The notes under the pieces: generated by a model | Told to the model about the DNA's origin: nothing | The model's database searches: none | What the model saw: only the letters and a program-made list of their open reading frames with translations | Part shown: piece by piece, positions 1-64,000 of the stretch | How the letters are laid out: every line of letters begins with the position of its first letter | Position numbering within the stretch: the stretch's first letter is position 1 | Origin: Dehalococcoidia bacterium | Lineage (GTDB): Bacteria; Chloroflexota; Dehalococcoidia; UBA2979 | Assembly (NCBI GenBank): GCA_964291495.2 | Contig: OZ219871.1 | Location: forward strand, 544,001 to 608,000 | Reading direction: 5' to 3' | Length of the DNA stretch: 64,000 bases | Program-made: the position numbers and the translations under genes

Positions 1-305
1 ATGGCGGCGTCGACCCCCAGCTCCTTGAAGCGCTGCGGCAGCGAGGCGAGAACCTCGCGCTCCTCGGCGCCGTGCGTGGTGCCGAACTCGCGCCAGCTCA
101 CGAAGCTGACGCCGGGATAGCGGGCCTCGAGCTGCGGCTCGAGCAGGTCGAAGACCTCGTCGCCGCGGTACACATAGTCCCAGAGCTGGGCGATCGTCTT
201 GCCGGCCAGCGTGTCCAGCCGCGGCGCGAGCGGCATCGGTTGGAGTTGCCGCTTGCTGCGCGGCCAGACCACCCGGTAGTGGCCGCCGTCGTTGCTGTTC
301 GTCAT
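1..305 (-). CDS. UGSC-family (seleno)protein-like, N-terminal part; runs off the left edge
   Basis: Not in the ORF track. Manual translation from ATG at 305 (RBS GAGGGAG) gives MTNSNDGGHYRVVWPRSKRQLQPMPLAPRLDTLAGKTIAQLWDYVYRGDEVFDLLEPQLEARYPGVSFVSWREFGTTHGAEEREVLASLPQRFKELGVDAAI, open to base 1. Family assignment is from recalled motifs (LAPRLDTLxGKTIxxLWD...FGxxHG...VDAxI). Confidence 0.7.
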   Translation of the reverse strand, partial: MTNSNDGGHYRVVWPRSKRQLQPMPLAPRLDTLAGKTIAQLWDYVYRGDEVFDLLEPQLEARYPGVSFVSWREFGTTHGAEEREVLASLPQRFKELGVDAA

Positions 306-351
306 GGCTTCGGCTCCCTCGAGGCCGGCGCTGGCGCGCGGGTCGTGCGCG

Positions 352-801
352 CTACTCGCTCAGTTCGTCGCGCACGGCGCCCTGATCCGGGTGCATCCAC
401 TCGCCCTCGTAGCGCCGGTGCGCGAACTTCCACTCGCCGTCGACCTTGCGCAGGCGGTCGAAGTAGCGGCCCGCCAGGCGCAGGACGCCGTCCGACATCC
501 CCCACGCGGCGATGTAGCACTCGACGCGCGCCTCGTCCGGCGCGCCCTCGACGGCCTCGATGGCGAGGCTGTTCGTCCAGTGGCGGTAGTCGTCGCCGGT
601 CACCTCGAAGAGCCGGCGCATGTACGCCTCCAGGCCTTCGCGCCCCTCGTGGCGGAACGCCCAGTCCGGGCCGATCAGCTCGAGCACGCCGTCCTCGGTG
701 AACATCGCCGCCGTCCGCTCGGCCTCGCGGCGGTCGTAGGCGAGGTTCTGACGCGCGAACAGGTCGCGGATCGCCTCGCGGTCCTCGAGCGTGAGCGCCA
801 T
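352..801 (-). CDS. SnoaL-like / NTF2-family protein
   Basis: MALTLEDREAIRDLFARQNLAYD...FTEDG...RHW...GRYFDRLRKVDGEWKFAHRR; ATG at 801 with GAGGAGG RBS. Confidence 0.85.
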   Translation of the reverse strand: MALTLEDREAIRDLFARQNLAYDRREAERTAAMFTEDGVLELIGPDWAFRHEGREGLEAYMRRLFEVTGDDYRHWTNSLAIEAVEGAPDEARVECYIAAWGMSDGVLRLAGRYFDRLRKVDGEWKFAHRRYEGEWMHPDQGAVRDELSE

Positions 802-946
802 CGCTACCTCCTCGCCCGCCGGTGCCTCGGCCAGCATAGTGCCCCGGCGCGGCGCGGTGTCGGGCGCTGTGGCGCCGCCGGTCGCCAGCCCGCTAGCATG
901 CGTTTCCCCGCACGTCGGCCGCGCACGCGGCGGAAGGACCGTCCCC

Positions 947-2179
947 ATGCCAGACGAGAGCCAGGAAAGCCAGTACTCGATCCGCTACACGAATCCGATC
1001 TACGGCGAGGAGGAGATCGCCGCCGTCGTCGAGGCGCTTCGCACCGAGCCCGAGCTGCAGGTGGGCCCGCGCGTGCGGGAGATGGAAAGCCGCGTCGCGG
1101 CGATGTTCGACAAGAAGTACGGCGTGATGACGAACTCCGGCACCTCGGCGCTGTACCTCGCCGTCGAGCTGCTCGACCTGCCGCCGGGGAGCGAGATCAT
1201 CACCTCGATCATCAGCTTCTCGGCCACGTTCGCGCCGATCGTGCGCGGCGGGCACGTCGCCTCGTACGTCGATGTCGAGTTCGACACATACAACATCGAC
1301 GTGGACAAGATCGAGGAGATGATCACCCCCAACACGAGGGCGATGCTGATCCCGAACCTGATCGGCAACGCGCCGGACTGGGAGAAGATCCGCGAGATCG
1401 CGGACCGTCACGACCTCAAGGTGGTCGAGGACTCGGCGGACACGCTCGGCGCGGAGCTGCGCGGCAAGACGACGGGCACCTGGACCGACATCAGCATGAC
1501 GAGCTTCGCGCGCTCGCACATCATCACGAGCGGGGGCAGCGGCGGCCTCGTCGCCGTCAACAGCGAGGAGGAGTGGGACCGCGCGCTGCTGCTGCGCCGC
1601 TGGGGCCGCACCTCGGAGGTGCAGATGTACGGCTCGAAGCAGGGCTCGGGCGACCGCTTCGAGGCCGTGATCGACGGCATTCCCTACGACACCTACTTCA
1701 TCTTCGACGAGGTCGGCTGGAACTTCGAGCCGTCGGAGATGCACGCCGCGTTCGGCCTCGTGCAGCTCGGCAGGCTCGAGGAGTTCTACCAGGCGCGCAA
1801 GCGGCGCTTCGACATGCACACAGACTTCTTCAACCTCGAGCGCATCCGGGAGCGCTTCGTCCCGGCGCGCCAGTTGGAGGATCTGAAGACCAGCTGGATC
1901 TCCTACCCGCTGATGATCCGCGAGGACGCGGGCTTCAGCCGCGCCGACTTCCAGCAGTACATGGAGGCCAACGGCGTCCAGACGCGCATGGTCTGGTCCG
2001 GCAACATCCTCCGCCAACCCGCCTTCAGGGACACTCCGCACAAGGCCGCGCCCGAGGGCTACCCGAACGCCGATCGGGTCATGGAGTACGGCCTGATCCT
2101 GCCGATGAATCACGCGGTGCCGACCGACGACATCGAGCAGATCCACGGGCTCATCGACGAGTTCGTCCGCACACGCTGA
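947..2179 (+). CDS. DegT/DnrJ/EryC1/StrS-family PLP/PMP enzyme, His-type (RfbH/ColD-like sugar 3-dehydratase)
   Basis: NSGTSAL, PNLIGN, EDSADTLG, SFARSHIITSGGSGG, RRWGR, GWNFEPSEMHAAFG motifs; ATG at 947. Confidence 0.85.
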   Translation: MPDESQESQYSIRYTNPIYGEEEIAAVVEALRTEPELQVGPRVREMESRVAAMFDKKYGVMTNSGTSALYLAVELLDLPPGSEIITSIISFSATFAPIVRGGHVASYVDVEFDTYNIDVDKIEEMITPNTRAMLIPNLIGNAPDWEKIREIADRHDLKVVEDSADTLGAELRGKTTGTWTDISMTSFARSHIITSGGSGGLVAVNSEEEWDRALLLRRWGRTSEVQMYGSKQGSGDRFEAVIDGIPYDTYFIFDEVGWNFEPSEMHAAFGLVQLGRLEEFYQARKRRFDMHTDFFNLERIRERFVPARQLEDLKTSWISYPLMIREDAGFSRADFQQYMEANGVQTRMVWSGNILRQPAFRDTPHKAAPEGYPNADRVMEYGLILPMNHAVPTDDIEQIHGLIDEFVRTR

Positions 2180-2201
2180 GCGGCGACCGGGAGGAACGGC
2201 G

Positions 2202-3392
2202 ATGGCGTACGGGGACACCGAGCACGACGAGGCGCTGCGCAGCGCCTGGCACGCCTTCTGCGACCGCCTCAAGGACGTGGGCGAGCTGGTCTTCGCGGAC
2301 CCCGCGCCGGCGACGCCCCTCGAGCGCGCGGTCGGGCTCCAGTACGTCGCGCGCAACATCTCGGCGGGGCTCGAGATCGGGCTCGAGCACGCCGATCCGC
2401 TGTACCCGCAGCTCTTCCGGATGATGGCGCCGAACCGCAAGCGCGGCGGCGACAACCCGGACTGCGTCTACTTCCTCGGGATCATCGACGGCAGCGAGAC
2501 CTACCGCCTGGTCGGCAACCGCGGAAGCGCGCACTTCGTCGCCTTCTCCGCGGTCCGCCCGCTGGAGACCAGTCCGGAGGGCGAGGCGGCCGAGGTGGGA
2601 CGGCTGCTCGGCGACGAGCTCGAGACCGAGTGGGACGGGAGCTTCGTCGTGACGGTCAGCCCCGACCCGCAGCCCGGCAACTGGGTCCGCACGACGCCCG
2701 AGGTCGACAAGGTCTGGGTCCGCCAGTTCTTCGGAGACTGGAATCGCGAGCAGCCGATGAACGTGCGGATCGAGCGCGTCGGCGCCGAGGGCGCGCCGCC
2801 GCGGCTCACGCCGGAGCGCCTCGTCGAGGGCCTGGAGGCGGCCGTCGAGGAGCTGCACGAGACCGTCGACTACTGGCGTGGCTGGCAGGAGCACTACCGC
2901 GCCCAGCCCAACCGCTTCCTCGAGTCACCCACGGCGCGGAAGCTCGGGGCAGCCCCGGGCGGGCTGCCGCAGCACGTCTACTTCATGGTGCAGCCGGACG
3001 AGGCGCTGCTGATCGAGTTCACGCCGCCGGCGTGCTCCTACTGGAACTTCGAGCTGAACACCTACTGGATGACCTCGATCGACTACCGCTACCACCTCTC
3101 GAGCATCAACGGCTCCCAGGCGGTGCTGGAGGACGACGGTTCGGTGATCCTCGTCGTAGCGCACGACGACCCGGGCGTCCCCAACTGGCTGGCGACGGAC
3201 GGGCACTGCGAGGGCCACATCGGCCTGCGCTGGATGCAGGCCGACTCCCAGCCGACCCCCGCCACGAGGCTGGTCAAGCTCGCCGACCTGCCCTCGGTCC
3301 TCCCGCCGGGCGCACGGCGCATCGACGAGGCGGGTCGGCGGGAGCAGCTGCGGCTGCGGCGCATCGGCGTGGATCGGCGCTTCCGGATCTAG
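2202..3392 (+). CDS. DUF1214-domain protein
   Basis: GGDNPDCVY, YRLVGNRG, VRQFFGDW, YWNFEL...WMTSIDY, AHDDPGVPNWL...GHCEG..LRW are typical of this family. Confidence 0.75.
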   Translation: MAYGDTEHDEALRSAWHAFCDRLKDVGELVFADPAPATPLERAVGLQYVARNISAGLEIGLEHADPLYPQLFRMMAPNRKRGGDNPDCVYFLGIIDGSETYRLVGNRGSAHFVAFSAVRPLETSPEGEAAEVGRLLGDELETEWDGSFVVTVSPDPQPGNWVRTTPEVDKVWVRQFFGDWNREQPMNVRIERVGAEGAPPRLTPERLVEGLEAAVEELHETVDYWRGWQEHYRAQPNRFLESPTARKLGAAPGGLPQHVYFMVQPDEALLIEFTPPACSYWNFELNTYWMTSIDYRYHLSSINGSQAVLEDDGSVILVVAHDDPGVPNWLATDGHCEGHIGLRWMQADSQPTPATRLVKLADLPSVLPPGARRIDEAGRREQLRLRRIGVDRRFRI

Positions 3393-3483
3393 CCGCCCAC
3401 TCCATCCCGGCCGCGCCCGGTCCGCGAATGCGCCTCGTGGCGGCGTGGTACCGTCGCCGCATCCGATCGGAGAGGACCGCCAC

Positions 3484-4293
3484 ATGGACGATCTACGCGG
3501 GAAGGTCGCCGTCGTCACGGGCGGCGGGAGCGGCATCGGGCGCGGTATCGCGGAGGCGCTCGCCGAGGCCGGCGCACGCCTCGTCATCGCGGACATCGAG
3601 GGGTTGGCGGCGGAGGCAGTCGCGGCGCTGATCAGGGACGGGGGCCACCCGGCGATCGCGCGGCGCACCGACGTGACCGACGCCCACGACCTCGAGAGCC
3701 TCGCCGAGACCACCATCGAGACGTTCGGCTCCATCCACGTGCTGGTCAACAACGCCGGCGTGATGACGATGGGGCCGCTGGCGGAGGCGACCGAGGCCGA
3801 CTGGGACTGGCTGTTCGACGTCAACGTGCGCGGCATGGTGCGCGGCGTGCGCGCCTTTCTCCCCCACCTGCGTGCGAACGCGCCCGCGCACATCGTGAAC
3901 ACGATCTCGATGGCCCCCGTCGCGCCGCGGCTCGACGGCGAGATGGGCATCTACACCGCCTCGAAGGGGGCGGCGCTCGGGTTCACGGAGGTGCTGCGCG
4001 CGGAGCTGGCGGACGAGGGGATCGGCGTCACGGCGGTCTGCCCGGGCCCGGTGGATACGCGCCTCTACGAGGCCGAGCGCAACCGTCACGAGCGCTTCGG
4101 CGAAGGCAGGGCGATGGACACGCCCTCGTGGGCCCACCGCCAGCAACCGGACGAGGTTGGCGCGATGGTCGTCGACGCGATCCTGCGGAACGCCGGCTAC
4201 CTGTTCACGGATCTCGACTCGCGCGGCCGCATCGAGGCGCGCGAAGCGCGGATCCGCGAGGGGCTAAACCACCTCGAGCAGAGCAGCGCGTAG
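3484..4293 (+). CDS. short-chain dehydrogenase/reductase
   Basis: TGGGSGIG, NNAG, YTASK. Confidence 0.92.
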   Translation: MDDLRGKVAVVTGGGSGIGRGIAEALAEAGARLVIADIEGLAAEAVAALIRDGGHPAIARRTDVTDAHDLESLAETTIETFGSIHVLVNNAGVMTMGPLAEATEADWDWLFDVNVRGMVRGVRAFLPHLRANAPAHIVNTISMAPVAPRLDGEMGIYTASKGAALGFTEVLRAELADEGIGVTAVCPGPVDTRLYEAERNRHERFGEGRAMDTPSWAHRQQPDEVGAMVVDAILRNAGYLFTDLDSRGRIEAREARIREGLNHLEQSSA

Positions 4294-4355
4294 CGCCGCG
4301 CGTCGCGCGGGGCACTGAACGGGGGCCGGCCATCGACGCGCGCGAGCGAGGCCGG

Positions 4356-5582
4356 TTGCGGACGTTCCGTTCGCTGGACGACCGCAACTTCCGCTGGTTC
4401 CTGACCTCGATCTTCTCGGGGTTCACCTCGAACGACATGCAGCAGTTCCTGCGGGGCTGGCTGGTCTTCGAGCTGACCGGCTCGTTCGCGGCGCTCGGGC
4501 TGATGTCGCTGATCAACGGGATGACGGGGCTGCTGCTGGCGCTGGTCGGCGGGGTGGTCGCCGACCTCGTGAAGCAGCGCAAGCACGTCGTGCAGATCGG
4601 GCAGGGGCTGAGCGGGCTGAACGCGCTCGTGCTCGCGCTGCTGGTCTTCGGCGACCTGCTGCGCGTGGAGCACGTGCTGATCGCGGCGGCGCTCCACGGC
4701 GGCTCCAACAACCTCACGATGCCCTCGAGGCAGGCGCTGACGCCGGACGTCGTGGGGCCCGAGCGGTTGATGAACGCGATGGGCCTCTACAGCACGAGCC
4801 AGAACGCGGCGAAGCTGCTGATGCCCGGGCTCGCCGGCGGGATGGTCGGCTTCCTCAGCGACCCGGGCACGATCGGCGGCGCGGCCTACGTCTACGTGCT
4901 GATCTTCACCATCTACACGGTCTCGGTCGCGACCATGTTCCCGGTGCGCGTCCCGGACCGCACGCCGGGAGCACGCTCCTTCACTTCGCTGCGCGGCGAC
5001 CTGGCGGACGGCTTCCGCTTCGTCGCCGGACACCGTCCGCTCGCGGTGCTGCTGATCTGCAACCCGCTCTTCGCGCTGCTGGGCCTCGGCCACTTCGTGA
5101 TGCTGCCCGGCTTCGCCAAGGAGGTGCTCGACGCCGGTCCGGGGCAGCTCGGGCTGCTGACCAGCGTCTCGGGCGTCGGCGCGGTGGTGGGATCGCTGGT
5201 GGTCGCGTCCCTGCCCGGAAGGCGCCGGGGCGTGCTGATGCTGGGGAGCGCGGTGCTGCTCGGCGTAGCGCTTGTCGCCTTCGCGGCGTCGACCTCGTTC
5301 TGGCTCTCGCTCGCGATCATCCTCGTCGTCGGCCTCGGTCAGGCGGGCTACCTGGGGCTGATGAACGTGCTCGTGCAGGTGCTCGCCGGCAATACCTATC
5401 GAGGGCGCGTGATGAGCATCTACATGATGGAGTTCAACATCACGCAGCTGCTGCTGTTCGGGATGGGCATCTTCGCCAGCGTCTACGGCCCGCGGGCCAC
5501 GTTCGCGGCCGCCGGCATCGCCCTCGTGCTGTTCTCGCTCGCCCTGCTGGCGCGCTCGCCGACGCTGCGCAGGATCGAGTAG
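4356..5582 (+). CDS. MFS transporter (start uncertain; TTG at 4356 chosen)
   Basis: About 12 hydrophobic segments, GGVVADL, YRGRVMS; paralogous to 9773..11104. Confidence 0.85.
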   Translation: MRTFRSLDDRNFRWFLTSIFSGFTSNDMQQFLRGWLVFELTGSFAALGLMSLINGMTGLLLALVGGVVADLVKQRKHVVQIGQGLSGLNALVLALLVFGDLLRVEHVLIAAALHGGSNNLTMPSRQALTPDVVGPERLMNAMGLYSTSQNAAKLLMPGLAGGMVGFLSDPGTIGGAAYVYVLIFTIYTVSVATMFPVRVPDRTPGARSFTSLRGDLADGFRFVAGHRPLAVLLICNPLFALLGLGHFVMLPGFAKEVLDAGPGQLGLLTSVSGVGAVVGSLVVASLPGRRRGVLMLGSAVLLGVALVAFAASTSFWLSLAIILVVGLGQAGYLGLMNVLVQVLAGNTYRGRVMSIYMMEFNITQLLLFGMGIFASVYGPRATFAAAGIALVLFSLALLARSPTLRRIE

Positions 5583-5591
5583 CGCTGCCCC

Positions 5592-6203
5592 CTACCCGCC
5601 GTTGCGCCGAGGCACCTCGAGCTGCTCCATCACCTGCTCGAAGACCGCGTACTCCTGCGCGCCGACCACGGCGTCGCGCTCGTTGAAGATGAACGTCGGC
5701 ACGCCGCGCACGCCGATCTCGCGCGCGAGCGCGATGCGTTCGTCCACCTGCGCGCGGTAGCGCCCCTCGCCCAGCACCGCGCGCAGCTCATCGCGATCGA
5801 GTCCCTGCTCCCCGCCGATCTCGATCAGCGTCTCGAGGTCCCCGATGTCCGCCTCGCCCTCGAAGTGCGCGGCGAAGAGCGCGCGGTGCAGGCCGTCGCC
5901 GTCGTGGCCGATCTCCTGCGCGTACTCGGCGGTCTCGAGGGCGAGGTGCGAGTTCGGCGTGAAGCGCCGTCCGCGGCGGAAGGTGATGCCGACGCGCTCG
6001 CCGCGCAGCTCCAACTGCGTCGGCGGGTCGTCCGGCTTCGTGCGCGGCTCGCGCTCACGGCCCTCGGGAGGGATCGAGGCGTCGAGCAGGTACGGCCACC
6101 AGCGGACCTCGAGCTCGTACTCGCGCCGCAGCTTCTCGACCTCCACGAGGCCGACGTAGCACCACGGTCAGATGAAGTCGCTGACGATGATCAGTGAGGT
6201 CAT
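5592..6203 (-). CDS. DsbA/FrnE-like thiol oxidoreductase, predicted selenoprotein (UPWC motif; TGA at 6170-6168 is codon 12)
   Basis: ATG ACC TCA CTG ATC ATC GTC AGC GAC TTC ATC TGA CCG TGG TGC TAC = MTSLIIVSDFI-U-PWCY, in frame with the downstream FrnE-like ORF (GVPTF, VGAQ); hairpin immediately downstream of the TGA. Confidence 0.88.
6124..6167 (-). promoter_or_regulatory. bacterial SECIS-like element
   Basis: mRNA stem UCGGCCUC / GAGGUCGA (8 pairs, one G-U; plus-strand 6136-6154) with a GUG apical loop starting 21 nt after the UGA. Confidence 0.72.
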
Positions 6204-6337
6204 GGCGGGCTGCCCTCGCCTTCCGGGCGCCGTGCCCTGCTCTCAGTATGACGCCTGCGCGCTCGCGCGGCAGCGCGACCGGCGGCGCTGCTACCATCCA
6301 CGCCCCCGCCGCCGCGGCACGAATGGAGCGAGGGCGC

Positions 6338-7273
6338 ATGAAGTTCGGGCTGTTCCTCATCGAGTCGCCGCACCGCGCGCACGTCGGGCCCAGCGGACGC
6401 CACGCCGAGCCCGGCCAGGGCGCCGCCCTGACCTCGCCCGAGTACCTCGGCGGCCTCGCGCGCTTCGCCGAGGAGGTCGGCTTCGACTTCGTCTCCTTCC
6501 CCGAGCACGTCGTGCTGCCCGTGGACTACGAGTCGCGCTACCCGTACCAGCAGTACGAGGGCGGCGACTTCAAGCGCTACCCCTACGACGAAACGGCGTT
6601 CCCCGAGCCGGTCACCGCCCTCACCTTCGTCGCCGCCGTCACCGAGCGGCTGGAGCTGGGCACCTCGGTGCTGATCCTGCCGCAGCGCAATCCGGTGATC
6701 CTCGCCAAGCAGCTCGCCACCCTCGATGCGCTCTCGCGCGGACGCGTCAGCCTGACCGTCGGCATCGGCTGGCTGCGCGAGGAGTTCGCGGCGATCGGGG
6801 TGCCCTGGGAGCGCCGCGCGCGGCGCGCCGACGAGTACATCCAGGCGCTGCGCACGCTCTGGCGCGACGAGGTATCGACGTTCCGGGGCGAGACGGTCTC
6901 CTTCGAGCGGATCCGCTGCCTCCCCAAGCCCGCGCAGCCGGACGGCCCGCCGATCATCGTCGGCGGGCACAGCCTCGGCGCGGCGCGGCGCGCGGGCCGC
7001 CTCGGCGACGGCTTCATGCCGCTCGGCCTTGGCGGATTCGGGGGCGAGGACGTCACGCCGCTGCTTGAGGCCTGGCGCGAGGCGGCAGCCGCCGCCGGAC
7101 GCGAGGAGGCGGCGACGGAGCTGCGCATGGGCGCCGCGCCCGACCTCGAATCGGTGCGGCGCGTCGCCGAGCGCGGCGCGACGAGGATCCACTTCTCGTT
7201 CTCGGCGCCGAGCCTCGACGAGGCGAAGCGCGAGCTGGAGCAGATCGCCAACGAGGTGATCGAGCGCTTCTAG
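6338..7273 (+). CDS. LLM-class F420-dependent oxidoreductase
   Basis: PEHVVLP...RYPY, LGTSVLILPQRNP, LDALSRGR, GIGWLREEF, PKP. Confidence 0.9.
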   Translation: MKFGLFLIESPHRAHVGPSGRHAEPGQGAALTSPEYLGGLARFAEEVGFDFVSFPEHVVLPVDYESRYPYQQYEGGDFKRYPYDETAFPEPVTALTFVAAVTERLELGTSVLILPQRNPVILAKQLATLDALSRGRVSLTVGIGWLREEFAAIGVPWERRARRADEYIQALRTLWRDEVSTFRGETVSFERIRCLPKPAQPDGPPIIVGGHSLGAARRAGRLGDGFMPLGLGGFGGEDVTPLLEAWREAAAAAGREEAATELRMGAAPDLESVRRVAERGATRIHFSFSAPSLDEAKRELEQIANEVIERF

Positions 7274-7374
7274 CCGCGAGCCGCCCTCGCAGCCTGCGCA
7301 CGCACCCACGCGACTCGGCGGCGCGGTACAGTCTCGGCACGGGGGTCGGCGACCGCGACGGAGTGAGGTGAGGC

Positions 7375-9666
7375 ATGACGACTGCGCAGCGCTCGCATCG
7401 AGTGGTGGGGACACGGCCGGTGCGCCCGGACGGGGTCGAGAAGGTGACGGGGCGCGCCGGCTACAGCGCCGACACGCGGCTGCCGGGGATGCTCTACGGC
7501 CGCCTCAAGCGCAGCCCGCACGGCCACGCCCGGATCCTCTCGATCGACACCTCGAAGGCCGAGGCGCTGCCCGGCGTGCGCTCCGTGATCACCGCGGCGG
7601 ACTTCCCCGGCGATCGCGAGGAGATGATCCGCACGATGCGCGGACACACGACGCGCAAGTGGTTCCAGGACATGATCATGGCCTCGGACAAGGTGCTGCA
7701 CTACGGCCACGCCGTCGCCGCCGTCTGCGCGACCGACCCCCACATCGCCGAGGACGCGCTCGAGCTGATCGAGGTCGAGTACGAGCCGCTACCGCCCGTC
7801 CTCGACGTGCTCGAGGCGATGGCCGACGGCGCGCCGATCCTCCACGAGGAGATGCGCACGGTGACGATGCTCGGGCGCGGCATGCCCGGCGACCCGATCA
7901 ACGACAACCCCTCGAACGTCGTCAGCCACATGCCGCTCGAGAAGGGCAACCCCGACCAGGGCTTCGAGGAGTCGGACATCATGATCGAGCGGGAGTTCCG
8001 CACGGGCATGGCGCACCAGGGCTACATCGAGCCTCAGAGCGCGGTGGCGGACTGGGGTCCCGACGGGATGCTCACGGTCTGGGCGAGCAGCCAGGGCGCG
8101 TTCAACTTCCGCGACCAGCTCGCCGTGATCCTGCAGATCCCGACCGCGCACATCACCGTCGTGCCGACCGAGATCGGCGGCGGTTTCGGCGGCAAGCTCT
8201 ACATGTACGTGGAGCCGATCGCTGCGCTGTTCTCACAGCGCACGGGCCGGCCGGTCAAGGTCACGCTCTCCCGCGAGGAGGTGCTGGCCGCGACCGGGCC
8301 GACCTCCGGCACGTACGTGCGCGTCAAGATCGGCGCGAAGCGCGACGGCACGCTGCTGGCCGGGGAGGCCGAACTCGCCTACGAGGCGGGCTCGCATCCG
8401 CCCTCGCCGGTGGCGGGCGGCTGCATGACGGTGTTCGGCCCCTACGACATCCCCAACGAGCGTGTCGACGGCTACGACGTGGTGCTGAACAAGCCGAAGG
8501 TCTCTTCCTACCGCGCGCCCGGCGCCTGCCAGCCGACACTCGCGGTCGAGTCCGTGCTCGACGAGATCGCGGAGGAGCTGGGCATCGAGCCGATGGAGCT
8601 GCGGCTCCGCAACGCCGCGCGCGAGGGCACGCGCGTCCTCGATGGGCGCGCCTACCCGAAGATCGGCGCGGTCGACGTGATGGAGGCGGTGCGCAACTCA
8701 GAGCACTACCGCTCCGAACTCAGCGGCGAGTACCAGGGCCGCGGCGTGGCGATCGGCTACTGGTACAACGGCGGCGGCGAGGGCACGGCCACCGCCAGTA
8801 TCAACGCCGACGGGACCGTGAGCCTGATCTTCGGCTCGGTCGACATCGGCGGTCAGCGCGCCTCGCTGGCGATGCACATGGCCGAGGCGATGGGCATCCC
8901 CTACGAGGACGTCCGGCCGCACGTCGTCGACACGGAATCGATCGGCTACACGGGCCTCACCGCGGGATCGGCGACGACGTTCAAGACCGGCTGGGCGGTC
9001 TACAAGCTGGCGCAGGAGCTGCAGGGCAAGCTCCAGGGTCGCGCCGCCCGGATCTGGGACGTGCCCTCGGAGCAGGTCGAGTACCGCGCGGACGCCACGA
9101 TCCACGGACCGGCGGACGAGGACGGCAACGCGCGCTCGTTCACGTTCAAGGAGCTAGCCGGCCAGCTACCGGGCACCGGCGGCAACATCGCGGCGCAGGC
9201 CGACTCGAACGAGACGACGTGGGGGCCGAGCTTCGCCGGCCACATCGTCGACGTCGAGGTGGATCCCGCGACGGGGAAGGTCGACATCCTGCGCTACACG
9301 ACGGTGCAGGACGTGGGCACGGCGGTGCATCCCTCTTATGTCGAGGGCCAGATGCAGGGCGGCGCCTCGCAGGGTGCGGGCATGGCGCTGAGCGAGGAGT
9401 ACATCTACGACGAGGACGGCAGGCTGCGGAACGCAAGCCTGCTCGACTACCGCATGCCGACCACCGTCGATCTGCCGATGGTCGAGACGGTGCTCGTCGA
9501 GGTGCCGAACCCCGGACACCCGTACGGCGTGCGGGGCGTCGGCGAGGTGCCGATCGTGCCGCCGCTCGGCGCGATCGCGAATGCGCTGCACGACGCGACG
9601 GGCGTGCGGATGCGGCACCTCCCGCTCAGCCCCGAGCGCGTGCTCGAGGCGCTCGGCGAGATCTAG
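7375..9666 (+). CDS. xanthine dehydrogenase/CoxL-family molybdopterin-binding subunit
   Basis: KVTGRAGY, HQGYIEP, IGGGFGGK, YRAPG, VEGQMQGG, GVGE. Confidence 0.93.
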   Translation: MTTAQRSHRVVGTRPVRPDGVEKVTGRAGYSADTRLPGMLYGRLKRSPHGHARILSIDTSKAEALPGVRSVITAADFPGDREEMIRTMRGHTTRKWFQDMIMASDKVLHYGHAVAAVCATDPHIAEDALELIEVEYEPLPPVLDVLEAMADGAPILHEEMRTVTMLGRGMPGDPINDNPSNVVSHMPLEKGNPDQGFEESDIMIEREFRTGMAHQGYIEPQSAVADWGPDGMLTVWASSQGAFNFRDQLAVILQIPTAHITVVPTEIGGGFGGKLYMYVEPIAALFSQRTGRPVKVTLSREEVLAATGPTSGTYVRVKIGAKRDGTLLAGEAELAYEAGSHPPSPVAGGCMTVFGPYDIPNERVDGYDVVLNKPKVSSYRAPGACQPTLAVESVLDEIAEELGIEPMELRLRNAAREGTRVLDGRAYPKIGAVDVMEAVRNSEHYRSELSGEYQGRGVAIGYWYNGGGEGTATASINADGTVSLIFGSVDIGGQRASLAMHMAEAMGIPYEDVRPHVVDTESIGYTGLTAGSATTFKTGWAVYKLAQELQGKLQGRAARIWDVPSEQVEYRADATIHGPADEDGNARSFTFKELAGQLPGTGGNIAAQADSNETTWGPSFAGHIVDVEVDPATGKVDILRYTTVQDVGTAVHPSYVEGQMQGGASQGAGMALSEEYIYDEDGRLRNASLLDYRMPTTVDLPMVETVLVEVPNPGHPYGVRGVGEVPIVPPLGAIANALHDATGVRMRHLPLSPERVLEALGEI

Positions 9667-9772
9667 GGCGCGGCGTCACCACGCCGCCCGTCAGGCGCCC
9701 GCTGCTAGACTCGTGCGCGCACGAGCGGGCGCGTTCGCGCCCGCCTTTGTGCGGTTGGGCGGGCTGCCGGCC

Positions 9773-11104
9773 ATGACCACTGCCGATTCGCGGCCGCCCG
9801 CGCCACCCATCGACCCTGCAACGGCGCCCGCGCCCGGCGCAGCGGCGCGGCGGCCTCGAGGGCTTTCGCTTCGCACCTTCGACTCGCTGAAGCAGGTCGA
9901 GTTCCGCTGGCTGTTCGCGTCCACGCTCGGCCAGATGGCCGCGATCCAGATGCAGATCCTGATGCGCAGCTTCGTCGCGTACGAACTGACGGGTTCGTTC
10001 GCGGCGATCGGCATCGTGGGACTCGCGAGCGCCGTGCCGATGCTGTTCCTCTCCGTCTTCGGCGGCGTGCTGGCCGACCGCGTGCCGCGGAAGCGGATCC
10101 TGCAGGCCGGGCACGTGCTGAACGGGGGCTTCGCGTTCCTGATTGCGACCCTCCTGTTGCTCGATCTGCTCACCGTGCAGCAGCTCTTCGTCATCTCTCT
10201 GGTGCAGGGCGCCGTGCTCGCGCTCACCATCTCGGCGGGCCAGGCGATCGTTCCCGAGGTGGCGGGCAGGGAGCGGCTGATGAACGCCGTCTCGCTGAAC
10301 GCCGCGGGCATGAGCTTCATGCGCCTCGTGGCCCCCGCCGTGGCCGCCGGCGTGATCGCGTTGATCGGGGCAGGGTCGGCGTACCTCACGATCGCGGCCT
10401 GCTATGCCGTGGCGCTGCTCCTGCTCGTGCCCGTTCGCACCCGTCGGCCGGGGGCGATGCAAGCGGGGCCCGGCGCAGCACCGGCGGGGCCCGGCGGCAA
10501 GCCCTCGGGCGGCCTCGACGATCTGATCGAGGGGCTGCGCTACTCCTTCCGGCAGCGGGTGATCTTCTGGATCCTCGTCCTCAACTTCGTGACCGCGATC
10601 CTCGCGATGCCGTACATGGTCCTGCTTCCCGGCTACGTCGCCGACGTCTTCGACGGCGGCGCCACCGAGCTGGCGTGGTTCGCCGCCGTGAGCGGAGGCG
10701 GCTCGCTCCTCGCCACGCTCGTGATCGCCTCGCTGCCAGAGCGCAACCGCGGCGTGCTGCTGCTCGGCTGCTCGGCGCTGCTCGGCATCTCGCTGGCCGT
10801 GCTCTCCTCGACTTCGGTCGTCTGGCTCGGCCTGGTGTTCATGTTCGTCGTCGGCGTCTGGACGGCGGGCCGGCAGGCGATGGCGATGGTGATCATCCAG
10901 ACCTACGTCGACGACTCCCATCGAGGGCGCGTGATGTCGATCTTCATGACGCAGATCTCGATGGTCCTCTTCGGCGGATTCATCGTCGGACTCATCGCGG
11001 AAGCGACAGGGATCCAGACCGCCATCGGCGGGCTGGGGCTCGTCCTCGCAATCTTCACGCTCGGCATCGCCGTCTTCGTCCCGAGGCTGCGCCGCGTGAT
11101 GTAG
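9773..11104 (+). CDS. MFS transporter
   Basis: GGVLADR, about 12 TM segments, HRGRVMS; ATG at 9773. Confidence 0.9.
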   Translation: MTTADSRPPAPPIDPATAPAPGAAARRPRGLSLRTFDSLKQVEFRWLFASTLGQMAAIQMQILMRSFVAYELTGSFAAIGIVGLASAVPMLFLSVFGGVLADRVPRKRILQAGHVLNGGFAFLIATLLLLDLLTVQQLFVISLVQGAVLALTISAGQAIVPEVAGRERLMNAVSLNAAGMSFMRLVAPAVAAGVIALIGAGSAYLTIAACYAVALLLLVPVRTRRPGAMQAGPGAAPAGPGGKPSGGLDDLIEGLRYSFRQRVIFWILVLNFVTAILAMPYMVLLPGYVADVFDGGATELAWFAAVSGGGSLLATLVIASLPERNRGVLLLGCSALLGISLAVLSSTSVVWLGLVFMFVVGVWTAGRQAMAMVIIQTYVDDSHRGRVMSIFMTQISMVLFGGFIVGLIAEATGIQTAIGGLGLVLAIFTLGIAVFVPRLRRVM

Positions 11105-11128
11105 CGCGACCGCCCGCCGGACAGGCCG

Positions 11129-12415
11129 TTACGGCGAGCCGATGGCGCCTGCCGCGTAGAGGCCATCGATCTCGTCCGTCTCGAAGCCCACCTCCTCGAG
11201 CACCTCTCGGGTGTGGCGGCCGAGCGGCGGCGAGGGCCGCGGCGAACCCGTGGGCGAGCCCGACATCTCGATGAGCGGTCCGACGAACTGCTCCGGGCCG
11301 GTCAGCTCGTTCTCCACCTCGATCATGATCCCCGCCTCCTGCACGCCGGGGTCGTCGGCCAGCTCCTCGGGCAGATTGACCTTCGAGGCGGGAACGCCGA
11401 GGCGGTCGAACTCCGCGATCCATTCGTCCGCCGTGCGGGCGCGCATCGCCGCGGCGATCTTGCGGTGCGTGGCGTCGATGGCGGGCCGGTTCGCCGGGTC
11501 GAGGACGTCGAACTCCAGATCCTCGGTCGGGTCGTCCTCGATGCCGAGCAGGGCGCGGATCTGGCTGCGGTTGCGGTCGGTCAGCGCGCCGATGATGACG
11601 GCGCCGTCGCGGACGGCGTAGCCGCCGTAGTAGAGGCGTACCTGCGGGCCCAGCAGGTCGTAGACGCCGCCGCGCTCGTTGACGACCTCGCAGTAGTCGC
11701 CGCCGCGATCCCGCACCGCGTTGATGCGCTCCATGAGAGGATCGCGCGTCACGGCGTCGAAGACCGGGGAGCGGGCGATCTCGCGGCCCATCATCATCAT
11801 CCCCGTCGCGAGGAGAGAGCTGCGGACGAGCTGCCCCTCGCCGGTGCGCTCGCGATGGACGAGCGCGGCGCAGACACCCATCGCGAGGACGACGCCGGCG
11901 GGGAAGTCGACGATCCCGGTGCACTGCACCAGCTCGGGGCCGCCGAGGTCGTCGCACTTGACCTCGGCCGCCATCAGCCCGCTGTAGGCCTGCGCGACGA
12001 TGTCGGAGCCGGCGCGGCTGGCGTTGCGGCCGTGGCCGCCGAAGCCGGTGTTCTCCGCCCAGATCAGATCCTCGCGGTAGCGGCGCAGGGACTCGTAGTC
12101 CACGCCGAGGCGCGCCGCCGCGCCGTAGCCCATGTTCGAGACGACGACGTCGAAGCTCTGGACGAGGCGCTCGATCAGGCGCTTGCCGTCCTTGTGCTTG
12201 AGATCGACGGCGATGCTGCGCTTGCCGCGATTGAGCGAGCGAAACGACTTGTTCTCGCCCGGGATGGCGCTGCGCCGCCGCCGCGAACTCCCGCCGTCGA
12301 GCGGCTCGACCTTCACGATGTCCGCGCCGAGGTCGGCGAGCGCCACGCCGCAGAAGGGTCCGGCGATCACCTGCGTGAACTCGAGCACGCGAATGCCTTC
12401 GAGTGGTCCGCCCAT
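11129..12415 (-). CDS. CaiB/BaiF family III CoA-transferase
   Basis: PLEGIRVLEFTQVIAGP, LGADIVKVEP, NRGKRS, catalytic Asp in GIVDF. Confidence 0.93.
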   Translation of the reverse strand: MGGPLEGIRVLEFTQVIAGPFCGVALADLGADIVKVEPLDGGSSRRRRSAIPGENKSFRSLNRGKRSIAVDLKHKDGKRLIERLVQSFDVVVSNMGYGAAARLGVDYESLRRYREDLIWAENTGFGGHGRNASRAGSDIVAQAYSGLMAAEVKCDDLGGPELVQCTGIVDFPAGVVLAMGVCAALVHRERTGEGQLVRSSLLATGMMMMGREIARSPVFDAVTRDPLMERINAVRDRGGDYCEVVNERGGVYDLLGPQVRLYYGGYAVRDGAVIIGALTDRNRSQIRALLGIEDDPTEDLEFDVLDPANRPAIDATHRKIAAAMRARTADEWIAEFDRLGVPASKVNLPEELADDPGVQEAGIMIEVENELTGPEQFVGPLIEMSGSPTGSPRPSPPLGRHTREVLEEVGFETDEIDGLYAAGAIGSP

Positions 12416-12519
12416 GATCGACCTCCTGCCGCCCGGCGGCGCCGGCGCCGGGGGACGGATGGTAGCAGCCGCGGATCGCGGTCCGGCTTGCGTGGTGCGG
12501 CGCGACGGGAACGAGGCGG

Positions 12520-13398
12520 CTACGCGCCGCTGACGCCGAGCGGGCGCATCACCTCCTCCGCGAAGCGCTCGACGGCTTCGATCTTCGCCTCGACCGGCGA
12601 GTCCGCGCCGGCCGGCTCCCAGGCGGGGATGCGGATGCCATCGAGGCCGGCGCGGCCGAGCTCGTCCAGCACCTCGGCAGTGGGCCACTCGCGGGGCTGG
12701 ACGGTGATCTCGAAGTCCGCCGGGTCACGCCCGTTGCCCTCGAGGTAGCCGTGCAGCCGCGCGATGACGTCGGGCACAGCGGTCGTGGAGGCTCCCCCGC
12801 CGACCCAGCCGTCGGCGATGCGGGCGGCGCGGCGCAGCGCGATCTCGCTGCGGCCCCCGAGCACGATCGGGATCGGAGCGGGCGGGACGGGCGCCATCGA
12901 GACGGCGTCGAAGTCGAACCAGTCGCCGTGGTGCTCCACCCAGCCGCCGGCCCAGAGCCGCCGGAGCACCTCGATCATCTCGGCGAGCCGGCGGCCGCGG
13001 CCGGAGAAGGCCTGGCCTGTCTGGTCGAACTCCTCGCGACACCAGCCGGCTCCGAACCCGGCCACGACGCGCCCCTCGGTGAGCACGGCGGCGGTGGAGA
13101 TCGACTTGGCGACGGTGAAGAGGTCACGCGCGGGCGCGATGTAGACGGCGGTCATGCAGCGCAGCGTCGTGGTCGCCGCGCCGACCGCCGAGGCGAGCGC
13201 CCAGGGGTCGGGCCAGTGCGTCTCCGCGTCCCAGAACGGGACGCCATCGGCGGTGCCGGGGTAGGCGGGGGTGATCTCGCGGGGAAAGAAGAGGTGGTCG
13301 GGGATCGCGAGGCCCTCGAAGCCGAGGCGCTCGGAGGCACGCGCCAGCGGAAGCACCTGCTCGGTCGGCATGAAGCCGGTGAACTGCCAGAACCTCAC
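12520..13398 (-). CDS. LLM-class F420-dependent oxidoreductase
   Basis: PDHLFFP, WPDPW, GAGWCREEF, RRAARIADGW. Confidence 0.9.
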   Translation of the reverse strand: MRFWQFTGFMPTEQVLPLARASERLGFEGLAIPDHLFFPREITPAYPGTADGVPFWDAETHWPDPWALASAVGAATTTLRCMTAVYIAPARDLFTVAKSISTAAVLTEGRVVAGFGAGWCREEFDQTGQAFSGRGRRLAEMIEVLRRLWAGGWVEHHGDWFDFDAVSMAPVPPAPIPIVLGGRSEIALRRAARIADGWVGGGASTTAVPDVIARLHGYLEGNGRDPADFEITVQPREWPTAEVLDELGRAGLDGIRIPAWEPAGADSPVEAKIEAVERFAEEVMRPLGVSGA

Positions 13399-13459
13399 GA
13401 CGCCCTCCTCGACTGGACCGCGTTGCTCGCTACGATAGCGGCGAGGGAGGCACGTCGCG

Positions 13460-14518
13460 ATGCAATTCGGCTTCTGCTACATCCCGGACTACTACCCGGA
13501 GCTGCACGGCGAGTTCCGCGACTGGTACGAGCGGCTGCTCTCCGAGTGGGCCTGGGCCGACGAACTCGGCTACGACTCGGTCTGGATCGCCGAGCACCGC
13601 TATCCGGGCTACGCCTTCTCCTCGACACCGGTCGTATTGCAGGCGATGGCCGATCGCACCACGCAGATTCGCATCGGCACCGCCGTGGCGCTGATCACCC
13701 AGCGGCACCCGGTGCTGAGCGCCGAGCACTGGGCGGCGGTCGACGTGCTCTCCGGCGGACGGCTCAACTTCGGCATCGGCCGCGGCATCTCGGAGTACGA
13801 CTTCGAGACCGTCGGCGTGCCCTCGGAGGAGTCGCGCGAGCGCTTCGAGGAGGCGTGGGAGGTGATCCGCCGGCTCTGGACCGAGGACGAGGTGGTGCAT
13901 AACGGCAAGTACTGGTCGTTCGACGTGCACACGCTGCGGCCGCGCCCGCTACAGCAGCCGATGCCGCCGATCTACGTCTCCGCGCTGGCGTCGCCGGAGA
14001 CGTACCGCTGGGCCGGGCGCAACGGCTACCACCTGCTGGTCGCGCCGTTCCTCCTCGACTCCAACGAGCGGCAGCGCGGCTTCCTCGAGATCTATCGCGA
14101 GGAGCTGGCCAACGCCGGGCACGATCCCGACGCGTTCGAGGTCCTCGGGACGTACCACCTGAGCATCGTCGAGCGGGAGAGCCAGCTCGAGGGGGCGGAC
14201 CAGTACTTCTACAACTACCTCAACTTCATCCAGAACACCGGGAAGGAACGAACCGGCGTGAAGGAGGCCCTGGCCGGAGAGGCCAACCGCGCCTACCAGA
14301 CCGGGGAGGGCCTCTACAAGGACGTCGAAGCAATGCGCAGGCAGCGTACGGTGATCGGCACGCCGCAGCAGTGCATCGAGCGCATGTCGGAGCTGGCCGA
14401 GGCGTGCGGCCTCACCGGGTGGTCATTCGAGATCAGCTACGGCGGGATGCCCGCCGAGATGACCAGGGACCAGATGCAGCTCTTCGCCGAGGAGGTCATC
14501 CCCGTCCTGCGCCCCTAG
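13460..14518 (+). CDS. LLM-class flavin-dependent oxidoreductase
   Basis: WIAEHRY, IRIGTAV, DVLSGGRLNFGIGRG, PRPLQQP. Confidence 0.92.
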   Translation: MQFGFCYIPDYYPELHGEFRDWYERLLSEWAWADELGYDSVWIAEHRYPGYAFSSTPVVLQAMADRTTQIRIGTAVALITQRHPVLSAEHWAAVDVLSGGRLNFGIGRGISEYDFETVGVPSEESRERFEEAWEVIRRLWTEDEVVHNGKYWSFDVHTLRPRPLQQPMPPIYVSALASPETYRWAGRNGYHLLVAPFLLDSNERQRGFLEIYREELANAGHDPDAFEVLGTYHLSIVERESQLEGADQYFYNYLNFIQNTGKERTGVKEALAGEANRAYQTGEGLYKDVEAMRRQRTVIGTPQQCIERMSELAEACGLTGWSFEISYGGMPAEMTRDQMQLFAEEVIPVLRP

Positions 14519-14533
14519 CGCGCAGCGGCGAGG

Positions 14534-15637
14534 TCAGGGCACGAGCATTCCGCGGGAGACGGCCGTCTGCCGCTCGTGCCACTCCGCCTCGGCGAACGCC
14601 TCGTTGACGTGCTCGAGCGGGTAGATGTTGGAAACGATGCGGTCGTAAGGAACCTTGCCGAGGTTCTTGACCAGCGTCTCCATCATCAGCGGCAGCAGGT
14701 GCGGGCGGTACATCAGCGAGCCCATGATCTTCTTGCCGCGCAGGATCGTCGAGGGATCGAACTCGACGGTGCGGCCGCGCACGATGTCGCCGATCTCGAC
14801 GAACGTGCCGCCGTTGGTGAGATAGCCGACGCCCTCGACCAGCAGCTCCGCCCTGCCGACCAACTCCATGACGATGTTCGCGCCGCGGCCATCGGTGAGC
14901 TGGAGGACGCGCTCCAGTCGCGCCTCGGGCGTGTCGTATTCCTCGATGTTGATCGTGTGGTCGGCGCCGAACTCCTCGGCGAGTGCGAGCCGGTCGGCGA
15001 GGCGGTCGAGGACGATCACCCGGTGCGCGCCCATGTCCTTCGCCATCGCCGTGGCGTTGAGGCCGAGGCCGCCCGCGCCCTGGATGACGACGTAGTCGCC
15101 CTCGGCGGCGCCGGCGCGCATCAGGCCCTCGGTGACGGTCCCCATCGCGCAGTTGACCCAGCCGAGGACGGAGTCGGGCAGCTCGTCGGGCACCTTGAAG
15201 ACGGGGTGCTTGGCGCGGATCCAGTAGTAGTCGGCGTAGGTGCCCGTGAAGTAGGGCCAGTCGCCCGCGTTGGCGTAGGGGCCGGTGGGGCACCAGTTGG
15301 GCTCGCCGCGCATGCACTGGTAGCAACTCCCGCAGGGCTTGATCGCGGAGTACATGACGCGGTCGCCCTCGCGCAGGGGGACGCCGTTGGAGTCCGTCAT
15401 CGTGCCCTTGCCGAGCTGGTAGACGACGCCGGTGCCCTCGTGGCCCATCACGCGGCCGCTCTCCGGGAGCGGGACGTTAACCTGGTCGCCGCGCCAGGTG
15501 TGGAGGTCGGAGCCGCAGATTCCGGCCTGCGTGATCTTCAGCACTAGTCCGCCCGGCTCCGGGTCCGGCAGCTCGTACTCCTCGATCACGAACGGCTCGC
15601 GGTACTCCTTGACGACGACGACACGTCCGGTAGTCAC
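14534..15637 (-). CDS. Zn-dependent alcohol dehydrogenase (MDR family)
   Basis: GICGSDLH, GHEGTG, CGSCYQC...C, GAGGLG. Confidence 0.92.
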   Translation of the reverse strand: MTTGRVVVVKEYREPFVIEEYELPDPEPGGLVLKITQAGICGSDLHTWRGDQVNVPLPESGRVMGHEGTGVVYQLGKGTMTDSNGVPLREGDRVMYSAIKPCGSCYQCMRGEPNWCPTGPYANAGDWPYFTGTYADYYWIRAKHPVFKVPDELPDSVLGWVNCAMGTVTEGLMRAGAAEGDYVVIQGAGGLGLNATAMAKDMGAHRVIVLDRLADRLALAEEFGADHTINIEEYDTPEARLERVLQLTDGRGANIVMELVGRAELLVEGVGYLTNGGTFVEIGDIVRGRTVEFDPSTILRGKKIMGSLMYRPHLLPLMMETLVKNLGKVPYDRIVSNIYPLEHVNEAFAEAEWHERQTAVSRGMLVP

Positions 15638-15751
15638 GATCCGCCCTCCTTCAGCGCGCGCAGCTTCGAGGCTGCCGCCGCATCATAGCGAGGCAGTGGA
15701 CGGCGCGCGGCGGACCGGCCGGGGAGCTTGCGCGGGCTCCCTGGCAACCCC

Positions 15752-16132
15752 TCAGTAGGGAGCCGTGAGGTCCGGGAACATCGGGAAGTGGCGAACGTTG
15801 CGGGTCCAGAGCCGGGCCTCGAGGCGCTCGACTGTCGCCGCGATCACGTAGTCGATCAGGTCAATCCCGGGGTGCGACCGCAGGAAGCGGTTGGCCAGAG
15901 CGCCGGCACGCTCGGCGAGATCATTGTCGACCTCGATCCAGTCGAGACTGCCCAGCAGGCGACGTGTGGCCGGCTCCTCCGAGACTCGCATCCCGGCCAG
16001 CACCTCGACCCGGGTCAGCACGGACGCGGCGAGTCGTTCGCCGTCGGCAACGGCCCCGCGGAGCGCTTCGCGAGCTGCAGCATCGCCCCGGAGGTGGTCG
16101 ATCAGCACCGAGGTGTCGACGAGGATCGTCAC
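15752..16132 (-). CDS. vapC: PIN-domain toxin (VapC)
   Basis: ILVDTSVLID, E, IDYVIAAT, LWTRNVRHFP; start overlaps the antitoxin stop. Confidence 0.9.
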   Translation of the reverse strand: MTILVDTSVLIDHLRGDAAAREALRGAVADGERLAASVLTRVEVLAGMRVSEEPATRRLLGSLDWIEVDNDLAERAGALANRFLRSHPGIDLIDYVIAATVERLEARLWTRNVRHFPMFPDLTAPY

Positions 16133-16383
16133 CTGCTCGCCAGCCGGCGAGACATGCCGCGACGCAGCCCCTCGACGTAGCTTGCGCCATCGAAGTCCCG
16201 ATCCGTCCAGGACGAGAAACTCGCGTCGAGGGCGCTCCGCAGCTCCGCGGCGGAAGACGACCCGTAGCTGCGGTCGAGCGCCCGGCGAACGAGCTCCGCG
16301 AGGCCGCGGCCGGAGCGCCGGGACTCCTCGCGCAGACGCGCATACTGCTCATCCGTCAGGGTGATCTGCGTGCGGTGACTCAT
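16129..16383 (-). CDS. vapB: ribbon-helix-helix antitoxin (VapB/CopG-like)
   Basis: RTQITLTDEQYARL...LAELVRRALD; small gene directly upstream of the PIN toxin. Confidence 0.85.
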   Translation of the reverse strand: MSHRTQITLTDEQYARLREESRRSGRGLAELVRRALDRSYGSSSAAELRSALDASFSSWTDRDFDGASYVEGLRRGMSRRLASR

Positions 16384-16400
16384 GATGTAAGTCTACATCA
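16383..16400 (-). promoter_or_regulatory. palindromic operator and -10 box of the vapBC operon
   Basis: TGATGTA-N4-TACATCA inverted repeat; on the minus strand TAGACT lies 6 nt before the ATG (leaderless-like). Confidence 0.6.
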
Positions 16401-16444
16401 CTCAACCGGGCGGTAGCAGCCGCTCCCGGTTGTACTGCTCGGCG

Positions 16445-17752
16445 CTATCGCTCCTCGGGGACGACGCCGGCGCGGGTGATCAGGTCCTTGCTGAGCGCCT
16501 GGAAGGAATCGGGCTCCAGCTCGTCCACGTCGGCCTTCCCGGACTCGACGACCTCGCGCTTGAACGGCTCGAAGCTAGGGATCTCGTCGTCGGCGAGCGG
16601 CTGCATCCACTGCTTGCGCTCGAGCGCGGCCTCGATGTACGGGGCGAGCTCCTCCTGCTTGCGCGCGACGCGCTCGTCCTCCGCCTCGGACCTGAACTCT
16701 GGCATGACCTCCTCGGCGAAGAGGCGGAGCGAGTCGCAGATCTCCTCGTGCGTCACGCGCCCCGCCTGCGCGCCCAGCATCACCTGGTCGGCGCCGGCCT
16801 GGATCAGCAGGCGGATCGTCTCGCGCGCCTCGTCGGGCGTGCCGACGCAACTCGGGCGGCGCCGCGTGTGCTCGGCCTCGAGGCGCTCACGCGAGTCCTC
16901 GAAGATGTTCCAGAGGTTGGTGCGGCCGGGCGTGTGGCGGCCCGCAACGTAGAAGTGCGCGACGCCGGTGCTGAAGAACAGCCGGTTCGGCAGCGCGCGC
17001 TCGAAGGCCGCGTCGCCGTCGTGATCGAGGACGAGTGGCTCGGCGATCGCGAAGTTGGCGTTGACGAAATGGCCGATCGGGACGCACTCGGTCTTGATCG
17101 CGTCGTAGTAGTCGTCGATCCAGGCGCCGACCTCGCCGGGCGGGAGGAAGGAGAAGCAGAGCACGCCGAGGCCGAGCCGGCCGGCGAGCTTGACCGCCTC
17201 GCGGTTGGAGCAGGCCATCCACATCGGCGGGTGCGGCCGCTGCACGGCCTTCGGGACCACGTTGCGGCAGGGCATCGAGAAGTACTCGCCCTCGTAGCCG
17301 GGGTAGGGGTCGAGCGCGAGCATGTTCGCGGCCTGCTCGGTGGTCTCGAGCCACATCGCCCGCTTGTCCTCGAGCGGCACGCCGTAGCCCTCGAGCTCGC
17401 TGCGCGAGGCGGTCTCGCCGGTGCCGAACTCGACGCGGCCGCCCGAGACGAGGTCGAGCGTGGCAATGCGCTCGGCGACGCGGGCGGGGTGGTTGTAGCC
17501 GGGCGGCATCGCCACGATGCCGTGGCCGAGGCGGATGCGCTTCGTGTTGCGCGCCGCCGCGGCGAGCACGATCTCGGGCGCGGAGGAGTGCGAGTACTCC
17601 TCGAGGAAGTGGTGCTCGACCTCCCAGACGTAGTCGATGCCGAGCTCGTCGGCGAACTCGATCTGCTCGATGGTGTTCTGGAACAGCTGCTGCTCGCTGC
17701 CCGGGGTCCACGGTCGCGGGTGCTGGATCTCGAGGAACATGCCGAACTTCAT
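16445..17752 (-). CDS. LLM-class flavin-dependent oxidoreductase
   Basis: WEVEHHFLEEYSHSSAPE, RLGHGI, DLVSGGRVEFGTG, QRPHPP. Confidence 0.92.
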   Translation of the reverse strand: MKFGMFLEIQHPRPWTPGSEQQLFQNTIEQIEFADELGIDYVWEVEHHFLEEYSHSSAPEIVLAAAARNTKRIRLGHGIVAMPPGYNHPARVAERIATLDLVSGGRVEFGTGETASRSELEGYGVPLEDKRAMWLETTEQAANMLALDPYPGYEGEYFSMPCRNVVPKAVQRPHPPMWMACSNREAVKLAGRLGLGVLCFSFLPPGEVGAWIDDYYDAIKTECVPIGHFVNANFAIAEPLVLDHDGDAAFERALPNRLFFSTGVAHFYVAGRHTPGRTNLWNIFEDSRERLEAEHTRRRPSCVGTPDEARETIRLLIQAGADQVMLGAQAGRVTHEEICDSLRLFAEEVMPEFRSEAEDERVARKQEELAPYIEAALERKQWMQPLADDEIPSFEPFKREVVESGKADVDELEPDSFQALSKDLITRAGVVPEER

Positions 17753-17800
17753 CGCTCGCTCCGTTCCGGTTCGCGCGCGAGGGCAAGTATAGGGTCGGCC

Positions 17801-18607
17801 TCAGCTAGGTTCGCCCAGGAAGTCCTCCGCGGCGTCCCGCGGGAGGTGGCCCAGCACCTGCGTGCTGTGACTGAAGTCGCGGAAGCGCCAGCGATTGTTG
17901 GAGATGCCGAAGAAGACGTCGAAGCGCACCTCCTCGGGCGCCTCGATGCTGCGCACGATCAGGTCCGTGACGTCACGATGGCTGACGAAGATCGCCTGGT
18001 TCCACGGGTCGTCCTCGCGAGGCCGGCCGCTCGCCGGGCAACCGCCGATGCGCAGGCAGATGATCGAGAGCTCGGTCGTCTCCACGTACATGCGCGCGAG
18101 GTCCTCGCCGAACAGCTTGGAGACGCCGTAGAGGTTGTTGGGCCTCGGCTCGTCGCTGGTCCGCAGCATCCGCCACTCCGAGGGCACGCGGTCGTATTCG
18201 CCTCGGGTGATCTCGCGGTAGGGCGACGACTTCTGGTAGCCGCCCATCGTCGCGCCGCTCGATGCGAAGACGACGCGCCGCACCCCCGCCCGCAGCGAGG
18301 CCTCGAAAACGTTGCGCGTACCGCCGATGTTGTTGCGCAGGATCTCCTCCCACGGCGCCTGGAACATCCCGAGCGGCGAGTTCACCCCGCCGTAGGCGGC
18401 GAGGTGCACGACCGTGTCGACGCCCTCGAAGGCCGGTTCGATCTCCTCCAGCACCGCGATGTCGGCGCGGATGTTCCGCTCCGCGGGCAGGTCCTCGACG
18501 CCGCCGCGCGAGAGCGCGACGACCTCGTAACGCTCCTCGAGGGCGGGGCGGATCGCCGCGCCGACCGCGCCGCCGAGCCCCGTGACGAGCACGCGCCGTT
18601 GGTCCAT
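17801..18607 (-). CDS. NAD-dependent epimerase/dehydrogenase (uronate dehydrogenase-like)
   Basis: VLVTGLGGAVG, VHLAA, VFASS, YGVSK; ATG at 18607. Confidence 0.88.
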   Translation of the reverse strand: MDQRRVLVTGLGGAVGAAIRPALEERYEVVALSRGGVEDLPAERNIRADIAVLEEIEPAFEGVDTVVHLAAYGGVNSPLGMFQAPWEEILRNNIGGTRNVFEASLRAGVRRVVFASSGATMGGYQKSSPYREITRGEYDRVPSEWRMLRTSDEPRPNNLYGVSKLFGEDLARMYVETTELSIICLRIGGCPASGRPREDDPWNQAIFVSHRDVTDLIVRSIEAPEEVRFDVFFGISNNRWRFRDFSHSTQVLGHLPRDAAEDFLGEPS

Positions 18608-18699
18608 GGTCCTCGTCCCTTCGTGCGTGCGGTTCGTGACAACGTCGCGCAGGGTACCGCAGGCCGCCCTCGTGGCCCTGGGAGCCGCGCACGAGTGCC

Positions 18700-19977
18700 T
18701 CAGCGCGAGGCGAGCTGCGCCCAGGTCGGGCGGCGGATCAGCAGCAGCAGGACGGCCCCGCTGAGGGTGATCAGCGCGTACACGGTGAAGACCAGCCGGT
18801 AGCTGCCCAGCTCGTCGAACGTCCAGCCCGCGATGATCGGCGTGGCGAAGCCGAGCGGCATCATCATCGTCGAGGTCAGACCGCGAATCGTGGCGAAGTA
18901 GCGGGTGCCGAAGTAGTCGGCGACGAGCGTCATGAACATCGCCACCCAGGCCGCGTGCGCGAACGGGAAGGTGAGGAAGTAGGCCGGCAGCAGCCACATC
19001 CGATCCGGCGAGAGCCAGGCGAAGATCAGCATCCCGACACACTGCAGGAGGTAGGCGATCACGTAGAGCCGGCGGCGTCCGATGATGTCGCCGAACCACC
19101 CGCAAATGAAGCGCAGCGGCACCTGGAAGAGGCCATACGCGCCGGTGATCAGCGCCGCGCCCTGCAGCGTGAACCCAACGTTCTGGAGGTGCGGCACCTG
19201 GTGCACGATCCAGCTGATCTGCGTCGCCCCGCCGATCGCCGTGGCCCCGCCGAGCAGGTAGAACGCCGGGGTGCGCAGCGCCTCGGCGACGGTCATCCCA
19301 TCGCCCAGCGAGTCGGTGGCCGGGGCCGCCGGGGTGGCCGGCGCGGCGGCGCCGTCCGGCCGGTAGCCGTACGGCTCCGGGCGGTTGCGCAGCACGAAGG
19401 AGAGCGGCAGTGCGACGCACACGATGACCAGCGCGGCCACGATCAGCGTCGACCGCCAGCCGAGCGCGCCGATCAGCACCGCCAGCGCCGGCACCATGAA
19501 GTAGCCCGCGCCGCGCGCCGAGGCGAGCAGCCCGAGCGCCTGCCCTCGCTTGCGGTCGAACCAGCGCATCAGCGACGCCGAGTACGCCGTGGACGAGCCG
19601 AGACTCTCGCCCGAGCCGACCACGAGGCTCGCGATGTAGTAGACCCAGAGCACGCGCGCCTGGGAGAAGAGCAGCAGCCCCACGCCGACGATCAGCACGC
19701 CGGTGATCGCCATCCGCCGCGCCCCGAGGCGGTCGACGAGCGCGCCGGTGACGGGCGCGAGCAGCCCGTGCTCGAAGCTGCGGAGCGAGAAGCCGACCGA
19801 GATCGCGGCGAGGCTCCACCCGGTCTCCTCGCGGATCGGTTCGATGAAGACGCCGAAGCCGAAGCCGACGACGCCGAAGGTGAAGAAGCTGGTGAAGGCT
19901 CCGGCGAGCGCGATGTACCAGCCGTAGAAGATCCGGCCGCGCACGAGGTCGCCTGCGGGGCCCAGGGCGAGTCGCAT
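18700..19977 (-). CDS. MFS transporter
   Basis: IFYGWYI, GALVDRLGAR, RWFDRKRG, DYFGTRYF. Confidence 0.9.
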   Translation of the reverse strand: MRLALGPAGDLVRGRIFYGWYIALAGAFTSFFTFGVVGFGFGVFIEPIREETGWSLAAISVGFSLRSFEHGLLAPVTGALVDRLGARRMAITGVLIVGVGLLLFSQARVLWVYYIASLVVGSGESLGSSTAYSASLMRWFDRKRGQALGLLASARGAGYFMVPALAVLIGALGWRSTLIVAALVIVCVALPLSFVLRNRPEPYGYRPDGAAAPATPAAPATDSLGDGMTVAEALRTPAFYLLGGATAIGGATQISWIVHQVPHLQNVGFTLQGAALITGAYGLFQVPLRFICGWFGDIIGRRRLYVIAYLLQCVGMLIFAWLSPDRMWLLPAYFLTFPFAHAAWVAMFMTLVADYFGTRYFATIRGLTSTMMMPLGFATPIIAGWTFDELGSYRLVFTVYALITLSGAVLLLLIRRPTWAQLASR

Positions 19978-20091
19978 CGCGTCTCCGTCCGGGCGCCGGC
20001 CCTCGCGAGGCCGGCGTCGCGCGCAGCGTAGCGCCCCGGCGACCGATCGCGGGCCGATCGCGTAGCATCGCCGCGCGCAGAGGAGCAGACG

Positions 20092-21465
20092 ATGATCCAG
20101 GCACGACCAACCGCGCTGCGCGTCCGTGATCCCGGGCTGAAGGCCCTCTTCACGCAAGAGGCGCGCTGGCAGTCGTGGCTCGACGTCGAGGTGGCGCTCG
20201 CCCGCGCGCAGGCCGAGATCGGGATGATTCCCGAGGCGGCCGCAGCGGAGATTGGGAGTAAGGCGCGGCTCGAGCTGTTCGACATCGAGCGCGTCACCGA
20301 GGGGCTGCGCGTCACCGGGCACGGTCTCGTGCCGCTGGTCTGGGAGCTCGACCGGCTCTGCAAGGGCGACGCCGGCGGCTACGTCCACTGGGGTGCGACC
20401 ACGCAGAACATCACGCAGACGGGCAGCATCCTGCAGACGCGGAAGGCGCACCGCATCATCCTCGCGGAGCTTGCGGACCTGCTCGAGGCGTTCGCCACGC
20501 TCGCCGAGCGCACGAAGCACGATGCGATCGCGGGTCGCACGCACGGGCAGCACGCGGTGCCCTCGACGTTCGGGGCGAAGGTCGCCGTGTGGATCGACGA
20601 GCTGTGCCGCCACGCGGAGCGGCTGCGCCAGCTGGAGCCGCGCACCTTCGTCGCGATGCTCGGCGGCGGCGCGGGCACGGCCGCCTCCTTCGAGGGCCAC
20701 GCCTCCGCGTTGCAGCGGCGCATGGGCGAGCTGCTCGGGCTCGGGTCGATGCCGCTGCCCGGCCGCACGATCTACGACCACCTGACGGAGTACGTCCTCG
20801 CCCTCGCCATGCTCGGCACGAGTTGCGGGAAGGCCGCACGCGAGGTGCGCAAGCTGATGGCGGAGGAGTTCGGCGAGGTCGAGGAGCACGTGCCGCCCGG
20901 CACGGTCGGCAGCAGCACAATGCCGCAGAAGCGCAACCCAAAGCTCTGCCAGGACATCATCGCCGACGAAACGCACCTGCGCGCGCTGGTCCCGCTCGCC
21001 CTCGAGGCGATGCTCGGCGATCACGAGGCCGACGGCAGCCGTTCGATGATGATCGACCGCGCGCTGCGCCAGGCGGTCGAGCTGAGCGCCGACATCCTCG
21101 TGCGGCTGCTTGACGTGGCCGAGGGGCTGCGTGTCTTCCCGGAGCGGATGCGCGAGAACCTCGATCTCTCGGGCGGACTGATCATGTCGGAGAGCCTGAT
21201 GCTCGAGCTGGGGCGCGAGATCGGGCGGCAGCGCGCGCACGACGCGATCTACGAGGCGGCGCAGGAGGCCGCCACCAGCGGCGAGTCGTTCGCCTCGCTG
21301 CTTGCGAAGGACGCGGAGATCACCGAGCGGCTCGGCGCGGAGCGGCTGGCGGAGCTGCTGGACCCGACACGCTACACCGGCGACAGCGCGAGGCAGGCCT
21401 CGGAGCAGGCGGCTCGCGCCCTGCAGGTGGCCGCGGACCTGCGCGAGGCGACTACGGCGGACTGA
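20092..21465 (+). CDS. adenylosuccinate lyase / fumarase superfamily lyase (PurB/PcaB-like)
   Basis: HWGATTQ, GRTHGQHA, signature GSSTMPQKRNP. Confidence 0.88.
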   Translation: MIQARPTALRVRDPGLKALFTQEARWQSWLDVEVALARAQAEIGMIPEAAAAEIGSKARLELFDIERVTEGLRVTGHGLVPLVWELDRLCKGDAGGYVHWGATTQNITQTGSILQTRKAHRIILAELADLLEAFATLAERTKHDAIAGRTHGQHAVPSTFGAKVAVWIDELCRHAERLRQLEPRTFVAMLGGGAGTAASFEGHASALQRRMGELLGLGSMPLPGRTIYDHLTEYVLALAMLGTSCGKAAREVRKLMAEEFGEVEEHVPPGTVGSSTMPQKRNPKLCQDIIADETHLRALVPLALEAMLGDHEADGSRSMMIDRALRQAVELSADILVRLLDVAEGLRVFPERMRENLDLSGGLIMSESLMLELGREIGRQRAHDAIYEAAQEAATSGESFASLLAKDAEITERLGAERLAELLDPTRYTGDSARQASEQAARALQVAADLREATTAD

Positions 21466-21514
21466 GCGCGGGCGGACCGAGCGCGACCGGACCGGACCGG
21501 GAGGGACACGCGGA

Positions 21515-21556
21515 CCGGCCGCGACGGTGTCGGCGGGTCGTCACCATCGCGGCCGG
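21515..21556. terminator. GC-rich hairpin between convergent genes
   Basis: ccggccgcgacggtg ... caccatcgcggccgg inverted repeat. Confidence 0.4.
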
Positions 21557-21593
21557 CAGCGCGCGGCTCGCCAGTGCCGTTCGAGCGGCTACG

Positions 21594-23353
21594 TCACTGG
21601 CTGTAGCCCGAGGCAGGCGCCAGCCCCCCGGCGGCCGCCGTGAGCCGCTCCAGCAGGAAGCGGAAGTCCTGGTACGCCTGGATCGCGCCGAGCCGCTCCT
21701 CCAGCACATCGGATTCGTCGAGCAGCGCCAGCAGGTCGGAGTGAATGCCGCGGACATCGACCTCGGCGTTCTCGACCTGCGGCGAGAGGGCGCTGTAGCG
21801 GTCGGCGGCGAGGCCGACGATGGCACCCAGCCGGAAGTAGCGGTCGGCGGCGTCGAATGGCGCATTGGCCCGCCCCGCCACGTCCGTCCGCTGGCCCAGC
21901 GTCACGCCGGAGACCGGCTCGACCCAGCGCACCTCGACCTCGCCCAGCACCGCCGCGCGGGAGCGCGCCTCGTTGCTCAGGAACAGCTCGTAGAAGACCG
22001 TCGTCGCTGCGCCCGAGGGCAGCTCGGCGAACTCCTTGCGGTTCTGCTCGAAGGTGTGGTCCGGCGTGATGCGGTTCTCGTAGCCGATGATGCGCCAGGC
22101 CTCCACCTGCCCCGGATCCCACGTCACCTGCGCGCGCGCCTGGTCGGCGAACGGCGTAGACAGCGCCAGCCAGTTCTCGCGGCTGAACGTCGCCCGCGCC
22201 TGCGCGGTGTCGTCGAGGTAGCGGTACCAGCCGTTGCCATGCTGCGCGAGCTGCTCCAGCAGGTAGTCGTTGTAGTTCTCGATCCCGACGCCGATCGTGA
22301 TCAGGCGCAGCGGGTTCCGGCTGTCGTAGTCGGGGCCGACTCGAGGATGACGAAGGGGTTGGTGGCGTCCACGTTCGCGACGCCGTCCGACATCAGGATG
22401 ACGTAGTTGAAGGCCTCGGGCCGCTCGCTACGGGCGGCATCGGCGAGCCGCACGCCGAGGTTGAGCCCGGCCTGGACGTTCGTGCTGCCGTGCGGCTCGA
22501 GCCGCTCGATCGAGCGCACGACCGCGCCGTCGTCGGGGCGGCGGTGCTCGACGGTGAGCGAGCCGATCACGTCGGTGGTGAAGTGCACGACGGCGATGCG
22601 GTCGCGGGAGCCGAGGCTGCGGCGGATCGTTTCCGCCGCCTCGCGCGCGATGGCGACGCGGTTGCCCTCGCGCATCGAGCCGGAGGCGTCCAGCACCAGC
22701 GTCACGTTGAGGGGCGTGTTGTCCGGCACCCGGGGCGCCTGCAGGCCGATGCGGGCGATGTGCCGGCCGCCGCCCAGCGGGTGCTCGAAGACATCGGTCG
22801 TGATCGCGAAGCTGCGATCGTCCGGCGGTGCGCCGTAGTTGTAGGCGAAGGCGTTGATCCACTCCTCCGCGCGCACCGAGTCGGGCTGCACCTCGAAGCC
22901 GTTGCGCGCCCAGGTCAGAGCGAGGAAGTAGGACGTGCGGTCCGTGTCGAGGCTGAAGGTGGAGACGGCGTCCGTCGACGAGTCGACGAACGGCGTGCGC
23001 CCGTAGTTCCTGAAGGTCGTCTCCCGCGGCGCCGGCTGCTGCGCCGCCGGCGTGGCCGGGGCCGCCTGCGGGGCCGGCGTCGGCGCGCCGACCGGCCGCG
23101 CGCGGGCGGCTGTCGGGGTGGCGCGCGCTGGCGCGGCAGCCGGCGCCTCGGTCGCGCGGATGACGGGAAACGCCGTGGCTGTCGCCGCAGCGGGCGCGGC
23201 GGTCGGCGCTGCAGTCGGCGCGGCGGTCGCGGCCGGGCGGGGCGCGGGCGCCTCGTCGTCGTCGTCATCGCTGCAGCCGACGACCGCGAGGCCGAGGACC
23301 GCGATCGCGGCGATCGGGGCGAGGATCCGGAGCAGGCTCAGTGGTAGTCGCAT
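21594..23353 (-). pseudogene. YfbK-like VWA-domain lipoprotein with a 1-nt frameshift near 22332-22335 (pseudogene or sequence error)
   Basis: Signal LAVVGC, Pro/Ala/Thr stalk, STFSLDTDRTSY, VRAEEWIN, DASGSM MIDAS. Aligned to the paralogue, GAG TCG GCC CC- GAC TAC lacks one base; restoring it joins ORFs 22301..23359 and 21594..22127. Confidence 0.85.
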
Positions 23354-23371
23354 CTTCAACCTCCCAAGGCT

Positions 23372-23410
23372 CTTACAGGAGGTACGCGCGTGATCGCCGG
23401 ATGGTTCCCT
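23372..23410 (-). promoter_or_regulatory. predicted ECF-sigma promoter (GGAAC-N17-CGTA)
   Basis: AGGGAACCATCCGGCGATCACGCGCGTACCTCCTGTAAG; aligns without gaps to the sequence upstream of the sigma gene. Confidence 0.7.
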
Positions 23411-23456
23411 GTCGCGCCGCGCGGGCTCCGCACCGATCGCCGAGTCCGCAAGTCAG

Positions 23457-23513
23457 CGACCCGGACCCCCTCGCCGCGCCCGGCGGGTGCGCGGCGAGGG
23501 GGTTTCCGGGTCG
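23457..23513. terminator. long hairpin between the two VWA genes
   Basis: CGACCCGGA CCCCCTCGCCGCGC ... GCGCGGCGAGGGGG TT TCCGGGTCG. Confidence 0.6.
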
Positions 23514-23526
23514 GGAGGGGGCGGGG

Positions 23527-25674
23527 TCAGCGGCTGTAGCCCGAGGACGGCGCCAGCTCCGCGGCGGCCACCGTGAGCTGCTCGAGCAGGAAGCGGAAGT
23601 CCACGTACGCCTCGAGCGAGCCGAGCACGCCAGCGAGGCCGCCAAGCTCCGTGCCGAGGGCCGCGAGGTCGGCGTGGATGCCAGCGTAGTCGACCTCCGC
23701 GCCCTCGACCTGGGGTGAGAGCGCGCTGTAGCGGTCGGCGGCGAGGCCGACGATCGCGCCGAGGCGCAGGTAGTCGTCGCCGCCGCCGAAGGAGAGCCCG
23801 GTGTGGCCGGAGACGCTGGCGCTCTGGCTGCGCGAGGCCCCGGAGGCCGGGTCGACCCAGCGCAGCTCCACGCTGCCGAGCGTGCCGGAGCGGTCGCGCG
23901 CGCCCTCGTGCAGGACCAGCTCGTAGAAGACCGTCGTGGAGGCGCCGGAGGGCAGCTCGGCGAACTCCTTGCGGTCCTGCTCGAAGGTGTGGTCCGGCGT
24001 GATGCGGTTCTCGTAGCCGACGATGCGCCAGGCCCGCACGAGCGCGGGGTCCCATCTCACCTGCGCGCGGGTCTGGTCGGCGAAGGGGGTGGAGAGCGCC
24101 AGCCAGTTCTCCCGGCTGAACGTCTCCCGCGCCTGCGTGGTGTCGTCGAGGTAGCGGTACCACCCGTTGCCGTGCTGGGCGAGCTGCTCCAGCAGGTAGT
24201 CGTTGTAGTTCTCGATCCCGACGCCGATCGTGATCAGGCGCAGCGGGTTGGTGCTGTCCGTGTCCGCGGCGGACTCGAGGATGGCGAACGGGTTGGTCGC
24301 GTCCACGTTCGCGACGCCGTCCGACATCAGGATGATGTAGTTGAACGCCTCCGGCCGATCGCGCCGCGCCGCATCGGCAAGCCGCACGCCGAGGTTCAGC
24401 CCCGCCTGGACGTTCGTGTTGTAGTGCGGCATCAGGTTCCCGATCGACCACGCCACGTTCGGGTCGTCGGGAGCCGCGTGCTCAACCGTGTAGGCGTCGA
24501 TGACCGCGTTCGTGAAGTGGACGACGGCGATGCGATCGCGCGCGCCGAGGCTCTGGCGGATCGTCTCCGCCGCCTCGCGCGCGATGGCGACGCGGTTCCC
24601 CCAGTCCATCGAGCCGGACGCGTCCAGCACCAGCGTGACGTTCAGCGGCGTGTCGTCACGCACGTGGGGCGCCTGGAAGGCAACGCGGGCGAGGTGCCGG
24701 TCGCCCTCGAGCGGGTGCGCCACCACGTCGCTGGTGATGGCGAAGCTCCGGTCGTCGCCCGGCGCCGCGTAGCCGTAGTCGAAGGCGTTGATCCACTCCT
24801 CCGCACGCACGGAGTCGGGGTCCACGGTGTAGCCGTTCCGCGCCCACGTCAGCGCGAGGAAGTAGGACGTGCGGTCCGTGTCCAGGCTGAACGTGGAGAC
24901 GGCATCGGTGGACGTGTCCGTGAACGGCGTACGGCCGTAGTCCTGGAAGGTCGTGGCCGGGGGCTGCTGAGGGGACGCCGCTGATTCGTCGGGCATGCCG
25001 GGCTCGCCGGCAGCGTCGGCCATGCTGGGGCCGTCGGCGGCATCGGCGGCAGGCGTTTCGGCCTTCGGCTCGGCGGTGGGAGCCGCTACGACGGCGGGCG
25101 TCGGCGTTGCCGTGGCGGGCGCGGCCGTAGGGGTGGGCGCAGCCGTCGGTGCGGCTGTCGCGACCGGTGTCGCGGTTTGCCTGGGCGCGGCCGTGGGGGC
25201 CTGCGTCGGCGCGGGGCTGGGGCGCGGCGGCGCCCCCTGAGGCGTGGCGCGAGGCGCGAGGGGCGCCGGCGTGGCAGCCGCCGCCTCGGTCGCCCGGATC
25301 ACTGGAAACGCGGTGGCAGTGGCGGGCGCAGCGGTCGGCGCGGGTGTCGCCCCCGACGACGTGGCGGCAGGAGCCGCGATTGGCGCGATCCCGCCATCGC
25401 CGCCACCACCGAGGTTACCGGCGAGGGCCCAGACCCCGATCGTGACTGCCACGACCACCACGGCCGTTGCCGCCGCCGCCGGGACCCAGTCCCGCGTCGC
25501 CGTGAACGCCATCGCGCGACGCCAGAAGGCGAAGCGTGGTTCCTGCTGTTCCCCCAGGCGCCCCTCCAGGCGATCCCAGAGGTCGTCGGGCGCGCGCAGC
25601 TCTCGAGCCTCCTCGGAGAAGTGCTCGCGGAGGCGGCGCTCCAGCTCGTTGTCGGGTGAGTCGTTACGCGCCAT
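23527..25674 (-). CDS. membrane-anchored YfbK-like VWA protein with an anti-sigma-like N-terminus
   Basis: N-terminal LERRLREHF...APDDLWDRLE, one TM segment, PTA-rich linker, VWA (DASGSM, TN, SDG), C-terminal YENR...AELPSG; start overlaps the sigma gene end. Confidence 0.85.
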   Translation of the reverse strand: MARNDSPDNELERRLREHFSEEARELRAPDDLWDRLEGRLGEQQEPRFAFWRRAMAFTATRDWVPAAAATAVVVVAVTIGVWALAGNLGGGGDGGIAPIAAPAATSSGATPAPTAAPATATAFPVIRATEAAAATPAPLAPRATPQGAPPRPSPAPTQAPTAAPRQTATPVATAAPTAAPTPTAAPATATPTPAVVAAPTAEPKAETPAADAADGPSMADAAGEPGMPDESAASPQQPPATTFQDYGRTPFTDTSTDAVSTFSLDTDRTSYFLALTWARNGYTVDPDSVRAEEWINAFDYGYAAPGDDRSFAITSDVVAHPLEGDRHLARVAFQAPHVRDDTPLNVTLVLDASGSMDWGNRVAIAREAAETIRQSLGARDRIAVVHFTNAVIDAYTVEHAAPDDPNVAWSIGNLMPHYNTNVQAGLNLGVRLADAARRDRPEAFNYIILMSDGVANVDATNPFAILESAADTDSTNPLRLITIGVGIENYNDYLLEQLAQHGNGWYRYLDDTTQARETFSRENWLALSTPFADQTRAQVRWDPALVRAWRIVGYENRITPDHTFEQDRKEFAELPSGASTTVFYELVLHEGARDRSGTLGSVELRWVDPASGASRSQSASVSGHTGLSFGGGDDYLRLGAIVGLAADRYSALSPQVEGAEVDYAGIHADLAALGTELGGLAGVLGSLEAYVDFRFLLEQLTVAAAELAPSSGYSR

Positions 25675-26221
25675 TGCCTGCGACCTCCATCCCGCCGGAC
25701 TGCTCCAGCAGCTCGCGCATGTGGCGGAGCGCTCTGTGGAGCCGGGACTTGACCGTGCCCTCGCGCACGCCGGCGGACTGCGCTACCTGCGCCACCGTGA
25801 GGTCGGCGAAGTAGCGCAGCACCACCACCTGGCGGTGCTCGGGACTGAGCTGGGCGAGCGCGTGCCGCACGGCCTCGCGGTCTTCGCTCGCCTCGATTGC
25901 TTCGTGTTGGCTGGATGGCGTGCCGAGCGGGATCGACTCCTCGAGGGGGACCGTCGCGAGCGCGCGCTTGCGTTGCTGGGAGCGCACGGCGTTGACGAGG
26001 ATGCGCATCAGCCAGGGCTTGAACGCACTGCCGCGCCGGAAGGTGCGGATGCCGCGCCAGGCCAGCAGGAACGCATCCTGGACGTGCTCTTCGGCCTGGG
26101 CGGCGTTGCCTGTCATGAGGTAGGCGGTGCCGAAGAGCGGGCCCTTGTACTGCTCGACCAGGTGGCGGAAGGCCTCGCGATCCCCGTCCTGGCAGCGCAG
26201 GACGGCCTCGTCGTCGGTCAT
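25664..26221 (-). CDS. ECF RNA polymerase sigma factor (alternative start 26290)
   Basis: GDREAFRHLVEQY, AEEHVQDAF, FKPWLMRI, LSPEHRQVVVLRY, GTVKSRLHRA. Confidence 0.93.
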   Translation of the reverse strand: MTDDEAVLRCQDGDREAFRHLVEQYKGPLFGTAYLMTGNAAQAEEHVQDAFLLAWRGIRTFRRGSAFKPWLMRILVNAVRSQQRKRALATVPLEESIPLGTPSSQHEAIEASEDREAVRHALAQLSPEHRQVVVLRYFADLTVAQVAQSAGVREGTVKSRLHRALRHMRELLEQSGGMEVAGNGA

Positions 26222-26291
26222 ACGCCCCTCGCCCTCCGCCGGCCGGCCGGGGTAGTGATCGCGCCTCGCATCAACCCGCGCCAGTACCATC

Positions 26292-26330
26292 CTGACAGTA
26301 CATATGCGCCGCGAGGCCGGATCGTTCCCT
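26292..26330 (-). promoter_or_regulatory. predicted autoregulated ECF promoter (GGAAC-N17-CATA)
   Basis: AGGGAACGATCCGGCCTCGCGGCGCATATGTACTGTCAG. Confidence 0.7.
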
Positions 26331-26382
26331 CCACCCGCAAGAACGTTGCCCGGATCCGGCGGAGCGGCAGCGCGCCGCGCCG

Positions 26383-27312
26383 TCAGCGCTGCGAGGCCAG
26401 CAGCGACTCCACCTCGCCGCGCCCGGGCATCGCGTCCTGCGCCCCGCGCCTCGTGACGACGAGCGCGCCGGCAGCGGCGGCGAAGCGGACCGCGTGCTCG
26501 AGCGGCCGGTCCTCGGCGAGCGCGACCGCGAGGGCGCCCGCGAACCCGTCACCCGCGGCCACGGTGTCGACTGCCTCGACGCGAAATGCGGGCACGTGCC
26601 CCTCGCCCTCGTCCGATGCATGGACCACGCCCTGGTCGCCCAGCTTGACGATCGCGGTTCGCGCGCCTCGCGCCCGGAGGACTCGCGCTGCCTCGCGAGC
26701 GGAGTCCACGCCGTCGACCGTGACGCCGGTCAGCACCTCGGCCTCGGACTGGTTTGGCGCGATGACGTCGAAGGAGTCGTAGGCCGAGTCGGGGAGCGGC
26801 GAGGGCGGCGCGGGGTCATGGATGACGAGAACTCCGCGCCTCCGGGCGATCGCGGCGGCCTCGAGGGAGACGTGGAGCGGAATCTCCATTTGCAGCAGGA
26901 GCGCGTCCGCCCCGTCGAGCGCGCGGCGCGTTGCCTCCACCTGCACCTCGTCGCAGGCCATGTTCGCGCCGTAGATCCCGACGATGTGGTTCTGCCGGTC
27001 GGCGTCGAGCAGGATGACGGCTACGCCGGACGACGCACCAGGCGTGGTCACCACGTCGTCCACGTTCACGCCGTGCGCCTCGAGGCTTGCGAGCAGCAGC
27101 GGGCCGAACGCGTCGTCGCCCACCCTGCCGATCATGCGGACGTCCGCGCCGAGGCGTGCGGCCGCGACAGCCTGGTTTGCTCCCTTGCCACCCGGCAGGG
27201 TGGCGAAGCTCTCTCCCATCACGGTCTGACCGGGCCGAGGCAGCGCGGGGGCGGTCGCGACGAGGTCCATGTTGATGCTGCCGAGCACCACGATCCGGGG
27301 CCGCTGCGCCAT
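26383..27312 (-). CDS. rbsK: ribokinase
   Basis: GSINMD, GGKGANQAVA, NQSE, DTVAAGDGF. Confidence 0.9.
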   Translation of the reverse strand: MAQRPRIVVLGSINMDLVATAPALPRPGQTVMGESFATLPGGKGANQAVAAARLGADVRMIGRVGDDAFGPLLLASLEAHGVNVDDVVTTPGASSGVAVILLDADRQNHIVGIYGANMACDEVQVEATRRALDGADALLLQMEIPLHVSLEAAAIARRRGVLVIHDPAPPSPLPDSAYDSFDVIAPNQSEAEVLTGVTVDGVDSAREAARVLRARGARTAIVKLGDQGVVHASDEGEGHVPAFRVEAVDTVAAGDGFAGALAVALAEDRPLEHAVRFAAAAGALVVTRRGAQDAMPGRGEVESLLASQR

Positions 27313-27440
27313 GCCGTGCCTCCCTTGACCGATGGTTGCGCGGCAGCGGCCCGATAAGCAACGGGCCGCCACGCGCCTCGAATCGATAGATCGCCCCGGT
27401 CGCGCTACATTGACGCCCGGTGACGGAAGGTTGGTGCGGG

Positions 27441-28379
27441 ATGCGTGTGACGGTACTCGGCGGGAGCGGCTTCATCGGGCCGCGCGTGATGCGCAAGCTG
27501 GTCGAGCACGGGCACGAGGTCCACTGCATGGACATCGCGCCGAACGCCCCGGCGCTCGACCCGCTTCGCGACCGCGTCACGATCACGCACGGCGACATCA
27601 CCCTCATGGACGACGTCATCGAGGCGCTCGTATCGAGCAAGCCCGACCGCGTCCTCAACCTCGCCTACACCGTGGGCGCAGCCGAGAGCGACCCGCATCC
27701 GCAGGTGCGGCTCAACGTCCTGGGCATGGACAACTGCTTCGAGGCGGCGCGCATCCTCGGGATTCGCCGCGTGGTCTACGCGAGTTCGCTGGCGGTCTAC
27801 GGGCCGCAGCGGCTGCACGGCGAGCACCCCGTGAAGGAGGACGAACTCAGGCTCGGCACGAGCCTCTACGCCGTCTCCAAGATCTTCAACGAGCACCAGG
27901 CCGATTGGTACAACCGCGCCTACGAGATGGCGATCACCGGCGTGCGGCCCGCGAACATCACCGGGCCGGACAAGGTCCGGGGATCACTGAACCACGTGCA
28001 GTGCCAGGTGCTCCCCGCCCGCAACGAGCCCATCCACTTCCCCTACCGCGACATGATGACGCTGCCGCTTCACGTCGAGGACATCTCCGAGGTGTTCCTG
28101 CGCGTGACGCTCGCCGAGGAGACGGCCCACTCGATCTACAACTCGGGCGGGTTCGGGATGAGCCTCGGCGAGCTCGCGGACTTCGTGCGCGAGTTCCTGC
28201 CGGCGGCCGAGATCACGTTCGGGGAGGACGACGGCGGTCGCGAGCGCTCGGGTCTGTTCCTGATGGACAACTCGCGCCTCGTCGAGGAGTTCGAGGTCCA
28301 GTACGCGCCGTTCCGGCAGCGCGTGATGGAGACCCTCAACGACGTGCGGCGGGCCGAAGGGCTACCACCCGTCGGCTAA
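27441..28379 (+). CDS. NAD-dependent epimerase/dehydratase
   Basis: GGSGFIG, YASSLAVYG, YAVSK. Confidence 0.88.
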   Translation: MRVTVLGGSGFIGPRVMRKLVEHGHEVHCMDIAPNAPALDPLRDRVTITHGDITLMDDVIEALVSSKPDRVLNLAYTVGAAESDPHPQVRLNVLGMDNCFEAARILGIRRVVYASSLAVYGPQRLHGEHPVKEDELRLGTSLYAVSKIFNEHQADWYNRAYEMAITGVRPANITGPDKVRGSLNHVQCQVLPARNEPIHFPYRDMMTLPLHVEDISEVFLRVTLAEETAHSIYNSGGFGMSLGELADFVREFLPAAEITFGEDDGGRERSGLFLMDNSRLVEEFEVQYAPFRQRVMETLNDVRRAEGLPPVG

Positions 28380-28401
28380 ACACCGCCTCTGTCCGCGGGC
28401 G

Positions 28402-28989
28402 TCACGAAGTCGGTGTGCGCCTGATCACGCCGCAGGCCAGGCGGGCGCCGGTGTCCGACTCGTACTCTCCGTACGCATCCGGCCGTTCGTGGACGATGAT
28501 GGCGGAGCCGTCTGCGTCGAACACGGAGTGCCGCGGACCCTTGTCCAGCGTGACGCCAACGGTGAAGAAGTCCGCGCGGGCCGACCCGTCGGAGGCGGCG
28601 TAGATGTTGGGCAGATCGCCGCCGTGCCCTCCCGACTCGCCACGCGTCCAGCCTGAATGGATGAAGCCGTGTTCCGCGTCGGTCGGGTCGAAGTGGTCGC
28701 CGGCGGCGCCAAAGTCGGGCGCACACGCGCCGACCTCGTGGATGATGAACGCGTGGCCGCCCGGGGCCAGCCCGTTCACTTCGGCGATGACCAGGACCCC
28801 GCTGGCGGTTTGCAGGAATGTGACCATGCCGACGGCGTCGCCGGACGGCGAGATCAGTGCTGCTTCAGCCGTCAGGCCCGGCGTGCGTTCATCCTCCCCG
28901 CCGGACCGGGCGATGATCAGAGCCACGCCGACCACCAACACGATCACGAGGGGTGACACGGCGAGTACAGGTGTCAGACGTCCAGTCAC
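28402..28989 (-). CDS. sodC: Cu/Zn superoxide dismutase family protein, N-terminally anchored, one Cu-ligand His replaced
   Basis: HAFIIHE, AAGDHFDP, HG, HGGDLPNI, IIVHERPD, GARLACG. Confidence 0.8.
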   Translation of the reverse strand: MTGRLTPVLAVSPLVIVLVVGVALIIARSGGEDERTPGLTAEAALISPSGDAVGMVTFLQTASGVLVIAEVNGLAPGGHAFIIHEVGACAPDFGAAGDHFDPTDAEHGFIHSGWTRGESGGHGGDLPNIYAASDGSARADFFTVGVTLDKGPRHSVFDADGSAIIVHERPDAYGEYESDTGARLACGVIRRTPTS

Positions 28990-29136
28990 GACGGTCTCCT
29001 GCCACTAAACGATACTATATGTCATGAGGCTCGCTCGTAGCCCATTCCGGGGAGGGCCGGCGCGTGCCACGGTTGCCCGGAGACAGAACGGGCCCGCATC
29101 CCCAGCTCCGCCTGTCAGATGTCTGCTGTGCCGGGA

Positions 29137-32100
29137 CTAGTTCTCCTCGGGGAACAGGGCGACGCGCACGTAGCGGTCCTCGGGCAGGGAGCGCCCGGCG
29201 ACGGACGCGATGTCCTCCAGCGTCAGCGCGTCCAGCCGTGCGTCGAAGCGGTTGATGTCATCGAGCGGCCGGCCCTGCTGCGCCGCGCTCCGGATCTGGC
29301 TGAGCCAGAAGCCGTTCTCTCGCAGATCCTCCTCGCGAGTGCTGCGGAACTGCTCCTTGACAGAGTCCAGGTACTCCTGCTCGCCCCCGGCGCGGAGCCA
29401 GTCGAGCTCGACCGCCACCTCGCCGAGGAGCTCGTCGACGCGGGCAGGGTCGCTGCCGAAGATGATCGCGACCTGGTACTCGGAGTCCGGTATCAGGCTC
29501 GCGCCGGCGCTGACGAAGATGGCGTAGGTGCCGCCGAGCTGTTCCCGCACGCGCTCGCGCAGACGGGTCCCGAGCATCTCGCCGGCCACGTCGAGCGCCA
29601 GCGTCTCCCCTTCGGCCCACTCCGCCTCGCCGGCGAAGACCCAGATCGTGTTGCTCCGCGGCTCGATGCCGCTGCGGACGACTTCGTCCACCACGCCCTG
29701 CGGCGGGTCGATGTCCAGGTCACGCCATGTCTCGCTGCGCCCGCCGGCCGGGAGGCTGGCGAGGTAGGTGGCCGTCAGCGAGCGCAGCTCGTCCCAGTCG
29801 AAGGCGCCCACGAAGACGAACGTCGCGTCGCCGAGGTCGGCGAAACGGTCAGCGTAGACCGCCTCCGCGCGCTCGAGGCTGAGCTCGTCGATCAGCTCGA
29901 GGCTGAGGGGCCGGCGCCGGAAGTGCTCCTGCGCCAGCAAGGTGTTCACCCGGTCGTACAGCACCGCGTCCGGCTGGGTCGGGCGAGTCTCGGCGGTGCT
30001 GCGCAGGCTCGCCTCGTAGGTCGCGAAGTAGGTCGGATCGAGTCGCGGCGCGGTCGCGTAGAGCCAGACGAGCTGGAACATCGTCTCGAGGTCCTCGGGA
30101 GAGGCGTTGCCGCTCAGCCCCTCGAACAGCGCGTTGATGAAGGGCGATACCGAGACCCGCTTGCCGGCGAGCAGCTTGTCGAGGGCGACGCTGTCGTGCT
30201 CGCCGACACCGCTGCCGGAGGCGAGCGCGGCGGCGTAGAGGGCGGAGACATGGTCGGCGTCGGCGACGAGCGACTGTCCTCCCGGGCTGAAGGAGGTGAA
30301 GAGCACCTCGTCGTCGCGGAAGTCGGTCTGCTTCGCAATCACCGTGATGCCGTTCGACAGCGTCCACTGCACGGCGTCGATCGCCTCGATCTCTTCCTCC
30401 CCGACGATGCTGCCCGCCGCCGGGATGGTCGCGAGCAACGGCACGTCGCCGCCGGTGTCCGCGTACGGCTCCACCGTCAGTGCGGCGGCGCCCTCGAGCT
30501 GTGCCTGCAACACCGCGGCCAGTGCGTCGCCGCCGGTCGGATCGATGGCCTCGGGTCCCAGGACCAGGAGCACGGTGTTGCCGGGCTCCGTCCAGGACGC
30601 CGCCACGGCGTCGACCTCGGACAGCGAGATCTGCGGCAGCACCTGCTGGTACAGCTCCCACTCGACCTCGATGCCGGGCGCCGGCGTGCCGGTGAGGAAG
30701 TGGTTGCGGTATTCGGCGGCCAGGCCGGCCGAGGGCTGCTGCAAGCGTTGCTTGTAGGCGCTCTCCACGGAGCTGAGCAGGTTCGCCTGCTCGCGAGCCA
30801 GCTCGCCCTCGGTAAAGCCGTGCCGGCCGGCGCGCTGTAGCTCTTCGAGCAGGGCCTCGAATCCGCGCTCGGTCCCGGCCTGCTCGACGACGATCGTGAA
30901 GGTCAGGATGTCGATGGGCTGGACGAACGGCGAGCGCCCGGTCCCGGACCAGAGGTAGGGGGCATCGGGGGTCTGGCCCCGCTCGAACAGCCGCGCGTTG
31001 AGCATCATGAAGGCGAGCTCCTCGACGGCGAGGCGCCGGAAGGCCACCACGTCGCGCCCGGTCTCGGGAGCAATCTTGCGAACCAGCGTCACCTGGGTGC
31101 CGGGCGCCTCGGGATCGGTGAACACGTCGACGATCGGTTCGGCGTTGTCGGGCACGTCGTAGCTGGGCAGGGTGGTGGGCGGCGCGACGGCGGCTCGAGG
31201 CTGGGTGGCCTCGCCCTCGGGAAGCGGGGCGAAATACTGCCGGATCTTCGCCTCGATCAGGGTGGGATCGAAGTCGCCCACGGCAACCACGGCCATCAGG
31301 TTGGGCCGGTACCAGCGCTCGTAGTACGCCCGCAGTTGCTCCGCGGACGCGGTCTCGATGACCTCGGGCAGGCCGATCGGAGCCCGCTCAGCGTAGCGTG
31401 AGGAGCCGAACAGCAGCGGAAGCAGGTTGTTCTGGAAGCGCGAGGAGAATCCCTGGGAGAGGCGCCACTCCTCCAGCACCACGCCGCGTTCCAGTTCGAC
31501 CTCCTCGGGATCGAACGAGATGGCGTAGGCCCAGTCGCTCAGGATCCGGAAGGCGTTCTCGAGGATCTCCGGGTCGTCGGTCGGTATCTCCAGGAAATAG
31601 ATCGTCGAATCGAAGCCGGTCGAGGCGTTCACGTCGGGGCCGAAGGTGCTGCCGATCGACTCGAGGTAGTCGACGATCTCCTGTTTCGCGAAGCGCTCCG
31701 TGCCGTTGAAGGCCATGTGCTCCGCGAAGTGGGCCAGTCCGCGCTCTTCCTCCTCTTCGAGGATCGAGCCGGCTTTGACGACGAGCGACAGCTGCGCGCG
31801 CTCGCGCGGCTCCTCGTTGTAGCGGATGTACCAGGTCAGACCGTTGCTGAGCTCGCCGCTGTCGACCGCGGGGTCGAGGGGCAGCGGATCGCCGGGCTCG
31901 AAGGCTGCCGGCCCAGCCGTCGCGGTCGGCGTGGGCGTGGGTGTCGCGGTGGGCGCGGCCGTCGGCGTCGGACTTGCGGTGGCCGTTGGCGTCGGCGTGG
32001 CGGTAGGCGTTGGAGCGGGCTCGGGCGTTACCGCGGGCACGGCCGCAGCCGTGGGTTCCGGAGTCGGCTCTGGCGAGGGTTCGGAGGTGCATCCGACCAG

Positions 32101-32160
32101 CGCAAGTGAGAGCAGCGCGACGGAGGCGACGGCTATTGCTGACCTCAGAGCTGCGCTCAT
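29137..32160 (-). CDS. M16 zinc peptidase (PqqL-like) lipoprotein
   Basis: LALVGC lipobox, PT stalk, GLAHFAEHMAFNG (HxxEH), ERGVVLEEWR, two-lobed M16 architecture. Confidence 0.92.
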   Translation of the reverse strand: MSAALRSAIAVASVALLSLALVGCTSEPSPEPTPEPTAAAVPAVTPEPAPTPTATPTPTATASPTPTAAPTATPTPTPTATAGPAAFEPGDPLPLDPAVDSGELSNGLTWYIRYNEEPRERAQLSLVVKAGSILEEEEERGLAHFAEHMAFNGTERFAKQEIVDYLESIGSTFGPDVNASTGFDSTIYFLEIPTDDPEILENAFRILSDWAYAISFDPEEVELERGVVLEEWRLSQGFSSRFQNNLLPLLFGSSRYAERAPIGLPEVIETASAEQLRAYYERWYRPNLMAVVAVGDFDPTLIEAKIRQYFAPLPEGEATQPRAAVAPPTTLPSYDVPDNAEPIVDVFTDPEAPGTQVTLVRKIAPETGRDVVAFRRLAVEELAFMMLNARLFERGQTPDAPYLWSGTGRSPFVQPIDILTFTIVVEQAGTERGFEALLEELQRAGRHGFTEGELAREQANLLSSVESAYKQRLQQPSAGLAAEYRNHFLTGTPAPGIEVEWELYQQVLPQISLSEVDAVAASWTEPGNTVLLVLGPEAIDPTGGDALAAVLQAQLEGAAALTVEPYADTGGDVPLLATIPAAGSIVGEEEIEAIDAVQWTLSNGITVIAKQTDFRDDEVLFTSFSPGGQSLVADADHVSALYAAALASGSGVGEHDSVALDKLLAGKRVSVSPFINALFEGLSGNASPEDLETMFQLVWLYATAPRLDPTYFATYEASLRSTAETRPTQPDAVLYDRVNTLLAQEHFRRRPLSLELIDELSLERAEAVYADRFADLGDATFVFVGAFDWDELRSLTATYLASLPAGGRSETWRDLDIDPPQGVVDEVVRSGIEPRSNTIWVFAGEAEWAEGETLALDVAGEMLGTRLRERVREQLGGTYAIFVSAGASLIPDSEYQVAIIFGSDPARVDELLGEVAVELDWLRAGGEQEYLDSVKEQFRSTREEDLRENGFWLSQIRSAAQQGRPLDDINRFDARLDALTLEDIASVAGRSLPEDRYVRVALFPEEN

Positions 32161-32345
32161 CTGCCTCGTCTCTCGTGCCCGTGCCGCGCAGGCAGCCCCA
32201 ACCAGGGACGGTGGCGTGCCGACCGTCCCACACGCATCTTCCCCGCCCGGCGGTTTAGGCGCAGCCTGTGGAGGCTGATGCGCTAGCGGGCGTGGTTCGG
32301 CACACTGGGCGGCCGGCGCCGCCGCGGCATCAACAGGGAGCCTCC

Positions 32346-32903
32346 GTGCGGGCAGGCCTGATCTCGGACACGCACACCCCGGCCATGGGCAAGCACCCAC
32401 CGGCCGAGGTCGCGCGCGCCTTCGAGGGCGTCGACCTGATCCTGCACGCGGGCGACGTCTACACCTCGGAGTGCCTCGACTGGCTGGAGCAGATCGCGCC
32501 GGTGATCGCGGTGGAAGTGCCGCCGGCGCCATGTGTCGGCGACCCGCGCGTGGGCTACAAGCGCGTGATCGACGTGGGCGGGCGTCCGCTCGGGCTGGTG
32601 CACGAGCTGATCATCATTGGCCACGGCTTCGAGGTGGTGCCGGGCATCATCGAGCGCCAGGTTGGCGAGGACGAGCCGCTCGGCGACTACCTCGAGAGGT
32701 TCTTCGGCGGGCGCGTCGAGGCGGTCGTCTTCGGCGACACGCACGTCCCGATGGTGGAGCGGCACCAGGGCATCCTGTTCGTGAATCCGGGCAGCACGAT
32801 GCTGCCGTGGCAGCGTCGCCAGCTCGGCACCGTCGCGATCCTCGAGGCCGACGGCGACGGCCTCGAGGCGCGGGTTGTGCACCTGTCGGAGTACAGCGAG
32901 TAG
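32346..32903 (+). CDS. YfcE-like metallophosphoesterase
   Basis: ISDTH, HAGD, FGDTH, NPGS; GTG at 32346. Confidence 0.85.
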   Translation: MRAGLISDTHTPAMGKHPPAEVARAFEGVDLILHAGDVYTSECLDWLEQIAPVIAVEVPPAPCVGDPRVGYKRVIDVGGRPLGLVHELIIIGHGFEVVPGIIERQVGEDEPLGDYLERFFGGRVEAVVFGDTHVPMVERHQGILFVNPGSTMLPWQRRQLGTVAILEADGDGLEARVVHLSEYSE

Positions 32904-32948
32904 GTCGCCCGCGTGTCGGCCCGCGATGCTGTATCCTCGGCCCCGGCA

Positions 32949-32985
32949 ATACGCGATACGCGGTAGCGATAACGCGATACGCGAT
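32949..32985 (+). repeat. imperfect heptamer repeat (ACGCGAT) upstream of the DUF35-thiolase operon
   Basis: at-acgcgat-acgcggt-agcgat-a-acgcgat-acgcgat. Confidence 0.5.
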
Positions 32986-32999
32986 TCGAGGAGGCCCGC

Positions 33000-33416
33000 A
33001 TGCCGCGACCGATTCCGATCCCCGACGCCATCAGCAAGCCCTTCTGGGACGCCTGCAACGAGAAGCGGCTGATCGTCCAGTACTGCGACATCTGTGACTA
33101 CAAGCAGTTCCCGCCGGAGGCGGATTGCCGCGAGTGCGGCTGGCACCTGCACCTCGGCTGGATCGAGACCAGCGGCCGCGGCTTCATCAATGGCTACTCC
33201 GTCACTTACGACTCGCGGATCATGGCGTGGCACGAGGAGCAGCCGTTCAACAACGCCGTGATCTCGCTCGAGGAAGACCCGAAGATCAACTTCTTCTCGA
33301 ACCTCCCGGGCGTGCCCGTGAACGAGGTGCCCGTGGGCGCGAAGGTGGAGGTCTACTTCATCCCGGTGTCCGACGACCAAATGATCCCGGAGTGGCGAGT
33401 CGTCGACGAGAGCTGA
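33000..33416 (+). CDS. DUF35 Zn-ribbon/OB-fold protein (ChsH2-C-like thiolase partner)
   Basis: PFWDAC...CDIC...FPP...CREC, SGRG, LEE. Confidence 0.9.
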   Translation: MPRPIPIPDAISKPFWDACNEKRLIVQYCDICDYKQFPPEADCRECGWHLHLGWIETSGRGFINGYSVTYDSRIMAWHEEQPFNNAVISLEEDPKINFFSNLPGVPVNEVPVGAKVEVYFIPVSDDQMIPEWRVVDES

Positions 33417-33474
33417 CGCTCACGCGACAACGAGGATTCGACTTGGGACCGGGAACCTAGGAAGGCACGAACTC

Positions 33475-34770
33475 ATGGCAAGTCAGATTCACTGGGAGCG
33501 CAACGAGGATCCGGTCGGCATCTGGGAGCACCGAGGCAAGGTCGCGCTCGTCGGCCGGGGTCACTCGGCGCAAACCGACCGCCGCTGGGACGGCGTGAGC
33601 ATGGACAAGACGCTGGGCGCCAAAGTCGTCGAGGCCGCACGCGCGGCGATCGAAGACGCCGGCCTCACACCCGACGACGTCGACGGCGTCGTCTCCTCGG
33701 GCGGCGGGCAGGCCTGGCACATCAGCCTCGGCTCGCAGTGGGGGCCGCTGCGGGACTTCTTCGACCCGCCGTACGACACCGAGGACGGCCTCACCTACGT
33801 GACCGCCGAGTGGGTGCGGAGGCAGATGGGCCTCCAGAACGCCACGTACGTGAACTCCCACGGCGAAACCCTCTGGAACCTCATGGGGCTCGCCGCCCAG
33901 GTCGTCGGCGACGGGCTTTCCGAGGTCTGCCTCGTCACCTACCCGAACGGGAACATCGAGGGCCGCTACCACCAGAATCCGAGCCTCGACGCGCCGGGCC
34001 GGAACCAGTGGTCCTACCCGTACGGCTGGGGGCTGTCCCTGCAGGGCTACATCTTCGAGCAGTACGCCCGCAAGTACGGCACCAACCACGACCGCATGGC
34101 GCCGTTCGTGGTCCAGGAGCACGCCAACGGGCTGCTCTGGCCGTACAGCTACTACGCGCAGCACGAGCCGGGCCCGTTCACGACCGAGGACTACCTCAAC
34201 GGCCGCTGGATCGCCCAGAACCTCAGCATCTTCGACTGCGACCGCCCCGTGCAGGCCGGCGCCGCCTACATCGTCACGACCGCCGAGCGCGCGAAGGACA
34301 TGAAGCAGAAGCCGGTCTACATCCTGGACCACACCGAGAGCGCGTTCGCCCCGCGCAGCCTCGTCCAGACCCTCGACGACACCGAGGAATGGACGGACAC
34401 GCAGGCGCGGCGCTCGTACGCCGGGTCCGGCCTGCGGCCGGAGGACATCGACGTCTTCGCGCCGTACGACGGCTTCGCGGTGTTCACGCAATACTTCCTC
34501 GAGGCCTTCGGCTGGCGGGGCGTGAAGCGTGGGGACGCGCACGACTTCTATGCGGGCGACATCTCGCTCAAGGGGCCGAACCCGATCAACTCGGGCGGCG
34601 GCAACATGGGCACCGGCCGCATGCGCACGGTCTTCATCACCGACCCGATGGAGCAGTTGCAGGACCGTGCGGGCGAGCGCCAGGTGGCGATCAAGGCCGA
34701 GACCGCGGTCACGATCGGCGTGCTTCCGATCAACGCCGGCGCGCTGGCGTTCAGCACCGTCCCCGACTAA
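33475..34770 (+). CDS. thiolase-fold protein (SCP2-thiolase/Ltp2-like), copy 1
   Basis: AIEDAGLTPDDVDG, YARKYG, DYLNGRWI, FDCD, PYDGF, INSGGG; 431 aa. Confidence 0.88.
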   Translation: MASQIHWERNEDPVGIWEHRGKVALVGRGHSAQTDRRWDGVSMDKTLGAKVVEAARAAIEDAGLTPDDVDGVVSSGGGQAWHISLGSQWGPLRDFFDPPYDTEDGLTYVTAEWVRRQMGLQNATYVNSHGETLWNLMGLAAQVVGDGLSEVCLVTYPNGNIEGRYHQNPSLDAPGRNQWSYPYGWGLSLQGYIFEQYARKYGTNHDRMAPFVVQEHANGLLWPYSYYAQHEPGPFTTEDYLNGRWIAQNLSIFDCDRPVQAGAAYIVTTAERAKDMKQKPVYILDHTESAFAPRSLVQTLDDTEEWTDTQARRSYAGSGLRPEDIDVFAPYDGFAVFTQYFLEAFGWRGVKRGDAHDFYAGDISLKGPNPINSGGGNMGTGRMRTVFITDPMEQLQDRAGERQVAIKAETAVTIGVLPINAGALAFSTVPD

Positions 34771-34981
34771 CGCTCGGGGCTCGCCGGCTTCGGTTCGGGC
34801 CGCACCCGCTGCGGCTCGGCGGATCGTGGCAATATGGGCGCGGCATGAGCACCAGCCCTTCGGCAGCGCCGCCGAGGTCTCGCCGGATCGACTGATCCCG
34901 GAGCGGATGGCCGCCGAGGAGCGCTGGCGCCCTCGCGGCGCGGACCACACCGCCAGGGCACGGTGCAGGAAGGCGCACGTC

Positions 34982-36277
34982 ATGGCACGCGCGATTCACT
35001 GGGAGCGCAACGAGGACCCGGTCGGCATCTGGGAGCACCGCGGCAAGGTCGTGCTCGCCGGCCGCGGCCACTCGAAGAACACCGACCGCCGCTGGGACGG
35101 CGTCAGCCTCGACAAGTCGCTCGGCGCGTATGTCATCGAGGCCGCCCGCGCGGCGATGGACGACGCAGGCATCACGCCCGACGAGGTCGACGGGATCGTC
35201 ACCTCGGCGGGCGGGCAGCCCAACCACGCGAGCCTCGGCGGGCACTGGGGTCCGACCCGGCCCTACTTTGACGCGCCGTACGACTCGGAGGACGGACTCA
35301 CCTTCGTGACCGCCGAGTGGCTGCGCAAGACGATGAACCTCGAGAACGTCACGTACATGAACTCGCACGGCTCGACCCTCTGGAACCTGATCGGCCTCGC
35401 CGCCCAGGTCGTCGGCGACGGGCGCTGCGAGGTCTGCCTGGTGCCCTACCCGAACGGGAACATCGAGGGCCGCTACCACCAGAACCCGACCCTCACGGCG
35501 CCCGGGCCGGCGCAGTGGAACTTCCCGTACGGCTGGGGGCAGTCCGTGCACGGCTACGTCTTCGAGCAGTATGCCCGCAAGTACGGAACCAACCACGACC
35601 GCATGGCCCCGTTCATCGTCCAGGAGCACGCCAACGGCCTGCTCTGGCCGCACAGCTACTACGCCCAGCACGAGCCGGAGCCGTTCACGGCCGAGGACTA
35701 CCTCAACGGCCGCTGGATCGCCCAGAACCTCAGCATCTTCGACTGCGACCGGCCCGTGCAGGCGGGCGCCTGCTACGTGGTGACCACCGCCGAGCGGGCG
35801 AAGGACATGAAGCAGCAGCCTGTCTACGTCCTCGACCACACGGAGACCGCGTTCTCGCCGCGCAGCCTGACGCAGACCCTCGACGACACCGAGGAGTGGA
35901 CGAGCACCCAGGCGCGGCGCTCGTACGCCGGCTCCGGCCTGCGGCCCGACGACATCGACGTCTTCGCGCCGTACGACGGCTTCGCCGTGTTCACGCAGTA
36001 CTTCCTCGAGGCCTTCGGGTGGCGCGGGGTGAAGCGCGGCGAGGCTCACGACTTCTACGCCGGGGACATCTCGCTCCAGGGGCCGAACCCCATCAACTCG
36101 GGCGGCGGCAACATGGGCACCGGCCGCATGCGTACCGTCTTCATCACCGACCCGATGGAGCAGTTGCAGGGACGCGCCGGCGAACGGCAGATCGCCACCA
36201 AGGCCGAGATCGCGGTCACGATCGGGGTGCTCCCGATCTCGGCCGCGGCGCTGGCCTTCAGCACGGTCCCCGACTAG
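34982..36277 (+). CDS. thiolase-fold protein, copy 2
   Basis: Collinear 431-aa paralogue from ATG at 34982. Confidence 0.88.
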   Translation: MARAIHWERNEDPVGIWEHRGKVVLAGRGHSKNTDRRWDGVSLDKSLGAYVIEAARAAMDDAGITPDEVDGIVTSAGGQPNHASLGGHWGPTRPYFDAPYDSEDGLTFVTAEWLRKTMNLENVTYMNSHGSTLWNLIGLAAQVVGDGRCEVCLVPYPNGNIEGRYHQNPTLTAPGPAQWNFPYGWGQSVHGYVFEQYARKYGTNHDRMAPFIVQEHANGLLWPHSYYAQHEPEPFTAEDYLNGRWIAQNLSIFDCDRPVQAGACYVVTTAERAKDMKQQPVYVLDHTETAFSPRSLTQTLDDTEEWTSTQARRSYAGSGLRPDDIDVFAPYDGFAVFTQYFLEAFGWRGVKRGEAHDFYAGDISLQGPNPINSGGGNMGTGRMRTVFITDPMEQLQGRAGERQIATKAEIAVTIGVLPISAAALAFSTVPD

Positions 36278-36307
36278 CAGCCGCGACTGAGCAGGGAGGC
36301 ACGAGTC

Positions 36308-37603
36308 ATGGCGCACGCGATTCACTGGGAGCGCAACGAGGACCCGGTCGGCATCTGGGAGCACCGCGGCAAGGTCGTGCTCGCCGGCCGGGGCCACTCG
36401 AAGAACACCGACCGCCGCTGGGACGGCGTCAGCATGGACAAGACGCTGGGCGCCTACGTCATCGAGGCCGCCCGCGCGGCGATGGATGACGCCGGCATCA
36501 GCCCCGAGGACGTCGATGGCATCGTCACCTCGGCGGGCGGGCAGACCAACCACGCGAGCCTCGGCTCGCAGTGGGGGCCGACACGGCCCTTCTTCGACCC
36601 GCCGTACGACTCGGAGGACGGACTCACCTTCGTAACCGCCGAGTGGCTGCGCAAGACGATGAACCTCCCGAACGTGAAGTACCTGAACTCGCACGGCGCG
36701 ACCCTCTGGAACCTGATCGGGCTCGCAGCCCAGGTCGTCGGCGACGGGCGCTGCGAGGTCTGCCTCGTGCCCTACCCGAACGGGAACATCGAGGGCCGCT
36801 ACCACCAGAACCCGACCCTCGACGCGCCGGGACCGACCCAGTGGACCTACCCGTACGGCTGGGGGCTGTCCGGCCAGGGCTACGTCTTCGAGCAGTACGC
36901 GCGGAAGTACGGGACGAACCACGACCGGCTGGCGCCGTTCATCGTCCAGGAGCACAACAACGGCCTGCTGTGGCCGTACAGCTACTACGCGCAGCACGAG
37001 CCCGAGCCGTTCACCGAGGAGGACTATCTCAACGGCCGCTGGATCGCCCAGAACCTCAGCATCTTCGACTGCGACCGGCCCGTGCAGGCGGGCGCCTGCT
37101 ACGTGGTGACCACCGCCGAGCGCGCGAAGGACATGAAGCAGAAGCCCGTCTACGTCCTCGACCACACGGAGAGCGAGTTCGCCCCGCGCAGCCTCGTCGA
37201 GACCCTCAACGACACCGAGGAGTGGACGAGCACCCAGGCGCGCCGCTCGTATGCCGGCTCCGGCCTGCGGCCGGAGGACATCGACGTGTTCGCGCCGTAC
37301 GACGGCTTCGCGGTGTTCACGCAGTACTTCCTCGAGGCCTTCGGGTGGCGCGGGGTGAAGCGCGGCGAGGCGCACGACTTCTACGCGGGCGACATCTCGC
37401 TCAAGGGGCCGAACCCGATCAACTCGGGAGGCGGCAACATGGGGACCGGGCGGATGCGCACGGTCTTCATCACCGACCCGATGGAGCAGTTGCAGGGGCG
37501 CGCCGGCGAACGCCAGGTGGCGATCAAGGCCGAGGTCGCGGTCACGATCGGGGTGCTCCCGTTCCGGGCGGCGGCGCTGGCGTTCAGTTCGGTGCCCGAC
37601 TAG
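36308..37603 (+). CDS. thiolase-fold protein, copy 3
   Basis: Collinear 431-aa paralogue. Confidence 0.88.
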   Translation: MAHAIHWERNEDPVGIWEHRGKVVLAGRGHSKNTDRRWDGVSMDKTLGAYVIEAARAAMDDAGISPEDVDGIVTSAGGQTNHASLGSQWGPTRPFFDPPYDSEDGLTFVTAEWLRKTMNLPNVKYLNSHGATLWNLIGLAAQVVGDGRCEVCLVPYPNGNIEGRYHQNPTLDAPGPTQWTYPYGWGLSGQGYVFEQYARKYGTNHDRLAPFIVQEHNNGLLWPYSYYAQHEPEPFTEEDYLNGRWIAQNLSIFDCDRPVQAGACYVVTTAERAKDMKQKPVYVLDHTESEFAPRSLVETLNDTEEWTSTQARRSYAGSGLRPEDIDVFAPYDGFAVFTQYFLEAFGWRGVKRGEAHDFYAGDISLKGPNPINSGGGNMGTGRMRTVFITDPMEQLQGRAGERQVAIKAEVAVTIGVLPFRAAALAFSSVPD

Positions 37604-37698
37604 CGGCTGCGGCTGCGCCGTCTCTCCGGCCTCCCCGTTGCGGCCTAGCGGTTTGCTGGCGATACTCCCCGGCGTACACGGAGCCGGGAGGGTAGTGC

Positions 37699-38058
37699 GT
37701 GGCGATCCTATTGAGCTTTGACATCGACGGAACGCTCGAGCTGGGCGATCCGCCGGGCGGCGTCACGGTCGAGATGGTGCGGCGGGCGATCGACCGCGGC
37801 TTCATCGTCGGCAGTTGCTCGGACCGGCCGCTCAGCAGCCAGCGCCGCATGTGGGCGGCGATCGAGATCGAGCCTGACTTCGTTGCTTCCAAGCACCAGC
37901 TCGGCCAGGTCAAGGAGCAGTTCGACGACGCCGACGCCTACTACCACATGGGCGACCGCAACACGGACGAGGAGGCCGCCCGGGACCACGACTTCGGCTT
38001 CTGGTGGCACCACGAAGCCGAGCTCGAGCCGTGGCTGGAGCTGACCAACTCCGACTGA
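37699..38058 (+). CDS. small HAD-family hydrolase
   Basis: FDIDGTL motif I, HMGDRNTD motif IV. Confidence 0.8.
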   Translation: MAILLSFDIDGTLELGDPPGGVTVEMVRRAIDRGFIVGSCSDRPLSSQRRMWAAIEIEPDFVASKHQLGQVKEQFDDADAYYHMGDRNTDEEAARDHDFGFWWHHEAELEPWLELTNSD

Positions 38059-38082
38059 CCTCGAGGACGCAGCCACACCAGC

Positions 38083-38106
38083 AAGGCCCGCCTCCCGGCG
38101 GGCCTT
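38083..38106. terminator. intrinsic terminator-like hairpin
   Basis: AAGGCCCGCC-TCCC-GGCGGGCCTT perfect 10-bp stem. Confidence 0.65.
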
Positions 38107-38158
38107 CGTCATGCAGCGCCCGGGGGCCATCGGCAGACCCGACAAATCCCTCGAGAAC

Positions 38159-38186
38159 CGTCATTCCGGCGAAAGCCGGAATCCAG
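38159..38186. repeat. REP-like palindrome (GTCATTCCGGCGAAAGCCGGAATCCAG type)
   Basis: ATTCCGGC-GAAA-GCCGGAAT hairpin matching a widespread extragenic palindrome style. Confidence 0.6.
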
Positions 38187-38281
38187 GCACGCCCACCCAC
38201 CGCCGAGCCCCGTGAGCACCCGATGGCGCAACGTGGCCCGTGGGCGCAACGACCCATCGAGCCGGGAACAGCGCCGGCGAG

Positions 38282-38326
38282 CCCCCTCACCCCCGCCCTC
38301 TCCCCCAGGAGAGGGGGCCGGAGGGG
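38282..38326 (+). repeat. REP-like element (CCCTCACCCCxGCCCTCTCCC...GGAGAGGGG type)
   Basis: Related copies at 55853-55899 and 55954-55997. Confidence 0.65.
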
Positions 38327-38360
38327 AGCCATGGCGCCCCGGCGCGGTTACGCAACGTTC

Positions 38361-39416
38361 CTACGCGAGCGCGAGTATCGCCGCCGGGTTGCCCACGGTG
38401 ATCGCCTCGATCGTCGCTTCCGGGAAGCCCTTGCGCCGCATCGTCGGAACGATGTTCTCGAAGATGTGGCCGTAGCCGTGCCCCCCGTAGCGGATCAGGC
38501 GGTGCTTCGTGAAGATGTCCTGGGCAATCACGATGCGGTTGGAGTAACCGGCGTCGGCGATGCGCCCGATGAAGTCCAACCGCTGGGCGTCGCTGGGCAT
38601 GTCGGTGTCGGCTGCGGCGGGATAGTAGGACCCCTCGTTGCCGAACAGATCCCATTCGAGGTAGCAGCCCGTCGCGGCGATGCGCTGAAGCGCGTCGAAC
38701 TCGAACACGGTGCGATCGAGGTGTCCCATGATCACCCTCGAGATCTCCGCACCCCCGCTCGCCAGCACATCCAGGATCTCCGACGGCGCATCCTGATGCC
38801 GCCCGGGATGGATCAGGATCGCCGCGCCCGTCTCCTGCTGGGCGATCGCCGACGCGAGCAGTGACTTGCGCTCGTTCGGGTCCAGCGGCCACGTGCAGCC
38901 GACCTCGCCGATGATGCCCGCTCGCACGCCGCTGCCGTCGACGCCCTCGACGATGTCGCCGACGATCTCGCTTGCCAGGCCGTCCACGCTTCGTTCATCC
39001 ATGCCGTCCGGATGGGCCGCGGCGACGTAGTAGCCCGAGCCCATCACGATGTGCACGCCGGTCTCGCGGGAGATCCGGGCCAGCCCATCCGGGTTCCGGC
39101 TGATTCCCGTGCTCGTCGCGTCCACGATCGCGCCGCCGCCGACCTTGCGGAACTTCCCGACTTCCTCGATGGCCGTATCGAGGTCCACCAGCTGCAGGTT
39201 GGAGCGGTTGCTGTAGTAGTGACGCCGGATCCACCCGAGGTTCTCGAGGGCGATCGGCGCATCCGCCAGCTCCTCGGACGGCGAGTCCTGCGCCGGGCGG
39301 TACATCCGGGAGAAGTCGATTTGGAGGTGCTCGTGGGTGCTGGTGGCGCCCAGCTCCGAGGGAGAGACTGGCCCGAGCACGGTCTGGACCAGACCTCGAT
39401 TACGGCCTGACGGCAT
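38361..39416 (-). CDS. phosphotriesterase-related (PTER-like) amidohydrolase
   Basis: THEHL, GIIGEVGCTWPL, IHPGR, GHLDRT, LEWDLFG, QDIFTK, YGGHGY. Confidence 0.9.
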   Translation of the reverse strand: MPSGRNRGLVQTVLGPVSPSELGATSTHEHLQIDFSRMYRPAQDSPSEELADAPIALENLGWIRRHYYSNRSNLQLVDLDTAIEEVGKFRKVGGGAIVDATSTGISRNPDGLARISRETGVHIVMGSGYYVAAAHPDGMDERSVDGLASEIVGDIVEGVDGSGVRAGIIGEVGCTWPLDPNERKSLLASAIAQQETGAAILIHPGRHQDAPSEILDVLASGGAEISRVIMGHLDRTVFEFDALQRIAATGCYLEWDLFGNEGSYYPAAADTDMPSDAQRLDFIGRIADAGYSNRIVIAQDIFTKHRLIRYGGHGYGHIFENIVPTMRRKGFPEATIEAITVGNPAAILALA

Positions 39417-39502
39417 GGCGCAACTCCTCGGAGTATCGTGGCGGGCAAGCCTAGCACGACCGATCCGGGGTGCTGCCGACCGAGGGGCGGGAGGTTCGGG
39501 GC

Positions 39503-40636
39503 ATGAAGTTCGCGGCGTTCACGACCGTGGCCGGTTCCGCCGGTGAGGCCACCACCTCCGAACAGCTGATCGCCAACCTCAGACAGCAGACCGTCCTCGC
39601 CGAGGAGCTCGGCTTCGAGGCGATGTGGCTCGGCGAGCACCACTTCGGGCCGTACGCCGTGGGCGACCTGCCGAACCCGATCCTGCTCGGTGCGGACCTC
39701 GCGGCGCGGACCTCGCGGATTCGCATCGGCCAGATGGCGAACATCGCGCCGTGGTGGCACCCGATCCGGCTCGCCGAGGACCTCGCGATCCTCGACAACC
39801 TGACCGGCGGGCGCGTGGAGGTTGGCTTTGGCCGGGGAGTCTGGCCGTACGAGGGGCCGCAGTTCCATCCGAACGCGGACCCTCGCAAGGATGCGGAGAA
39901 CCGCGAGCTGTTCCGGGAGACGGTCGAGATCGTGCGCGAGATCTGGACCAACGAGTACTTCTCCTACCGTGGCGCGAACTACAGCTTCCCCGCCGACGAC
40001 ACCGTCTTCTCCCATCCGCTGTATCCGCCGAACCCCGCCTGGCAGGACGGGGAACGGGTCACCAAGCTGCGAGTGACCCCGCGGCCCTACCAGCAACCCC
40101 ACCCGCCGCTCTGGATGACCGTCTCCACGGACAGGTCCGTGGCGACCGCGGCCGAACTCGGGCTCAAGGCCTGCTACTGGCAGCCTCCCGCACTGAGGAT
40201 CAGGGAACGAATGGAGATCTACGCACGGGTCAGGACGAAGCGGGAGGGCAGACCGTTCGCCGTAGGCGAAGATCAAGCGGTGATGCGCTCGATGTACGTC
40301 GCCTCCTCGATGGAAGAGGCGCGTCGCGATGCCGAAGACGGCATCATGTCCGCCTTCATCTTCAACGACCCCTTTCGAGGCAGGCAGGTCTTCACCAACC
40401 CCGGCGAGGTCCTCGGCGATGATGTGAAGCTCGACTGGGACTTCCTGGAACCACGCAGCCTGCTCGTCGGATCCCCGGATGACGTGGTAGCGAAGATCGA
40501 GGAGCTACGGGAGGTCTGCCACCTCGACTACCTGCTCGTCGAGTTCTCGCACATGGGCCTTCCCTTGCGAAAGTCGCTGAAGAACCTCGAGGCCTTCGCC
40601 ACCAGGGTGATGCCGCGATTCGCCGGCGGCGGCTGA
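39503..40636 (+). CDS. LLM-class flavin-dependent oxidoreductase
   Basis: WLGEHHF, HPIRLAED, GGRVEVGFGRG, PRPYQQPHPP. Confidence 0.92.
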   Translation: MKFAAFTTVAGSAGEATTSEQLIANLRQQTVLAEELGFEAMWLGEHHFGPYAVGDLPNPILLGADLAARTSRIRIGQMANIAPWWHPIRLAEDLAILDNLTGGRVEVGFGRGVWPYEGPQFHPNADPRKDAENRELFRETVEIVREIWTNEYFSYRGANYSFPADDTVFSHPLYPPNPAWQDGERVTKLRVTPRPYQQPHPPLWMTVSTDRSVATAAELGLKACYWQPPALRIRERMEIYARVRTKREGRPFAVGEDQAVMRSMYVASSMEEARRDAEDGIMSAFIFNDPFRGRQVFTNPGEVLGDDVKLDWDFLEPRSLLVGSPDDVVAKIEELREVCHLDYLLVEFSHMGLPLRKSLKNLEAFATRVMPRFAGGG

Positions 40637-40643
40637 GCCGCGA

Positions 40644-41684
40644 TCAAGCGTCGCGCATCCCCTCGAGCACCCGGCCGGTGGCCGCCACCGCCGCGTCGAT
40701 CGCAGCGTCGTCGACATCGAGGTGCGTGACCATCCGCACCCGCTGCGGGCCGGTCCCGCTGCACAGCACGCCCTCGGCGGCAAGGCGCTCGCGGAACTCG
40801 ATCCCGTCCAGCGCGCCGTCGAGTTCGAAGAAGACGATGTTCGTTTCGGGCGTGGCGACCTCCATCGCTCCGCCCGGCAACGCGGCCAGCCCGTCCGCGA
40901 GCCGAGCCGCGCGCGCGTGGTCATCGCCGAGCCGCTCGACGTGGTATTCGAGGGCGTACAGCGCGGCGGCGGCGATCAGGCCGGCCTGCCGCATCGCGCC
41001 GCCCAGCTGGCGGCGCACCCCGCGTGCGCGGTCGATCACCTCGCGCGGTCCCGTCAGCACGGAGCCGACCGGCGCGCCGAGGCCCTTGGAGAAACAGAAC
41101 GCGACCGTGTCGGCGAGTCCGGCGATCGTGGCGGCGTCCGTCTCCAGCGCCAGCGCGGCGTTGAAGATCCGCGCGCCGTCGAGGTGCACCGCGGCGCCGG
41201 CGGCGCGCGCGACCTCGACCGCGCCGCGCATGCTCTCGAGGGGGATCGCCGCGCCGTTGCAGCGGTTGTGCGTGTTCTCGAGGCAGACCAGCGTCGTTCG
41301 CGGCGGCGTAGCGGGGTCGCGGATCACGTCTCGCAGCGCCGCAGGGTCGATGCGGCCGCGCTCGTCGTTGGCGACGCTGCGCAGGCTGATACCACCCAGC
41401 GCCGAGGCGCCGACCGCCTCGTGGTGCAGGACGTGCGACTGCGAACCAACGACCGCCTCGTCGCCGCGGCCGCAGTAGACGAGCAGCGAGAGCAGGTTCG
41501 CCATCGTGCCGCTCGGCACGTAGAGGGCGGCCTCCTTGCCGACGCGCTCGGCCGAGGCCTGCTCGAGGCGCTGCACCGTGGGATCGTCGCCGCGTCCATC
41601 GTCGCCGACCTCGGCGCGCGCCATCGCCCGGCGCATCGCCTCTCCGGGCCGGGTGACGGTGTCCGATCGCAGGTCGATGACCAT
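40644..41684 (-). CDS. ltaE: low-specificity L-threonine aldolase
   Basis: DLRSDTVT, SGTMAN, LENTHN, HLDGARIFNA, SKGLGAPVGS, GGAMRQAG. Confidence 0.9.
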   Translation of the reverse strand: MVIDLRSDTVTRPGEAMRRAMARAEVGDDGRGDDPTVQRLEQASAERVGKEAALYVPSGTMANLLSLLVYCGRGDEAVVGSQSHVLHHEAVGASALGGISLRSVANDERGRIDPAALRDVIRDPATPPRTTLVCLENTHNRCNGAAIPLESMRGAVEVARAAGAAVHLDGARIFNAALALETDAATIAGLADTVAFCFSKGLGAPVGSVLTGPREVIDRARGVRRQLGGAMRQAGLIAAAALYALEYHVERLGDDHARAARLADGLAALPGGAMEVATPETNIVFFELDGALDGIEFRERLAAEGVLCSGTGPQRVRMVTHLDVDDAAIDAAVAATGRVLEGMRDA

Positions 41685-41694
41685 GCTCAACCTC

Positions 41695-42573
41695 TCACAT
41701 CCGCGCGACCTGCGGGATCACGAGGCGGCCCATCGCCTCCATGACCCGCGGGTCCTCGACACCCTGCAGGGAGCCGAGGATGGCGTGCGCCCCCGCCTCC
41801 GCGAGCTCCCCGATCCGCTCGACGACCTCGCCGGCGTGCTCGCCCGCGGGGCCCGGGTCGAAACGCATCGTGACGGTCCGCTCGATCGCCTCGTAGTCCG
41901 TGCCCTCCGCCTCGCAGTGCTGTTCGAGGATAGAGAAGAGACGCGTTGCGCCCTCGGGGCTGTTGCCCAGCACGTTGCACTGGTCCGCGTAGCGCGCGAC
42001 GAGGCGCAGCGTCTTCCGTTCGCCGCTACCGGCGACCATGAGCGGCGGCCGCGGCTGCTGGATCGGCCGCGGCGAGCACAACGTCTCGGCGAGCTGGTAG
42101 TGCGTGCCGTGGAACGGGCCGTCGTCGTCGCTCCACATCTGCAGGCAGATCCGGATTGCTTCCTCGAGCCGTTCGTAGCGTTCCCGCAGCGGCGGGAACG
42201 CCCACCCCAGGCCGAGGTGCTCCCGCTCGTACCAGGCCGCGCCGATCCCGAGCCAGGCGCGTCCCTGCGAGAGGACGTCGAGGCCCGTGACCTGCTTCAC
42301 GAGGAAGCCGGGGTTGCGGTAGGTCACCCCGGTCGCGAGGACGCCGAGCTTCACGCGCGAGGTGCGCGCGGCGATGTACCCGAGGACGCCGTACGCCTCG
42401 AACATCTCGTGCTCGGCCGGGCCGACGCCGGGAATCTGGAAGTAGTGGTCCATGACCGAGATGCGGTCGAAGCCGACCGCGTCGGCGCCACTCACGATCT
42501 CGTCCAGCTTTGCCGCGAACCCCGGCGCCTCGACGCCATACGTGAAGTTCGCGAGGTGCAGTCCCAGCTTCAT
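41695..42573 (-). CDS. LLM-class F420-dependent oxidoreductase
   Basis: MDHYFQIP, TGVTYRNPG, LDVLSQGRA, GSGERKTLRLVARYAD. Confidence 0.92.
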   Translation of the reverse strand: MKLGLHLANFTYGVEAPGFAAKLDEIVSGADAVGFDRISVMDHYFQIPGVGPAEHEMFEAYGVLGYIAARTSRVKLGVLATGVTYRNPGFLVKQVTGLDVLSQGRAWLGIGAAWYEREHLGLGWAFPPLRERYERLEEAIRICLQMWSDDDGPFHGTHYQLAETLCSPRPIQQPRPPLMVAGSGERKTLRLVARYADQCNVLGNSPEGATRLFSILEQHCEAEGTDYEAIERTVTMRFDPGPAGEHAGEVVERIGELAEAGAHAILGSLQGVEDPRVMEAMGRLVIPQVARM

Positions 42574-43358
42574 GCAGCGTCTCCCTTGCCGTTCAGTGGG
42601 GCGTAGCGTGAGAGAAACAGGCGGACGACCTCGACCGAGTGGAGCGCGAAGGCGCGCTGCAAGTCGAACCCGTGCGGCTGGTCGGCGAAGACCGTGAGGT
42701 CCACGGGGACGCCGGCGCGGGTCAGCGCCTCGTAGAGCCGCACGCTCTGGTCGAGGGCGACCATCGTGTCGGCGGAGCCGTGCATGAGCAGGGTGGGCGG
42801 GAAGCCCGCTCCGGCGTGCGCCAGCGGGCTCATCGCGGCCCAGTCCGCCGTCGAGGGGTCCTCCGCCAGCTGTTGGGCGTGCTCCCAGGCGGTGCCGAGC
42901 GCTGGTTCGAGGCTGGTGATCGGGTAGTGGTTGATGCTGGCGGCGATCGGGCTCGTCTCGCCGCTCAGGCGGGCGGCGGCCAGCAGCGCCATGTGCGAGC
43001 CCGCCGAGAGACCCCACAGCACGAGGCGATCCGGATCGACGCCGAGGTCGCCACTCTGTTCCTGCATCCAGCGGATCGCCGCCAGGACGTCGTCGAGCTG
43101 CGCGGGCCACCTCGCCTCGCCGCTGAGTCGATACTCCGAGGCGACGCAGGGGTAGCCGTGGCGCGCCATGAGGATCCCGTAGCCACGCAGCATCGCCGGC
43201 GCGCCCATGTGCCAGCCCCCGCCGTGGACGAGCAGGATTCCCGGCTGCGCCTCGCTCTGGCCCGGTGGATGGAAGACGTCGCAGCGCAGCTCCCGGCCGC
43301 CCGCGGAGGCAAAGGCGACGCCTTCCTCGATCCGGACGCGCGCGTTCGGCTCGGCCAC
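42570..43358 (-). CDS. alpha/beta hydrolase (HSL-like esterase)
   Basis: HGGGW, YRLS, GLSAG, HGSAD, HGF; GTG at 43358. Confidence 0.88.
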   Translation of the reverse strand: MAEPNARVRIEEGVAFASAGGRELRCDVFHPPGQSEAQPGILLVHGGGWHMGAPAMLRGYGILMARHGYPCVASEYRLSGEARWPAQLDDVLAAIRWMQEQSGDLGVDPDRLVLWGLSAGSHMALLAAARLSGETSPIAASINHYPITSLEPALGTAWEHAQQLAEDPSTADWAAMSPLAHAGAGFPPTLLMHGSADTMVALDQSVRLYEALTRAGVPVDLTVFADQPHGFDLQRAFALHSVEVVRLFLSRYAPLNGKGDAA

Positions 43359-43366
43359 GTCTGCGA

Positions 43367-44566
43367 CTAGCCTTCCGGCTCGGGCGAGCGGCCTCGCGGC
43401 CGCAGCGCGTCCGGCACCTCGATGCCCGCGTCGACGAAGGCCTGGCGCTGTGCGGCGCGCACCGGGCGGAACAGCGTGCGATGCCCCTCGCGCGCCCACT
43501 CGAGGCTGTCCTCGAAAGGCTGCGCCTGGCCCTGGAAGCGCGGCATCACGTGGCGGGCGAACAGCTCGTAGCTGCGCCGCATCCGCCCGGTCGTGCGCGC
43601 CCACTCGCGGTGGTTGATGAGTATGCCGCCCACGCCGCCGGAAGCCTCGAGGACCTCCTCGATGGCGGCAACCGCGTCCTCCGGCGTGCCGATCGCCACG
43701 CCGGGCTGCTTCGCGAGCCAGTCGACGCTGTCGCGCCCGCCCTCGAAGCGGATGCCCAGCGTGCCGAAGTAGCCGCGGTTGAGCGCGAGCACGCCCTCGC
43801 GGATGTCCTCGAGCGCCTCTTCGCGGGAGTCGGCGAGGTGCATGGTCATGGTGACGCGCCAGTTGCGGCGATCGATCTGCCGGCCGTGGCGCTCGGCCTC
43901 CTCGCCGGCCCACGTCCAGGCCTGGGCCATCGTCCCGAGGCCGCCGGCCAGCTCGGAGGAGGCGACGGAGAGCATCCCCAGGCCGTGGCGCCCGGCCGCC
44001 TGCGCGCCGGCGGGCGAGGTGGCGTGCGCGACAAAGACCGGGACGTGCGGCTGCTGGTAGGAGGCCATCTGCAACCGCGCGTCGCGCAGCTCGTACCACT
44101 CGGTCTGCTCCGTCACCACCTCGCCGCGCAGCAGGCGCATGATCGCGTCGAGCGCCTCGCCCATCCGCCGCCGCTGCGTCGTCGGCTCGATGCCCAGCTG
44201 GTAGGCGTCGGAGTAGAGCGCGCCCGGGCCGACGCCGAAGTTGATGCGCCCTCGCGTCAGGTGGTCGAGCTGGACCATGCGATGGGCGAGGGTGAAGGGG
44301 TGGTGGTAAGGCAGGCTGACCACGCCCGTGCCGAGGCGGATGCGCCTCGTACGCTGCGCCGCGGCCGCGATGAACAGCGCCGGGTCACCGACCGTCTCCC
44401 AGCCGGCGCTGTGATGCTCCCCGATCCAGGCCTCGTCGAAGTTGAGGCGGTCGAGGAGCTCGATCACCTCCATGTCACGCTCGTAGGCGACCGTCGGGTG
44501 CTCGCCGGGCTCGTGGAACGGCTGGGCGAAGATCCCGAACTTCAGCGGCTCGCTTCGATCGGCCAT
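43367..44566 (-). CDS. LLM-class monooxygenase (LimB-like)
   Basis: PFH, WIGEHHSAGWE, LGTGVVSLPYHHP, LDHLTRGR, GPGAL. Confidence 0.9.
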   Translation of the reverse strand: MADRSEPLKFGIFAQPFHEPGEHPTVAYERDMEVIELLDRLNFDEAWIGEHHSAGWETVGDPALFIAAAAQRTRRIRLGTGVVSLPYHHPFTLAHRMVQLDHLTRGRINFGVGPGALYSDAYQLGIEPTTQRRRMGEALDAIMRLLRGEVVTEQTEWYELRDARLQMASYQQPHVPVFVAHATSPAGAQAAGRHGLGMLSVASSELAGGLGTMAQAWTWAGEEAERHGRQIDRRNWRVTMTMHLADSREEALEDIREGVLALNRGYFGTLGIRFEGGRDSVDWLAKQPGVAIGTPEDAVAAIEEVLEASGGVGGILINHREWARTTGRMRRSYELFARHVMPRFQGQAQPFEDSLEWAREGHRTLFRPVRAAQRQAFVDAGIEVPDALRPRGRSPEPEG

Positions 44567-44594
44567 CGGCCGGCGCTCGCTTTCCTCGGGGCCC

Positions 44595-45713
44595 TCAGAG
44601 CAGGTCGCCGAGCTGCTTCGGATGCGGGTAGGGGTGCCGGAAGTAGACGCGCTCGGAGAAGACCTCGGGCGCACCCGCCAGCAGCTCGTCCCAGGCGGCG
44701 AGCAGCCGGTCCTCGCCCTCGTAGTCGAAGTCGCTCGCCTTCATGTTGTTGCCCCGGCCGTCCACCGTCGGCGGATGCTCGAGCCACCATTCGACGGTCG
44801 TCCGCACCCAGTCCTGCGGCCGCACGGCGTCCCGATAGCCGAGGTCGCCGCGCACGCCGCGCAGCTTGGCGTTGCTCATCAGCCGGTGGAACGGCTGCCC
44901 GCTGAGCGGCACGAACGTCCGCCCGGGCGGCGCGATGCTCCACGGGATCTCGACGAACTCGAACTCGTACCCAAGGACTCCGGCGATCAACTCGACCCAC
45001 TGCTGCGCCGTGAACTGCACGTCATCGGCGAGGTGGTAGATCTGCCCGGCCGAGCGCTCGGGCTGGTCGATCGCCAGGCCGATCGCGTGGCCGACGTTCT
45101 CCGAGGCGCAGCGCGTGCTCAGCGTCAGACCGCCGCCCTGGATGATGAAGCGCTTCCGATCGTCGAGGACTCGCTTGATGATCCGCCACTCGCTCGACAC
45201 GATGCTGTGCGGGCCATAGACGTACGGATAGCGGAAGTGCGTCGCCTCGTAGTGCCCGGCCGCGTGGCGATCCATGACGGCGCGCTCGGTCTCGATCATG
45301 CGATCGACGAAGGCGTCGACGCCGTCGTCCTCCAGCTCGTTCTCCTCGAACCCCGGAGTCAGCACCGGGCCGTCGTGCTCGGCGTTGTGGGGATCGCGGA
45401 CGTGCATCCAACCCTTCATGACGGGGAAGCCGCCAATCGTGATCAGGCGCGGCGTCTTGCCCTCGAGGGCCCCCGCCAGGTGGCGGATGCGGCCGTACGT
45501 CGCCACGACCAGGTCGAAGCTGCGGCCCGCGAGGTCGCGGGCGATCGTCTCCTCGAAGTGCGGCTCGCCGTGAATGTGCTCGAGGTCGTCCGGGAGGGAG
45601 TCGGCCTCGTGCAGCCCGCGGTGGTAGAGCGTCACGTCGTAGCCGCGGTCGAGCAGCCGCCGAACGACCGGAGGGCCGGTGGCTGCCGTGCCGCCGATGA
45701 CGAGTGCGCGCAT
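44595..45713 (-). CDS. NAD-dependent epimerase/dehydratase family protein
   Basis: ALVIGGTAATG, YHRG, FRYPYVYGP. Confidence 0.82.
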   Translation of the reverse strand: MRALVIGGTAATGPPVVRRLLDRGYDVTLYHRGLHEADSLPDDLEHIHGEPHFEETIARDLAGRSFDLVVATYGRIRHLAGALEGKTPRLITIGGFPVMKGWMHVRDPHNAEHDGPVLTPGFEENELEDDGVDAFVDRMIETERAVMDRHAAGHYEATHFRYPYVYGPHSIVSSEWRIIKRVLDDRKRFIIQGGGLTLSTRCASENVGHAIGLAIDQPERSAGQIYHLADDVQFTAQQWVELIAGVLGYEFEFVEIPWSIAPPGRTFVPLSGQPFHRLMSNAKLRGVRGDLGYRDAVRPQDWVRTTVEWWLEHPPTVDGRGNNMKASDFDYEGEDRLLAAWDELLAGAPEVFSERVYFRHPYPHPKQLGDLL

Positions 45714-45905
45714 CGAGCCTCCTGGCGTGCTCCGTACCGCGCCCCTGGTGCGGTGCCCAGCCCCGATTCGTTCCCGTGCGTCGAGACGATCACCACCGGC
45801 CTCGAAGCAACCGGCGACGCGCACATACTACCTTCCGGGGGCCGGCCCGGCTCCCGAGGTGGCGTGGCATCATGCACGGGACCGCAGGCGAGAGAGGAGC
45901 CCGAC

Positions 45906-46733
45906 ATGGCCGACTGGGAGTTCATCGAGGTAGAGCGCGAAGGCCGCGTCGGCATCGTGCGCTTCAACCGGCCGGAGCGGATGAACGCGCTCGGCGCCGA
46001 GCTGGGGAGCGAGATCCGCGAGGCGTTCGAGGAGTTCAACGCCGACCCCGGCATCGGCGCGATCGTGACCACCGGCAACGGCCGCGCCTACAGCTCGGGC
46101 GCGGACCTGAGCGCGCGCATGGCCGGCGACTTCGACCGCCCGGAGCGGCGGCCGCCGGGCGCGCACCCCTGGACGCCCGAGTTCCTCGCGGTCGAGTGCA
46201 AGCCGCTGATCGCCGCGGTCAACGGGATCGCGCTCGGGATCGGTCTCACCTCGATCCTCTGGTACGACGCGATCGTGGCGTCGACGGCGGCGCGCTTCTC
46301 GATGCGCTTCGCGGCGATCGGCCTGACGCCGGAGGTCAGTTCCGCGTGGATGCTGCCCCGTGTGATCGGCCTCCAGGCCGCAAAGCAGATGATGCTGACG
46401 GGGCGGATCTACAGTGCGCAGGAGGCGCTGGAGCTGGGCCTGGTGCAGCGGCTGGTCGAACCCGACCAGCTGCTGCCCGAGGCGATCGCGCTCGGCCAGG
46501 AGATCGCCGCGAACCCCGCCTCGACGCTGCGCACAGTCAAGCAGATGACGTTCGACGCCCTGTTCGCGCCCGACCTCGAGACGGTGGAGCAGGACTCCCG
46601 GGTGAGGTTCGACGCCGCCCTGCAAACGCCCGAGCACCGCGAGGCGGTGCGCGCGTTCGTGGAGAAGCGCGCGGGCCGCTTCCACGACGCCGAGTACATG
46701 CGCGGCATCGCCGAGGAGATCGGGCAGGGCTAG
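45906..46733 (+). CDS. enoyl-CoA hydratase/isomerase
   Basis: FNRPERMNAL, GRAYSSGADL, KPLIAAVNG, GLTPE. Confidence 0.9.
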   Translation: MADWEFIEVEREGRVGIVRFNRPERMNALGAELGSEIREAFEEFNADPGIGAIVTTGNGRAYSSGADLSARMAGDFDRPERRPPGAHPWTPEFLAVECKPLIAAVNGIALGIGLTSILWYDAIVASTAARFSMRFAAIGLTPEVSSAWMLPRVIGLQAAKQMMLTGRIYSAQEALELGLVQRLVEPDQLLPEAIALGQEIAANPASTLRTVKQMTFDALFAPDLETVEQDSRVRFDAALQTPEHREAVRAFVEKRAGRFHDAEYMRGIAEEIGQG

Positions 46734-46775
46734 CGGCTCGTACCCGCGGCACAAGCGCGAGCGGAGGACGCGCCG

Positions 46776-49073
46776 ATGAGTCCTGACCGCCGTGGACCGT
46801 CGTGGCTGGCGGGGGTCGCGGCGGGCCTCGTGGCGCTGGCGCTGCTCGCGGCCGGGTGCAGCTCGGATGACGCCCCGCCTCCCACGTCGACGCCTTCCGC
46901 GGCGGCCACGCCGCAGCCCACGACGACCCCCGCCGCCACACCCGCGCAAGCGGCGGAGGAAGCCCGGCCCGCCGACCCGACCGACGCCTACTTCGACCTC
47001 GAGCACGTACTGAACATCGCGATCGAGATCGCGCCCGAGGACTGGGACACGCTGCGCCATCAGGCCCGCACCCTCGAGGATCTGCTGGCCGAGATCGCCG
47101 AATACGGGCTCTCCCGGCCGTTCGCCGACATCTACACCTGGTTCCCGGCCACCGTGACGGTGGACGGCGAGGCGTACGCCGAGGTCGGCGTGCGGAAGAA
47201 GGGGTTCATCGGCTCCCAGAGCGACACGCGGCCCTCGCTCAAACTCCGCTTCGACAAGTACGTGGACGGCCTGGCGCTGGGCGGGGTCATGGAGCGCATG
47301 ACGCTGAACAACGGCCTCCAGGACCCCTCGCTGATTAACACCTGCCTGGCCCACCAGGTGTTCGCCGCCGCGGGGGTGCCCACTCCCCGGTGCAGCTTCG
47401 CGACCGTCTCGGTGAACGGGAGGAACCTCGGCCTCTACATCCACGTCGAGGAGATCAAGCCTCCCTTCCTCGCACGCCATTTCGCGAGCACAGAGGGCAA
47501 CCTCTACGAGGGCACGGTCAGCGACTTCACCCCCGAGTACCGCGGCACCATCGAGAAGAAGTCCAACGAGGACGAAGACGACTGGTCGGACATCGACGCC
47601 GTGGTCGCCGCGCTGCAAGACCCCTCCGAGGCCGGGCTGGCAGCGCTGGCCGAGATCGTCGACCTGGATCGCTTCCTCACGTTCTGGGCGCTGGAGGTGC
47701 TGGTGGGCCACTGGGACGGCTACACGGGCAACCGCAACAACTACCGCTTCTACCGGGAGCCGGGAGGCCGCTTCGTGTTCATGCCCTGGGGCGTGGACGC
47801 GGCGTTCCACCTGGAGGACGATCCCAACCCGTTCGACAACATCAGCGATCCCCCGCCCTCGGTGCTGGCCCTCACGGCCATCCCCAGCCGGCTCTACGGC
47901 GACGAGGAGTGGCGAGGGCGCTACGTCGCCCGCCTCAAGGAGCTGCTCGACAGCGTCTGGAACGAGGACGAGTTGCTGGGAAGCGTCGACGAGCTGGCGG
48001 CGATCGTCCGGCAGCACGCGCTGCCGGAGCAGCGGCCGGCCGCCGCTGCCGACGCCGAGCGGGTGCGCCAGTTCATCCTGAAGCGCCGTGCCGAGATCCT
48101 GGACGACCTGACGCCGCAGCCTCCGGAGTGGCCCGCTCCGGATCAGGCCGTCGCGGCCTCGGACGGACTCGAGCCCGGCACGGTCGAGGTGCGCTTCGAG
48201 ACGAATTGGGGAAGCAACAAGAGTCTCGATCCGCTCTCGGAGGGCGAGATCTCCTACCTCTCGGTGGACGGGGAGGAGCTGCCCGGCGACGAGCTGGGAG
48301 TGGTCGTCGGTCACGCCAGCTCGGAGGAGACGGCGGGGTTCGGCATCGGGGATGCGGCCTCGCTCGCCGTCATCAGCGTGCAGCCCGACGGCTCCGTGGA
48401 GGGCCTCACCGTCGTGCTGCCCATCGCGCGGCTGACGAGCGGGAGCACGCTGACCATCGGCGAGGACCGGATCGCGGGAGGCGTGTGGTCCATCCCGGCC
48501 GGAGGCTCGACCGTCGACAGCTTCACGCCGTTCAGCGCGGGCGTGCTGACGCTGTCGGAGGCGAGCGCCGAGGCGGGCGCGACGGTCTCCGGCAGCTTCT
48601 CCGGCGTCTTAGGCGGCATCCCCCCTCCCCTGCCGCCGGAGGACGAGGCAAGCACCCGCGCGGCTGCGAGTGATGCCGGCCTCGTGATCAACGAGATCGC
48701 CGCGCAGGGAGATCCGTTCGACTGGTTCGAGCTCTACAACTCGTCCGACTCCCACCTCGCCCTCGCCAACTTCGTCGTGGCCGACGACCTGTTGGACGCC
48801 GGCAAGCGGGTCGCATTCCCCTCGGAGCTGGTGATCCCGCCGGGCGGGTACCTCCAGGTGCAGCTCGACAAGGACGGCTGGCCGGGCTTCGCCCTCGGCA
48901 GGGACGAGGAGCTGGGCATCTGGACGGCCGACGGCGTGCTGGTCGCCGAGGTCGACTGGGACGAGGGCCAGGCCGACGAAGGCACGAGCTACGCCCGGGT
49001 GCCGGACGGCCGTGGTGAGTTCCAGACCGTGAGCACTCCCACCCCCGGCGCCGCGAATCAGCCCAAGGACTGA
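46776..49073 (+). CDS. CotH kinase-family lipoprotein with a C-terminal lamin-tail-like domain
   Basis: LLAAGC lipobox; VGVRKKG, LNN..QDPS, VNG..LGLY..VE, WDGY..NRNNY, PWGVD; C-terminal LVINE...DWFELYN...SYARVPDG...TPG. Confidence 0.85.
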   Translation: MSPDRRGPSWLAGVAAGLVALALLAAGCSSDDAPPPTSTPSAAATPQPTTTPAATPAQAAEEARPADPTDAYFDLEHVLNIAIEIAPEDWDTLRHQARTLEDLLAEIAEYGLSRPFADIYTWFPATVTVDGEAYAEVGVRKKGFIGSQSDTRPSLKLRFDKYVDGLALGGVMERMTLNNGLQDPSLINTCLAHQVFAAAGVPTPRCSFATVSVNGRNLGLYIHVEEIKPPFLARHFASTEGNLYEGTVSDFTPEYRGTIEKKSNEDEDDWSDIDAVVAALQDPSEAGLAALAEIVDLDRFLTFWALEVLVGHWDGYTGNRNNYRFYREPGGRFVFMPWGVDAAFHLEDDPNPFDNISDPPPSVLALTAIPSRLYGDEEWRGRYVARLKELLDSVWNEDELLGSVDELAAIVRQHALPEQRPAAAADAERVRQFILKRRAEILDDLTPQPPEWPAPDQAVAASDGLEPGTVEVRFETNWGSNKSLDPLSEGEISYLSVDGEELPGDELGVVVGHASSEETAGFGIGDAASLAVISVQPDGSVEGLTVVLPIARLTSGSTLTIGEDRIAGGVWSIPAGGSTVDSFTPFSAGVLTLSEASAEAGATVSGSFSGVLGGIPPPLPPEDEASTRAAASDAGLVINEIAAQGDPFDWFELYNSSDSHLALANFVVADDLLDAGKRVAFPSELVIPPGGYLQVQLDKDGWPGFALGRDEELGIWTADGVLVAEVDWDEGQADEGTSYARVPDGRGEFQTVSTPTPGAANQPKD

Positions 49074-49190
49074 GCGCCCGCGGGCCGGGCCGGGTCGGCG
49101 ACGGGTCGGCGAGCCCGAGACGCGGCGTCCGCGCCGTCACGAGGCCTATACTGCCCCGGCGCGGCGAGCCGGAGCAGCCCGGGAGGCACT

Positions 49191-50345
49191 GTGAAGATCG
49201 ACCTGTTCTACGAGTTCTGCCAGGGGACGGGCCGGCCCTGGCCGGCGGGCGCGGACCACCGCCTCTACCAGCAGGTGCTCGAGCAGGTCGATGTGGGCGA
49301 GGCCGCGGGCTTCAACTGCTTCTGGTCGGTGGAGCACCACGGCTCGGTCGAGTTCGCGCACATGCCGGCGCCCGAGATCTTCCTCACCGCGGTGGCGGCG
49401 CGCACGAAGCAGATGCGGGTCGGGCACGCGGTCGTGCTCACGCACCCCCTGTTCAATCACCCCATTCGCGTGGCCGAGCGGGCGGCGGTGCTGGACAACC
49501 TGAGCGACGGCAGGCTCGAGATCGGCTTCGGGCGCTCCACCGTCCGCGAGTGGGATGTCTTTCACATCGACGGCGAGACGACGCGCCCGATCCTCCGCGA
49601 GGCCCTCGAGATCATCCCGAGGATGTGGACGGAGGACGAGTTCTCGTACTCCAGCGAGCACGTCGAGATCGCCCCGATCACGGTCGTGCCGCGCGTGCTG
49701 CAGGAGCCCCACCCGCCGATGTGGATCGCCGGGGGCAGCCCAGAGTCGATCGAGCTCGCCGGACGCGGCGGCATCGGCTACCTCGGGCTGACGCTGTTCC
49801 AGCCCCTGACGGCGCTCGCCGAGAGCGTGAGCGCCTACCGCGAGGCGCAGCGCGAGCAGGAGCCGTTCGGCAAGGCGGTCAACAACCGCTGCGGCGCCTT
49901 CACCTACGTGTATTGCGCGGAGACCGAGGACGAGGCGATCCACGACGGCGGGCCCCAGGCGGCGGCCTGGTACCTCACCAAGGTCGCCGCGCTGCGGCTC
50001 GGCTGGAAGGCTCAGCGGGAGGGCGAGGAGTCGGCGGCGTTCGACCGGGCGGCGCAGATCGAGCGCATCGCCGAGTCCGGCGACAGCCCCGGCCGCACCG
50101 TGCTGATCAAGGTGCTTGAGGGAGCCGAGATCTCCAACGAGGAGTTCTTCGAGGCGATGGACGCCGAGGACCAGTTCATCGTCGGCACCCCGGACCAGAT
50201 CATCGAGAAGATGGAGCGCTACCGGGAGGTCGGGCTGGACCACATGATGTGCCTGGTCCAGGCGGGGCCGAGTCTCCCGCACGAGAAGATCATGAAGTCG
50301 CTCCGGCTCATGGGCGAGACGGTCGTCCCGCACTTCCACGACTGA
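49191..50345 (+). CDS. LLM-class flavin-dependent oxidoreductase
   Basis: WSVEHH, HMPAPE, HPIRVAER, DNLSDGRLEIG. Confidence 0.92.
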   Translation: MKIDLFYEFCQGTGRPWPAGADHRLYQQVLEQVDVGEAAGFNCFWSVEHHGSVEFAHMPAPEIFLTAVAARTKQMRVGHAVVLTHPLFNHPIRVAERAAVLDNLSDGRLEIGFGRSTVREWDVFHIDGETTRPILREALEIIPRMWTEDEFSYSSEHVEIAPITVVPRVLQEPHPPMWIAGGSPESIELAGRGGIGYLGLTLFQPLTALAESVSAYREAQREQEPFGKAVNNRCGAFTYVYCAETEDEAIHDGGPQAAAWYLTKVAALRLGWKAQREGEESAAFDRAAQIERIAESGDSPGRTVLIKVLEGAEISNEEFFEAMDAEDQFIVGTPDQIIEKMERYREVGLDHMMCLVQAGPSLPHEKIMKSLRLMGETVVPHFHD

Positions 50346-50377
50346 GGCCGCCCGCTGCGGCGGAGGGGACACGAGCG

Positions 50378-51352
50378 ATGCCCAACCCACCAAGCCAGGA
50401 GGAGGTCCTCGGCTACTTCGAGACCCTCAGCAACTGGGGGCGCTGGGGCGAGGACGACACGCTCGGCACGCTGAACCTGATCACGCCGGAGAAGCGCAGG
50501 CAGGCGGCCTCGCTGATCCGGGAGGGCGTCAGCGTCTCCTGCTCGCGCGTCATCCCCTGGTCCGGGCCGCGCGCGATGGCCGGCGCGAACCCGGTGACCA
50601 ACATGGTGCAGAGCGGCGAGCTGTACGCCCTCGGCGACGACCGGGAACACCCGAGGTACCCCGGCCGCAAGATGCTGCAGGGAGCGAGCGAGCACGTCTC
50701 GTTCGTCTTTCACGGCTCGATCTTCACGCACATCGACGGCCTCGCCCACGTCTTCTGGCAGGGCCGGATGTACAACGGCCGCTCGTCCGCGCTGGTCAAG
50801 AGCGGCGAGGGCGCCACGGTCCAGACCTCGGACGTCATGCGGGACGGCATCCTCACCCGGGGCGTGCTGCTCGACGTCGCACGCCTCAAGGGCAGGACGA
50901 CGCTCGACCCCGAGGACTACGTCTTCCCCGAGGACCTCGAAGCCGCCGAGCAGGCCCAGGGCGTGCGCGTCGAGGAAGGCGACGCGCTGCTGCTGCGCGT
51001 CGGCTACGGGGCGCAGATCGAGGCCGCGATCGCCTCCGGCGAGCCGCCTCCCGAGGAGTTCTCCGGCTACAACGCCGCCTGCCTGCCGTGGCTGCACGAG
51101 CGCGGGGTCGCGCTGATCGGCTCCGATGTCTTCACCGACCACGCGCCGGTCGGGCAATACGTGGAGACGATGATGCCGATGCACCAGGTCGCGATCCCGA
51201 TGATGGGCCTGCGGCTGATCGACAACGCCCACCTCGAGCGGCTCGGGGAGGCCTGCGCGGAGCGCGATCGCTGGGAGTTCTGCTTCTCCCTCAACCCGCT
51301 GCGCTTCGCGCAGGGCACCGGCTCCCCGGCGAACCCGATCGCGACCTTCTAA
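50378..51352 (+). CDS. metal-dependent cyclase (kynurenine formamidase-like) family protein
   Basis: NWGRWGEDD, HGSIFTHIDG, TRGVLLD, GTGSPANP. Confidence 0.9.
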   Translation: MPNPPSQEEVLGYFETLSNWGRWGEDDTLGTLNLITPEKRRQAASLIREGVSVSCSRVIPWSGPRAMAGANPVTNMVQSGELYALGDDREHPRYPGRKMLQGASEHVSFVFHGSIFTHIDGLAHVFWQGRMYNGRSSALVKSGEGATVQTSDVMRDGILTRGVLLDVARLKGRTTLDPEDYVFPEDLEAAEQAQGVRVEEGDALLLRVGYGAQIEAAIASGEPPPEEFSGYNAACLPWLHERGVALIGSDVFTDHAPVGQYVETMMPMHQVAIPMMGLRLIDNAHLERLGEACAERDRWEFCFSLNPLRFAQGTGSPANPIATF

Positions 51353-51371
51353 CCCGTCGCCTTCGAGGGCG

Positions 51372-52157
51372 TTAGCCGCCGCCCGTCACGTCGATGGTCA
51401 CGCCGGTGACGAAGTCGGCGTGCGCCGACGCCAGGAAGCAGACGACGTTGGCCTGGTCGATCGGCTCGGCGACGCGGCCGAGGGGGATCGCGGCGATCTG
51501 GCGCTCGCGCGACCCCGGGGGCCGTCGCTCGTAGACGCGGCGGATGCGCTCGGTCATGGTCGTCGCGGGCGCGATCGCGTTGACGTTGATGCCGGCGGGC
51601 CCGACTTCCATCGCGAGCTTCGAGGTGAACGAGATGATGCCGCCCTTGGCTGCGGCGTAGGCCGCGGAGCTCGTCGGGCTCCTCCCGCGGCTTGATCGCG
51701 AGGAGAAGTTCACGATCTTGCCGCCGCCCTGGCTGGTCATGTGGGGAATCACCGCGTGGCAAAAGAGGAAGGTGCCGCTGAGGTTGAAGTCCAGCACCTT
51801 CTGCCACTCCTCGAACGTCAGCTCCTCGGTCGTCGCGCCCGAATTCGGGATCGCCGTGGAACCGCCGACACCGTTGACGAGGATGTCGATCCTGCCGAAG
51901 CGCTCGACGGCGTCGGCGACGACGGCGTCCACCTCCGCCTGGTCGAGGGCGTTGGCGTGATAGGCCCGGTGATCGCCTCCGCCGGCCGCCGCGAAGGCCT
52001 CCATCGCACCGTCGAGCAGCTCGCGGTCGTTGTCGACGGCGGCGATCGTGCCGCCCTCGGCCGCGATGATCTCAGCGGCGGCGCGGCAGATGCCGCTCGC
52101 GGCCCCGGTGATCAGCGCCACCTCGCCCTCGAAGCGGGCGAACGAGGCTTCGGCCAT
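51372..52157 (-). CDS. short-chain dehydrogenase/reductase
   Basis: TGAASGI, YAAAKGG, NAIAP, DVTGG. Confidence 0.9.
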   Translation of the reverse strand: MAEASFARFEGEVALITGAASGICRAAAEIIAAEGGTIAAVDNDRELLDGAMEAFAAAGGGDHRAYHANALDQAEVDAVVADAVERFGRIDILVNGVGGSTAIPNSGATTEELTFEEWQKVLDFNLSGTFLFCHAVIPHMTSQGGGKIVNFSSRSSRGRSPTSSAAYAAAKGGIISFTSKLAMEVGPAGINVNAIAPATTMTERIRRVYERRPPGSRERQIAAIPLGRVAEPIDQANVVCFLASAHADFVTGVTIDVTGGG

Positions 52158-52170
52158 GGTGATCTCCTCG

Positions 52171-53283
52171 CTAGCCTGCCGCCGGCACACCGGCGCTCTC
52201 GAGGGCCGCGCCGGCGCCGGCCTGCTCGAACGCGCCGACGTGCGGCAGCACTTCCTTCGCGAACAGCTCGAGCATCTTCGTCGTCTTCGCCGGACCGTAG
52301 TACGGCGGGTAGTGGATCATCACCGACGAGGCGCCGGCCTGGGCCAACGCCTCGAGGCGTCGCAGCACCGTGTCCGGCGATCCGTGCAGCACGGTGTCGC
52401 TGACCAGCTTCTCGTAGGCGAACGCGTCCTCGTCGCTCTTCTCGGCGACGTCGCCGAGGTAGCTCCCGGTCCTGCCGCTGAGCAGGAAGCTCTTCGTGTG
52501 GCGCACGATGCCCTCCTCGGACTCCTCACGAGCCTTCGCGTCGGACTCGGCGACGTAGACCATGCGGGCGACGTCGATGTTGCCGAAGGCCGGGTTCTGG
52601 CTGTAGGGCGCCTGCGCCTCGGCCATGTGCTCGCGATAGAACGCGACGTGCTCGCCGATCGTCTCGATCGAGGGCAGCGCGGACTGCATGAGGCCGAAGC
52701 CGTTGCGGGCCGCGAACGCCATCGAGCCCTCCGTGCCCGCCGCCATGTAGATCGGGGGGTGGGGCTGCTGGATCGGCTGCGGGAAGACCTCGCTCTGCTC
52801 GTCCATCCTGATCCGGAAGAACTGGCCGTCCACGTTGACGCGCTTGTCGAAGAAGCCCTGCAGGATCAGCGGCACCGCCTCCTCCTGCATCATCTCGCGT
52901 CGCCCGTCGTAGTCGACGCCCAGGCCCTCGAACTCGTAGGGCCGGTAGCCGGAGCCGAGGCCGAGCTGGAAGCGGCCCTCGCTGAGGATGTCGACGAAGG
53001 CGGCGTTCTCGACGATGCGCAGGGGGTGGTGCAGCGGCACGACCATCACGGCCGCGCCGAGCTTGACGCTGCTGGTCTTCGCGGCGAGGTAGGAGAGGTA
53101 GCTGAACGGGTCGGGCAGGATGCCGTAGGTGTTGGAGAAGTGATGCTCCGCGATCCAGACGGTGTCGTAGCCGTTCTCTTCCGCGGTCAGCACCTCGTTG
53201 GTGACGCGCGCGTGGACCGACTGGTGCGGATACGGCGACGTATCGGGGTCGGGGTGCGACGTGAGCAGCAATCCGATCTTCAC
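52171..53283 (-). CDS. LLM-class flavin-dependent oxidoreductase
   Basis: WIAEHHF, HHPLRIVE, DILSEGRFQLGLGSG, PQPIQQPHPP; GTG at 53283. Confidence 0.92.
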   Translation of the reverse strand: MKIGLLLTSHPDPDTSPYPHQSVHARVTNEVLTAEENGYDTVWIAEHHFSNTYGILPDPFSYLSYLAAKTSSVKLGAAVMVVPLHHPLRIVENAAFVDILSEGRFQLGLGSGYRPYEFEGLGVDYDGRREMMQEEAVPLILQGFFDKRVNVDGQFFRIRMDEQSEVFPQPIQQPHPPIYMAAGTEGSMAFAARNGFGLMQSALPSIETIGEHVAFYREHMAEAQAPYSQNPAFGNIDVARMVYVAESDAKAREESEEGIVRHTKSFLLSGRTGSYLGDVAEKSDEDAFAYEKLVSDTVLHGSPDTVLRRLEALAQAGASSVMIHYPPYYGPAKTTKMLELFAKEVLPHVGAFEQAGAGAALESAGVPAAG

Positions 53284-53407
53284 GGCAGCCTCCTCGCGAG
53301 CTCCGCCCGGACACGATAGCCGCACCTCCGCCCGGGCCGCCATCCCGGTATCGCTGCTATAGGCTTGGCGGCGAACTGCCGGGCTGCAACGACGCGAGGA
53401 GGACACC

Positions 53408-54097
53408 GTGACCGCATTCGTGCTCATCCACGGCGCATACCAGGGTGGCTGGATCTGGGCCTCCGTCGCCGCCCGGCTGCACGCCGAGGGCCACGTCGCG
53501 CACGCGCCGTCGCTGGACGGCTGCGGCGAGCGGGCGCCACAGATGCGGCCCGGCATCACCACCGAGTCGCAGGCCGAAGAGATCGCGCAGCTGCTCTTCC
53601 ACGAGGACCTCAGCGACGTCGTCCTCGTCGGTACCTCGTCGGGCGGGATGGTCGTCGCGAGGACGGCCGAGCTGGCACGCGAGCGGGTGGCGCGCCTCGT
53701 CTTCGTCGACGCGCTCGTCCTCAAGCCCGGCGAGACCATCGGCGACATCGTGAACCGGCCGAGGGCGATCGACACCGACGTGGCGACCGGCCGGCCGGCC
53801 GAGGAACGGCTCGCGGACCTGCTGCGCGATCTTCCGCGTGATAGCGCCGAGTGGGCCGCCGAGCGCTTCGGTTTGCACCCCGCCGCGGCATTCAGCCGGC
53901 CAGTCGAGCTCGACTCGTTCTGGGACCAGGACTGGGACGCCTCGGTTGTCTGGTGCCGGCGTGCCCCGAATCCCGGCGAGGCGCACCAGCGCCGCTGCGC
54001 CGAGGCGCTCGGCGCGCGCTGGCACGAGCTCGACACCGGCCACTACCCGATGCTCAGCGAGCCGGAGGCGCTGACACGACTCATCCTCGAGGGCTGA
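53408..54097 (+). CDS. alpha/beta hydrolase, copy A
   Basis: VLIHGAYQGGW, GTSSGG, DTGHYPM. Confidence 0.88.
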   Translation: MTAFVLIHGAYQGGWIWASVAARLHAEGHVAHAPSLDGCGERAPQMRPGITTESQAEEIAQLLFHEDLSDVVLVGTSSGGMVVARTAELARERVARLVFVDALVLKPGETIGDIVNRPRAIDTDVATGRPAEERLADLLRDLPRDSAEWAAERFGLHPAAAFSRPVELDSFWDQDWDASVVWCRRAPNPGEAHQRRCAEALGARWHELDTGHYPMLSEPEALTRLILEG

Positions 54098-54232
54098 CGG
54101 ACGAGGCGGCGCGAGGAGACTCCGGCAGGCAAATGCCCTGCGCCCTCGCACGTCAGCGATGACGCCAGCCTGTGCAGCGCTCGATCTCGGTCGGAGCGTG
54201 GGCCAGAATCAGGTCCGCGGAAGGGGTTCACC

Positions 54233-55090
54233 ATGCAGCAACTCGAGCTCGTCCCATACCTCCTCTACGAGAAGGAGGACAACGGGATCCTCTGGATCAA
54301 GTTCAATCGCCCGGAGATGCTCAACGCCGCCGTTGGCGGCGCCGAGCGGACCGGCACGCTGGCCAAGGTCGGCGAGTACATGCGCGCCGGCGACGACGAC
54401 CCGCACGTCAAGGTGATCGTGCTCACCGGCGTGGGCCGCGGCTTCTGCGCGGGCGTGAACGTCCGAGGCACGGACCTCGGCGACTTCGAGCCGGGCGACA
54501 ACTTCCTCGGCAACGCACCGTACGAGGCGGGCGGGCTGGACGCGACGCGACAGCGCTTCTACTACGGCATCACCAAGCTGATGAAGGACATCTCGTTCAT
54601 CCGCAAGCCGACGATCGCGATGGTCAACGGCGTGGCCGCCGGATTCGGGATGGACATGGCGCTGCAGTGCGACATCCGCTACGGCAGCGAGCACACGCGC
54701 TTCATCTCCTACCACCAGGTCGGCCAGATCATCGAGAACGGCGGCGCCTACTACCTGACGAGGCTCGCCGGGCTCGGTCGCGCGCTCGAGTTCTCCTTCA
54801 CCGGCAACCTCGACGGCGAGACGGCCGCGGAGTGGGGCGTCCTCAACAGGCTCGTCCCCTCCGAGGATCTCGAGGCCGAGGTGCGAGCGCTGTGCGACCG
54901 CATCATGCGCAACCCGCCGCTGGTCTCCTGGATCAACAAGCGGGTGATCCGCGCCGCCATGGACACCACGCTGGAACACACGGCCGTGCTGACCTCGAAC
55001 GCCTCGCCCATTCCCGGTACGTCGGAGGACGCCGCCGAGGCGCGTTCGGCCCTCGGCGAGCGCCGCGAGCCCGTGTTCAAGGGTCGCTGA
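54233..55090 (+). CDS. enoyl-CoA hydratase/isomerase, copy 1
   Basis: FNRPEMLNA, GRGFCAG, KPTIAMVNGVAAG, PVFKGR. Confidence 0.9.
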   Translation: MQQLELVPYLLYEKEDNGILWIKFNRPEMLNAAVGGAERTGTLAKVGEYMRAGDDDPHVKVIVLTGVGRGFCAGVNVRGTDLGDFEPGDNFLGNAPYEAGGLDATRQRFYYGITKLMKDISFIRKPTIAMVNGVAAGFGMDMALQCDIRYGSEHTRFISYHQVGQIIENGGAYYLTRLAGLGRALEFSFTGNLDGETAAEWGVLNRLVPSEDLEAEVRALCDRIMRNPPLVSWINKRVIRAAMDTTLEHTAVLTSNASPIPGTSEDAAEARSALGERREPVFKGR

Positions 55091-55133
55091 CGCCTCGCGA
55101 CGACCGAGGCGATTCCGCGCGAGGAGGCAACCG

Positions 55134-55826
55134 ATGACCGCATTCGTGCTCATCCACGGCGCATACCAGGGCGGCTGGATCTGGGGCCCCGTCGCGAGGC
55201 GGCTGCGCGCTGAGGGCCACGACGCGTACGCGCCCTCGCTGGACGGCTGCGGCGAGCGGTCGGAGCAGGACCGGCCGGGCATCACCGTCGAGTCACAGGC
55301 GGACGAGGTCGCGGAGCTGCTCTTCTATGAAGACCTCAGCGACGTGGTGCTGGTCGGCACCTCGTCGGGCGGGATGATCGCGGCGAGGGTGGCCGAGCTC
55401 GCGCGCGAACGCATCGCCCGCCTCGTCTTCGTCGACGCGCTCGTGCTCAAGCACGGCGAGACCACCGCGGACGTCCTCGGGCGGCCGCGCAGCGCGCCCA
55501 CCGCAACCGGCCGCCCGACCGAGGAGCACCTGGCGCGCCTGCTCGCGGGCCTCCCGCCCGAGACCGCAGCGTGGGCGGGCGAGCGCTTCCGGGGGCGCCC
55601 CATCGGGACCGCCACGCAGCCGGTCGTGCTTGAATCGTTCTGGGACCAGGACTGGGACGTCTCGGTGATCTGGTGCCGGCGCGCGGAGAACCCCGGCGAG
55701 GCGCACCAGCGCCGCACCGCGGAGGCGTTCGGCGCGCCCTGGCGCGAACTCGACACCGGCCACTACCCGATGCTCAGCGAGCCGGAGGCGCTCACGCGGC
55801 TCATCCTCGAGGAGACCTTCGCGTAA
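55134..55826 (+). CDS. alpha/beta hydrolase, copy B
   Basis: Close paralogue of 53408..54097. Confidence 0.88.
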   Translation: MTAFVLIHGAYQGGWIWGPVARRLRAEGHDAYAPSLDGCGERSEQDRPGITVESQADEVAELLFYEDLSDVVLVGTSSGGMIAARVAELARERIARLVFVDALVLKHGETTADVLGRPRSAPTATGRPTEEHLARLLAGLPPETAAWAGERFRGRPIGTATQPVVLESFWDQDWDVSVIWCRRAENPGEAHQRRTAEAFGAPWRELDTGHYPMLSEPEALTRLILEETFA

Positions 55827-55852
55827 CCCCCTCCTCGGGGCAGCGAGCGCAT

Positions 55853-55997
55853 CCCCTCCGGTCCCCTCTCCCCGAGGGAGAGGGTCAGGGTGAGGGAGGA
55901 TCCGCCCTCTGGAGTTTCGTTGCGCCGTCGGAGCTATCGAAAGGGCGCGGGAGCCCTCCCCCCCACCCCCGCCCTCTCCCCAGGGAGAGGGGGCCGG
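55853..55997. repeat. inverted pair of REP-like elements (REPIN-like) between convergent genes
   Basis: 55853-55899 is the reverse-complement form and 55954-55997 the forward form of the element at 38282. Confidence 0.65.
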
Positions 55998-56063
55998 ATC
56001 GGGCTTGTGGGAGTTCGCAAGGTCTCCCGAGGGCTGAGGCCCGAGGCGCCGCCCGCTCCGGCG

Positions 56064-57473
56064 CTAGTCGACGACGACCGGCGAGACCGCGCCGAGCAGC
56101 CAGCGCGCGATCGCAGTCATCGCGGCATCCTGGTGCGGCCGGCCGAAGACCTGCACGCCGACGGGCATCCCGCCCACGCTCATCAGCGGCATGCTCACGG
56201 CCGGAGCGAACAGCATCGAGCTCGGGAAGTTGAAGACCGGGTCGCCCGTCGGGCGCGGGGCGAGCGGCTTGCCGGGCTCGTCGCCGAGCCAGACGTGCGC
56301 CGGTCCCGGACAGGAGAGCGTGATGATCGCGTCGCCGGATCCGGCGAGGGCCGCGTGCGCCTCCTGCGCGACCTGGCGGGCGAGCAGCGCCGCCCGATAG
56401 TCGTCGACCGACATCGCCTCGGCCCCGGCCAGCACCGCCTGCGCCCGCTCGCTGACGCCCTCGGGGTGCTCGTCGACGAGGTTGCGCGTCGCCCAGCGGT
56501 TCTCCCAGCCGGTGATCGCGTTGCACACCTCGCGCGCGTCGCCGACCGCGCCCTCCAGCGACTCGACCAGGGGGTCGTCGCCCCGCCGCAGGAGCTGTAC
56601 GCCGAGCTCGCGCAACTGGCCGAGGACCGCGGCGAAGCCCTCCTTGCTCCCGTCGTCCAGCTCCTCCCATCCCTGGGTCTCGAGGACGATCAGCCGCTCG
56701 GGCCTGCGGGGCTCGGGGGTGGTCGCTGGCCCGTCCAGGCCGGGCCAGCCGCGATCGCCCCCGGCGCGCCGCGCGATCTCGATGGCGACCTGCCACATGT
56801 CCTCGATGCAGTTGGCGTGGACGCCGTGCGTGCTCATGCTCGTCGCCTGCCGCTCGCCGCGATTGATGCCGCCCTGCGTCGGCTTGAGGGCGACGTTCCC
56901 GCAGTAGCCGGCGGGTCTGATGATCGAGCCGCCGACCTGCGAGCCGATCGCGGCCGGGAGCATCCGCGCCGCGACCGCGGCGGCCGAGCCCGACGAGGAG
57001 CCGCCGGGCGAGCGCCGCTCGTCGAACGGGTTGGTCGTCGGCCCGGGGTGGGAGCCGCCGAGCTCGGCCGTGACGGTCTTGCCGAGGATCACCGCGCCCG
57101 CCTGCCGCAGCGCCCAGACGGCCGCGTTGTCCCGCTTCGGGAAGTTCCCGCGGAACGCCTCGCAGCCGTACTCGGTGGGCATGTCCCTCGTCTCGAGCAG
57201 GTCCTTGATGCCCACGGGCATGCCGTCGATGGCGGAGCGCGGCTCGCCCGCGGCCCAGCGCTCCGTGCTCGCGTCCGCGGCGGCGCGGGCAAGGTCCGCA
57301 CGGAGGTGCGCGAAGGCCTGGACCAGCGGCTCGCGCTCCTCGATCGTCGCCAGGCAGCGCTCGAGGTAGTCGCGGGGCGTGTCGTCGCCAGACCGGAACC
57401 GGCGGGCGGCGTCGTGGAACGTCAGGGGCTCATAGGTCTGCGGGTCGTAGCCGGTCGCGGTAGCCTGCGCCAT
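56064..57473 (-). CDS. amidase signature family enzyme
   Basis: GIKD, GKT, PGGSSSGSAAAVA, IGSQVGGSIIRPA. Confidence 0.92.
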   Translation of the reverse strand: MAQATATGYDPQTYEPLTFHDAARRFRSGDDTPRDYLERCLATIEEREPLVQAFAHLRADLARAAADASTERWAAGEPRSAIDGMPVGIKDLLETRDMPTEYGCEAFRGNFPKRDNAAVWALRQAGAVILGKTVTAELGGSHPGPTTNPFDERRSPGGSSSGSAAAVAARMLPAAIGSQVGGSIIRPAGYCGNVALKPTQGGINRGERQATSMSTHGVHANCIEDMWQVAIEIARRAGGDRGWPGLDGPATTPEPRRPERLIVLETQGWEELDDGSKEGFAAVLGQLRELGVQLLRRGDDPLVESLEGAVGDAREVCNAITGWENRWATRNLVDEHPEGVSERAQAVLAGAEAMSVDDYRAALLARQVAQEAHAALAGSGDAIITLSCPGPAHVWLGDEPGKPLAPRPTGDPVFNFPSSMLFAPAVSMPLMSVGGMPVGVQVFGRPHQDAAMTAIARWLLGAVSPVVVD

Positions 57474-57486
57474 CACTCAGCCTCGC

Positions 57487-58344
57487 TCAGCGGCCCTTGA
57501 AGACCGGGGTGCGGCGCTCGCCGAGAGCCGCACGAGCCTCGGCGGCGTCCTCCGAGGCCTCGGGAATGGGCGAGGCGTTCGAGGCCAGCACCGCCGTGTG
57601 TTCCAGCGTCGTGTCGACGGCCGCCCGGATCACCCGCTTGTTGATCCAGGAGACCAGCGGCGGGTTGCGCATGATGCGGTCGCACAGCGCTCGCACCTCC
57701 TCCTCGAGGTCCTCGGAGGGGACGAGCCTGTTGAGGACGCCCCACTCGGCGGCGGTCTGGCCGTCGAGGTCGCCGGTGAACGAGAACTCGAGCGCGCGGC
57801 CAAGGCCGGCAAGCCTCGTGAGGTAATAGGCGCCGCCGTTCTCGATGATCTGGCCGACCTGGTGGTAGGAGAGGAAGCGCGTGTGCTCGCTGCCGTAGCG
57901 GATGTCGCACTGCAGCGCCATGTCCATCCCGAACCCGGCCGCCACGCCGTTGACCATCGCCACCGTCGGCTTGCGGATGAACGAGATGTCCTTCATCAGC
58001 TTGGTGATGCCGTAGTAGAGGTGCTGCCGCGTCGCGTCCAGCCCGCCCGCCTCGTACGGTGCGTTGCCGAGGAAGTTGTCGCCCGGCTCGAAGTCGCCGA
58101 GGTCCGTGCCCCTGACGTTCAAGCCGGCGCAGAAGCCGCGGCCCACGCCGGTCAGCACGATCACCTTGACGTCCGGGTCGTCGTCGCCGGCGCGCATGTA
58201 CTCGCCGACCTTCGCCAGCGTGCCGGTCCGCTCGGCGCCGCCAACGGCGGCGTTGAGCATCTCGGGGCGATTGAACTTGATCCAGAGGATCCCGTTGTCC
58301 TCCTTCTCGTAGAGGAGGTACGGGACGAGCTCGAGTTGCTGCAT
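57487..58344 (-). CDS. enoyl-CoA hydratase/isomerase, copy 2 (inverted duplicate)
   Basis: Same 858-bp length as copy 1, with 15 amino-acid differences by my count. Confidence 0.9.
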   Translation of the reverse strand: MQQLELVPYLLYEKEDNGILWIKFNRPEMLNAAVGGAERTGTLAKVGEYMRAGDDDPDVKVIVLTGVGRGFCAGLNVRGTDLGDFEPGDNFLGNAPYEAGGLDATRQHLYYGITKLMKDISFIRKPTVAMVNGVAAGFGMDMALQCDIRYGSEHTRFLSYHQVGQIIENGGAYYLTRLAGLGRALEFSFTGDLDGQTAAEWGVLNRLVPSEDLEEEVRALCDRIMRNPPLVSWINKRVIRAAVDTTLEHTAVLASNASPIPEASEDAAEARAALGERRTPVFKGR

Positions 58345-58453
58345 GGTGAACCCCTTCGGACGTCTCGGACGCTCGGACGCGCCAGAGTGTAGCGCCTCCG
58401 TCGAGCGAGAGGACGCTCGCCACATCGAGCACTGACGAGTGCCGATCCGGGAA

Positions 58454-58660
58454 TCAGGCCTCGGCCTGGTCGTCCTCGATGGAGATCGCGCCGGTGGGGC
58501 AGCCCTCGACGGCGGCCTCGGCCTCCTCACGCAGATCCTCGGGGAGCGGATCGACGAGGACCTCGGGGGAGCCGTCTCCGCTGTCCCTGAAGATCCGGCG
58601 ATGGAAGGTCAAGCAGTTGCCGACGCGGCTGCACTGGTAAAGGTCGATCTTGACGCGCAT
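58454..58660 (-). CDS. small ferredoxin, probably [3Fe-4S]
   Basis: MRVKIDLYQ-CSRVGNC-...-CPTGAI; the second Cys position is Val. Confidence 0.8.
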   Translation of the reverse strand: MRVKIDLYQCSRVGNCLTFHRRIFRDSGDGSPEVLVDPLPEDLREEAEAAVEGCPTGAISIEDDQAEA

Positions 58661-58758
58661 GACTTCCCTCGCACAGCCACAGGTGCCCGGGCAGCGAGGT
58701 TGATAGCCTCCGTTGCGCGGGATCGACATGATAGTCGGCGTGGGACCGGGAGGTTGCG

Positions 58759-59967
58759 ATGGCGGGACCGCTGAGCGGGATTAAGGTGCTCGACTTCACC
58801 TGGGCGATGGCGGGGCCCTACGGGGTGATGATTCTCTCGGACCTCGGGGCGGAGGTGTGGAAGATCGAGACGCCCTTCCAGACGGAGCGGCGGCGCGGGA
58901 ACGGGCCGTACGTGCACGGGGTCAGCACGTACTTCTTCTCGATCAACCGGGGCAAGAAGAGCATCATGCTCGACCTCAAGGCGCCCGAGGCGACGGAAAT
59001 CGTCCATCGGCTCGTGCCGCGGGCGGACGTGGTCACCGAGAACTTCTCGCCGGGGACGATGGAACGCCTCGGCTTCGGGTATGAGGCGCTGTCGAAGCTG
59101 AATCCGGCGCTGGTCTACGCCTCGACGTCCGGGTTCGGGCAAACGGGGCCGTACCGCGAGCGGGGGGCCGTCGACATCATCGCCCAGGCGATGGGTGGGA
59201 TCATGAGCACGACCGGGCACGAGAGCGATCCGCAGCCTTCGCGCGCGGGCTATTCGATCGGCGACATGGCCGGCGGCATCTTCACCGCGATCGGGGTGCT
59301 GTCGGCGCTGGTCGAGCGCAGCTCGAGCGGCCTCGGGCAGCACGTCGACGTCGCGATGGTCGACAGCCAGGTGGCGCTGATGGAGAACGCGATAGTGCGC
59401 CACTTCGCGACCGGCGAGGTGCAACCGCGGGCGGGGCTGCGGCACCCGCTCAGCACGCCGCACCAGGCGTTCCCGGCGAGCGACGGCTGGTTCGTCGTCT
59501 CGGGGGTACGGGACCACGGCTGGCAGCTCTTCTGCGGGATGATCGAAGCGGACGAGCTCGCCGTGGATCCGCGCTTCTCGGAGAACGCGCTGCGCACCCG
59601 GAACTACGAGGAGTTGGAGCCGTTGATGTTCGCGGCGACGCGGCGGAAGCCGCGGGAGCACTGGCTGGAGACGCTGAAGGACCACTTCCTGGTGGCGCCG
59701 CTGAACAACGTCGCGGACGTCGCCCGGGACCCGCATCTCCAGGCGCGCGACATGTTCCGGGAGCTGCCGACGTGGACCGGCGGCACGCTGACCGTGTCGA
59801 ACACGCCGGTGAAGCACTCGCGGACGCCCGGCGGCGCGGAGCGCGGCGCGTCGAAGCCGGGCGAGCACACCCGCGAGGCGCTGGAGAGCGTCGGGTTCCT
59901 CGAGGCGGAGATCGACGACCTCGTGGCGCGCGGAGTGATCGCCGAGGAGCCGGCGGAGGACGAGTAG
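58759..59967 (+). CDS. CaiB/BaiF family III CoA-transferase
   Basis: PLSGIKVLDFT, NRGKKS, ENFSPG, SGFGQTGP, IGDMAGG. Confidence 0.93.
   Translation: MAGPLSGIKVLDFTWAMAGPYGVMILSDLGAEVWKIETPFQTERRRGNGPYVHGVSTYFFSINRGKKSIMLDLKAPEATEIVHRLVPRADVVTENFSPGTMERLGFGYEALSKLNPALVYASTSGFGQTGPYRERGAVDIIAQAMGGIMSTTGHESDPQPSRAGYSIGDMAGGIFTAIGVLSALVERSSSGLGQHVDVAMVDSQVALMENAIVRHFATGEVQPRAGLRHPLSTPHQAFPASDGWFVVSGVRDHGWQLFCGMIEADELAVDPRFSENALRTRNYEELEPLMFAATRRKPREHWLETLKDHFLVAPLNNVADVARDPHLQARDMFRELPTWTGGTLTVSNTPVKHSRTPGGAERGASKPGEHTREALESVGFLEAEIDDLVARGVIAEEPAEDE
59919..59967 (+). repeat. 49-bp direct repeat, copy 1 (CoA-transferase 3' end)
   Basis: CCTCGTGGCGCGCGGAGTGATCGCCGAGGAGCCGGCGGAGGACGAGTAG. Confidence 0.85.
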
Positions 59968-60041
59968 CGGCCTCGGGCAGATCGCGAGGGCGCCGCGATT
60001 CCGGAACCGATCCGTGCGTGACGTGCCTGTGGCCCGCGGCG

Positions 60042-61256
60042 CTACGCCCGTGGCAGCCCCAGGCCGCGCGTCGCGATGATGTTGCGCTGCACCTCGGACG
60101 TGCCGGCCGCGATCGTGCGCGGCACGTCGAGGACGTAGCGCTGGGTGAAGAGCGCAAACAGGGGCGCGCGCTCGTCGTGCTCGTCCCAGAGGTTGGCGTA
60201 GAGGCCGAAGAGGCGGGTGCCCGTGCGTGTTGCTGCCTGCGTGATCTCGGAGATGAACATCTTGGACATCGAGGCCTCGTAGTTCGGGATCAGTCCGCGG
60301 TTCTGCATCGAGATGATGCGGAACGAGAAGTTCTGGCCGACCTCGGTCTCCACGTAGCGATCGGCGAGTTCGGCGCGGAGGGTGGGCGAGAGCCGCGCCC
60401 GCTGCCGGCCCCCCTCGGTTCCGAGGTACTCGCGAAGGAGGTCAAGCCGCCGACGCACGCCAATCGCGCCGGAGATGTTCGAGCGCTCGTAGTCGAGCAG
60501 CGTCATCCCCACGTACCAGCCGCGGTCGACCTCGCCGACCACGTTATCGGCGCGGGTGCGGACGTCCTCGAAGAAGGTCTCGTTGAATCCGTGCTCCCAG
60601 CCCATGTTGATCAGCGGGCGCACGGAGAGACCGGGCGTCTCGATCTCGGGCAGGAGCATGAAGGAGATGCCGCGATGCTTGGGAGCGTTGGGATCGGTGC
60701 GGACGAGGACGAAGAGGGCGTCTGCGTGATGGGCGTTGGAGGTCCAGATCTTCTGCCCGTTGATCACCCACTCGTCGCCGTCGCGGACGGCGCGCGTCTG
60801 CAGCGAGGCGAGGTCCGAGCCGGCGCCCGGCTCGGAGTAGCCCTGGGCCCACATGATCTCGCCCGAGAGAATGCCCGGGAGGACGCGCGACTTCTGCTCG
60901 TCGGTGCCGTGCACAATCAGCGTCGGTCCGAGCATCGCAAGCCCGTTGCCGCCGACCTGCGGCGCTCCGGCCGCCGTCCGCTCGTACGCGAGGATGAACT
61001 GCTCCATCGGGGTCATGCCGGCGCCGCCGTACTCCTGCGGCCATTGAGGAGCGAACCAGCCGCGCTCCGACAGTGCGTCGCCCCAGGCGATCGCGGCTTC
61101 GCGGCGCTCGTCGTCGTCTGACTTGCGGTCCGCACTCCAGTCGTTGTCGAGGCCCCGAGCCTGGCGCGCGCGGTAGTACTCCGGCGTGTGCTCCTCGAGC
61201 ATCGCCCGGACCTCGCTCCGGAACGCCGCCTGCTGCTCGTCGTCAGTCCAGTCCAT
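60042..61256 (-). CDS. acyl-CoA dehydrogenase (FadE-type)
   Basis: WPQEYGG, WAQGYSEPGAGSDLASL, NGQKIWTS, LDYER, AGTSEVQRNIIA. Confidence 0.93.
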   Translation of the reverse strand: MDWTDDEQQAAFRSEVRAMLEEHTPEYYRARQARGLDNDWSADRKSDDDERREAAIAWGDALSERGWFAPQWPQEYGGAGMTPMEQFILAYERTAAGAPQVGGNGLAMLGPTLIVHGTDEQKSRVLPGILSGEIMWAQGYSEPGAGSDLASLQTRAVRDGDEWVINGQKIWTSNAHHADALFVLVRTDPNAPKHRGISFMLLPEIETPGLSVRPLINMGWEHGFNETFFEDVRTRADNVVGEVDRGWYVGMTLLDYERSNISGAIGVRRRLDLLREYLGTEGGRQRARLSPTLRAELADRYVETEVGQNFSFRIISMQNRGLIPNYEASMSKMFISEITQAATRTGTRLFGLYANLWDEHDERAPLFALFTQRYVLDVPRTIAAGTSEVQRNIIATRGLGLPRA

Positions 61257-61312
61257 GGTCGTCCCCTTGTCCCGCGGAGACTGCGTGCGCCGATGCTAGC
61301 AGCACGAAACGG

Positions 61313-61361
61313 CCTCGTGGCGCGCGGGGTGATCGCCGAGGAACCCGCGGAGGACGAGTAG
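61313..61361 (+). repeat. 49-bp direct repeat, copy 2 (orphan CoA-transferase 3'-end remnant)
   Basis: CCTCGTGGCGCGCGGGGTGATCGCCGAGGAACCCGCGGAGGACGAGTAG; 3 mismatches to copy 1. Confidence 0.85.
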
Positions 61362-61509
61362 TATCGTCGAGGGTATGCGTTGAGGTGCGGCGCGGACTGC
61401 CTCCCAAGTCGGTCGCGGCGCTGTCGCGCGCCGGGGCCGACGGCTGCTATCGATCACGCCGCTGCCGGTCTCACTCCCGGCGAGTCCAACATGAGGAGAT
61501 ACGAGCGTA

Positions 61510-63024
61510 ATGACCGTCTCCTCGCTTCGCGTCCACTGGCTCGCAGTCCTGGCAGTTCTGGCCGTCGGCACCATCCTGACCGCCTGTATCGGCAGTCCCG
61601 CGCCCGCGCCGGAACCAAACGCTAGTCCGATCGCCACCCCGGAGCCAGACACGGCCGAGGAAGGCGGAAGTGTGGCGTCGGACCGGGCAGCGCTGGTCGC
61701 CCTCTACAACGCCACGGGCGGCGCAAGCTGGCGTTTCAGCACGAACTGGCTGAGTGACAGGCCCCTCGGTGCGTGGCACGGCGTCACCACGAACAGTGTC
61801 GGCCGTGTCATTGTGGTGCGGCTGTCGGACAGCAGGTTGTCGGGGCCGAGCCCAGCCGAGCAATTGACGGGGCCGATCCCGCCCGAGCTGGGCGACCTCA
61901 CCCATCTGCGAACGCTGCGCCTCGCCCACAACCGGTTGACAGGACCGATCCCGGCCGAGCTGGGCCACCTCAACAACCTGGAAACGCTGGACCTCGGGCA
62001 CAACGGCTTGTCGGGGCCGATCCCGCCCGAGCTGGGCGACCTCACCAACCTGCGAACGCTGGACCTCGGATACAACCTGTTGGCGGGGCTGATCCCGGCG
62101 GAGCTGGGTGACCTCACCAACCTGCAAACCCTGAACCTCGGGTACAACAGCTTGTCGGGGCCGATCCCGGCCGAACTGGGCCACCTCACCAACCTGCGAA
62201 CACTGGTAATCGGGCTCACCAAACTGACGGGACCGATCCCGGCCGAGTTGGGCGGCCTCACTAACCTGCAAACGCTGGACCTCGGAGACAACCAGTTGGC
62301 GGGGCCGATCCCGGCCGAGTTGGGCGGCCTTACCAACCTGCAAGTGCTGTACCTTGGCGGCAACGACTTGCGCGGGCCGATCCCGGAGGCACTGGGCGAC
62401 CTCACCAACCTGGCATCGCTGGGGCTCTCGGACAACCAGCTGTCGGGGCCGATCCCGCCCGAGCTGGGCGACCTCACCAACCTGCTGTGGCTGGGGCTCT
62501 CGGACAACCAGCTGACGGGGCCGATCCCGGCCGAGCTGGGCGACCTCACCAACCTGGAGGCGTTGGCGCTCTCGGAGAACCAGTTGACGGCGCCGATCCC
62601 GGCCTGGCTGGGCGACCTCACCAACCTGGAGCGGCTGGACCTCTCGGACAACCAGTTGACAGGGCCGATCCCGGCCGAGTTGGGCTACCTCACCAACCTG
62701 CGAACGCTGAACCTCTCGGACAACCGGTTGTGGGGGCCGATCCCGGCGGAGGTGGGCGACCTCATCAACCTGCTATCGCTGGGGCTCTCGGACAACCAGC
62801 TGACGGGGGCCATCCCGGCTGAGCTCGGCAACCTCACCGGCCTGGGATGGCTGAACCTCGCGGGCAACCAGTTGACAGGGCCCATCCCAGCCTGGCTGGA
62901 CGACTTCACCAACCTGATAGAGCTGTCCCTCTCTGACAACCCGTTGACGGGGTGCGTGCCCGGCGGCTTGCGCGATGTAGCGCTGAATGATCTTCGGCAA
63001 CTCGACCTGCCCGACTGCGGCTAG
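61510..63024 (+). CDS. leucine-rich-repeat lipoprotein with plant-type LRRs
   Basis: ILTAC lipobox; N-cap DRAALVALYNATGG..W...W..WHGV; 15 repeats of 24 aa, consensus LTGPIPAELGxLTNLxxLxLxxNx. Confidence 0.92.
   Translation: MTVSSLRVHWLAVLAVLAVGTILTACIGSPAPAPEPNASPIATPEPDTAEEGGSVASDRAALVALYNATGGASWRFSTNWLSDRPLGAWHGVTTNSVGRVIVVRLSDSRLSGPSPAEQLTGPIPPELGDLTHLRTLRLAHNRLTGPIPAELGHLNNLETLDLGHNGLSGPIPPELGDLTNLRTLDLGYNLLAGLIPAELGDLTNLQTLNLGYNSLSGPIPAELGHLTNLRTLVIGLTKLTGPIPAELGGLTNLQTLDLGDNQLAGPIPAELGGLTNLQVLYLGGNDLRGPIPEALGDLTNLASLGLSDNQLSGPIPPELGDLTNLLWLGLSDNQLTGPIPAELGDLTNLEALALSENQLTAPIPAWLGDLTNLERLDLSDNQLTGPIPAELGYLTNLRTLNLSDNRLWGPIPAEVGDLINLLSLGLSDNQLTGAIPAELGNLTGLGWLNLAGNQLTGPIPAWLDDFTNLIELSLSDNPLTGCVPGGLRDVALNDLRQLDLPDCG
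61864..62943 (+). repeat. 15 x 72-bp coding tandem repeat (LRR units)
   Basis: Recurring gggccgatcccggccgagctgggcgacctcaccaacctg at a 72-bp period. Confidence 0.9.
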
Positions 63025-63126
63025 ACCGTCTGAGCCTGCCCCAGGAGGCGAGCGGGCAGTGCCCGTGAAGAAGCTGCCCAGCTGATCGGAGAGACTGAGG
63101 GCAGGCGGAACGCTGATGGCCGCCGG

Positions 63127-64000
63127 CTACGGCAGCGTCGTCGGCAGCACCCACATCGGGGTCTCGCCGAGGTCGTAGGTCTCGAGCGGCGTGAGCGTCC
63201 CGCTCTCGCCGTCGACCCGGTACGAGGTGAGGCGGCCGGACTCAAGTCCGCTGGCGAACACGAAGCTCCCGCTCGGATCGAGGCCGAACGCGCGCGGGAC
63301 GGGCTCGGCCGCGACGCGCCCCGTGGGGGTCAGCAGCCCCGTCGCCTCATCGAGGGCGAAGCTTGCGACGCTGTTGTGCCCCCGGTTCGGTGCGTAAAGG
63401 AACCGCCCCGACGGCGAGATCTGGATCTGCGAGCACGAGTTGCGACCGTCGAAGTCCTCGGGGAGCGTCGAAACGGTCTGCACGGGGGTGAGCGTTCCGC
63501 TGTCCCGGTCGAACGCCCAGGCGGTCACGCTGCAGCCCTGCTCGTTCGAGGTGTAGACGAGGTCCTTGTCCGGATGGAAGCAGAGGTGACGCGGCCCGTC
63601 CGCGCCCTCGGGCTTCGCGGCGGGCGGGTCGTTCGGCGTCAACTCGCCGCTGCGCTCGTCGAACCTGAACTGGAAGATCGCGTTGGGCCCCCGGTTCTCA
63701 ATGTGCGGAACGAAGACGAACCGGTTCGAGGCGTCGGCCTGGATCGAGTGCGCCCCGGTCGCTGTGTCGAGCCAGTGCACGGCCGGCCCGCCGAGGGCGC
63801 CGCTCGCGTCCAGCGGGTGCACCGCCACCTTGCCGATGAAGTAGTAGGACGAGAACAGGAAGTTCCCGCTGCGGTCCGTGGCGACGAAGTTCGGCTCGCC
63901 CTCGAGGGGCACCGTGCCCGTCATCGAGAGATCGCCCGTGTCCCGGTCGACGTCGAAGCTCGACATCAGGCGATCGCCGCGGCGCCCGACGTACATGCGC
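63127..64000 (-). CDS. lactonase family beta-propeller (6-phosphogluconolactonase-like), 5' end outside the window
   Basis: AHSI, GPRHLCFHP, SNE, QTVSTLP, YAPNRGHNS, PRAF. Confidence 0.88.
   Translation of the reverse strand, partial: RMYVGRRGDRLMSSFDVDRDTGDLSMTGTVPLEGEPNFVATDRSGNFLFSSYYFIGKVAVHPLDASGALGGPAVHWLDTATGAHSIQADASNRFVFVPHIENRGPNAIFQFRFDERSGELTPNDPPAAKPEGADGPRHLCFHPDKDLVYTSNEQGCSVTAWAFDRDSGTLTPVQTVSTLPEDFDGRNSCSQIQISPSGRFLYAPNRGHNSVASFALDEATGLLTPTGRVAAEPVPRAFGLDPSGSFVFASGLESGRLTSYRVDGESGTLTPLETYDLGETPMWVLPTTLP

Follow-up and report, generated by a model that had tools for sequence, protein, structure and literature searches.

Within a 64,000-nucleotide stretch of Dehalococcoidia DNA, which we refer to as the window, the minus strand carries at 5592..6203 a gene for a DsbA/FrnE-like protein of 203 residues in which an in-frame TGA occupies the first position of the redox motif. 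We consider it highly probable that this is a real but mis-annotated gene, and that it encodes a small disulfide oxidoreductase of the cytoplasm, with selenocysteine (Sec) taking the place of the catalytic cysteine. The evidence is drawn from the reading frame, from the family and fold of the read-through product, and from the joint conservation of the TGA and a short hairpin immediately downstream of it.

The frame opens at ATG 6203-6201 and extends for 203 codons to the TAG at 5594-5592; when TGA is translated as U, its sole interruption is the TGA at 6170-6168. Read along the minus strand, MTSLIIVSDFI is followed by this TGA and then by PWCYVGLVEVEK..., and the residues after the TGA read PWCYVGLVEVEKLRRE... 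with no further stop until the TAG. The TGA (6168..6170) would specify Sec12, the first residue of a U-P-W-C motif, and the TGC at 6159..6161 encodes Cys15, the putative resolving cysteine, which is the only cysteine in the protein and lies in a column that is invariant in Sec and Cys forms alike. A putative ribosome-binding site, GAGGG (6212..6216), was read from the sequence 8 nt upstream of the ATG. In the mechanical list of open reading frames the gene begins instead at the GTG at 6146 and is 184 residues long, and because it is started there the list misses the active site; the first 19 residues, including the entire redox motif, are lost in this way by standard gene callers. A prior sequence-only reading of this region had noted both that the listed frame from 6146 lacks the active site and that a frame from ATG 6203 places a TGA directly ahead of P-W-C. 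The ORF list and the translation bear out both points, and all of its statements about the sequence are correct.

The read-through product matches the Pfam DSBA family (PF01323) over residues 4-191 of 203, with an E value of 1e-30 and a score of 107.4 bits (cut-off 25.6). The closest solved structure by sequence is that of Deinococcus radiodurans FrnE (5cnw/5cp1; E 2.6e-16, identity approximately 26-30%), and in the alignment to 5cnw the UGA stands opposite the first cysteine of the FrnE CPWC motif. An AlphaFold model built on a 50-sequence alignment has a mean pLDDT of 95.2 and a pTM of 0.90; in this model a strand (residues 2-8) and a helix (residues 13-28) flank residue 12. The best fold matches in the PDB are FrnE structures (TM 0.78-0.84), followed by SCO1869, the cytosolic reductase DsbM and YjbH, with periplasmic DsbAs ranked far lower. 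All 50 aligned sequences have P169 and F171, and T170 reaches at least 90% conservation. Pro169 (codon at 5697..5699) lies in a G-V-P-T-F loop and, from the fold, would be the cis-proline typical of thioredoxin-fold proteins. Since strand β1 starts at residue 2 and the active site is reached at residue 12, a signal peptide could not be accommodated, and the model therefore points to a cytoplasmic location. With no cysteine other than Cys15 in the protein, a U12/C15 selenenylsulfide would form the redox centre. None of the NCBIfam selenoprotein models fits the protein; the best, Rcas_1661_fam_Se, scores 44.7 bits against a cut-off of 190.

Comparison with characterised relatives places the protein closest to cytoplasmic members of the fold. 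Like D. radiodurans FrnE, a cytoplasmic disulfide oxidoreductase of known structure (PDB 5cnw, 5cp1 and 5xwh), it carries its CPWC-type motif where helix 1 begins and lacks a signal peptide. FrnE, in contrast, carries cysteine at the first position, is 260 residues long, and aligns only over chain residues 16-208, beyond which it has a C-terminal extension with further cysteine (a C239S mutant is named in the title of 5cp1); the window protein, with 203 residues and a single cysteine, lacks this extension. The thioredoxin fold, its inserted helical domain and the CxxC-type motif are shared, at weaker fold-match level, with periplasmic DsbA of E. coli. The DsbA motif of E. coli is C-P-H-C, whereas the window protein has U/C-P-W-C, is without a signal peptide, and is much nearer the cytoplasmic FrnE/DsbM/YjbH group.

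The sequence-only reading had also stated that thioredoxin-fold selenoproteins with a UxxC motif are known, and this holds: in the available excerpts of the literature, DsbA-like UxxC proteins (COG2761) were described in 2005 as a selenoprotein family new at the time, found in the Sargasso Sea metagenome and comprising nine sequences with predicted SECIS elements (PMC1088965). Excerpts of later work record DsbA-like selenoproteins in 41 organisms in a 2016 survey (PMC5029168) and, in a 2026 review, an entry for "DsbA-like protein form 1, PF01323, UxxC", among proteins whose functions are largely uncharacterised (PMC13188914). On its sequence features the gene belongs to this known form 1 family, with which it shares the PF01323 domain, a UxxC motif with Sec in place of the first cysteine, and a SECIS-like hairpin just downstream within the coding sequence. 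The published examples were compared by description rather than by sequence. The present clade differs from them in being made up of Chloroflexota/Dehalococcoidia-type metagenome-assembled genomes, in having a majority of Sec forms (64 of the 79 loci scored among the best 80 of 528), and in its nearly invariant 19-nt hairpin. A literature search joining "FrnE" with "selenocysteine" returned no relevant paper.

To place the TGA in a comparative setting, species-representative genomes were scanned with an alignment of the family, which yielded 528 confirmed relatives; the best 80 loci, 1.32 Mb in total, were retained, and as one of these ends before the motif, 79 were scored. The closest loci (L001, L002, L003 and L010) are 93-94% identical to the window protein, and the genome from which the window comes is not among the 80. 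By their record titles, nearly all of these best 80 of 528 loci derive from Chloroflexota groups, mostly Dehalococcoidia, and two (L013 and L032) from other phyla. At the first codon of x-P-W-C, 64 of the 79 loci have TGA, 12 have TGC and 3 have TGT. An alignment of the kind proposed in the sequence-only reading thus pairs 64 TGA with 15 TGC/TGT codons at a single position among the best 80 of 528 loci, and its placement of the TGA at the first cysteine of the CPWC motif agrees with FrnE (5cnw), with the 15 Cys-form loci and with 30 full-length database homologues. Among the 65 Sec forms, that is, the window and the 64 TGA loci, S5 and D6 upstream of the UGA are invariant and F7 is nearly so, and downstream of it P, W, C and Y are invariant; the conservation of S5, D6 and F7 is equal in Sec and Cys forms.

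Immediately 3' of the UGA, the transcript can form a compact hairpin (6136..6154, minus strand). A 13-nt spacer (6167-6155) is followed by the 5' arm UCGGCCUC (6154-6147), the loop GUG (6146-6144) and the 3' arm GAGGUCGA (6143-6136), so that the loop lies 21 nt from the UGA. Sequence and folding both confirm the 8-bp stem and the GUG loop 21 nt past the UGA that had been pointed out from the sequence. Considered as a single sequence the hairpin is not significant: the folding energy of the 66-nt stretch is -25.8 kcal/mol, that of shuffled sequences -24.2 +/- 2.9 kcal/mol (z = -0.54), and 48 of 200 shuffles fold equally well or better. Because the single-sequence fold is non-significant in DNA of 70% G+C, the case for the element rests on comparison.

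The comparison was made on an ungapped alignment of the 65 Sec forms, which include 64 distinct sequences. Stem pairs are formed in 98.6% of the cells of this alignment: all eight pairs are present in 58 of the Sec forms and seven in the other 7, in which only the closing pair is open. The 15 Cys forms, by contrast, mostly retain 4-6 pairs (12 sequences), with 7 pairs in two (L060 and L073) and all 8 in one (L041). Every one of the 65 Sec forms has G as the first loop base (GUN in 61, GGN in 4). Hairpin energy averages -11.1 kcal/mol in the Sec forms, the weakest being -8.6 kcal/mol, versus -4.8 kcal/mol in the Cys forms. Where the stem of the Sec forms does change, C-G is replaced by U-A in 2 sequences and U-A by U-G in 5, with single cases of G-C to G-U and of U-A to U-G.

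The synonymous sites beneath the stem are nearly frozen in the TGA forms, and this is a stronger argument than covariation. Third-position entropy in the stem codons of the Sec forms is 0.00 at V/I/L14, 0.20 at G15, 0.53 at L16, 0.00 at E18 and 0.11 at V19, compared in the same sequences with a gene mean of 1.20, a value of 1.35 at another invariant glycine, and 1.51 at the third base of the loop codon, which is free to vary. Entropy at these stem codons rises to 0.84-1.69 among the 15 Cys forms, whose encoded residues vary there as well. Formal covariation is thin: just one pair undergoes a double change, seen in 2 sequences. As many pairs with double changes arise in 66 of 500 shuffles, and the covariation score is reached by 4 of 500. 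The argument is carried by conservation and by the contrast between Sec and Cys forms. An extended lower stem in the minimum-free-energy fold, which takes in the UGA itself, was considered and rejected as part of the element; it is paired in 71.9% of cells and shows no double change.

The available excerpt of PMC13188914 gives limits for bacterial SECIS elements of a 3-9 nt loop, a 4-16 bp stem, a spacing of 16-37 nt, a minimum free energy of no more than -7.5 kcal/mol, and a G within the first two positions of the loop. The core hairpin falls within all of these, with a loop of 3 nt, a stem of 8 bp, G as the first loop nucleotide, a distance of 21 nt and an energy of approximately -11 kcal/mol. 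The proposal that the hairpin is a bacterial SECIS element is thus upheld, as it lies inside the published limits and is conserved only where the codon is TGA. Opening the closing pair would give a 5-nt loop, C-G-U-G-G, that fits the N1-G-[G|U]-N-N2 pattern of the same consensus, the bSECIS model of Zhang and Gladyshev. Searches of the window against Rfam returned no family at gathering level and no SECIS family, and at E <= 10 the segment 6050-6260 gave only a chance miRNA match (E 9.8). The fdhF SECIS element of E. coli contains a bulged U; the window hairpin differs from it in being very short and without a bulged U, and a conserved lower stem is unsupported here.

The use of UGA elsewhere in the window bears on how this codon is read. 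In DNA this rich in G+C (70%), TGA is usually the commonest stop. Among 47 Pfam-backed ORFs of the window, 23 end in TAG, 17 in TGA and 7 in TAA; since TGA terminates 17 of these 47 other genes, recoding would be specific to the site. A composition-aware scan of the window for in-frame TGAs with coding-like flanks found three sites, one of which is the DsbA TGA. Of the remaining two, the TGA at 17801-17803 was judged to be an ordinary gene end and that at 1408-1410 an antisense artefact, both by inspection only. The genes for Sec synthesis and insertion were sought in the window and in the related loci. ARAGORN found no tRNA in the 64-kb window and no tRNA-Sec among the 8 tRNAs in the 80 related loci; no SelA-, SelB- or SelD-like ORF was found in the window by Pfam searches of 50 ORFs and tblastn with the E. 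coli K-12 proteins, and tblastn with E. coli K-12 SelA, SelB and SelD found no sel genes in the 1.32 Mb of related loci. A weak SelB match in L067 was identified by NCBIfam as TypA/BipA.

A sign of Sec use in the lineage that is independent of the DsbA-like gene comes from the edge of the window. Positions 1..305 on the minus strand encode, from an ATG at 305, the N-terminal part of a UGSC-family protein (Pfam UGSC, PF24696; 30.1 bits, cut-off 25); the edge of the window truncates the gene a few codons short of the UGSC U. Orthologues in L001, L003, L004 and L010 read ...GVDAAISGMGC-TGA-GSCTP..., remain open for 581 codons and end in TGA, and those in L001 and L010 lie at the syntenic distance. 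All four have a strong hairpin after this TGA; in L001, L004 and L010 it lies about 17 nt past the TGA, has an energy of approximately -32 kcal/mol and carries the loop CGUGAU, whereas the predicted apical fold of L003 differs. The L010 read-through product matches NCBIfam NF041046 with an E value of 3.4e-13, below the model's cut-off. The gene at 1-305, which lies 5.3 kb from the DsbA-like gene, probably encodes another selenoprotein, and proteins containing UGSC are an established selenoprotein family in the available excerpts of a survey (PMC5029168) and a review (PMC13188914).

Three other accounts of the TGA were weighed. The best placed of them, which we nevertheless regard as very improbable, is that the UGA is recoded with a residue other than Sec. 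Insertion of cysteine by means of a Sec-like tRNA and a SelB-like factor has been reported in some bacteria, and a general reassignment of UGA is another option; the sequence data do not identify the inserted residue, and selA and selD were not seen in the window. General reassignment is, however, excluded by the 17 of 47 window ORFs and the UGSC orthologues that end in TGA, and the position, the UxxC motif and the hairpin all match the published DsbA-like selenoprotein family. Dehalococcoidia are, moreover, reported to be rich in selenoproteins, with two genomes listed with 49 and 46 selenoproteins in the BSepDB excerpt available (PMC13326102). The available part of PMC5424206 contains nothing on a UGA-to-cysteine route in this class.

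Fainter still is the prospect that the gene is a pseudogene or the product of a sequencing error, in which a nonsense change converted TGC or TGT to TGA in a Cys-type DsbA-like gene. TGA is one substitution away from either cysteine codon, Cys forms do occur in the family (15 of the 79 loci scored among the best 80 of 528), and the Sec machinery was not seen in the window. Yet the same TGA is found in 64 different species-level genomes with the frame intact on both sides, and it is always accompanied by the conserved hairpin that the Cys forms lack, a pattern that independent mutations or errors would not yield. The view taken from the sequence alone, that the gene is not a pseudogene, is thereby sustained.

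We give as little credence to the possibility that the true product is a 184-residue DsbA-fold protein without a redox motif, started at GTG 6146 behind an untranslated leader of 57 nt: ORF callers predict it and 90 of the 120 database homologues listed are recorded in this form, but the codons ahead of the GTG show conservation at the protein level (VVSDF-I/V-U-PWCY) and correspond to strand β1 and the CxxC loop, the GTG itself falls within a stable hairpin's loop and has no ribosome-binding site of its own, and the Cys-form homologues are always full length. The GTG at 6144..6146 would instead be Val20 of the selenoprotein and, at the same time, the SECIS loop. Of the 120 protein matches listed, 30 have an N-terminal CPWC and 90 are N-terminally short and lack it; among the matches listed, 74 of the 90 short homologues begin at the codon equivalent to GTG 6146. 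Because so many of the truncated homologues listed share this start, mis-annotation of the start site is evidently systematic, a stop-codon artefact repeated across databases.

With Sec as the preferred reading, the expression and function of the gene can be outlined. The UGA at 6168-6170 would be decoded as selenocysteine, giving a 203-residue thiol-disulfide oxidoreductase of the COG2761 type with the active site U12-P-W-C15. Following the E. coli paradigm, on which this step is proposed, the 19-nt hairpin within the V-G-L-V-E-V-E coding sequence would bring SelB-GTP-Sec-tRNA(Sec) to the ribosome ahead of any action of release factor 2 at the UGA. Sec12, predicted to lie in the loop between strand β1 and helix α1, would occupy the position of the nucleophilic cysteine of thioredoxin-fold enzymes and would react there with disulfides of the substrate or with mixed disulfides before pairing with Cys15 in a selenenylsulfide. 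In the G-L-V-E-V-E segment of helix 1, codon choice and amino acid sequence alike may be dictated by the SECIS stem.

The distribution of Sec and Cys forms was examined on a tree of 80 proteins, calculated with a quick IQ-TREE run from which no rows were dropped and in which the motif and the hairpin-encoded residues were left out. The window protein belongs to a group of 7 Sec forms that is well supported. Across the tree the two kinds of protein are intermingled, and 8 changes between Sec and Cys are required, of which at least 4 are forced by well-supported branches. Because all Sec forms share one homologous hairpin, we infer that most of the sampled clade descends from a Sec form and that Cys was acquired by repeated replacement, a direction of change read from an unrooted tree. 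We are evenly divided on the broader proposal that Sec may be both ancestral and prevailing in this FrnE-like, Dehalococcoidia-type clade (64/79), maintained by one homologous 19-nt SECIS element, and that the Cys forms represent at least four secondary replacements after which the hairpin decayed. Locus L041 (6551-6628) is a Cys form with TGC that retains a complete 8-bp stem, with AGU in place of GUN as its loop. Its appearance is that of a recent replacement of Sec by Cys, ahead of SECIS decay, and L060 and L073 likewise look like recent replacements.

If this history is correct, the clade offers a natural series in which the rate of SECIS erosion after the loss of Sec, and the benefit of Sec to a cytoplasmic disulfide oxidoreductase, could be studied. 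In practical terms, annotators of these abundant uncultured Chloroflexota are missing a redox enzyme together with evidence of the lineage's dependence on selenium. The main use of the present analysis is as a correction to annotation and as a clean comparative example of a SECIS element in coding sequence; the case is ordinary in kind. It adds a well-sampled clade to a selenoprotein family of uncharacterised function, with a SECIS element simple enough for direct mutational tests.

The surroundings of the gene were also surveyed. No conserved partner gene recurs beside the DsbA-like gene in more than 16 of 80 sources (79 loci and the window), ORF picking being noisy in DNA of high G+C content. 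Eight luciferase-like monooxygenase ORFs are present in the 64 kb (6191-7270, 12523-14515, 16448-17800, 39455-40633, 43370-44740, 49074-50342 and 52174-54042), accompanied by family III CoA-transferases, enoyl-CoA hydratases and thiolase-like genes in a dense, paralogous set of oxidative and CoA-dependent catabolic functions. On the minus strand at 21597-23452, overlapping ORFs in different frames encode a YfbK_C domain (21597-22427) and a vWF_A/VWA domain (22304-23452); the two in combination look like the intact three-domain paralogue beside them (23530-25782), and a frameshift, a split gene or a faulty assembly may account for the pair. On the plus strand, the ORF at 46734-49070 joins a CotH kinase domain with a lamin-tail domain, and that at 61495-63021 encodes a 509-residue protein composed almost wholly of eukaryotic-type leucine-rich repeats (Pfam LRR_8, LRR_4 and LRR_1).

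What the first reader, a model, noticed from the sequence alone, without database searches (positions are those of the whole stretch)
59919..61361. Insertion scar: acyl-CoA dehydrogenase cassette bracketed by two synonymous versions of a CoA-transferase 3' end
Seen: the last 49 bp of the CoA-transferase gene (LVARGVIAEEPAEDE*) recur 1394 bp downstream as an orphan ending exactly at the TAG. All three mismatches are synonymous third positions (GGA/GGG, GAG/GAA, CCG/CCC), so both copies evolved as coding sequence. Knowledge: integrative elements that target a gene carry a replacement 3' end and displace the original as a direct repeat. Inference: a 1.4-kb single-gene metabolic cassette with no integrase entered by recombination into the gene end from a related allele. 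This would be a gene-preserving route for adding catabolic paralogues, and the cassette could excise as a circle.
Basis: partly seen in the sequence, partly recalled or inferred. Interest (0 to 1): 0.7.

Follow-up and report, generated by a model that had tools for sequence, protein, structure and literature searches.

The report
Gene-end repeat marks integrase-free cassette
In this uncultivated Dehalococcoidia bacterium one dehydrogenase gene lies between two copies of the last 50 bases of its neighbour gene, and sister species show it is a small inserted cassette that has passed between species although it carries no mobility gene.

Summary
The last 49 bp (53 bp with one more mismatch) of the family-III CoA-transferase gene recur 1394 bp downstream, and an acyl-CoA dehydrogenase (ACAD) gene on the minus strand lies between the copies.

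It is an insertion scar. Ten of 18 congeners hold the CoA-transferase orthologue. Three carry the same cassette with the identical inner junction. Five show a clean empty site. No congener has a full second CoA-transferase at the orphan.

The cassette interior is far less diverged than its flanks (8 of 1352 against 55 of 1248 differences between G014 and G011). The low-divergence block ends at the repeats, so the cassette moved between species on its own. It holds one gene, no recombinase and no terminal inverted repeats.

The orphan is not under coding constraint: G001's copy has lost its stop codon.

The same architecture recurs at nine other loci of this genome, with unrelated repeats and cargo. 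This argues against a site-specific enzyme.

Best reading: one illegitimate insertion, then spread by homologous recombination that uses the duplicated gene end as a pairing arm. Circular excision is untested. I rate it a new variant of a known kind, of moderate interest.

The parts
58454..58660 (-). Small ferredoxin gene (68 aa), divergent from the CoA-transferase. This is left-hand context. Its first 73 bp lie directly after the ACAD stop in G002.
   Evidence: Fer4_15, E 1.3e-9. Match of window 58601-58673 to L013 1412-1484.
58759..59967 (+). Family-III CoA-transferase gene (402 aa), intact. Its last 49-53 bp are repeat copy 1.
   Evidence: PF02515, E 2e-117. NCBIfam hits are all below the curated cut-offs.
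59915..59967 (+). Direct-repeat copy 1: the gene's own 3' end, ending at TAG.
59968..60041 (.). Cassette left spacer 't' (74 bp) between the two convergent stop codons. It travels with the ACAD gene.
   Evidence: Conserved with the cassette in G001/G011/G014: 0 of 80 differences between G014 and G011.
60042..61256 (-). Acyl-CoA dehydrogenase gene (404 aa), the only cargo.
   Evidence: Acyl-CoA_dh_N, _M and _1 domains. 95-97% aa identity in G001, G014, G011 and G002. Best NCBIfam hit is the PimC-like large subunit at 230 bits against a cut-off of 624, so it is not a member.
61257..61308 (.). Cassette right spacer 'u', the ACAD upstream region. It ends in the junction ...GCAGCACGAAACG|RCCTCGTGG that all four carriers share.
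61309..61361 (+). Direct-repeat copy 2: orphan CoA-transferase 3' end, not part of an ORF of 60 aa or more.
61362..61509 (.). Sequence after the orphan. It is collinear with the sequence that follows the intact CoA-transferase stop in G004, G017 and G012 (the empty-site flank).
   Evidence: Window 61309-61420 matches L019 1553-1445 across the G004 gene end. Sequences shown.
61510..63024 (+). Leucine-rich-repeat protein gene with 14 tandem 72-bp units. It is a second variable gene of the same site and has no flanking repeat of its own.
63127..64000 (-). Lactonase-family gene, running on to about 64407 beyond the window. It is the conserved right flank and first gene of a conserved minus-strand gene row.
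   Evidence: PF10282. Synteny in 8 congeners.

Best explanation
The repeat is the scar of an integrase-free insertion of a single-gene cassette. The cassette consists of spacer t, the ACAD gene and spacer u, about 1.34 kb in all. It went in at the 3' end of the CoA-transferase gene. One event duplicated the last ~50 bp of the gene (plus up to 20 bp behind the stop), which kept the gene intact and left an orphan copy. That event happened once, because all carriers share the junction ...CACGAAACG|RCCTCGTGG.

Afterwards the cassette passed between species of the genus by ordinary RecA-type homologous recombination. The duplicated gene end served as one pairing arm. This could be a single crossover of a circular copy (Campbell type) or a double crossover of a linear fragment in either of the two pairing registers that the repeat offers. 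Recombination between the two copies would delete the cassette precisely and restore the empty site.

Shown: insertion versus empty sites, a single shared junction, a separate history of the cassette bounded by the repeats, no mobility gene, and recurrence of the architecture elsewhere in the genome.

Inferred: the recombination pathway, the nature of the first event, and loss through the repeats.
For: (1) Site states. Ten of 18 congeners hold the CoA-transferase orthologue at 90% DNA identity or more. G001, G014 and G011 carry ACAD plus orphan. G005 and G010 have the transferase directly convergent on the lactonase gene. G004, G017 and G012 have the transferase followed by the LRR-type sequence that follows the orphan in the window. 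G009 has the gene relocated. G002 is fragmented.

(2) The inner junction is identical in 4 of 4 carriers. The outer end of the repeat varies with the recipient context: it stops at TAG in the window and runs 9-20 bp further in G001, G011 and G014.

(3) Differences in the cassette interior against the flanks (last 250 bp of the transferase plus the first 1000 bp of the lactonase gene). G014/G011: 8 of 1352 against 55 of 1248, Fisher p 8e-11. G001/G014: 42 of 1351 against 124 of 1250. G000/G014: 60 of 1345 against 133 of 1250. G000/G001: 65 of 1345 against 102 of 1250.

(4) Four-fold degenerate sites, transferase / ACAD / lactonase. G001/G014: 27.8 / 8.3 / 21.2%. G014/G011: 12.2 / 0.9 / 10.4%. 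Mismatch histograms place the block edges at the repeats.

(5) The ACAD similarities cut across the two clades defined by the flanking genes.

(6) Allelic pattern. The G011/G014 orphans are identical to each other and of the clade-A type (IAEEPAE.E), while their gene copies are clade-B type (IAVEPAE.E). G001's orphan keeps GAC as in sister G010, while its gene copy has GAG as in the G011/G014 orphans.

(7) No family match other than ACAD lies inside the cassette. No inverted-repeat pair among the 25 longest listed has arms at the cassette ends. The nearest of the genome's 3 tyrosine-recombinase matches is about 238 kb away. RecA and ComEC are present.

(8) Recurrence. Of 16 two-copy local direct repeats in the genome, 10 have one copy across a gene's stop codon, against 5.8% per random interval (P about 1e-6). 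Three were checked in congeners and show clean empty sites.

(9) Laboratory precedent. In E. coli, 56 of 60 clones sought as illegitimate recombinants were single crossovers of a circular molecule that duplicated 109-950 bp of the lacZ end (PMC3240628, passages read).
Against: No circular or excised form was seen, and only contigs could be laid.

For the window's own genome the separate history is weaker. Spacers t and u differ from the other carriers by 3.5-8.8%, close to the flanks, and only the coding part is clearly less diverged.

ACAD might simply evolve more slowly than its neighbours, although four-fold sites and non-coding spacers argue against this for G001, G011 and G014.

For the crossovers, the model needs exchange points within about 50 bp of the cassette ends in at least two transfers.

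At a second locus (case D) both repeat mismatches are singletons and the cargo is foreign-looking (61% G+C). This fits a target duplication made on the spot better than a homology-bearing donor.

G002 has ACAD next to the lactonase gene without a recognisable orphan, so ACAD-lactonase adjacency could be older than the repeat.

The polarity of gain versus loss was not rooted with an outgroup.
Confidence: 0.6

Rival explanations
1. On-the-spot target duplication. A staggered double-strand break, or a replication template switch, at the convergent gene ends was filled in and a foreign fragment was ligated in (for example by Ku/LigD end joining). This made a 40-175 bp target-site duplication. Later spread was by ordinary recombination in the flanking genes. 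It differs from the best explanation only in the first event and in giving the repeat no role in later transfer.
For: A Ku gene is present. Repeat lengths at the 10 loci are variable and mostly short, 36-175 bp. At case D both mismatches between the copies are singletons, one per copy. Its cargo has 61% G+C and no relative in the 18 congeners. The empty site is found in 10 of 10 congeners that hold both flanks. Selection alone could explain why surviving repeats span gene 3' ends.
Against: In G014 the two copies differ at 6 of 49 positions, including an amino-acid difference, and the orphan is of the other clade's type. G011 and G012 hold 299-bp and 483-bp partial copies, 4-6% diverged from the full copies; these are allelic, not drifted duplicates. 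The low-divergence block ends at the repeats rather than at arbitrary points in the flanks.
Confidence: 0.2
2. Homology-facilitated illegitimate recombination. A linear fragment from a relative (CoA-transferase followed by ACAD) was anchored by homology in the transferase gene. Its far end joined illegitimately inside the recipient's gene end, displacing the recipient's last 50 bp as the orphan. This is the logic proposed for orphan modules of Rhs and T6SS loci.
For: G001's orphan keeps its lineage's codon while the gene copy carries the cassette-type codon. Nested longer orphans occur in G011 (299 bp, behind 15.6 kb of metabolic genes without an integrase) and G012 (483 bp). The mechanism is proposed for orphan arrays in PMC5361080 (passages read).
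Against: In G011/G014 the orphan is the foreign allele and the gene copy is the resident one, the opposite of what this model predicts. In the one experiment read, such events were far rarer than single crossovers: at most 4 of 60 clones, since 56 of 60 were duplications. A donor arrangement 'transferase followed by ACAD without an orphan' was not found in 18 congeners.
Confidence: 0.1
3. Decayed tandem paralogue: a second full CoA-transferase once stood upstream of the lactonase gene and was deleted down to its last 50 bp.
For: Partial copies of 299 bp (G011) and 483 bp (G012) exist. The genome is rich in CoA-transferase and ACAD paralogues.
Against: None of the 10 congeners with the orthologue has a full second copy at the orphan position. 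All 4 carriers share one junction. Clean empty sites exist. The partial copies have different junctions and contexts. This model does not explain why the cassette's history differs from its flanks.
Confidence: 0.04
4. Cis-mobilisable element moved in trans by a site-specific recombinase, with the repeats acting as att sites.
For: Integrating islands that carry a replacement gene 3' end are well known (recalled, not checked here). Three tyrosine-recombinase matches exist in the genome.
Against: The repeats at the 10 loci share no sequence and range from 36 to 175 bp. No recombinase gene lies in or beside any of the six inserts scanned. The outer repeat boundary changes with the recipient context.
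Confidence: 0.03
5. Assembly chimera of two strains.
For: The genome is a metagenome-assembled one (8 contigs, 3.68% contamination).
Against: The same junctions occur in three other species-level genomes. Contigs of run X19 bridge both junctions without a difference: a 1760-nt record over 58700-60087 and an 805-nt record over 61093-61790. X19 may be the source sample, so that part is not independent support.
Confidence: 0.01

Closest known systems
Campbell-type single-crossover 'insertion-duplication' (seen naturally arising in E. coli conjugation; PMC3240628, passages read)
   Same: The insert is flanked by a direct duplication of a gene-end segment. The target gene stays intact. No dedicated recombinase is involved. 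The event is reversible by recombination between the copies.
   Different: Here the duplicated segment is only 49-70 bp (109-950 bp in the experiment). The insert is a chromosomal single-gene cassette shared by four species. A circular intermediate has not been seen.
Minimal mobile elements of Neisseria (definition read in PMC3787668; the original papers by Saunders and Snyder were seen only in its reference list)
   Same: The site between conserved flanking genes holds different whole-gene contents in close relatives. Here there are four states: nothing, ACAD, LRR, and ACAD plus LRR. No mobility genes are present, and exchange by homologous recombination is inferred.
   Different: As I understand the definition, those elements carry no flanking direct repeat. 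Here a copy of the flank's last 50 bp travels with the cassette and marks its edge.
C-terminal displacement and orphan modules of Rhs, CDI and T6SS effector-immunity loci (PMC5361080, passages read)
   Same: Incoming DNA supplies the working 3' end, and the older end is pushed downstream as an orphan. Nested orphans accumulate (G011 has three copies of the transferase end).
   Different: There the new end encodes a different toxin domain, and diversification is the point. Here the two ends encode the same peptide and the cargo is a separate metabolic gene.
Integrase-borne islands that bring a replacement 3' end of a protein or tmRNA gene (e14 in icd of E. coli; ssrA islands of Dehalococcoides).
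   Same: A direct repeat made of a gene's 3' end brackets the insert, and the gene is preserved.
   Different: Those elements encode the recombinase and use one fixed att core. Here there is no recombinase and the repeats at different loci are unrelated.
Transformation-driven merodiploidy by alternative pairing of a repeat (S. pneumoniae; PMC3784515, passages read)
   Same: A repeated segment lets donor DNA pair in two registers, so homologous recombination can create or move duplications.
   Different: That work describes 100-900 kb tandem duplications between IS copies, not kb-scale cassettes at gene ends.

Membership tests
Site-specific integrative element (island, IME or CIME with att repeats) | Recombinase gene in the element, or one shared att core used at several sites | tested here: not met
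   ACAD is the only family match in the cassette. The repeats of the 10 loci are unrelated in sequence and range from 36 to 175 bp. The nearest tyrosine-recombinase match is about 238 kb away.
Transposon or insertion sequence | Transposase, terminal inverted repeats, and a short target duplication of fixed length | tested here: not met
   No transposase family was found. None of the 25 longest listed inverted-repeat pairs (of 69 found) has arms at 59968-60041 and 61257-61312. Duplication length is variable, 36-175 bp.
Integron gene cassette | attC recombination site behind the ORF, arrays of cassettes, integron integrase | not tested
   No attC model was available. The repeat is the coding end of a working gene. 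There is only one cassette per site, and the cargo is antisense to the neighbouring gene. I judge membership unlikely, without a formal test.
Minimal mobile element | Different gene content between the same conserved flanking genes in close relatives, without mobility genes | tested here: met
   Four states occur between the CoA-transferase and the lactonase gene among the genomes compared. No mobility gene is present.
Minimal mobile element | Exchange by homologous recombination in the flanks | tested here: inconclusive
   The cassette has a younger common ancestry than its flanks. However, the exchange points sit at the repeats, not at varied points inside the flanking genes.
Campbell-type insertion-duplication | Insert bracketed by a direct duplication of the homology segment | tested here: met
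Campbell-type insertion-duplication | The two copies are reciprocal donor/recipient chimeras | tested here: inconclusive
   G011/G014 have a foreign-type orphan and a resident-type gene copy. G001 has an own-type orphan and a gene copy with a cassette-type codon. These patterns are compatible, but the donors are unknown and informative sites are few.
Campbell-type insertion-duplication | Circular intermediate or reversible excision | not testable with these tools
   Only assembled contigs of 4 runs could be laid, and no such joint was among those listed.
Tandem paralogue remnant | Relatives with a full second gene copy at the orphan position | tested here: not met
   None of the 10 congeners with the orthologue has one.

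The most novel reading that the evidence does not exclude
In this Dehalococcoidia genus, short copies (about 40-175 bp) of the 3' ends of conserved genes act as portable 'address tags'. They let promoter-poor one- or two-gene cassettes (ACAD, a HigB/HTH pair, an RCC1-repeat protein, secreted proteins) enter, leave and re-enter the same gene end in different species using only the host's homologous recombination. This would be a recombinase-free, gene-preserving counterpart of integron or island cassettes. The cargo sits antisense to the tagged gene in 4 of 4 scorable cases, which hints at a directional step that no current model explains.
Probability: 0.3. Interest if true: 0.75.

Novelty: new variant of a known kind. 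Interest (0 to 1): 0.45.

Why it matters
Gene gain in bacteria is usually credited to elements that carry their own recombinase, or to recombination in long conserved flanks. Here a 1.3-kb metabolic gene moved between species with nothing but a 50-bp copy of its neighbour's end. The same scar occurs at about ten places in one 3-Mb genome, around toxin-antitoxin, repeat-protein and secreted-protein genes. If general, this is a cheap route for expanding paralogue-rich catabolic repertoires in uncultivated lineages without breaking the target gene. It also gives annotators a simple signature for such events in metagenome-assembled genomes: an orphan duplicate of a gene's last 40-175 bp a few hundred to a few thousand bases downstream. 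Finally, it warns that short orphan 'pseudogene' ends need not be decayed paralogues.

Tried and rejected
1. Search for excised, circular or empty-site forms in public runs. 24 runs were listed, all kept as contigs. Four (X19, X20, X21, X1) were laid on 58700-61790 at 90% likeness. No joint at the repeats was among the 15 listed, and 37 more were not shown. Contigs drop rare forms, so this says nothing either way. Habitat labels of runs with small shares were not used.

2. Two exact-pattern scans of metagenome contigs, one for the inner junction and one for the ACAD upstream spacer, both gave 0 hits.

3. Rfam on six repeat-bounded loci gave 0 matches at gathering score.

4. The promoter and terminator consensus scan of 59850-61600 gave 0 sites. 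This is uninformative for this phylum.

5. A flanking repeat for the neighbouring LRR gene was sought by local alignment in G000, G004 and G017. Nothing exceeded shuffled controls.

6. The 40 bp between ACAD and the lactonase gene in G002 were compared with the orphan. About 19 of 40 aligned positions match by my own count on the alignment. This is too weak to call a decayed orphan.

7. The native context of the ACAD gene was examined. Distant congeners hold a 72-76% aa homologue behind phosphoribosyltransferase and Pyr_redox_2 genes. G000 lacks those two genes at E below 1e-20. No donor locus was identified.

8. Integrase in the 15.6-kb G011 insert: none among the 18 ORFs scanned.

10. In one search the frame chosen for gene g64175 was evidently wrong, so that row was ignored.
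Full report
OBSERVATION. The last 49 bp of the ORF at 58759-59967 (+) recur at 61313-61361 with 3 mismatches. None of 100 dinucleotide-preserving shuffles of the window gave two matches. Ungapped extension gives 53 nt at 92% identity, spaced 1394 bp. Both copies translate to LVARGVIAEEPAEDE*. The ORF is a family-III CoA-transferase (PF02515, E 2e-117). The only gene between the copies is an acyl-CoA dehydrogenase (ACAD) with all three ACAD domains, on the minus strand at 60042-61256 and convergent with the transferase. Four further ORFs in or over the interval have no Pfam match.

SURROUNDINGS. The gene order in the window is:
- amidase, 56064-57476 (-)
- enoyl-CoA hydratase, 57487-58530 (-)
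- a 68-aa ferredoxin, 58454-58660 (-)
- CoA-transferase (+)
- ACAD (-)
- the orphan
- an LRR protein with 14 tandem 72-bp units, 61510-63024 (+)
- a lactonase-family gene, from 63127 (-), which heads a conserved minus-strand gene row

These assignments rest. NCBIfam places the transferase and the ACAD only at family level, since all hits fall below the curated cut-offs. The record titles of congeners read 'MAG: Dehalococcoidia bacterium'.

RELATIVES. A DNA search of 18 congeners found the transferase orthologue (90-94% identity) in 10. Mapping with blastn and tblastn gave these states:
- G001 and G014: transferase, ACAD, orphan, lactonase.
- G011: a full transferase, then 15.6 kb, then a 299-bp partial transferase end, ACAD, orphan, lactonase.
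- G005 and G010: transferase directly convergent on the lactonase gene.
- G004, G017 and G012: transferase followed by the LRR gene.
- G009: transferase relocated between two other conserved genes.
- G002 (300 contigs, 6% contamination): ACAD beside the lactonase gene on a 6.3-kb contig, with the transferase on another contig.

The window's orphan plus its downstream sequence (61309-61420) aligns across the intact gene end of G004 (sequences). No genome has a full second transferase at the orphan position.

JUNCTIONS. All four carriers share the inner junction ...GCAGCACGAAACG|(G/A)CCTCGTGG, so the cassette arose once. The other end of the repeat depends on the context. In the window it stops at TAG, because the following sequence is of the LRR type. 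In G001, G011 and G014 both copies continue for 9-20 bp (CGCGGCCTC..., and in G001 up to ...CCGGCCACAT), ending a few bases before the lactonase stop. G001's orphan has decayed: TAG has become CAG and ATCGCC has become ACGGCG. In the window, GGA is found only in the gene copy and CCC only in the orphan among all copies compared. Two of the three mismatches are therefore private changes, one per copy. The 'synonymous' pattern is thus not evidence that both copies were once coding.

SEPARATE HISTORY OF THE CASSETTE. The flanking genes split the genomes into clade A (G000, G005, G009, G001, G010) and clade B (G011, G014, G004, G017, G012). Carriers occur in both clades.

Differences in the cassette interior (t, ACAD, u) against the flanks (last 250 bp of the transferase plus 1000 bp of the lactonase gene):
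- G014/G011: 8 of 1352 against 55 of 1248
- G001/G014: 42 of 1351 against 124 of 1250
- G001/G011: 44 of 1350 against 124 of 1248
- G000/G014: 60 of 1345 against 133 of 1250
- G000/G001: 65 of 1345 against 102 of 1250

At four-fold degenerate sites the values for transferase, ACAD and lactonase are 27.8, 8.3 and 21.2% for G001/G014, and 12.2, 0.9 and 10.4% for G014/G011. In that call the row for gene g64175 was dropped because its frame was wrong. Histograms of mismatches per 50 nt place the edges of the low-divergence block at the two repeat copies.

The signal is strong among G001, G011 and G014. It is weaker for the window's own genome, where the non-coding spacers are about as diverged as the flanks.

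The repeat copies fit exchange at the gene end. The orphans of G011 and G014 are identical and of the clade-A type, while their gene copies are clade-B type and differ from each other at 5 of 49 positions. G001's orphan keeps codon GAC as in its sister G010, while its gene copy has GAG as in the G011/G014 orphans.

RIVALS.
- A decayed tandem paralogue is not supported. None of the 10 genomes has a second full copy at the orphan, there is one shared junction, and clean empty sites exist.
- The 299-bp copy of G011 is a clade-B allele, 95.7% identical to G011's own full copy. It lies behind 15.6 kb of metabolic genes and gene fragments without an integrase. G012 holds a 483-bp orphan followed by the first ~35 bp of spacer t but no ACAD. 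These look like further, larger events at the same gene end.
- A chimeric assembly is excluded by the three other genomes. In addition, contigs of run X19 bridge both junctions without a difference, although X19 may be the source sample.
- A site-specific element is unlikely, as the next two sections show.

RECURRENCE IN THE GENOME. Self-comparison of the laid genome in 12-kb windows gave 103 local direct-repeat pairs. Sixteen of these have only two copies genome-wide. In 10 of the 16, one copy spans a gene's stop codon while the other is an orphan 0.6-9 kb downstream. A random interval of the same lengths spans a called 3' end 5.8% of the time (P about 1e-6).

The repeats are unrelated in sequence and 36-175 bp long. 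Inserts scanned with Pfam hold a HigB-like/HTH pair, an RCC1-repeat protein, a 392-aa ORF with a signal-peptide-like start (as judged by eye) and other small ORFs. None holds a recombinase. Rfam found nothing.

Three of these loci were checked in congeners:
- Case D: the insert is absent from 10 of 10 congeners holding both flanks, and the repeat unit is present once.
- Case B (toxin-antitoxin pair between an M50 peptidase gene and ispG): present in 5 congeners, clean empty site in 5, and 8 not analysed.
- Case C (RCC1): clean empty site in G009, and a homologue of the insert at about 80% identity in G017, G004 and G012.

In the 4 cases with a scorable cargo, the cargo lies antisense to the gene whose end is duplicated. 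The sample is too small for a firm claim.

MECHANISM. Unrelated, variable-length, target-derived repeats exclude one site-specific enzyme and a classical transposase. Two steps must be kept apart.

The first step is the event that made the repeat. It cannot be reconstructed. Candidates are integration of a circular fragment that carried the gene end, one-sided homology with an illegitimate join, or a filled-in staggered break. Ku, RecA and ComEC are all encoded.

The second step is the later spread. It is best explained by homologous recombination in which the repeat offers two pairing registers. This could be a single crossover of a circle or a double crossover of a linear fragment. Either gives the observed resident-type copy on one side and foreign-type copy on the other, and block edges at the repeats.

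There is a direct laboratory precedent. In an E. coli conjugation screen, 56 of 60 clones carried a 109-950 bp duplication of the lacZ end, made by a single crossover of a circular molecule (PMC3240628, passages read). Alternative pairing of repeats during transformation is documented in S. pneumoniae (PMC3784515, passages read). Displacement of older gene ends as orphans is proposed for T6SS and Rhs loci (PMC5361080, passages read). The site as a whole fits the definition of a minimal mobile element as quoted in PMC3787668 (passage read). Searches for 'long target site duplication' with 'bacteria' and for Campbell-like integration of accessory genes without integrase listed nothing that matches. 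That covers only the held open-access library.

FUNCTION. The cassette adds an ACAD to a cluster that already encodes a CoA-transferase, enoyl-CoA hydratases, a ferredoxin and a lactonase. These are the parts of a carboxylate activation and oxidation route. The gene is under purifying selection, with 2.2-3.5% amino-acid differences against 8-15% at four-fold sites. In G001, G011 and G014 it sits co-directionally behind the lactonase gene row, so read-through transcription is likely (inference). In the window the LRR gene separates them.

LIMITS. Gain versus loss is not rooted. G002 (ACAD next to the lactonase gene, no clear orphan, and a 73-bp ferredoxin-gene start behind the ACAD stop) hints that the history is more tangled. 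No reads were available to test excision. Supplementary files of the cited papers were not consulted.

VERDICT. This is an integrase-free, gene-preserving cassette insertion that has been exchanged between species. It is one of about ten such scars in this genome. I class it as a new variant of known recombination-driven gene exchange, of moderate interest.

Noticed in passing
L043:2150-2200 and L043:2869-2919 (G000:C5:363650-363700 / 364369-364419): A 51-bp direct repeat of the 3' end of an M50 (RseP-like) peptidase gene brackets a 668-bp insert with a HigB-like toxin and an HTH antitoxin on the opposite strand, just upstream of ispG. The insert is present in 5 congeners. A clean empty site is found in 5 (G005, G002, G004, G012, G011).
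   Followed up: partly
L041:2181-2243 and L041:3644-3706 (G000:C6:780680-780742 / 782143-782205): A 63-bp repeat of a thiolase-like gene's end brackets 1.4 kb of 61% G+C DNA. The insert holds one 392-aa ORF with a signal-peptide-like start (as judged by eye) on the opposite strand. It is absent from all 10 congeners that hold both flanks. Each of the two repeat mismatches is private to one copy.
   Followed up: partly
L040:2441-2480 and L040:4425-4464 (G000:C5:243940-243979 / 245924-245963): A 40-bp repeat spanning the stop of a nitronate-monooxygenase-like gene brackets a 638-aa RCC1-repeat protein gene on the opposite strand. G009 has a clean empty site. Homologues of the insert at about 80% identity occur in G017, G004 and G012.
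   Followed up: partly
G000 contigs C1:76248/77165, C5:879783/880440, C6:331197/340151, C6:519644/521746, C6:802120/803730, C8:61094/62195 (start positions of the repeat copies): Six more two-copy local direct repeats (36-175 bp) in which one copy spans a gene's stop codon. At C6:519644 the repeat covers the overlapping ends of two convergent genes (one is amtB), so both genes stay intact.
   Followed up: no
window 54220-55090 (+) and 57487-58357 (-): An 871-bp inverted duplication (94% identity) of an enoyl-CoA hydratase gene flanks an alpha/beta-hydrolase gene and an amidase gene. In G001 the two hydratase copies lie in direct orientation, so this segment has probably inverted.
   Followed up: no
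L023:5604-6842, L024:2481-2777 and L024 about 4126-4178 (G011): G011 holds three copies of the CoA-transferase end in a row: a full gene with LRR-type downstream sequence, a 299-bp partial copy 15.6 kb further on before ACAD, and the 53-bp orphan. The 15.6 kb hold urease gamma and beta genes, only the N-terminal piece of urease alpha, arginase, ABC-transporter genes and other gene fragments, but no integrase.
   Followed up: partly
L030:8674-9111 (G012): A 483-bp orphan of the CoA-transferase 3' end, 39 kb from the full gene. It has a 3-bp deletion and is followed by the first ~35 bp of the cassette's spacer t, but there is no ACAD. This looks like the remnant of a lost cassette at another place.
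   Followed up: no
L027:9016-10221 (G009): The CoA-transferase orthologue (95.5% aa) sits between the homologues of two genes that lie 10-15 kb away from it in the window genome. In all genomes its DNA homology starts sharply at window 58734-58736. The transferase gene may itself behave as a movable module.
   Followed up: no
L013:1412-1484 (G002 contig C244): The first 73 bp of the ferredoxin gene (window 58601-58673) lie directly behind the ACAD stop and are cut off by an LRR gene. No CoA-transferase lies between them.
   Followed up: no
whole genome G000: A large family of interspersed repeats of about 40-200 bp. There were 10,980 self-hit pairs at word size 16, and 87 of 103 local repeat pairs had more than two copies genome-wide.
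   Followed up: no
window 61793-63028: The LRR gene is built of 14 head-to-tail 72-bp units (64-82% identical over 300-nt frames). Its closest NCBIfam hits are type-III effector LRR families, all far below their cut-offs.
   Followed up: no
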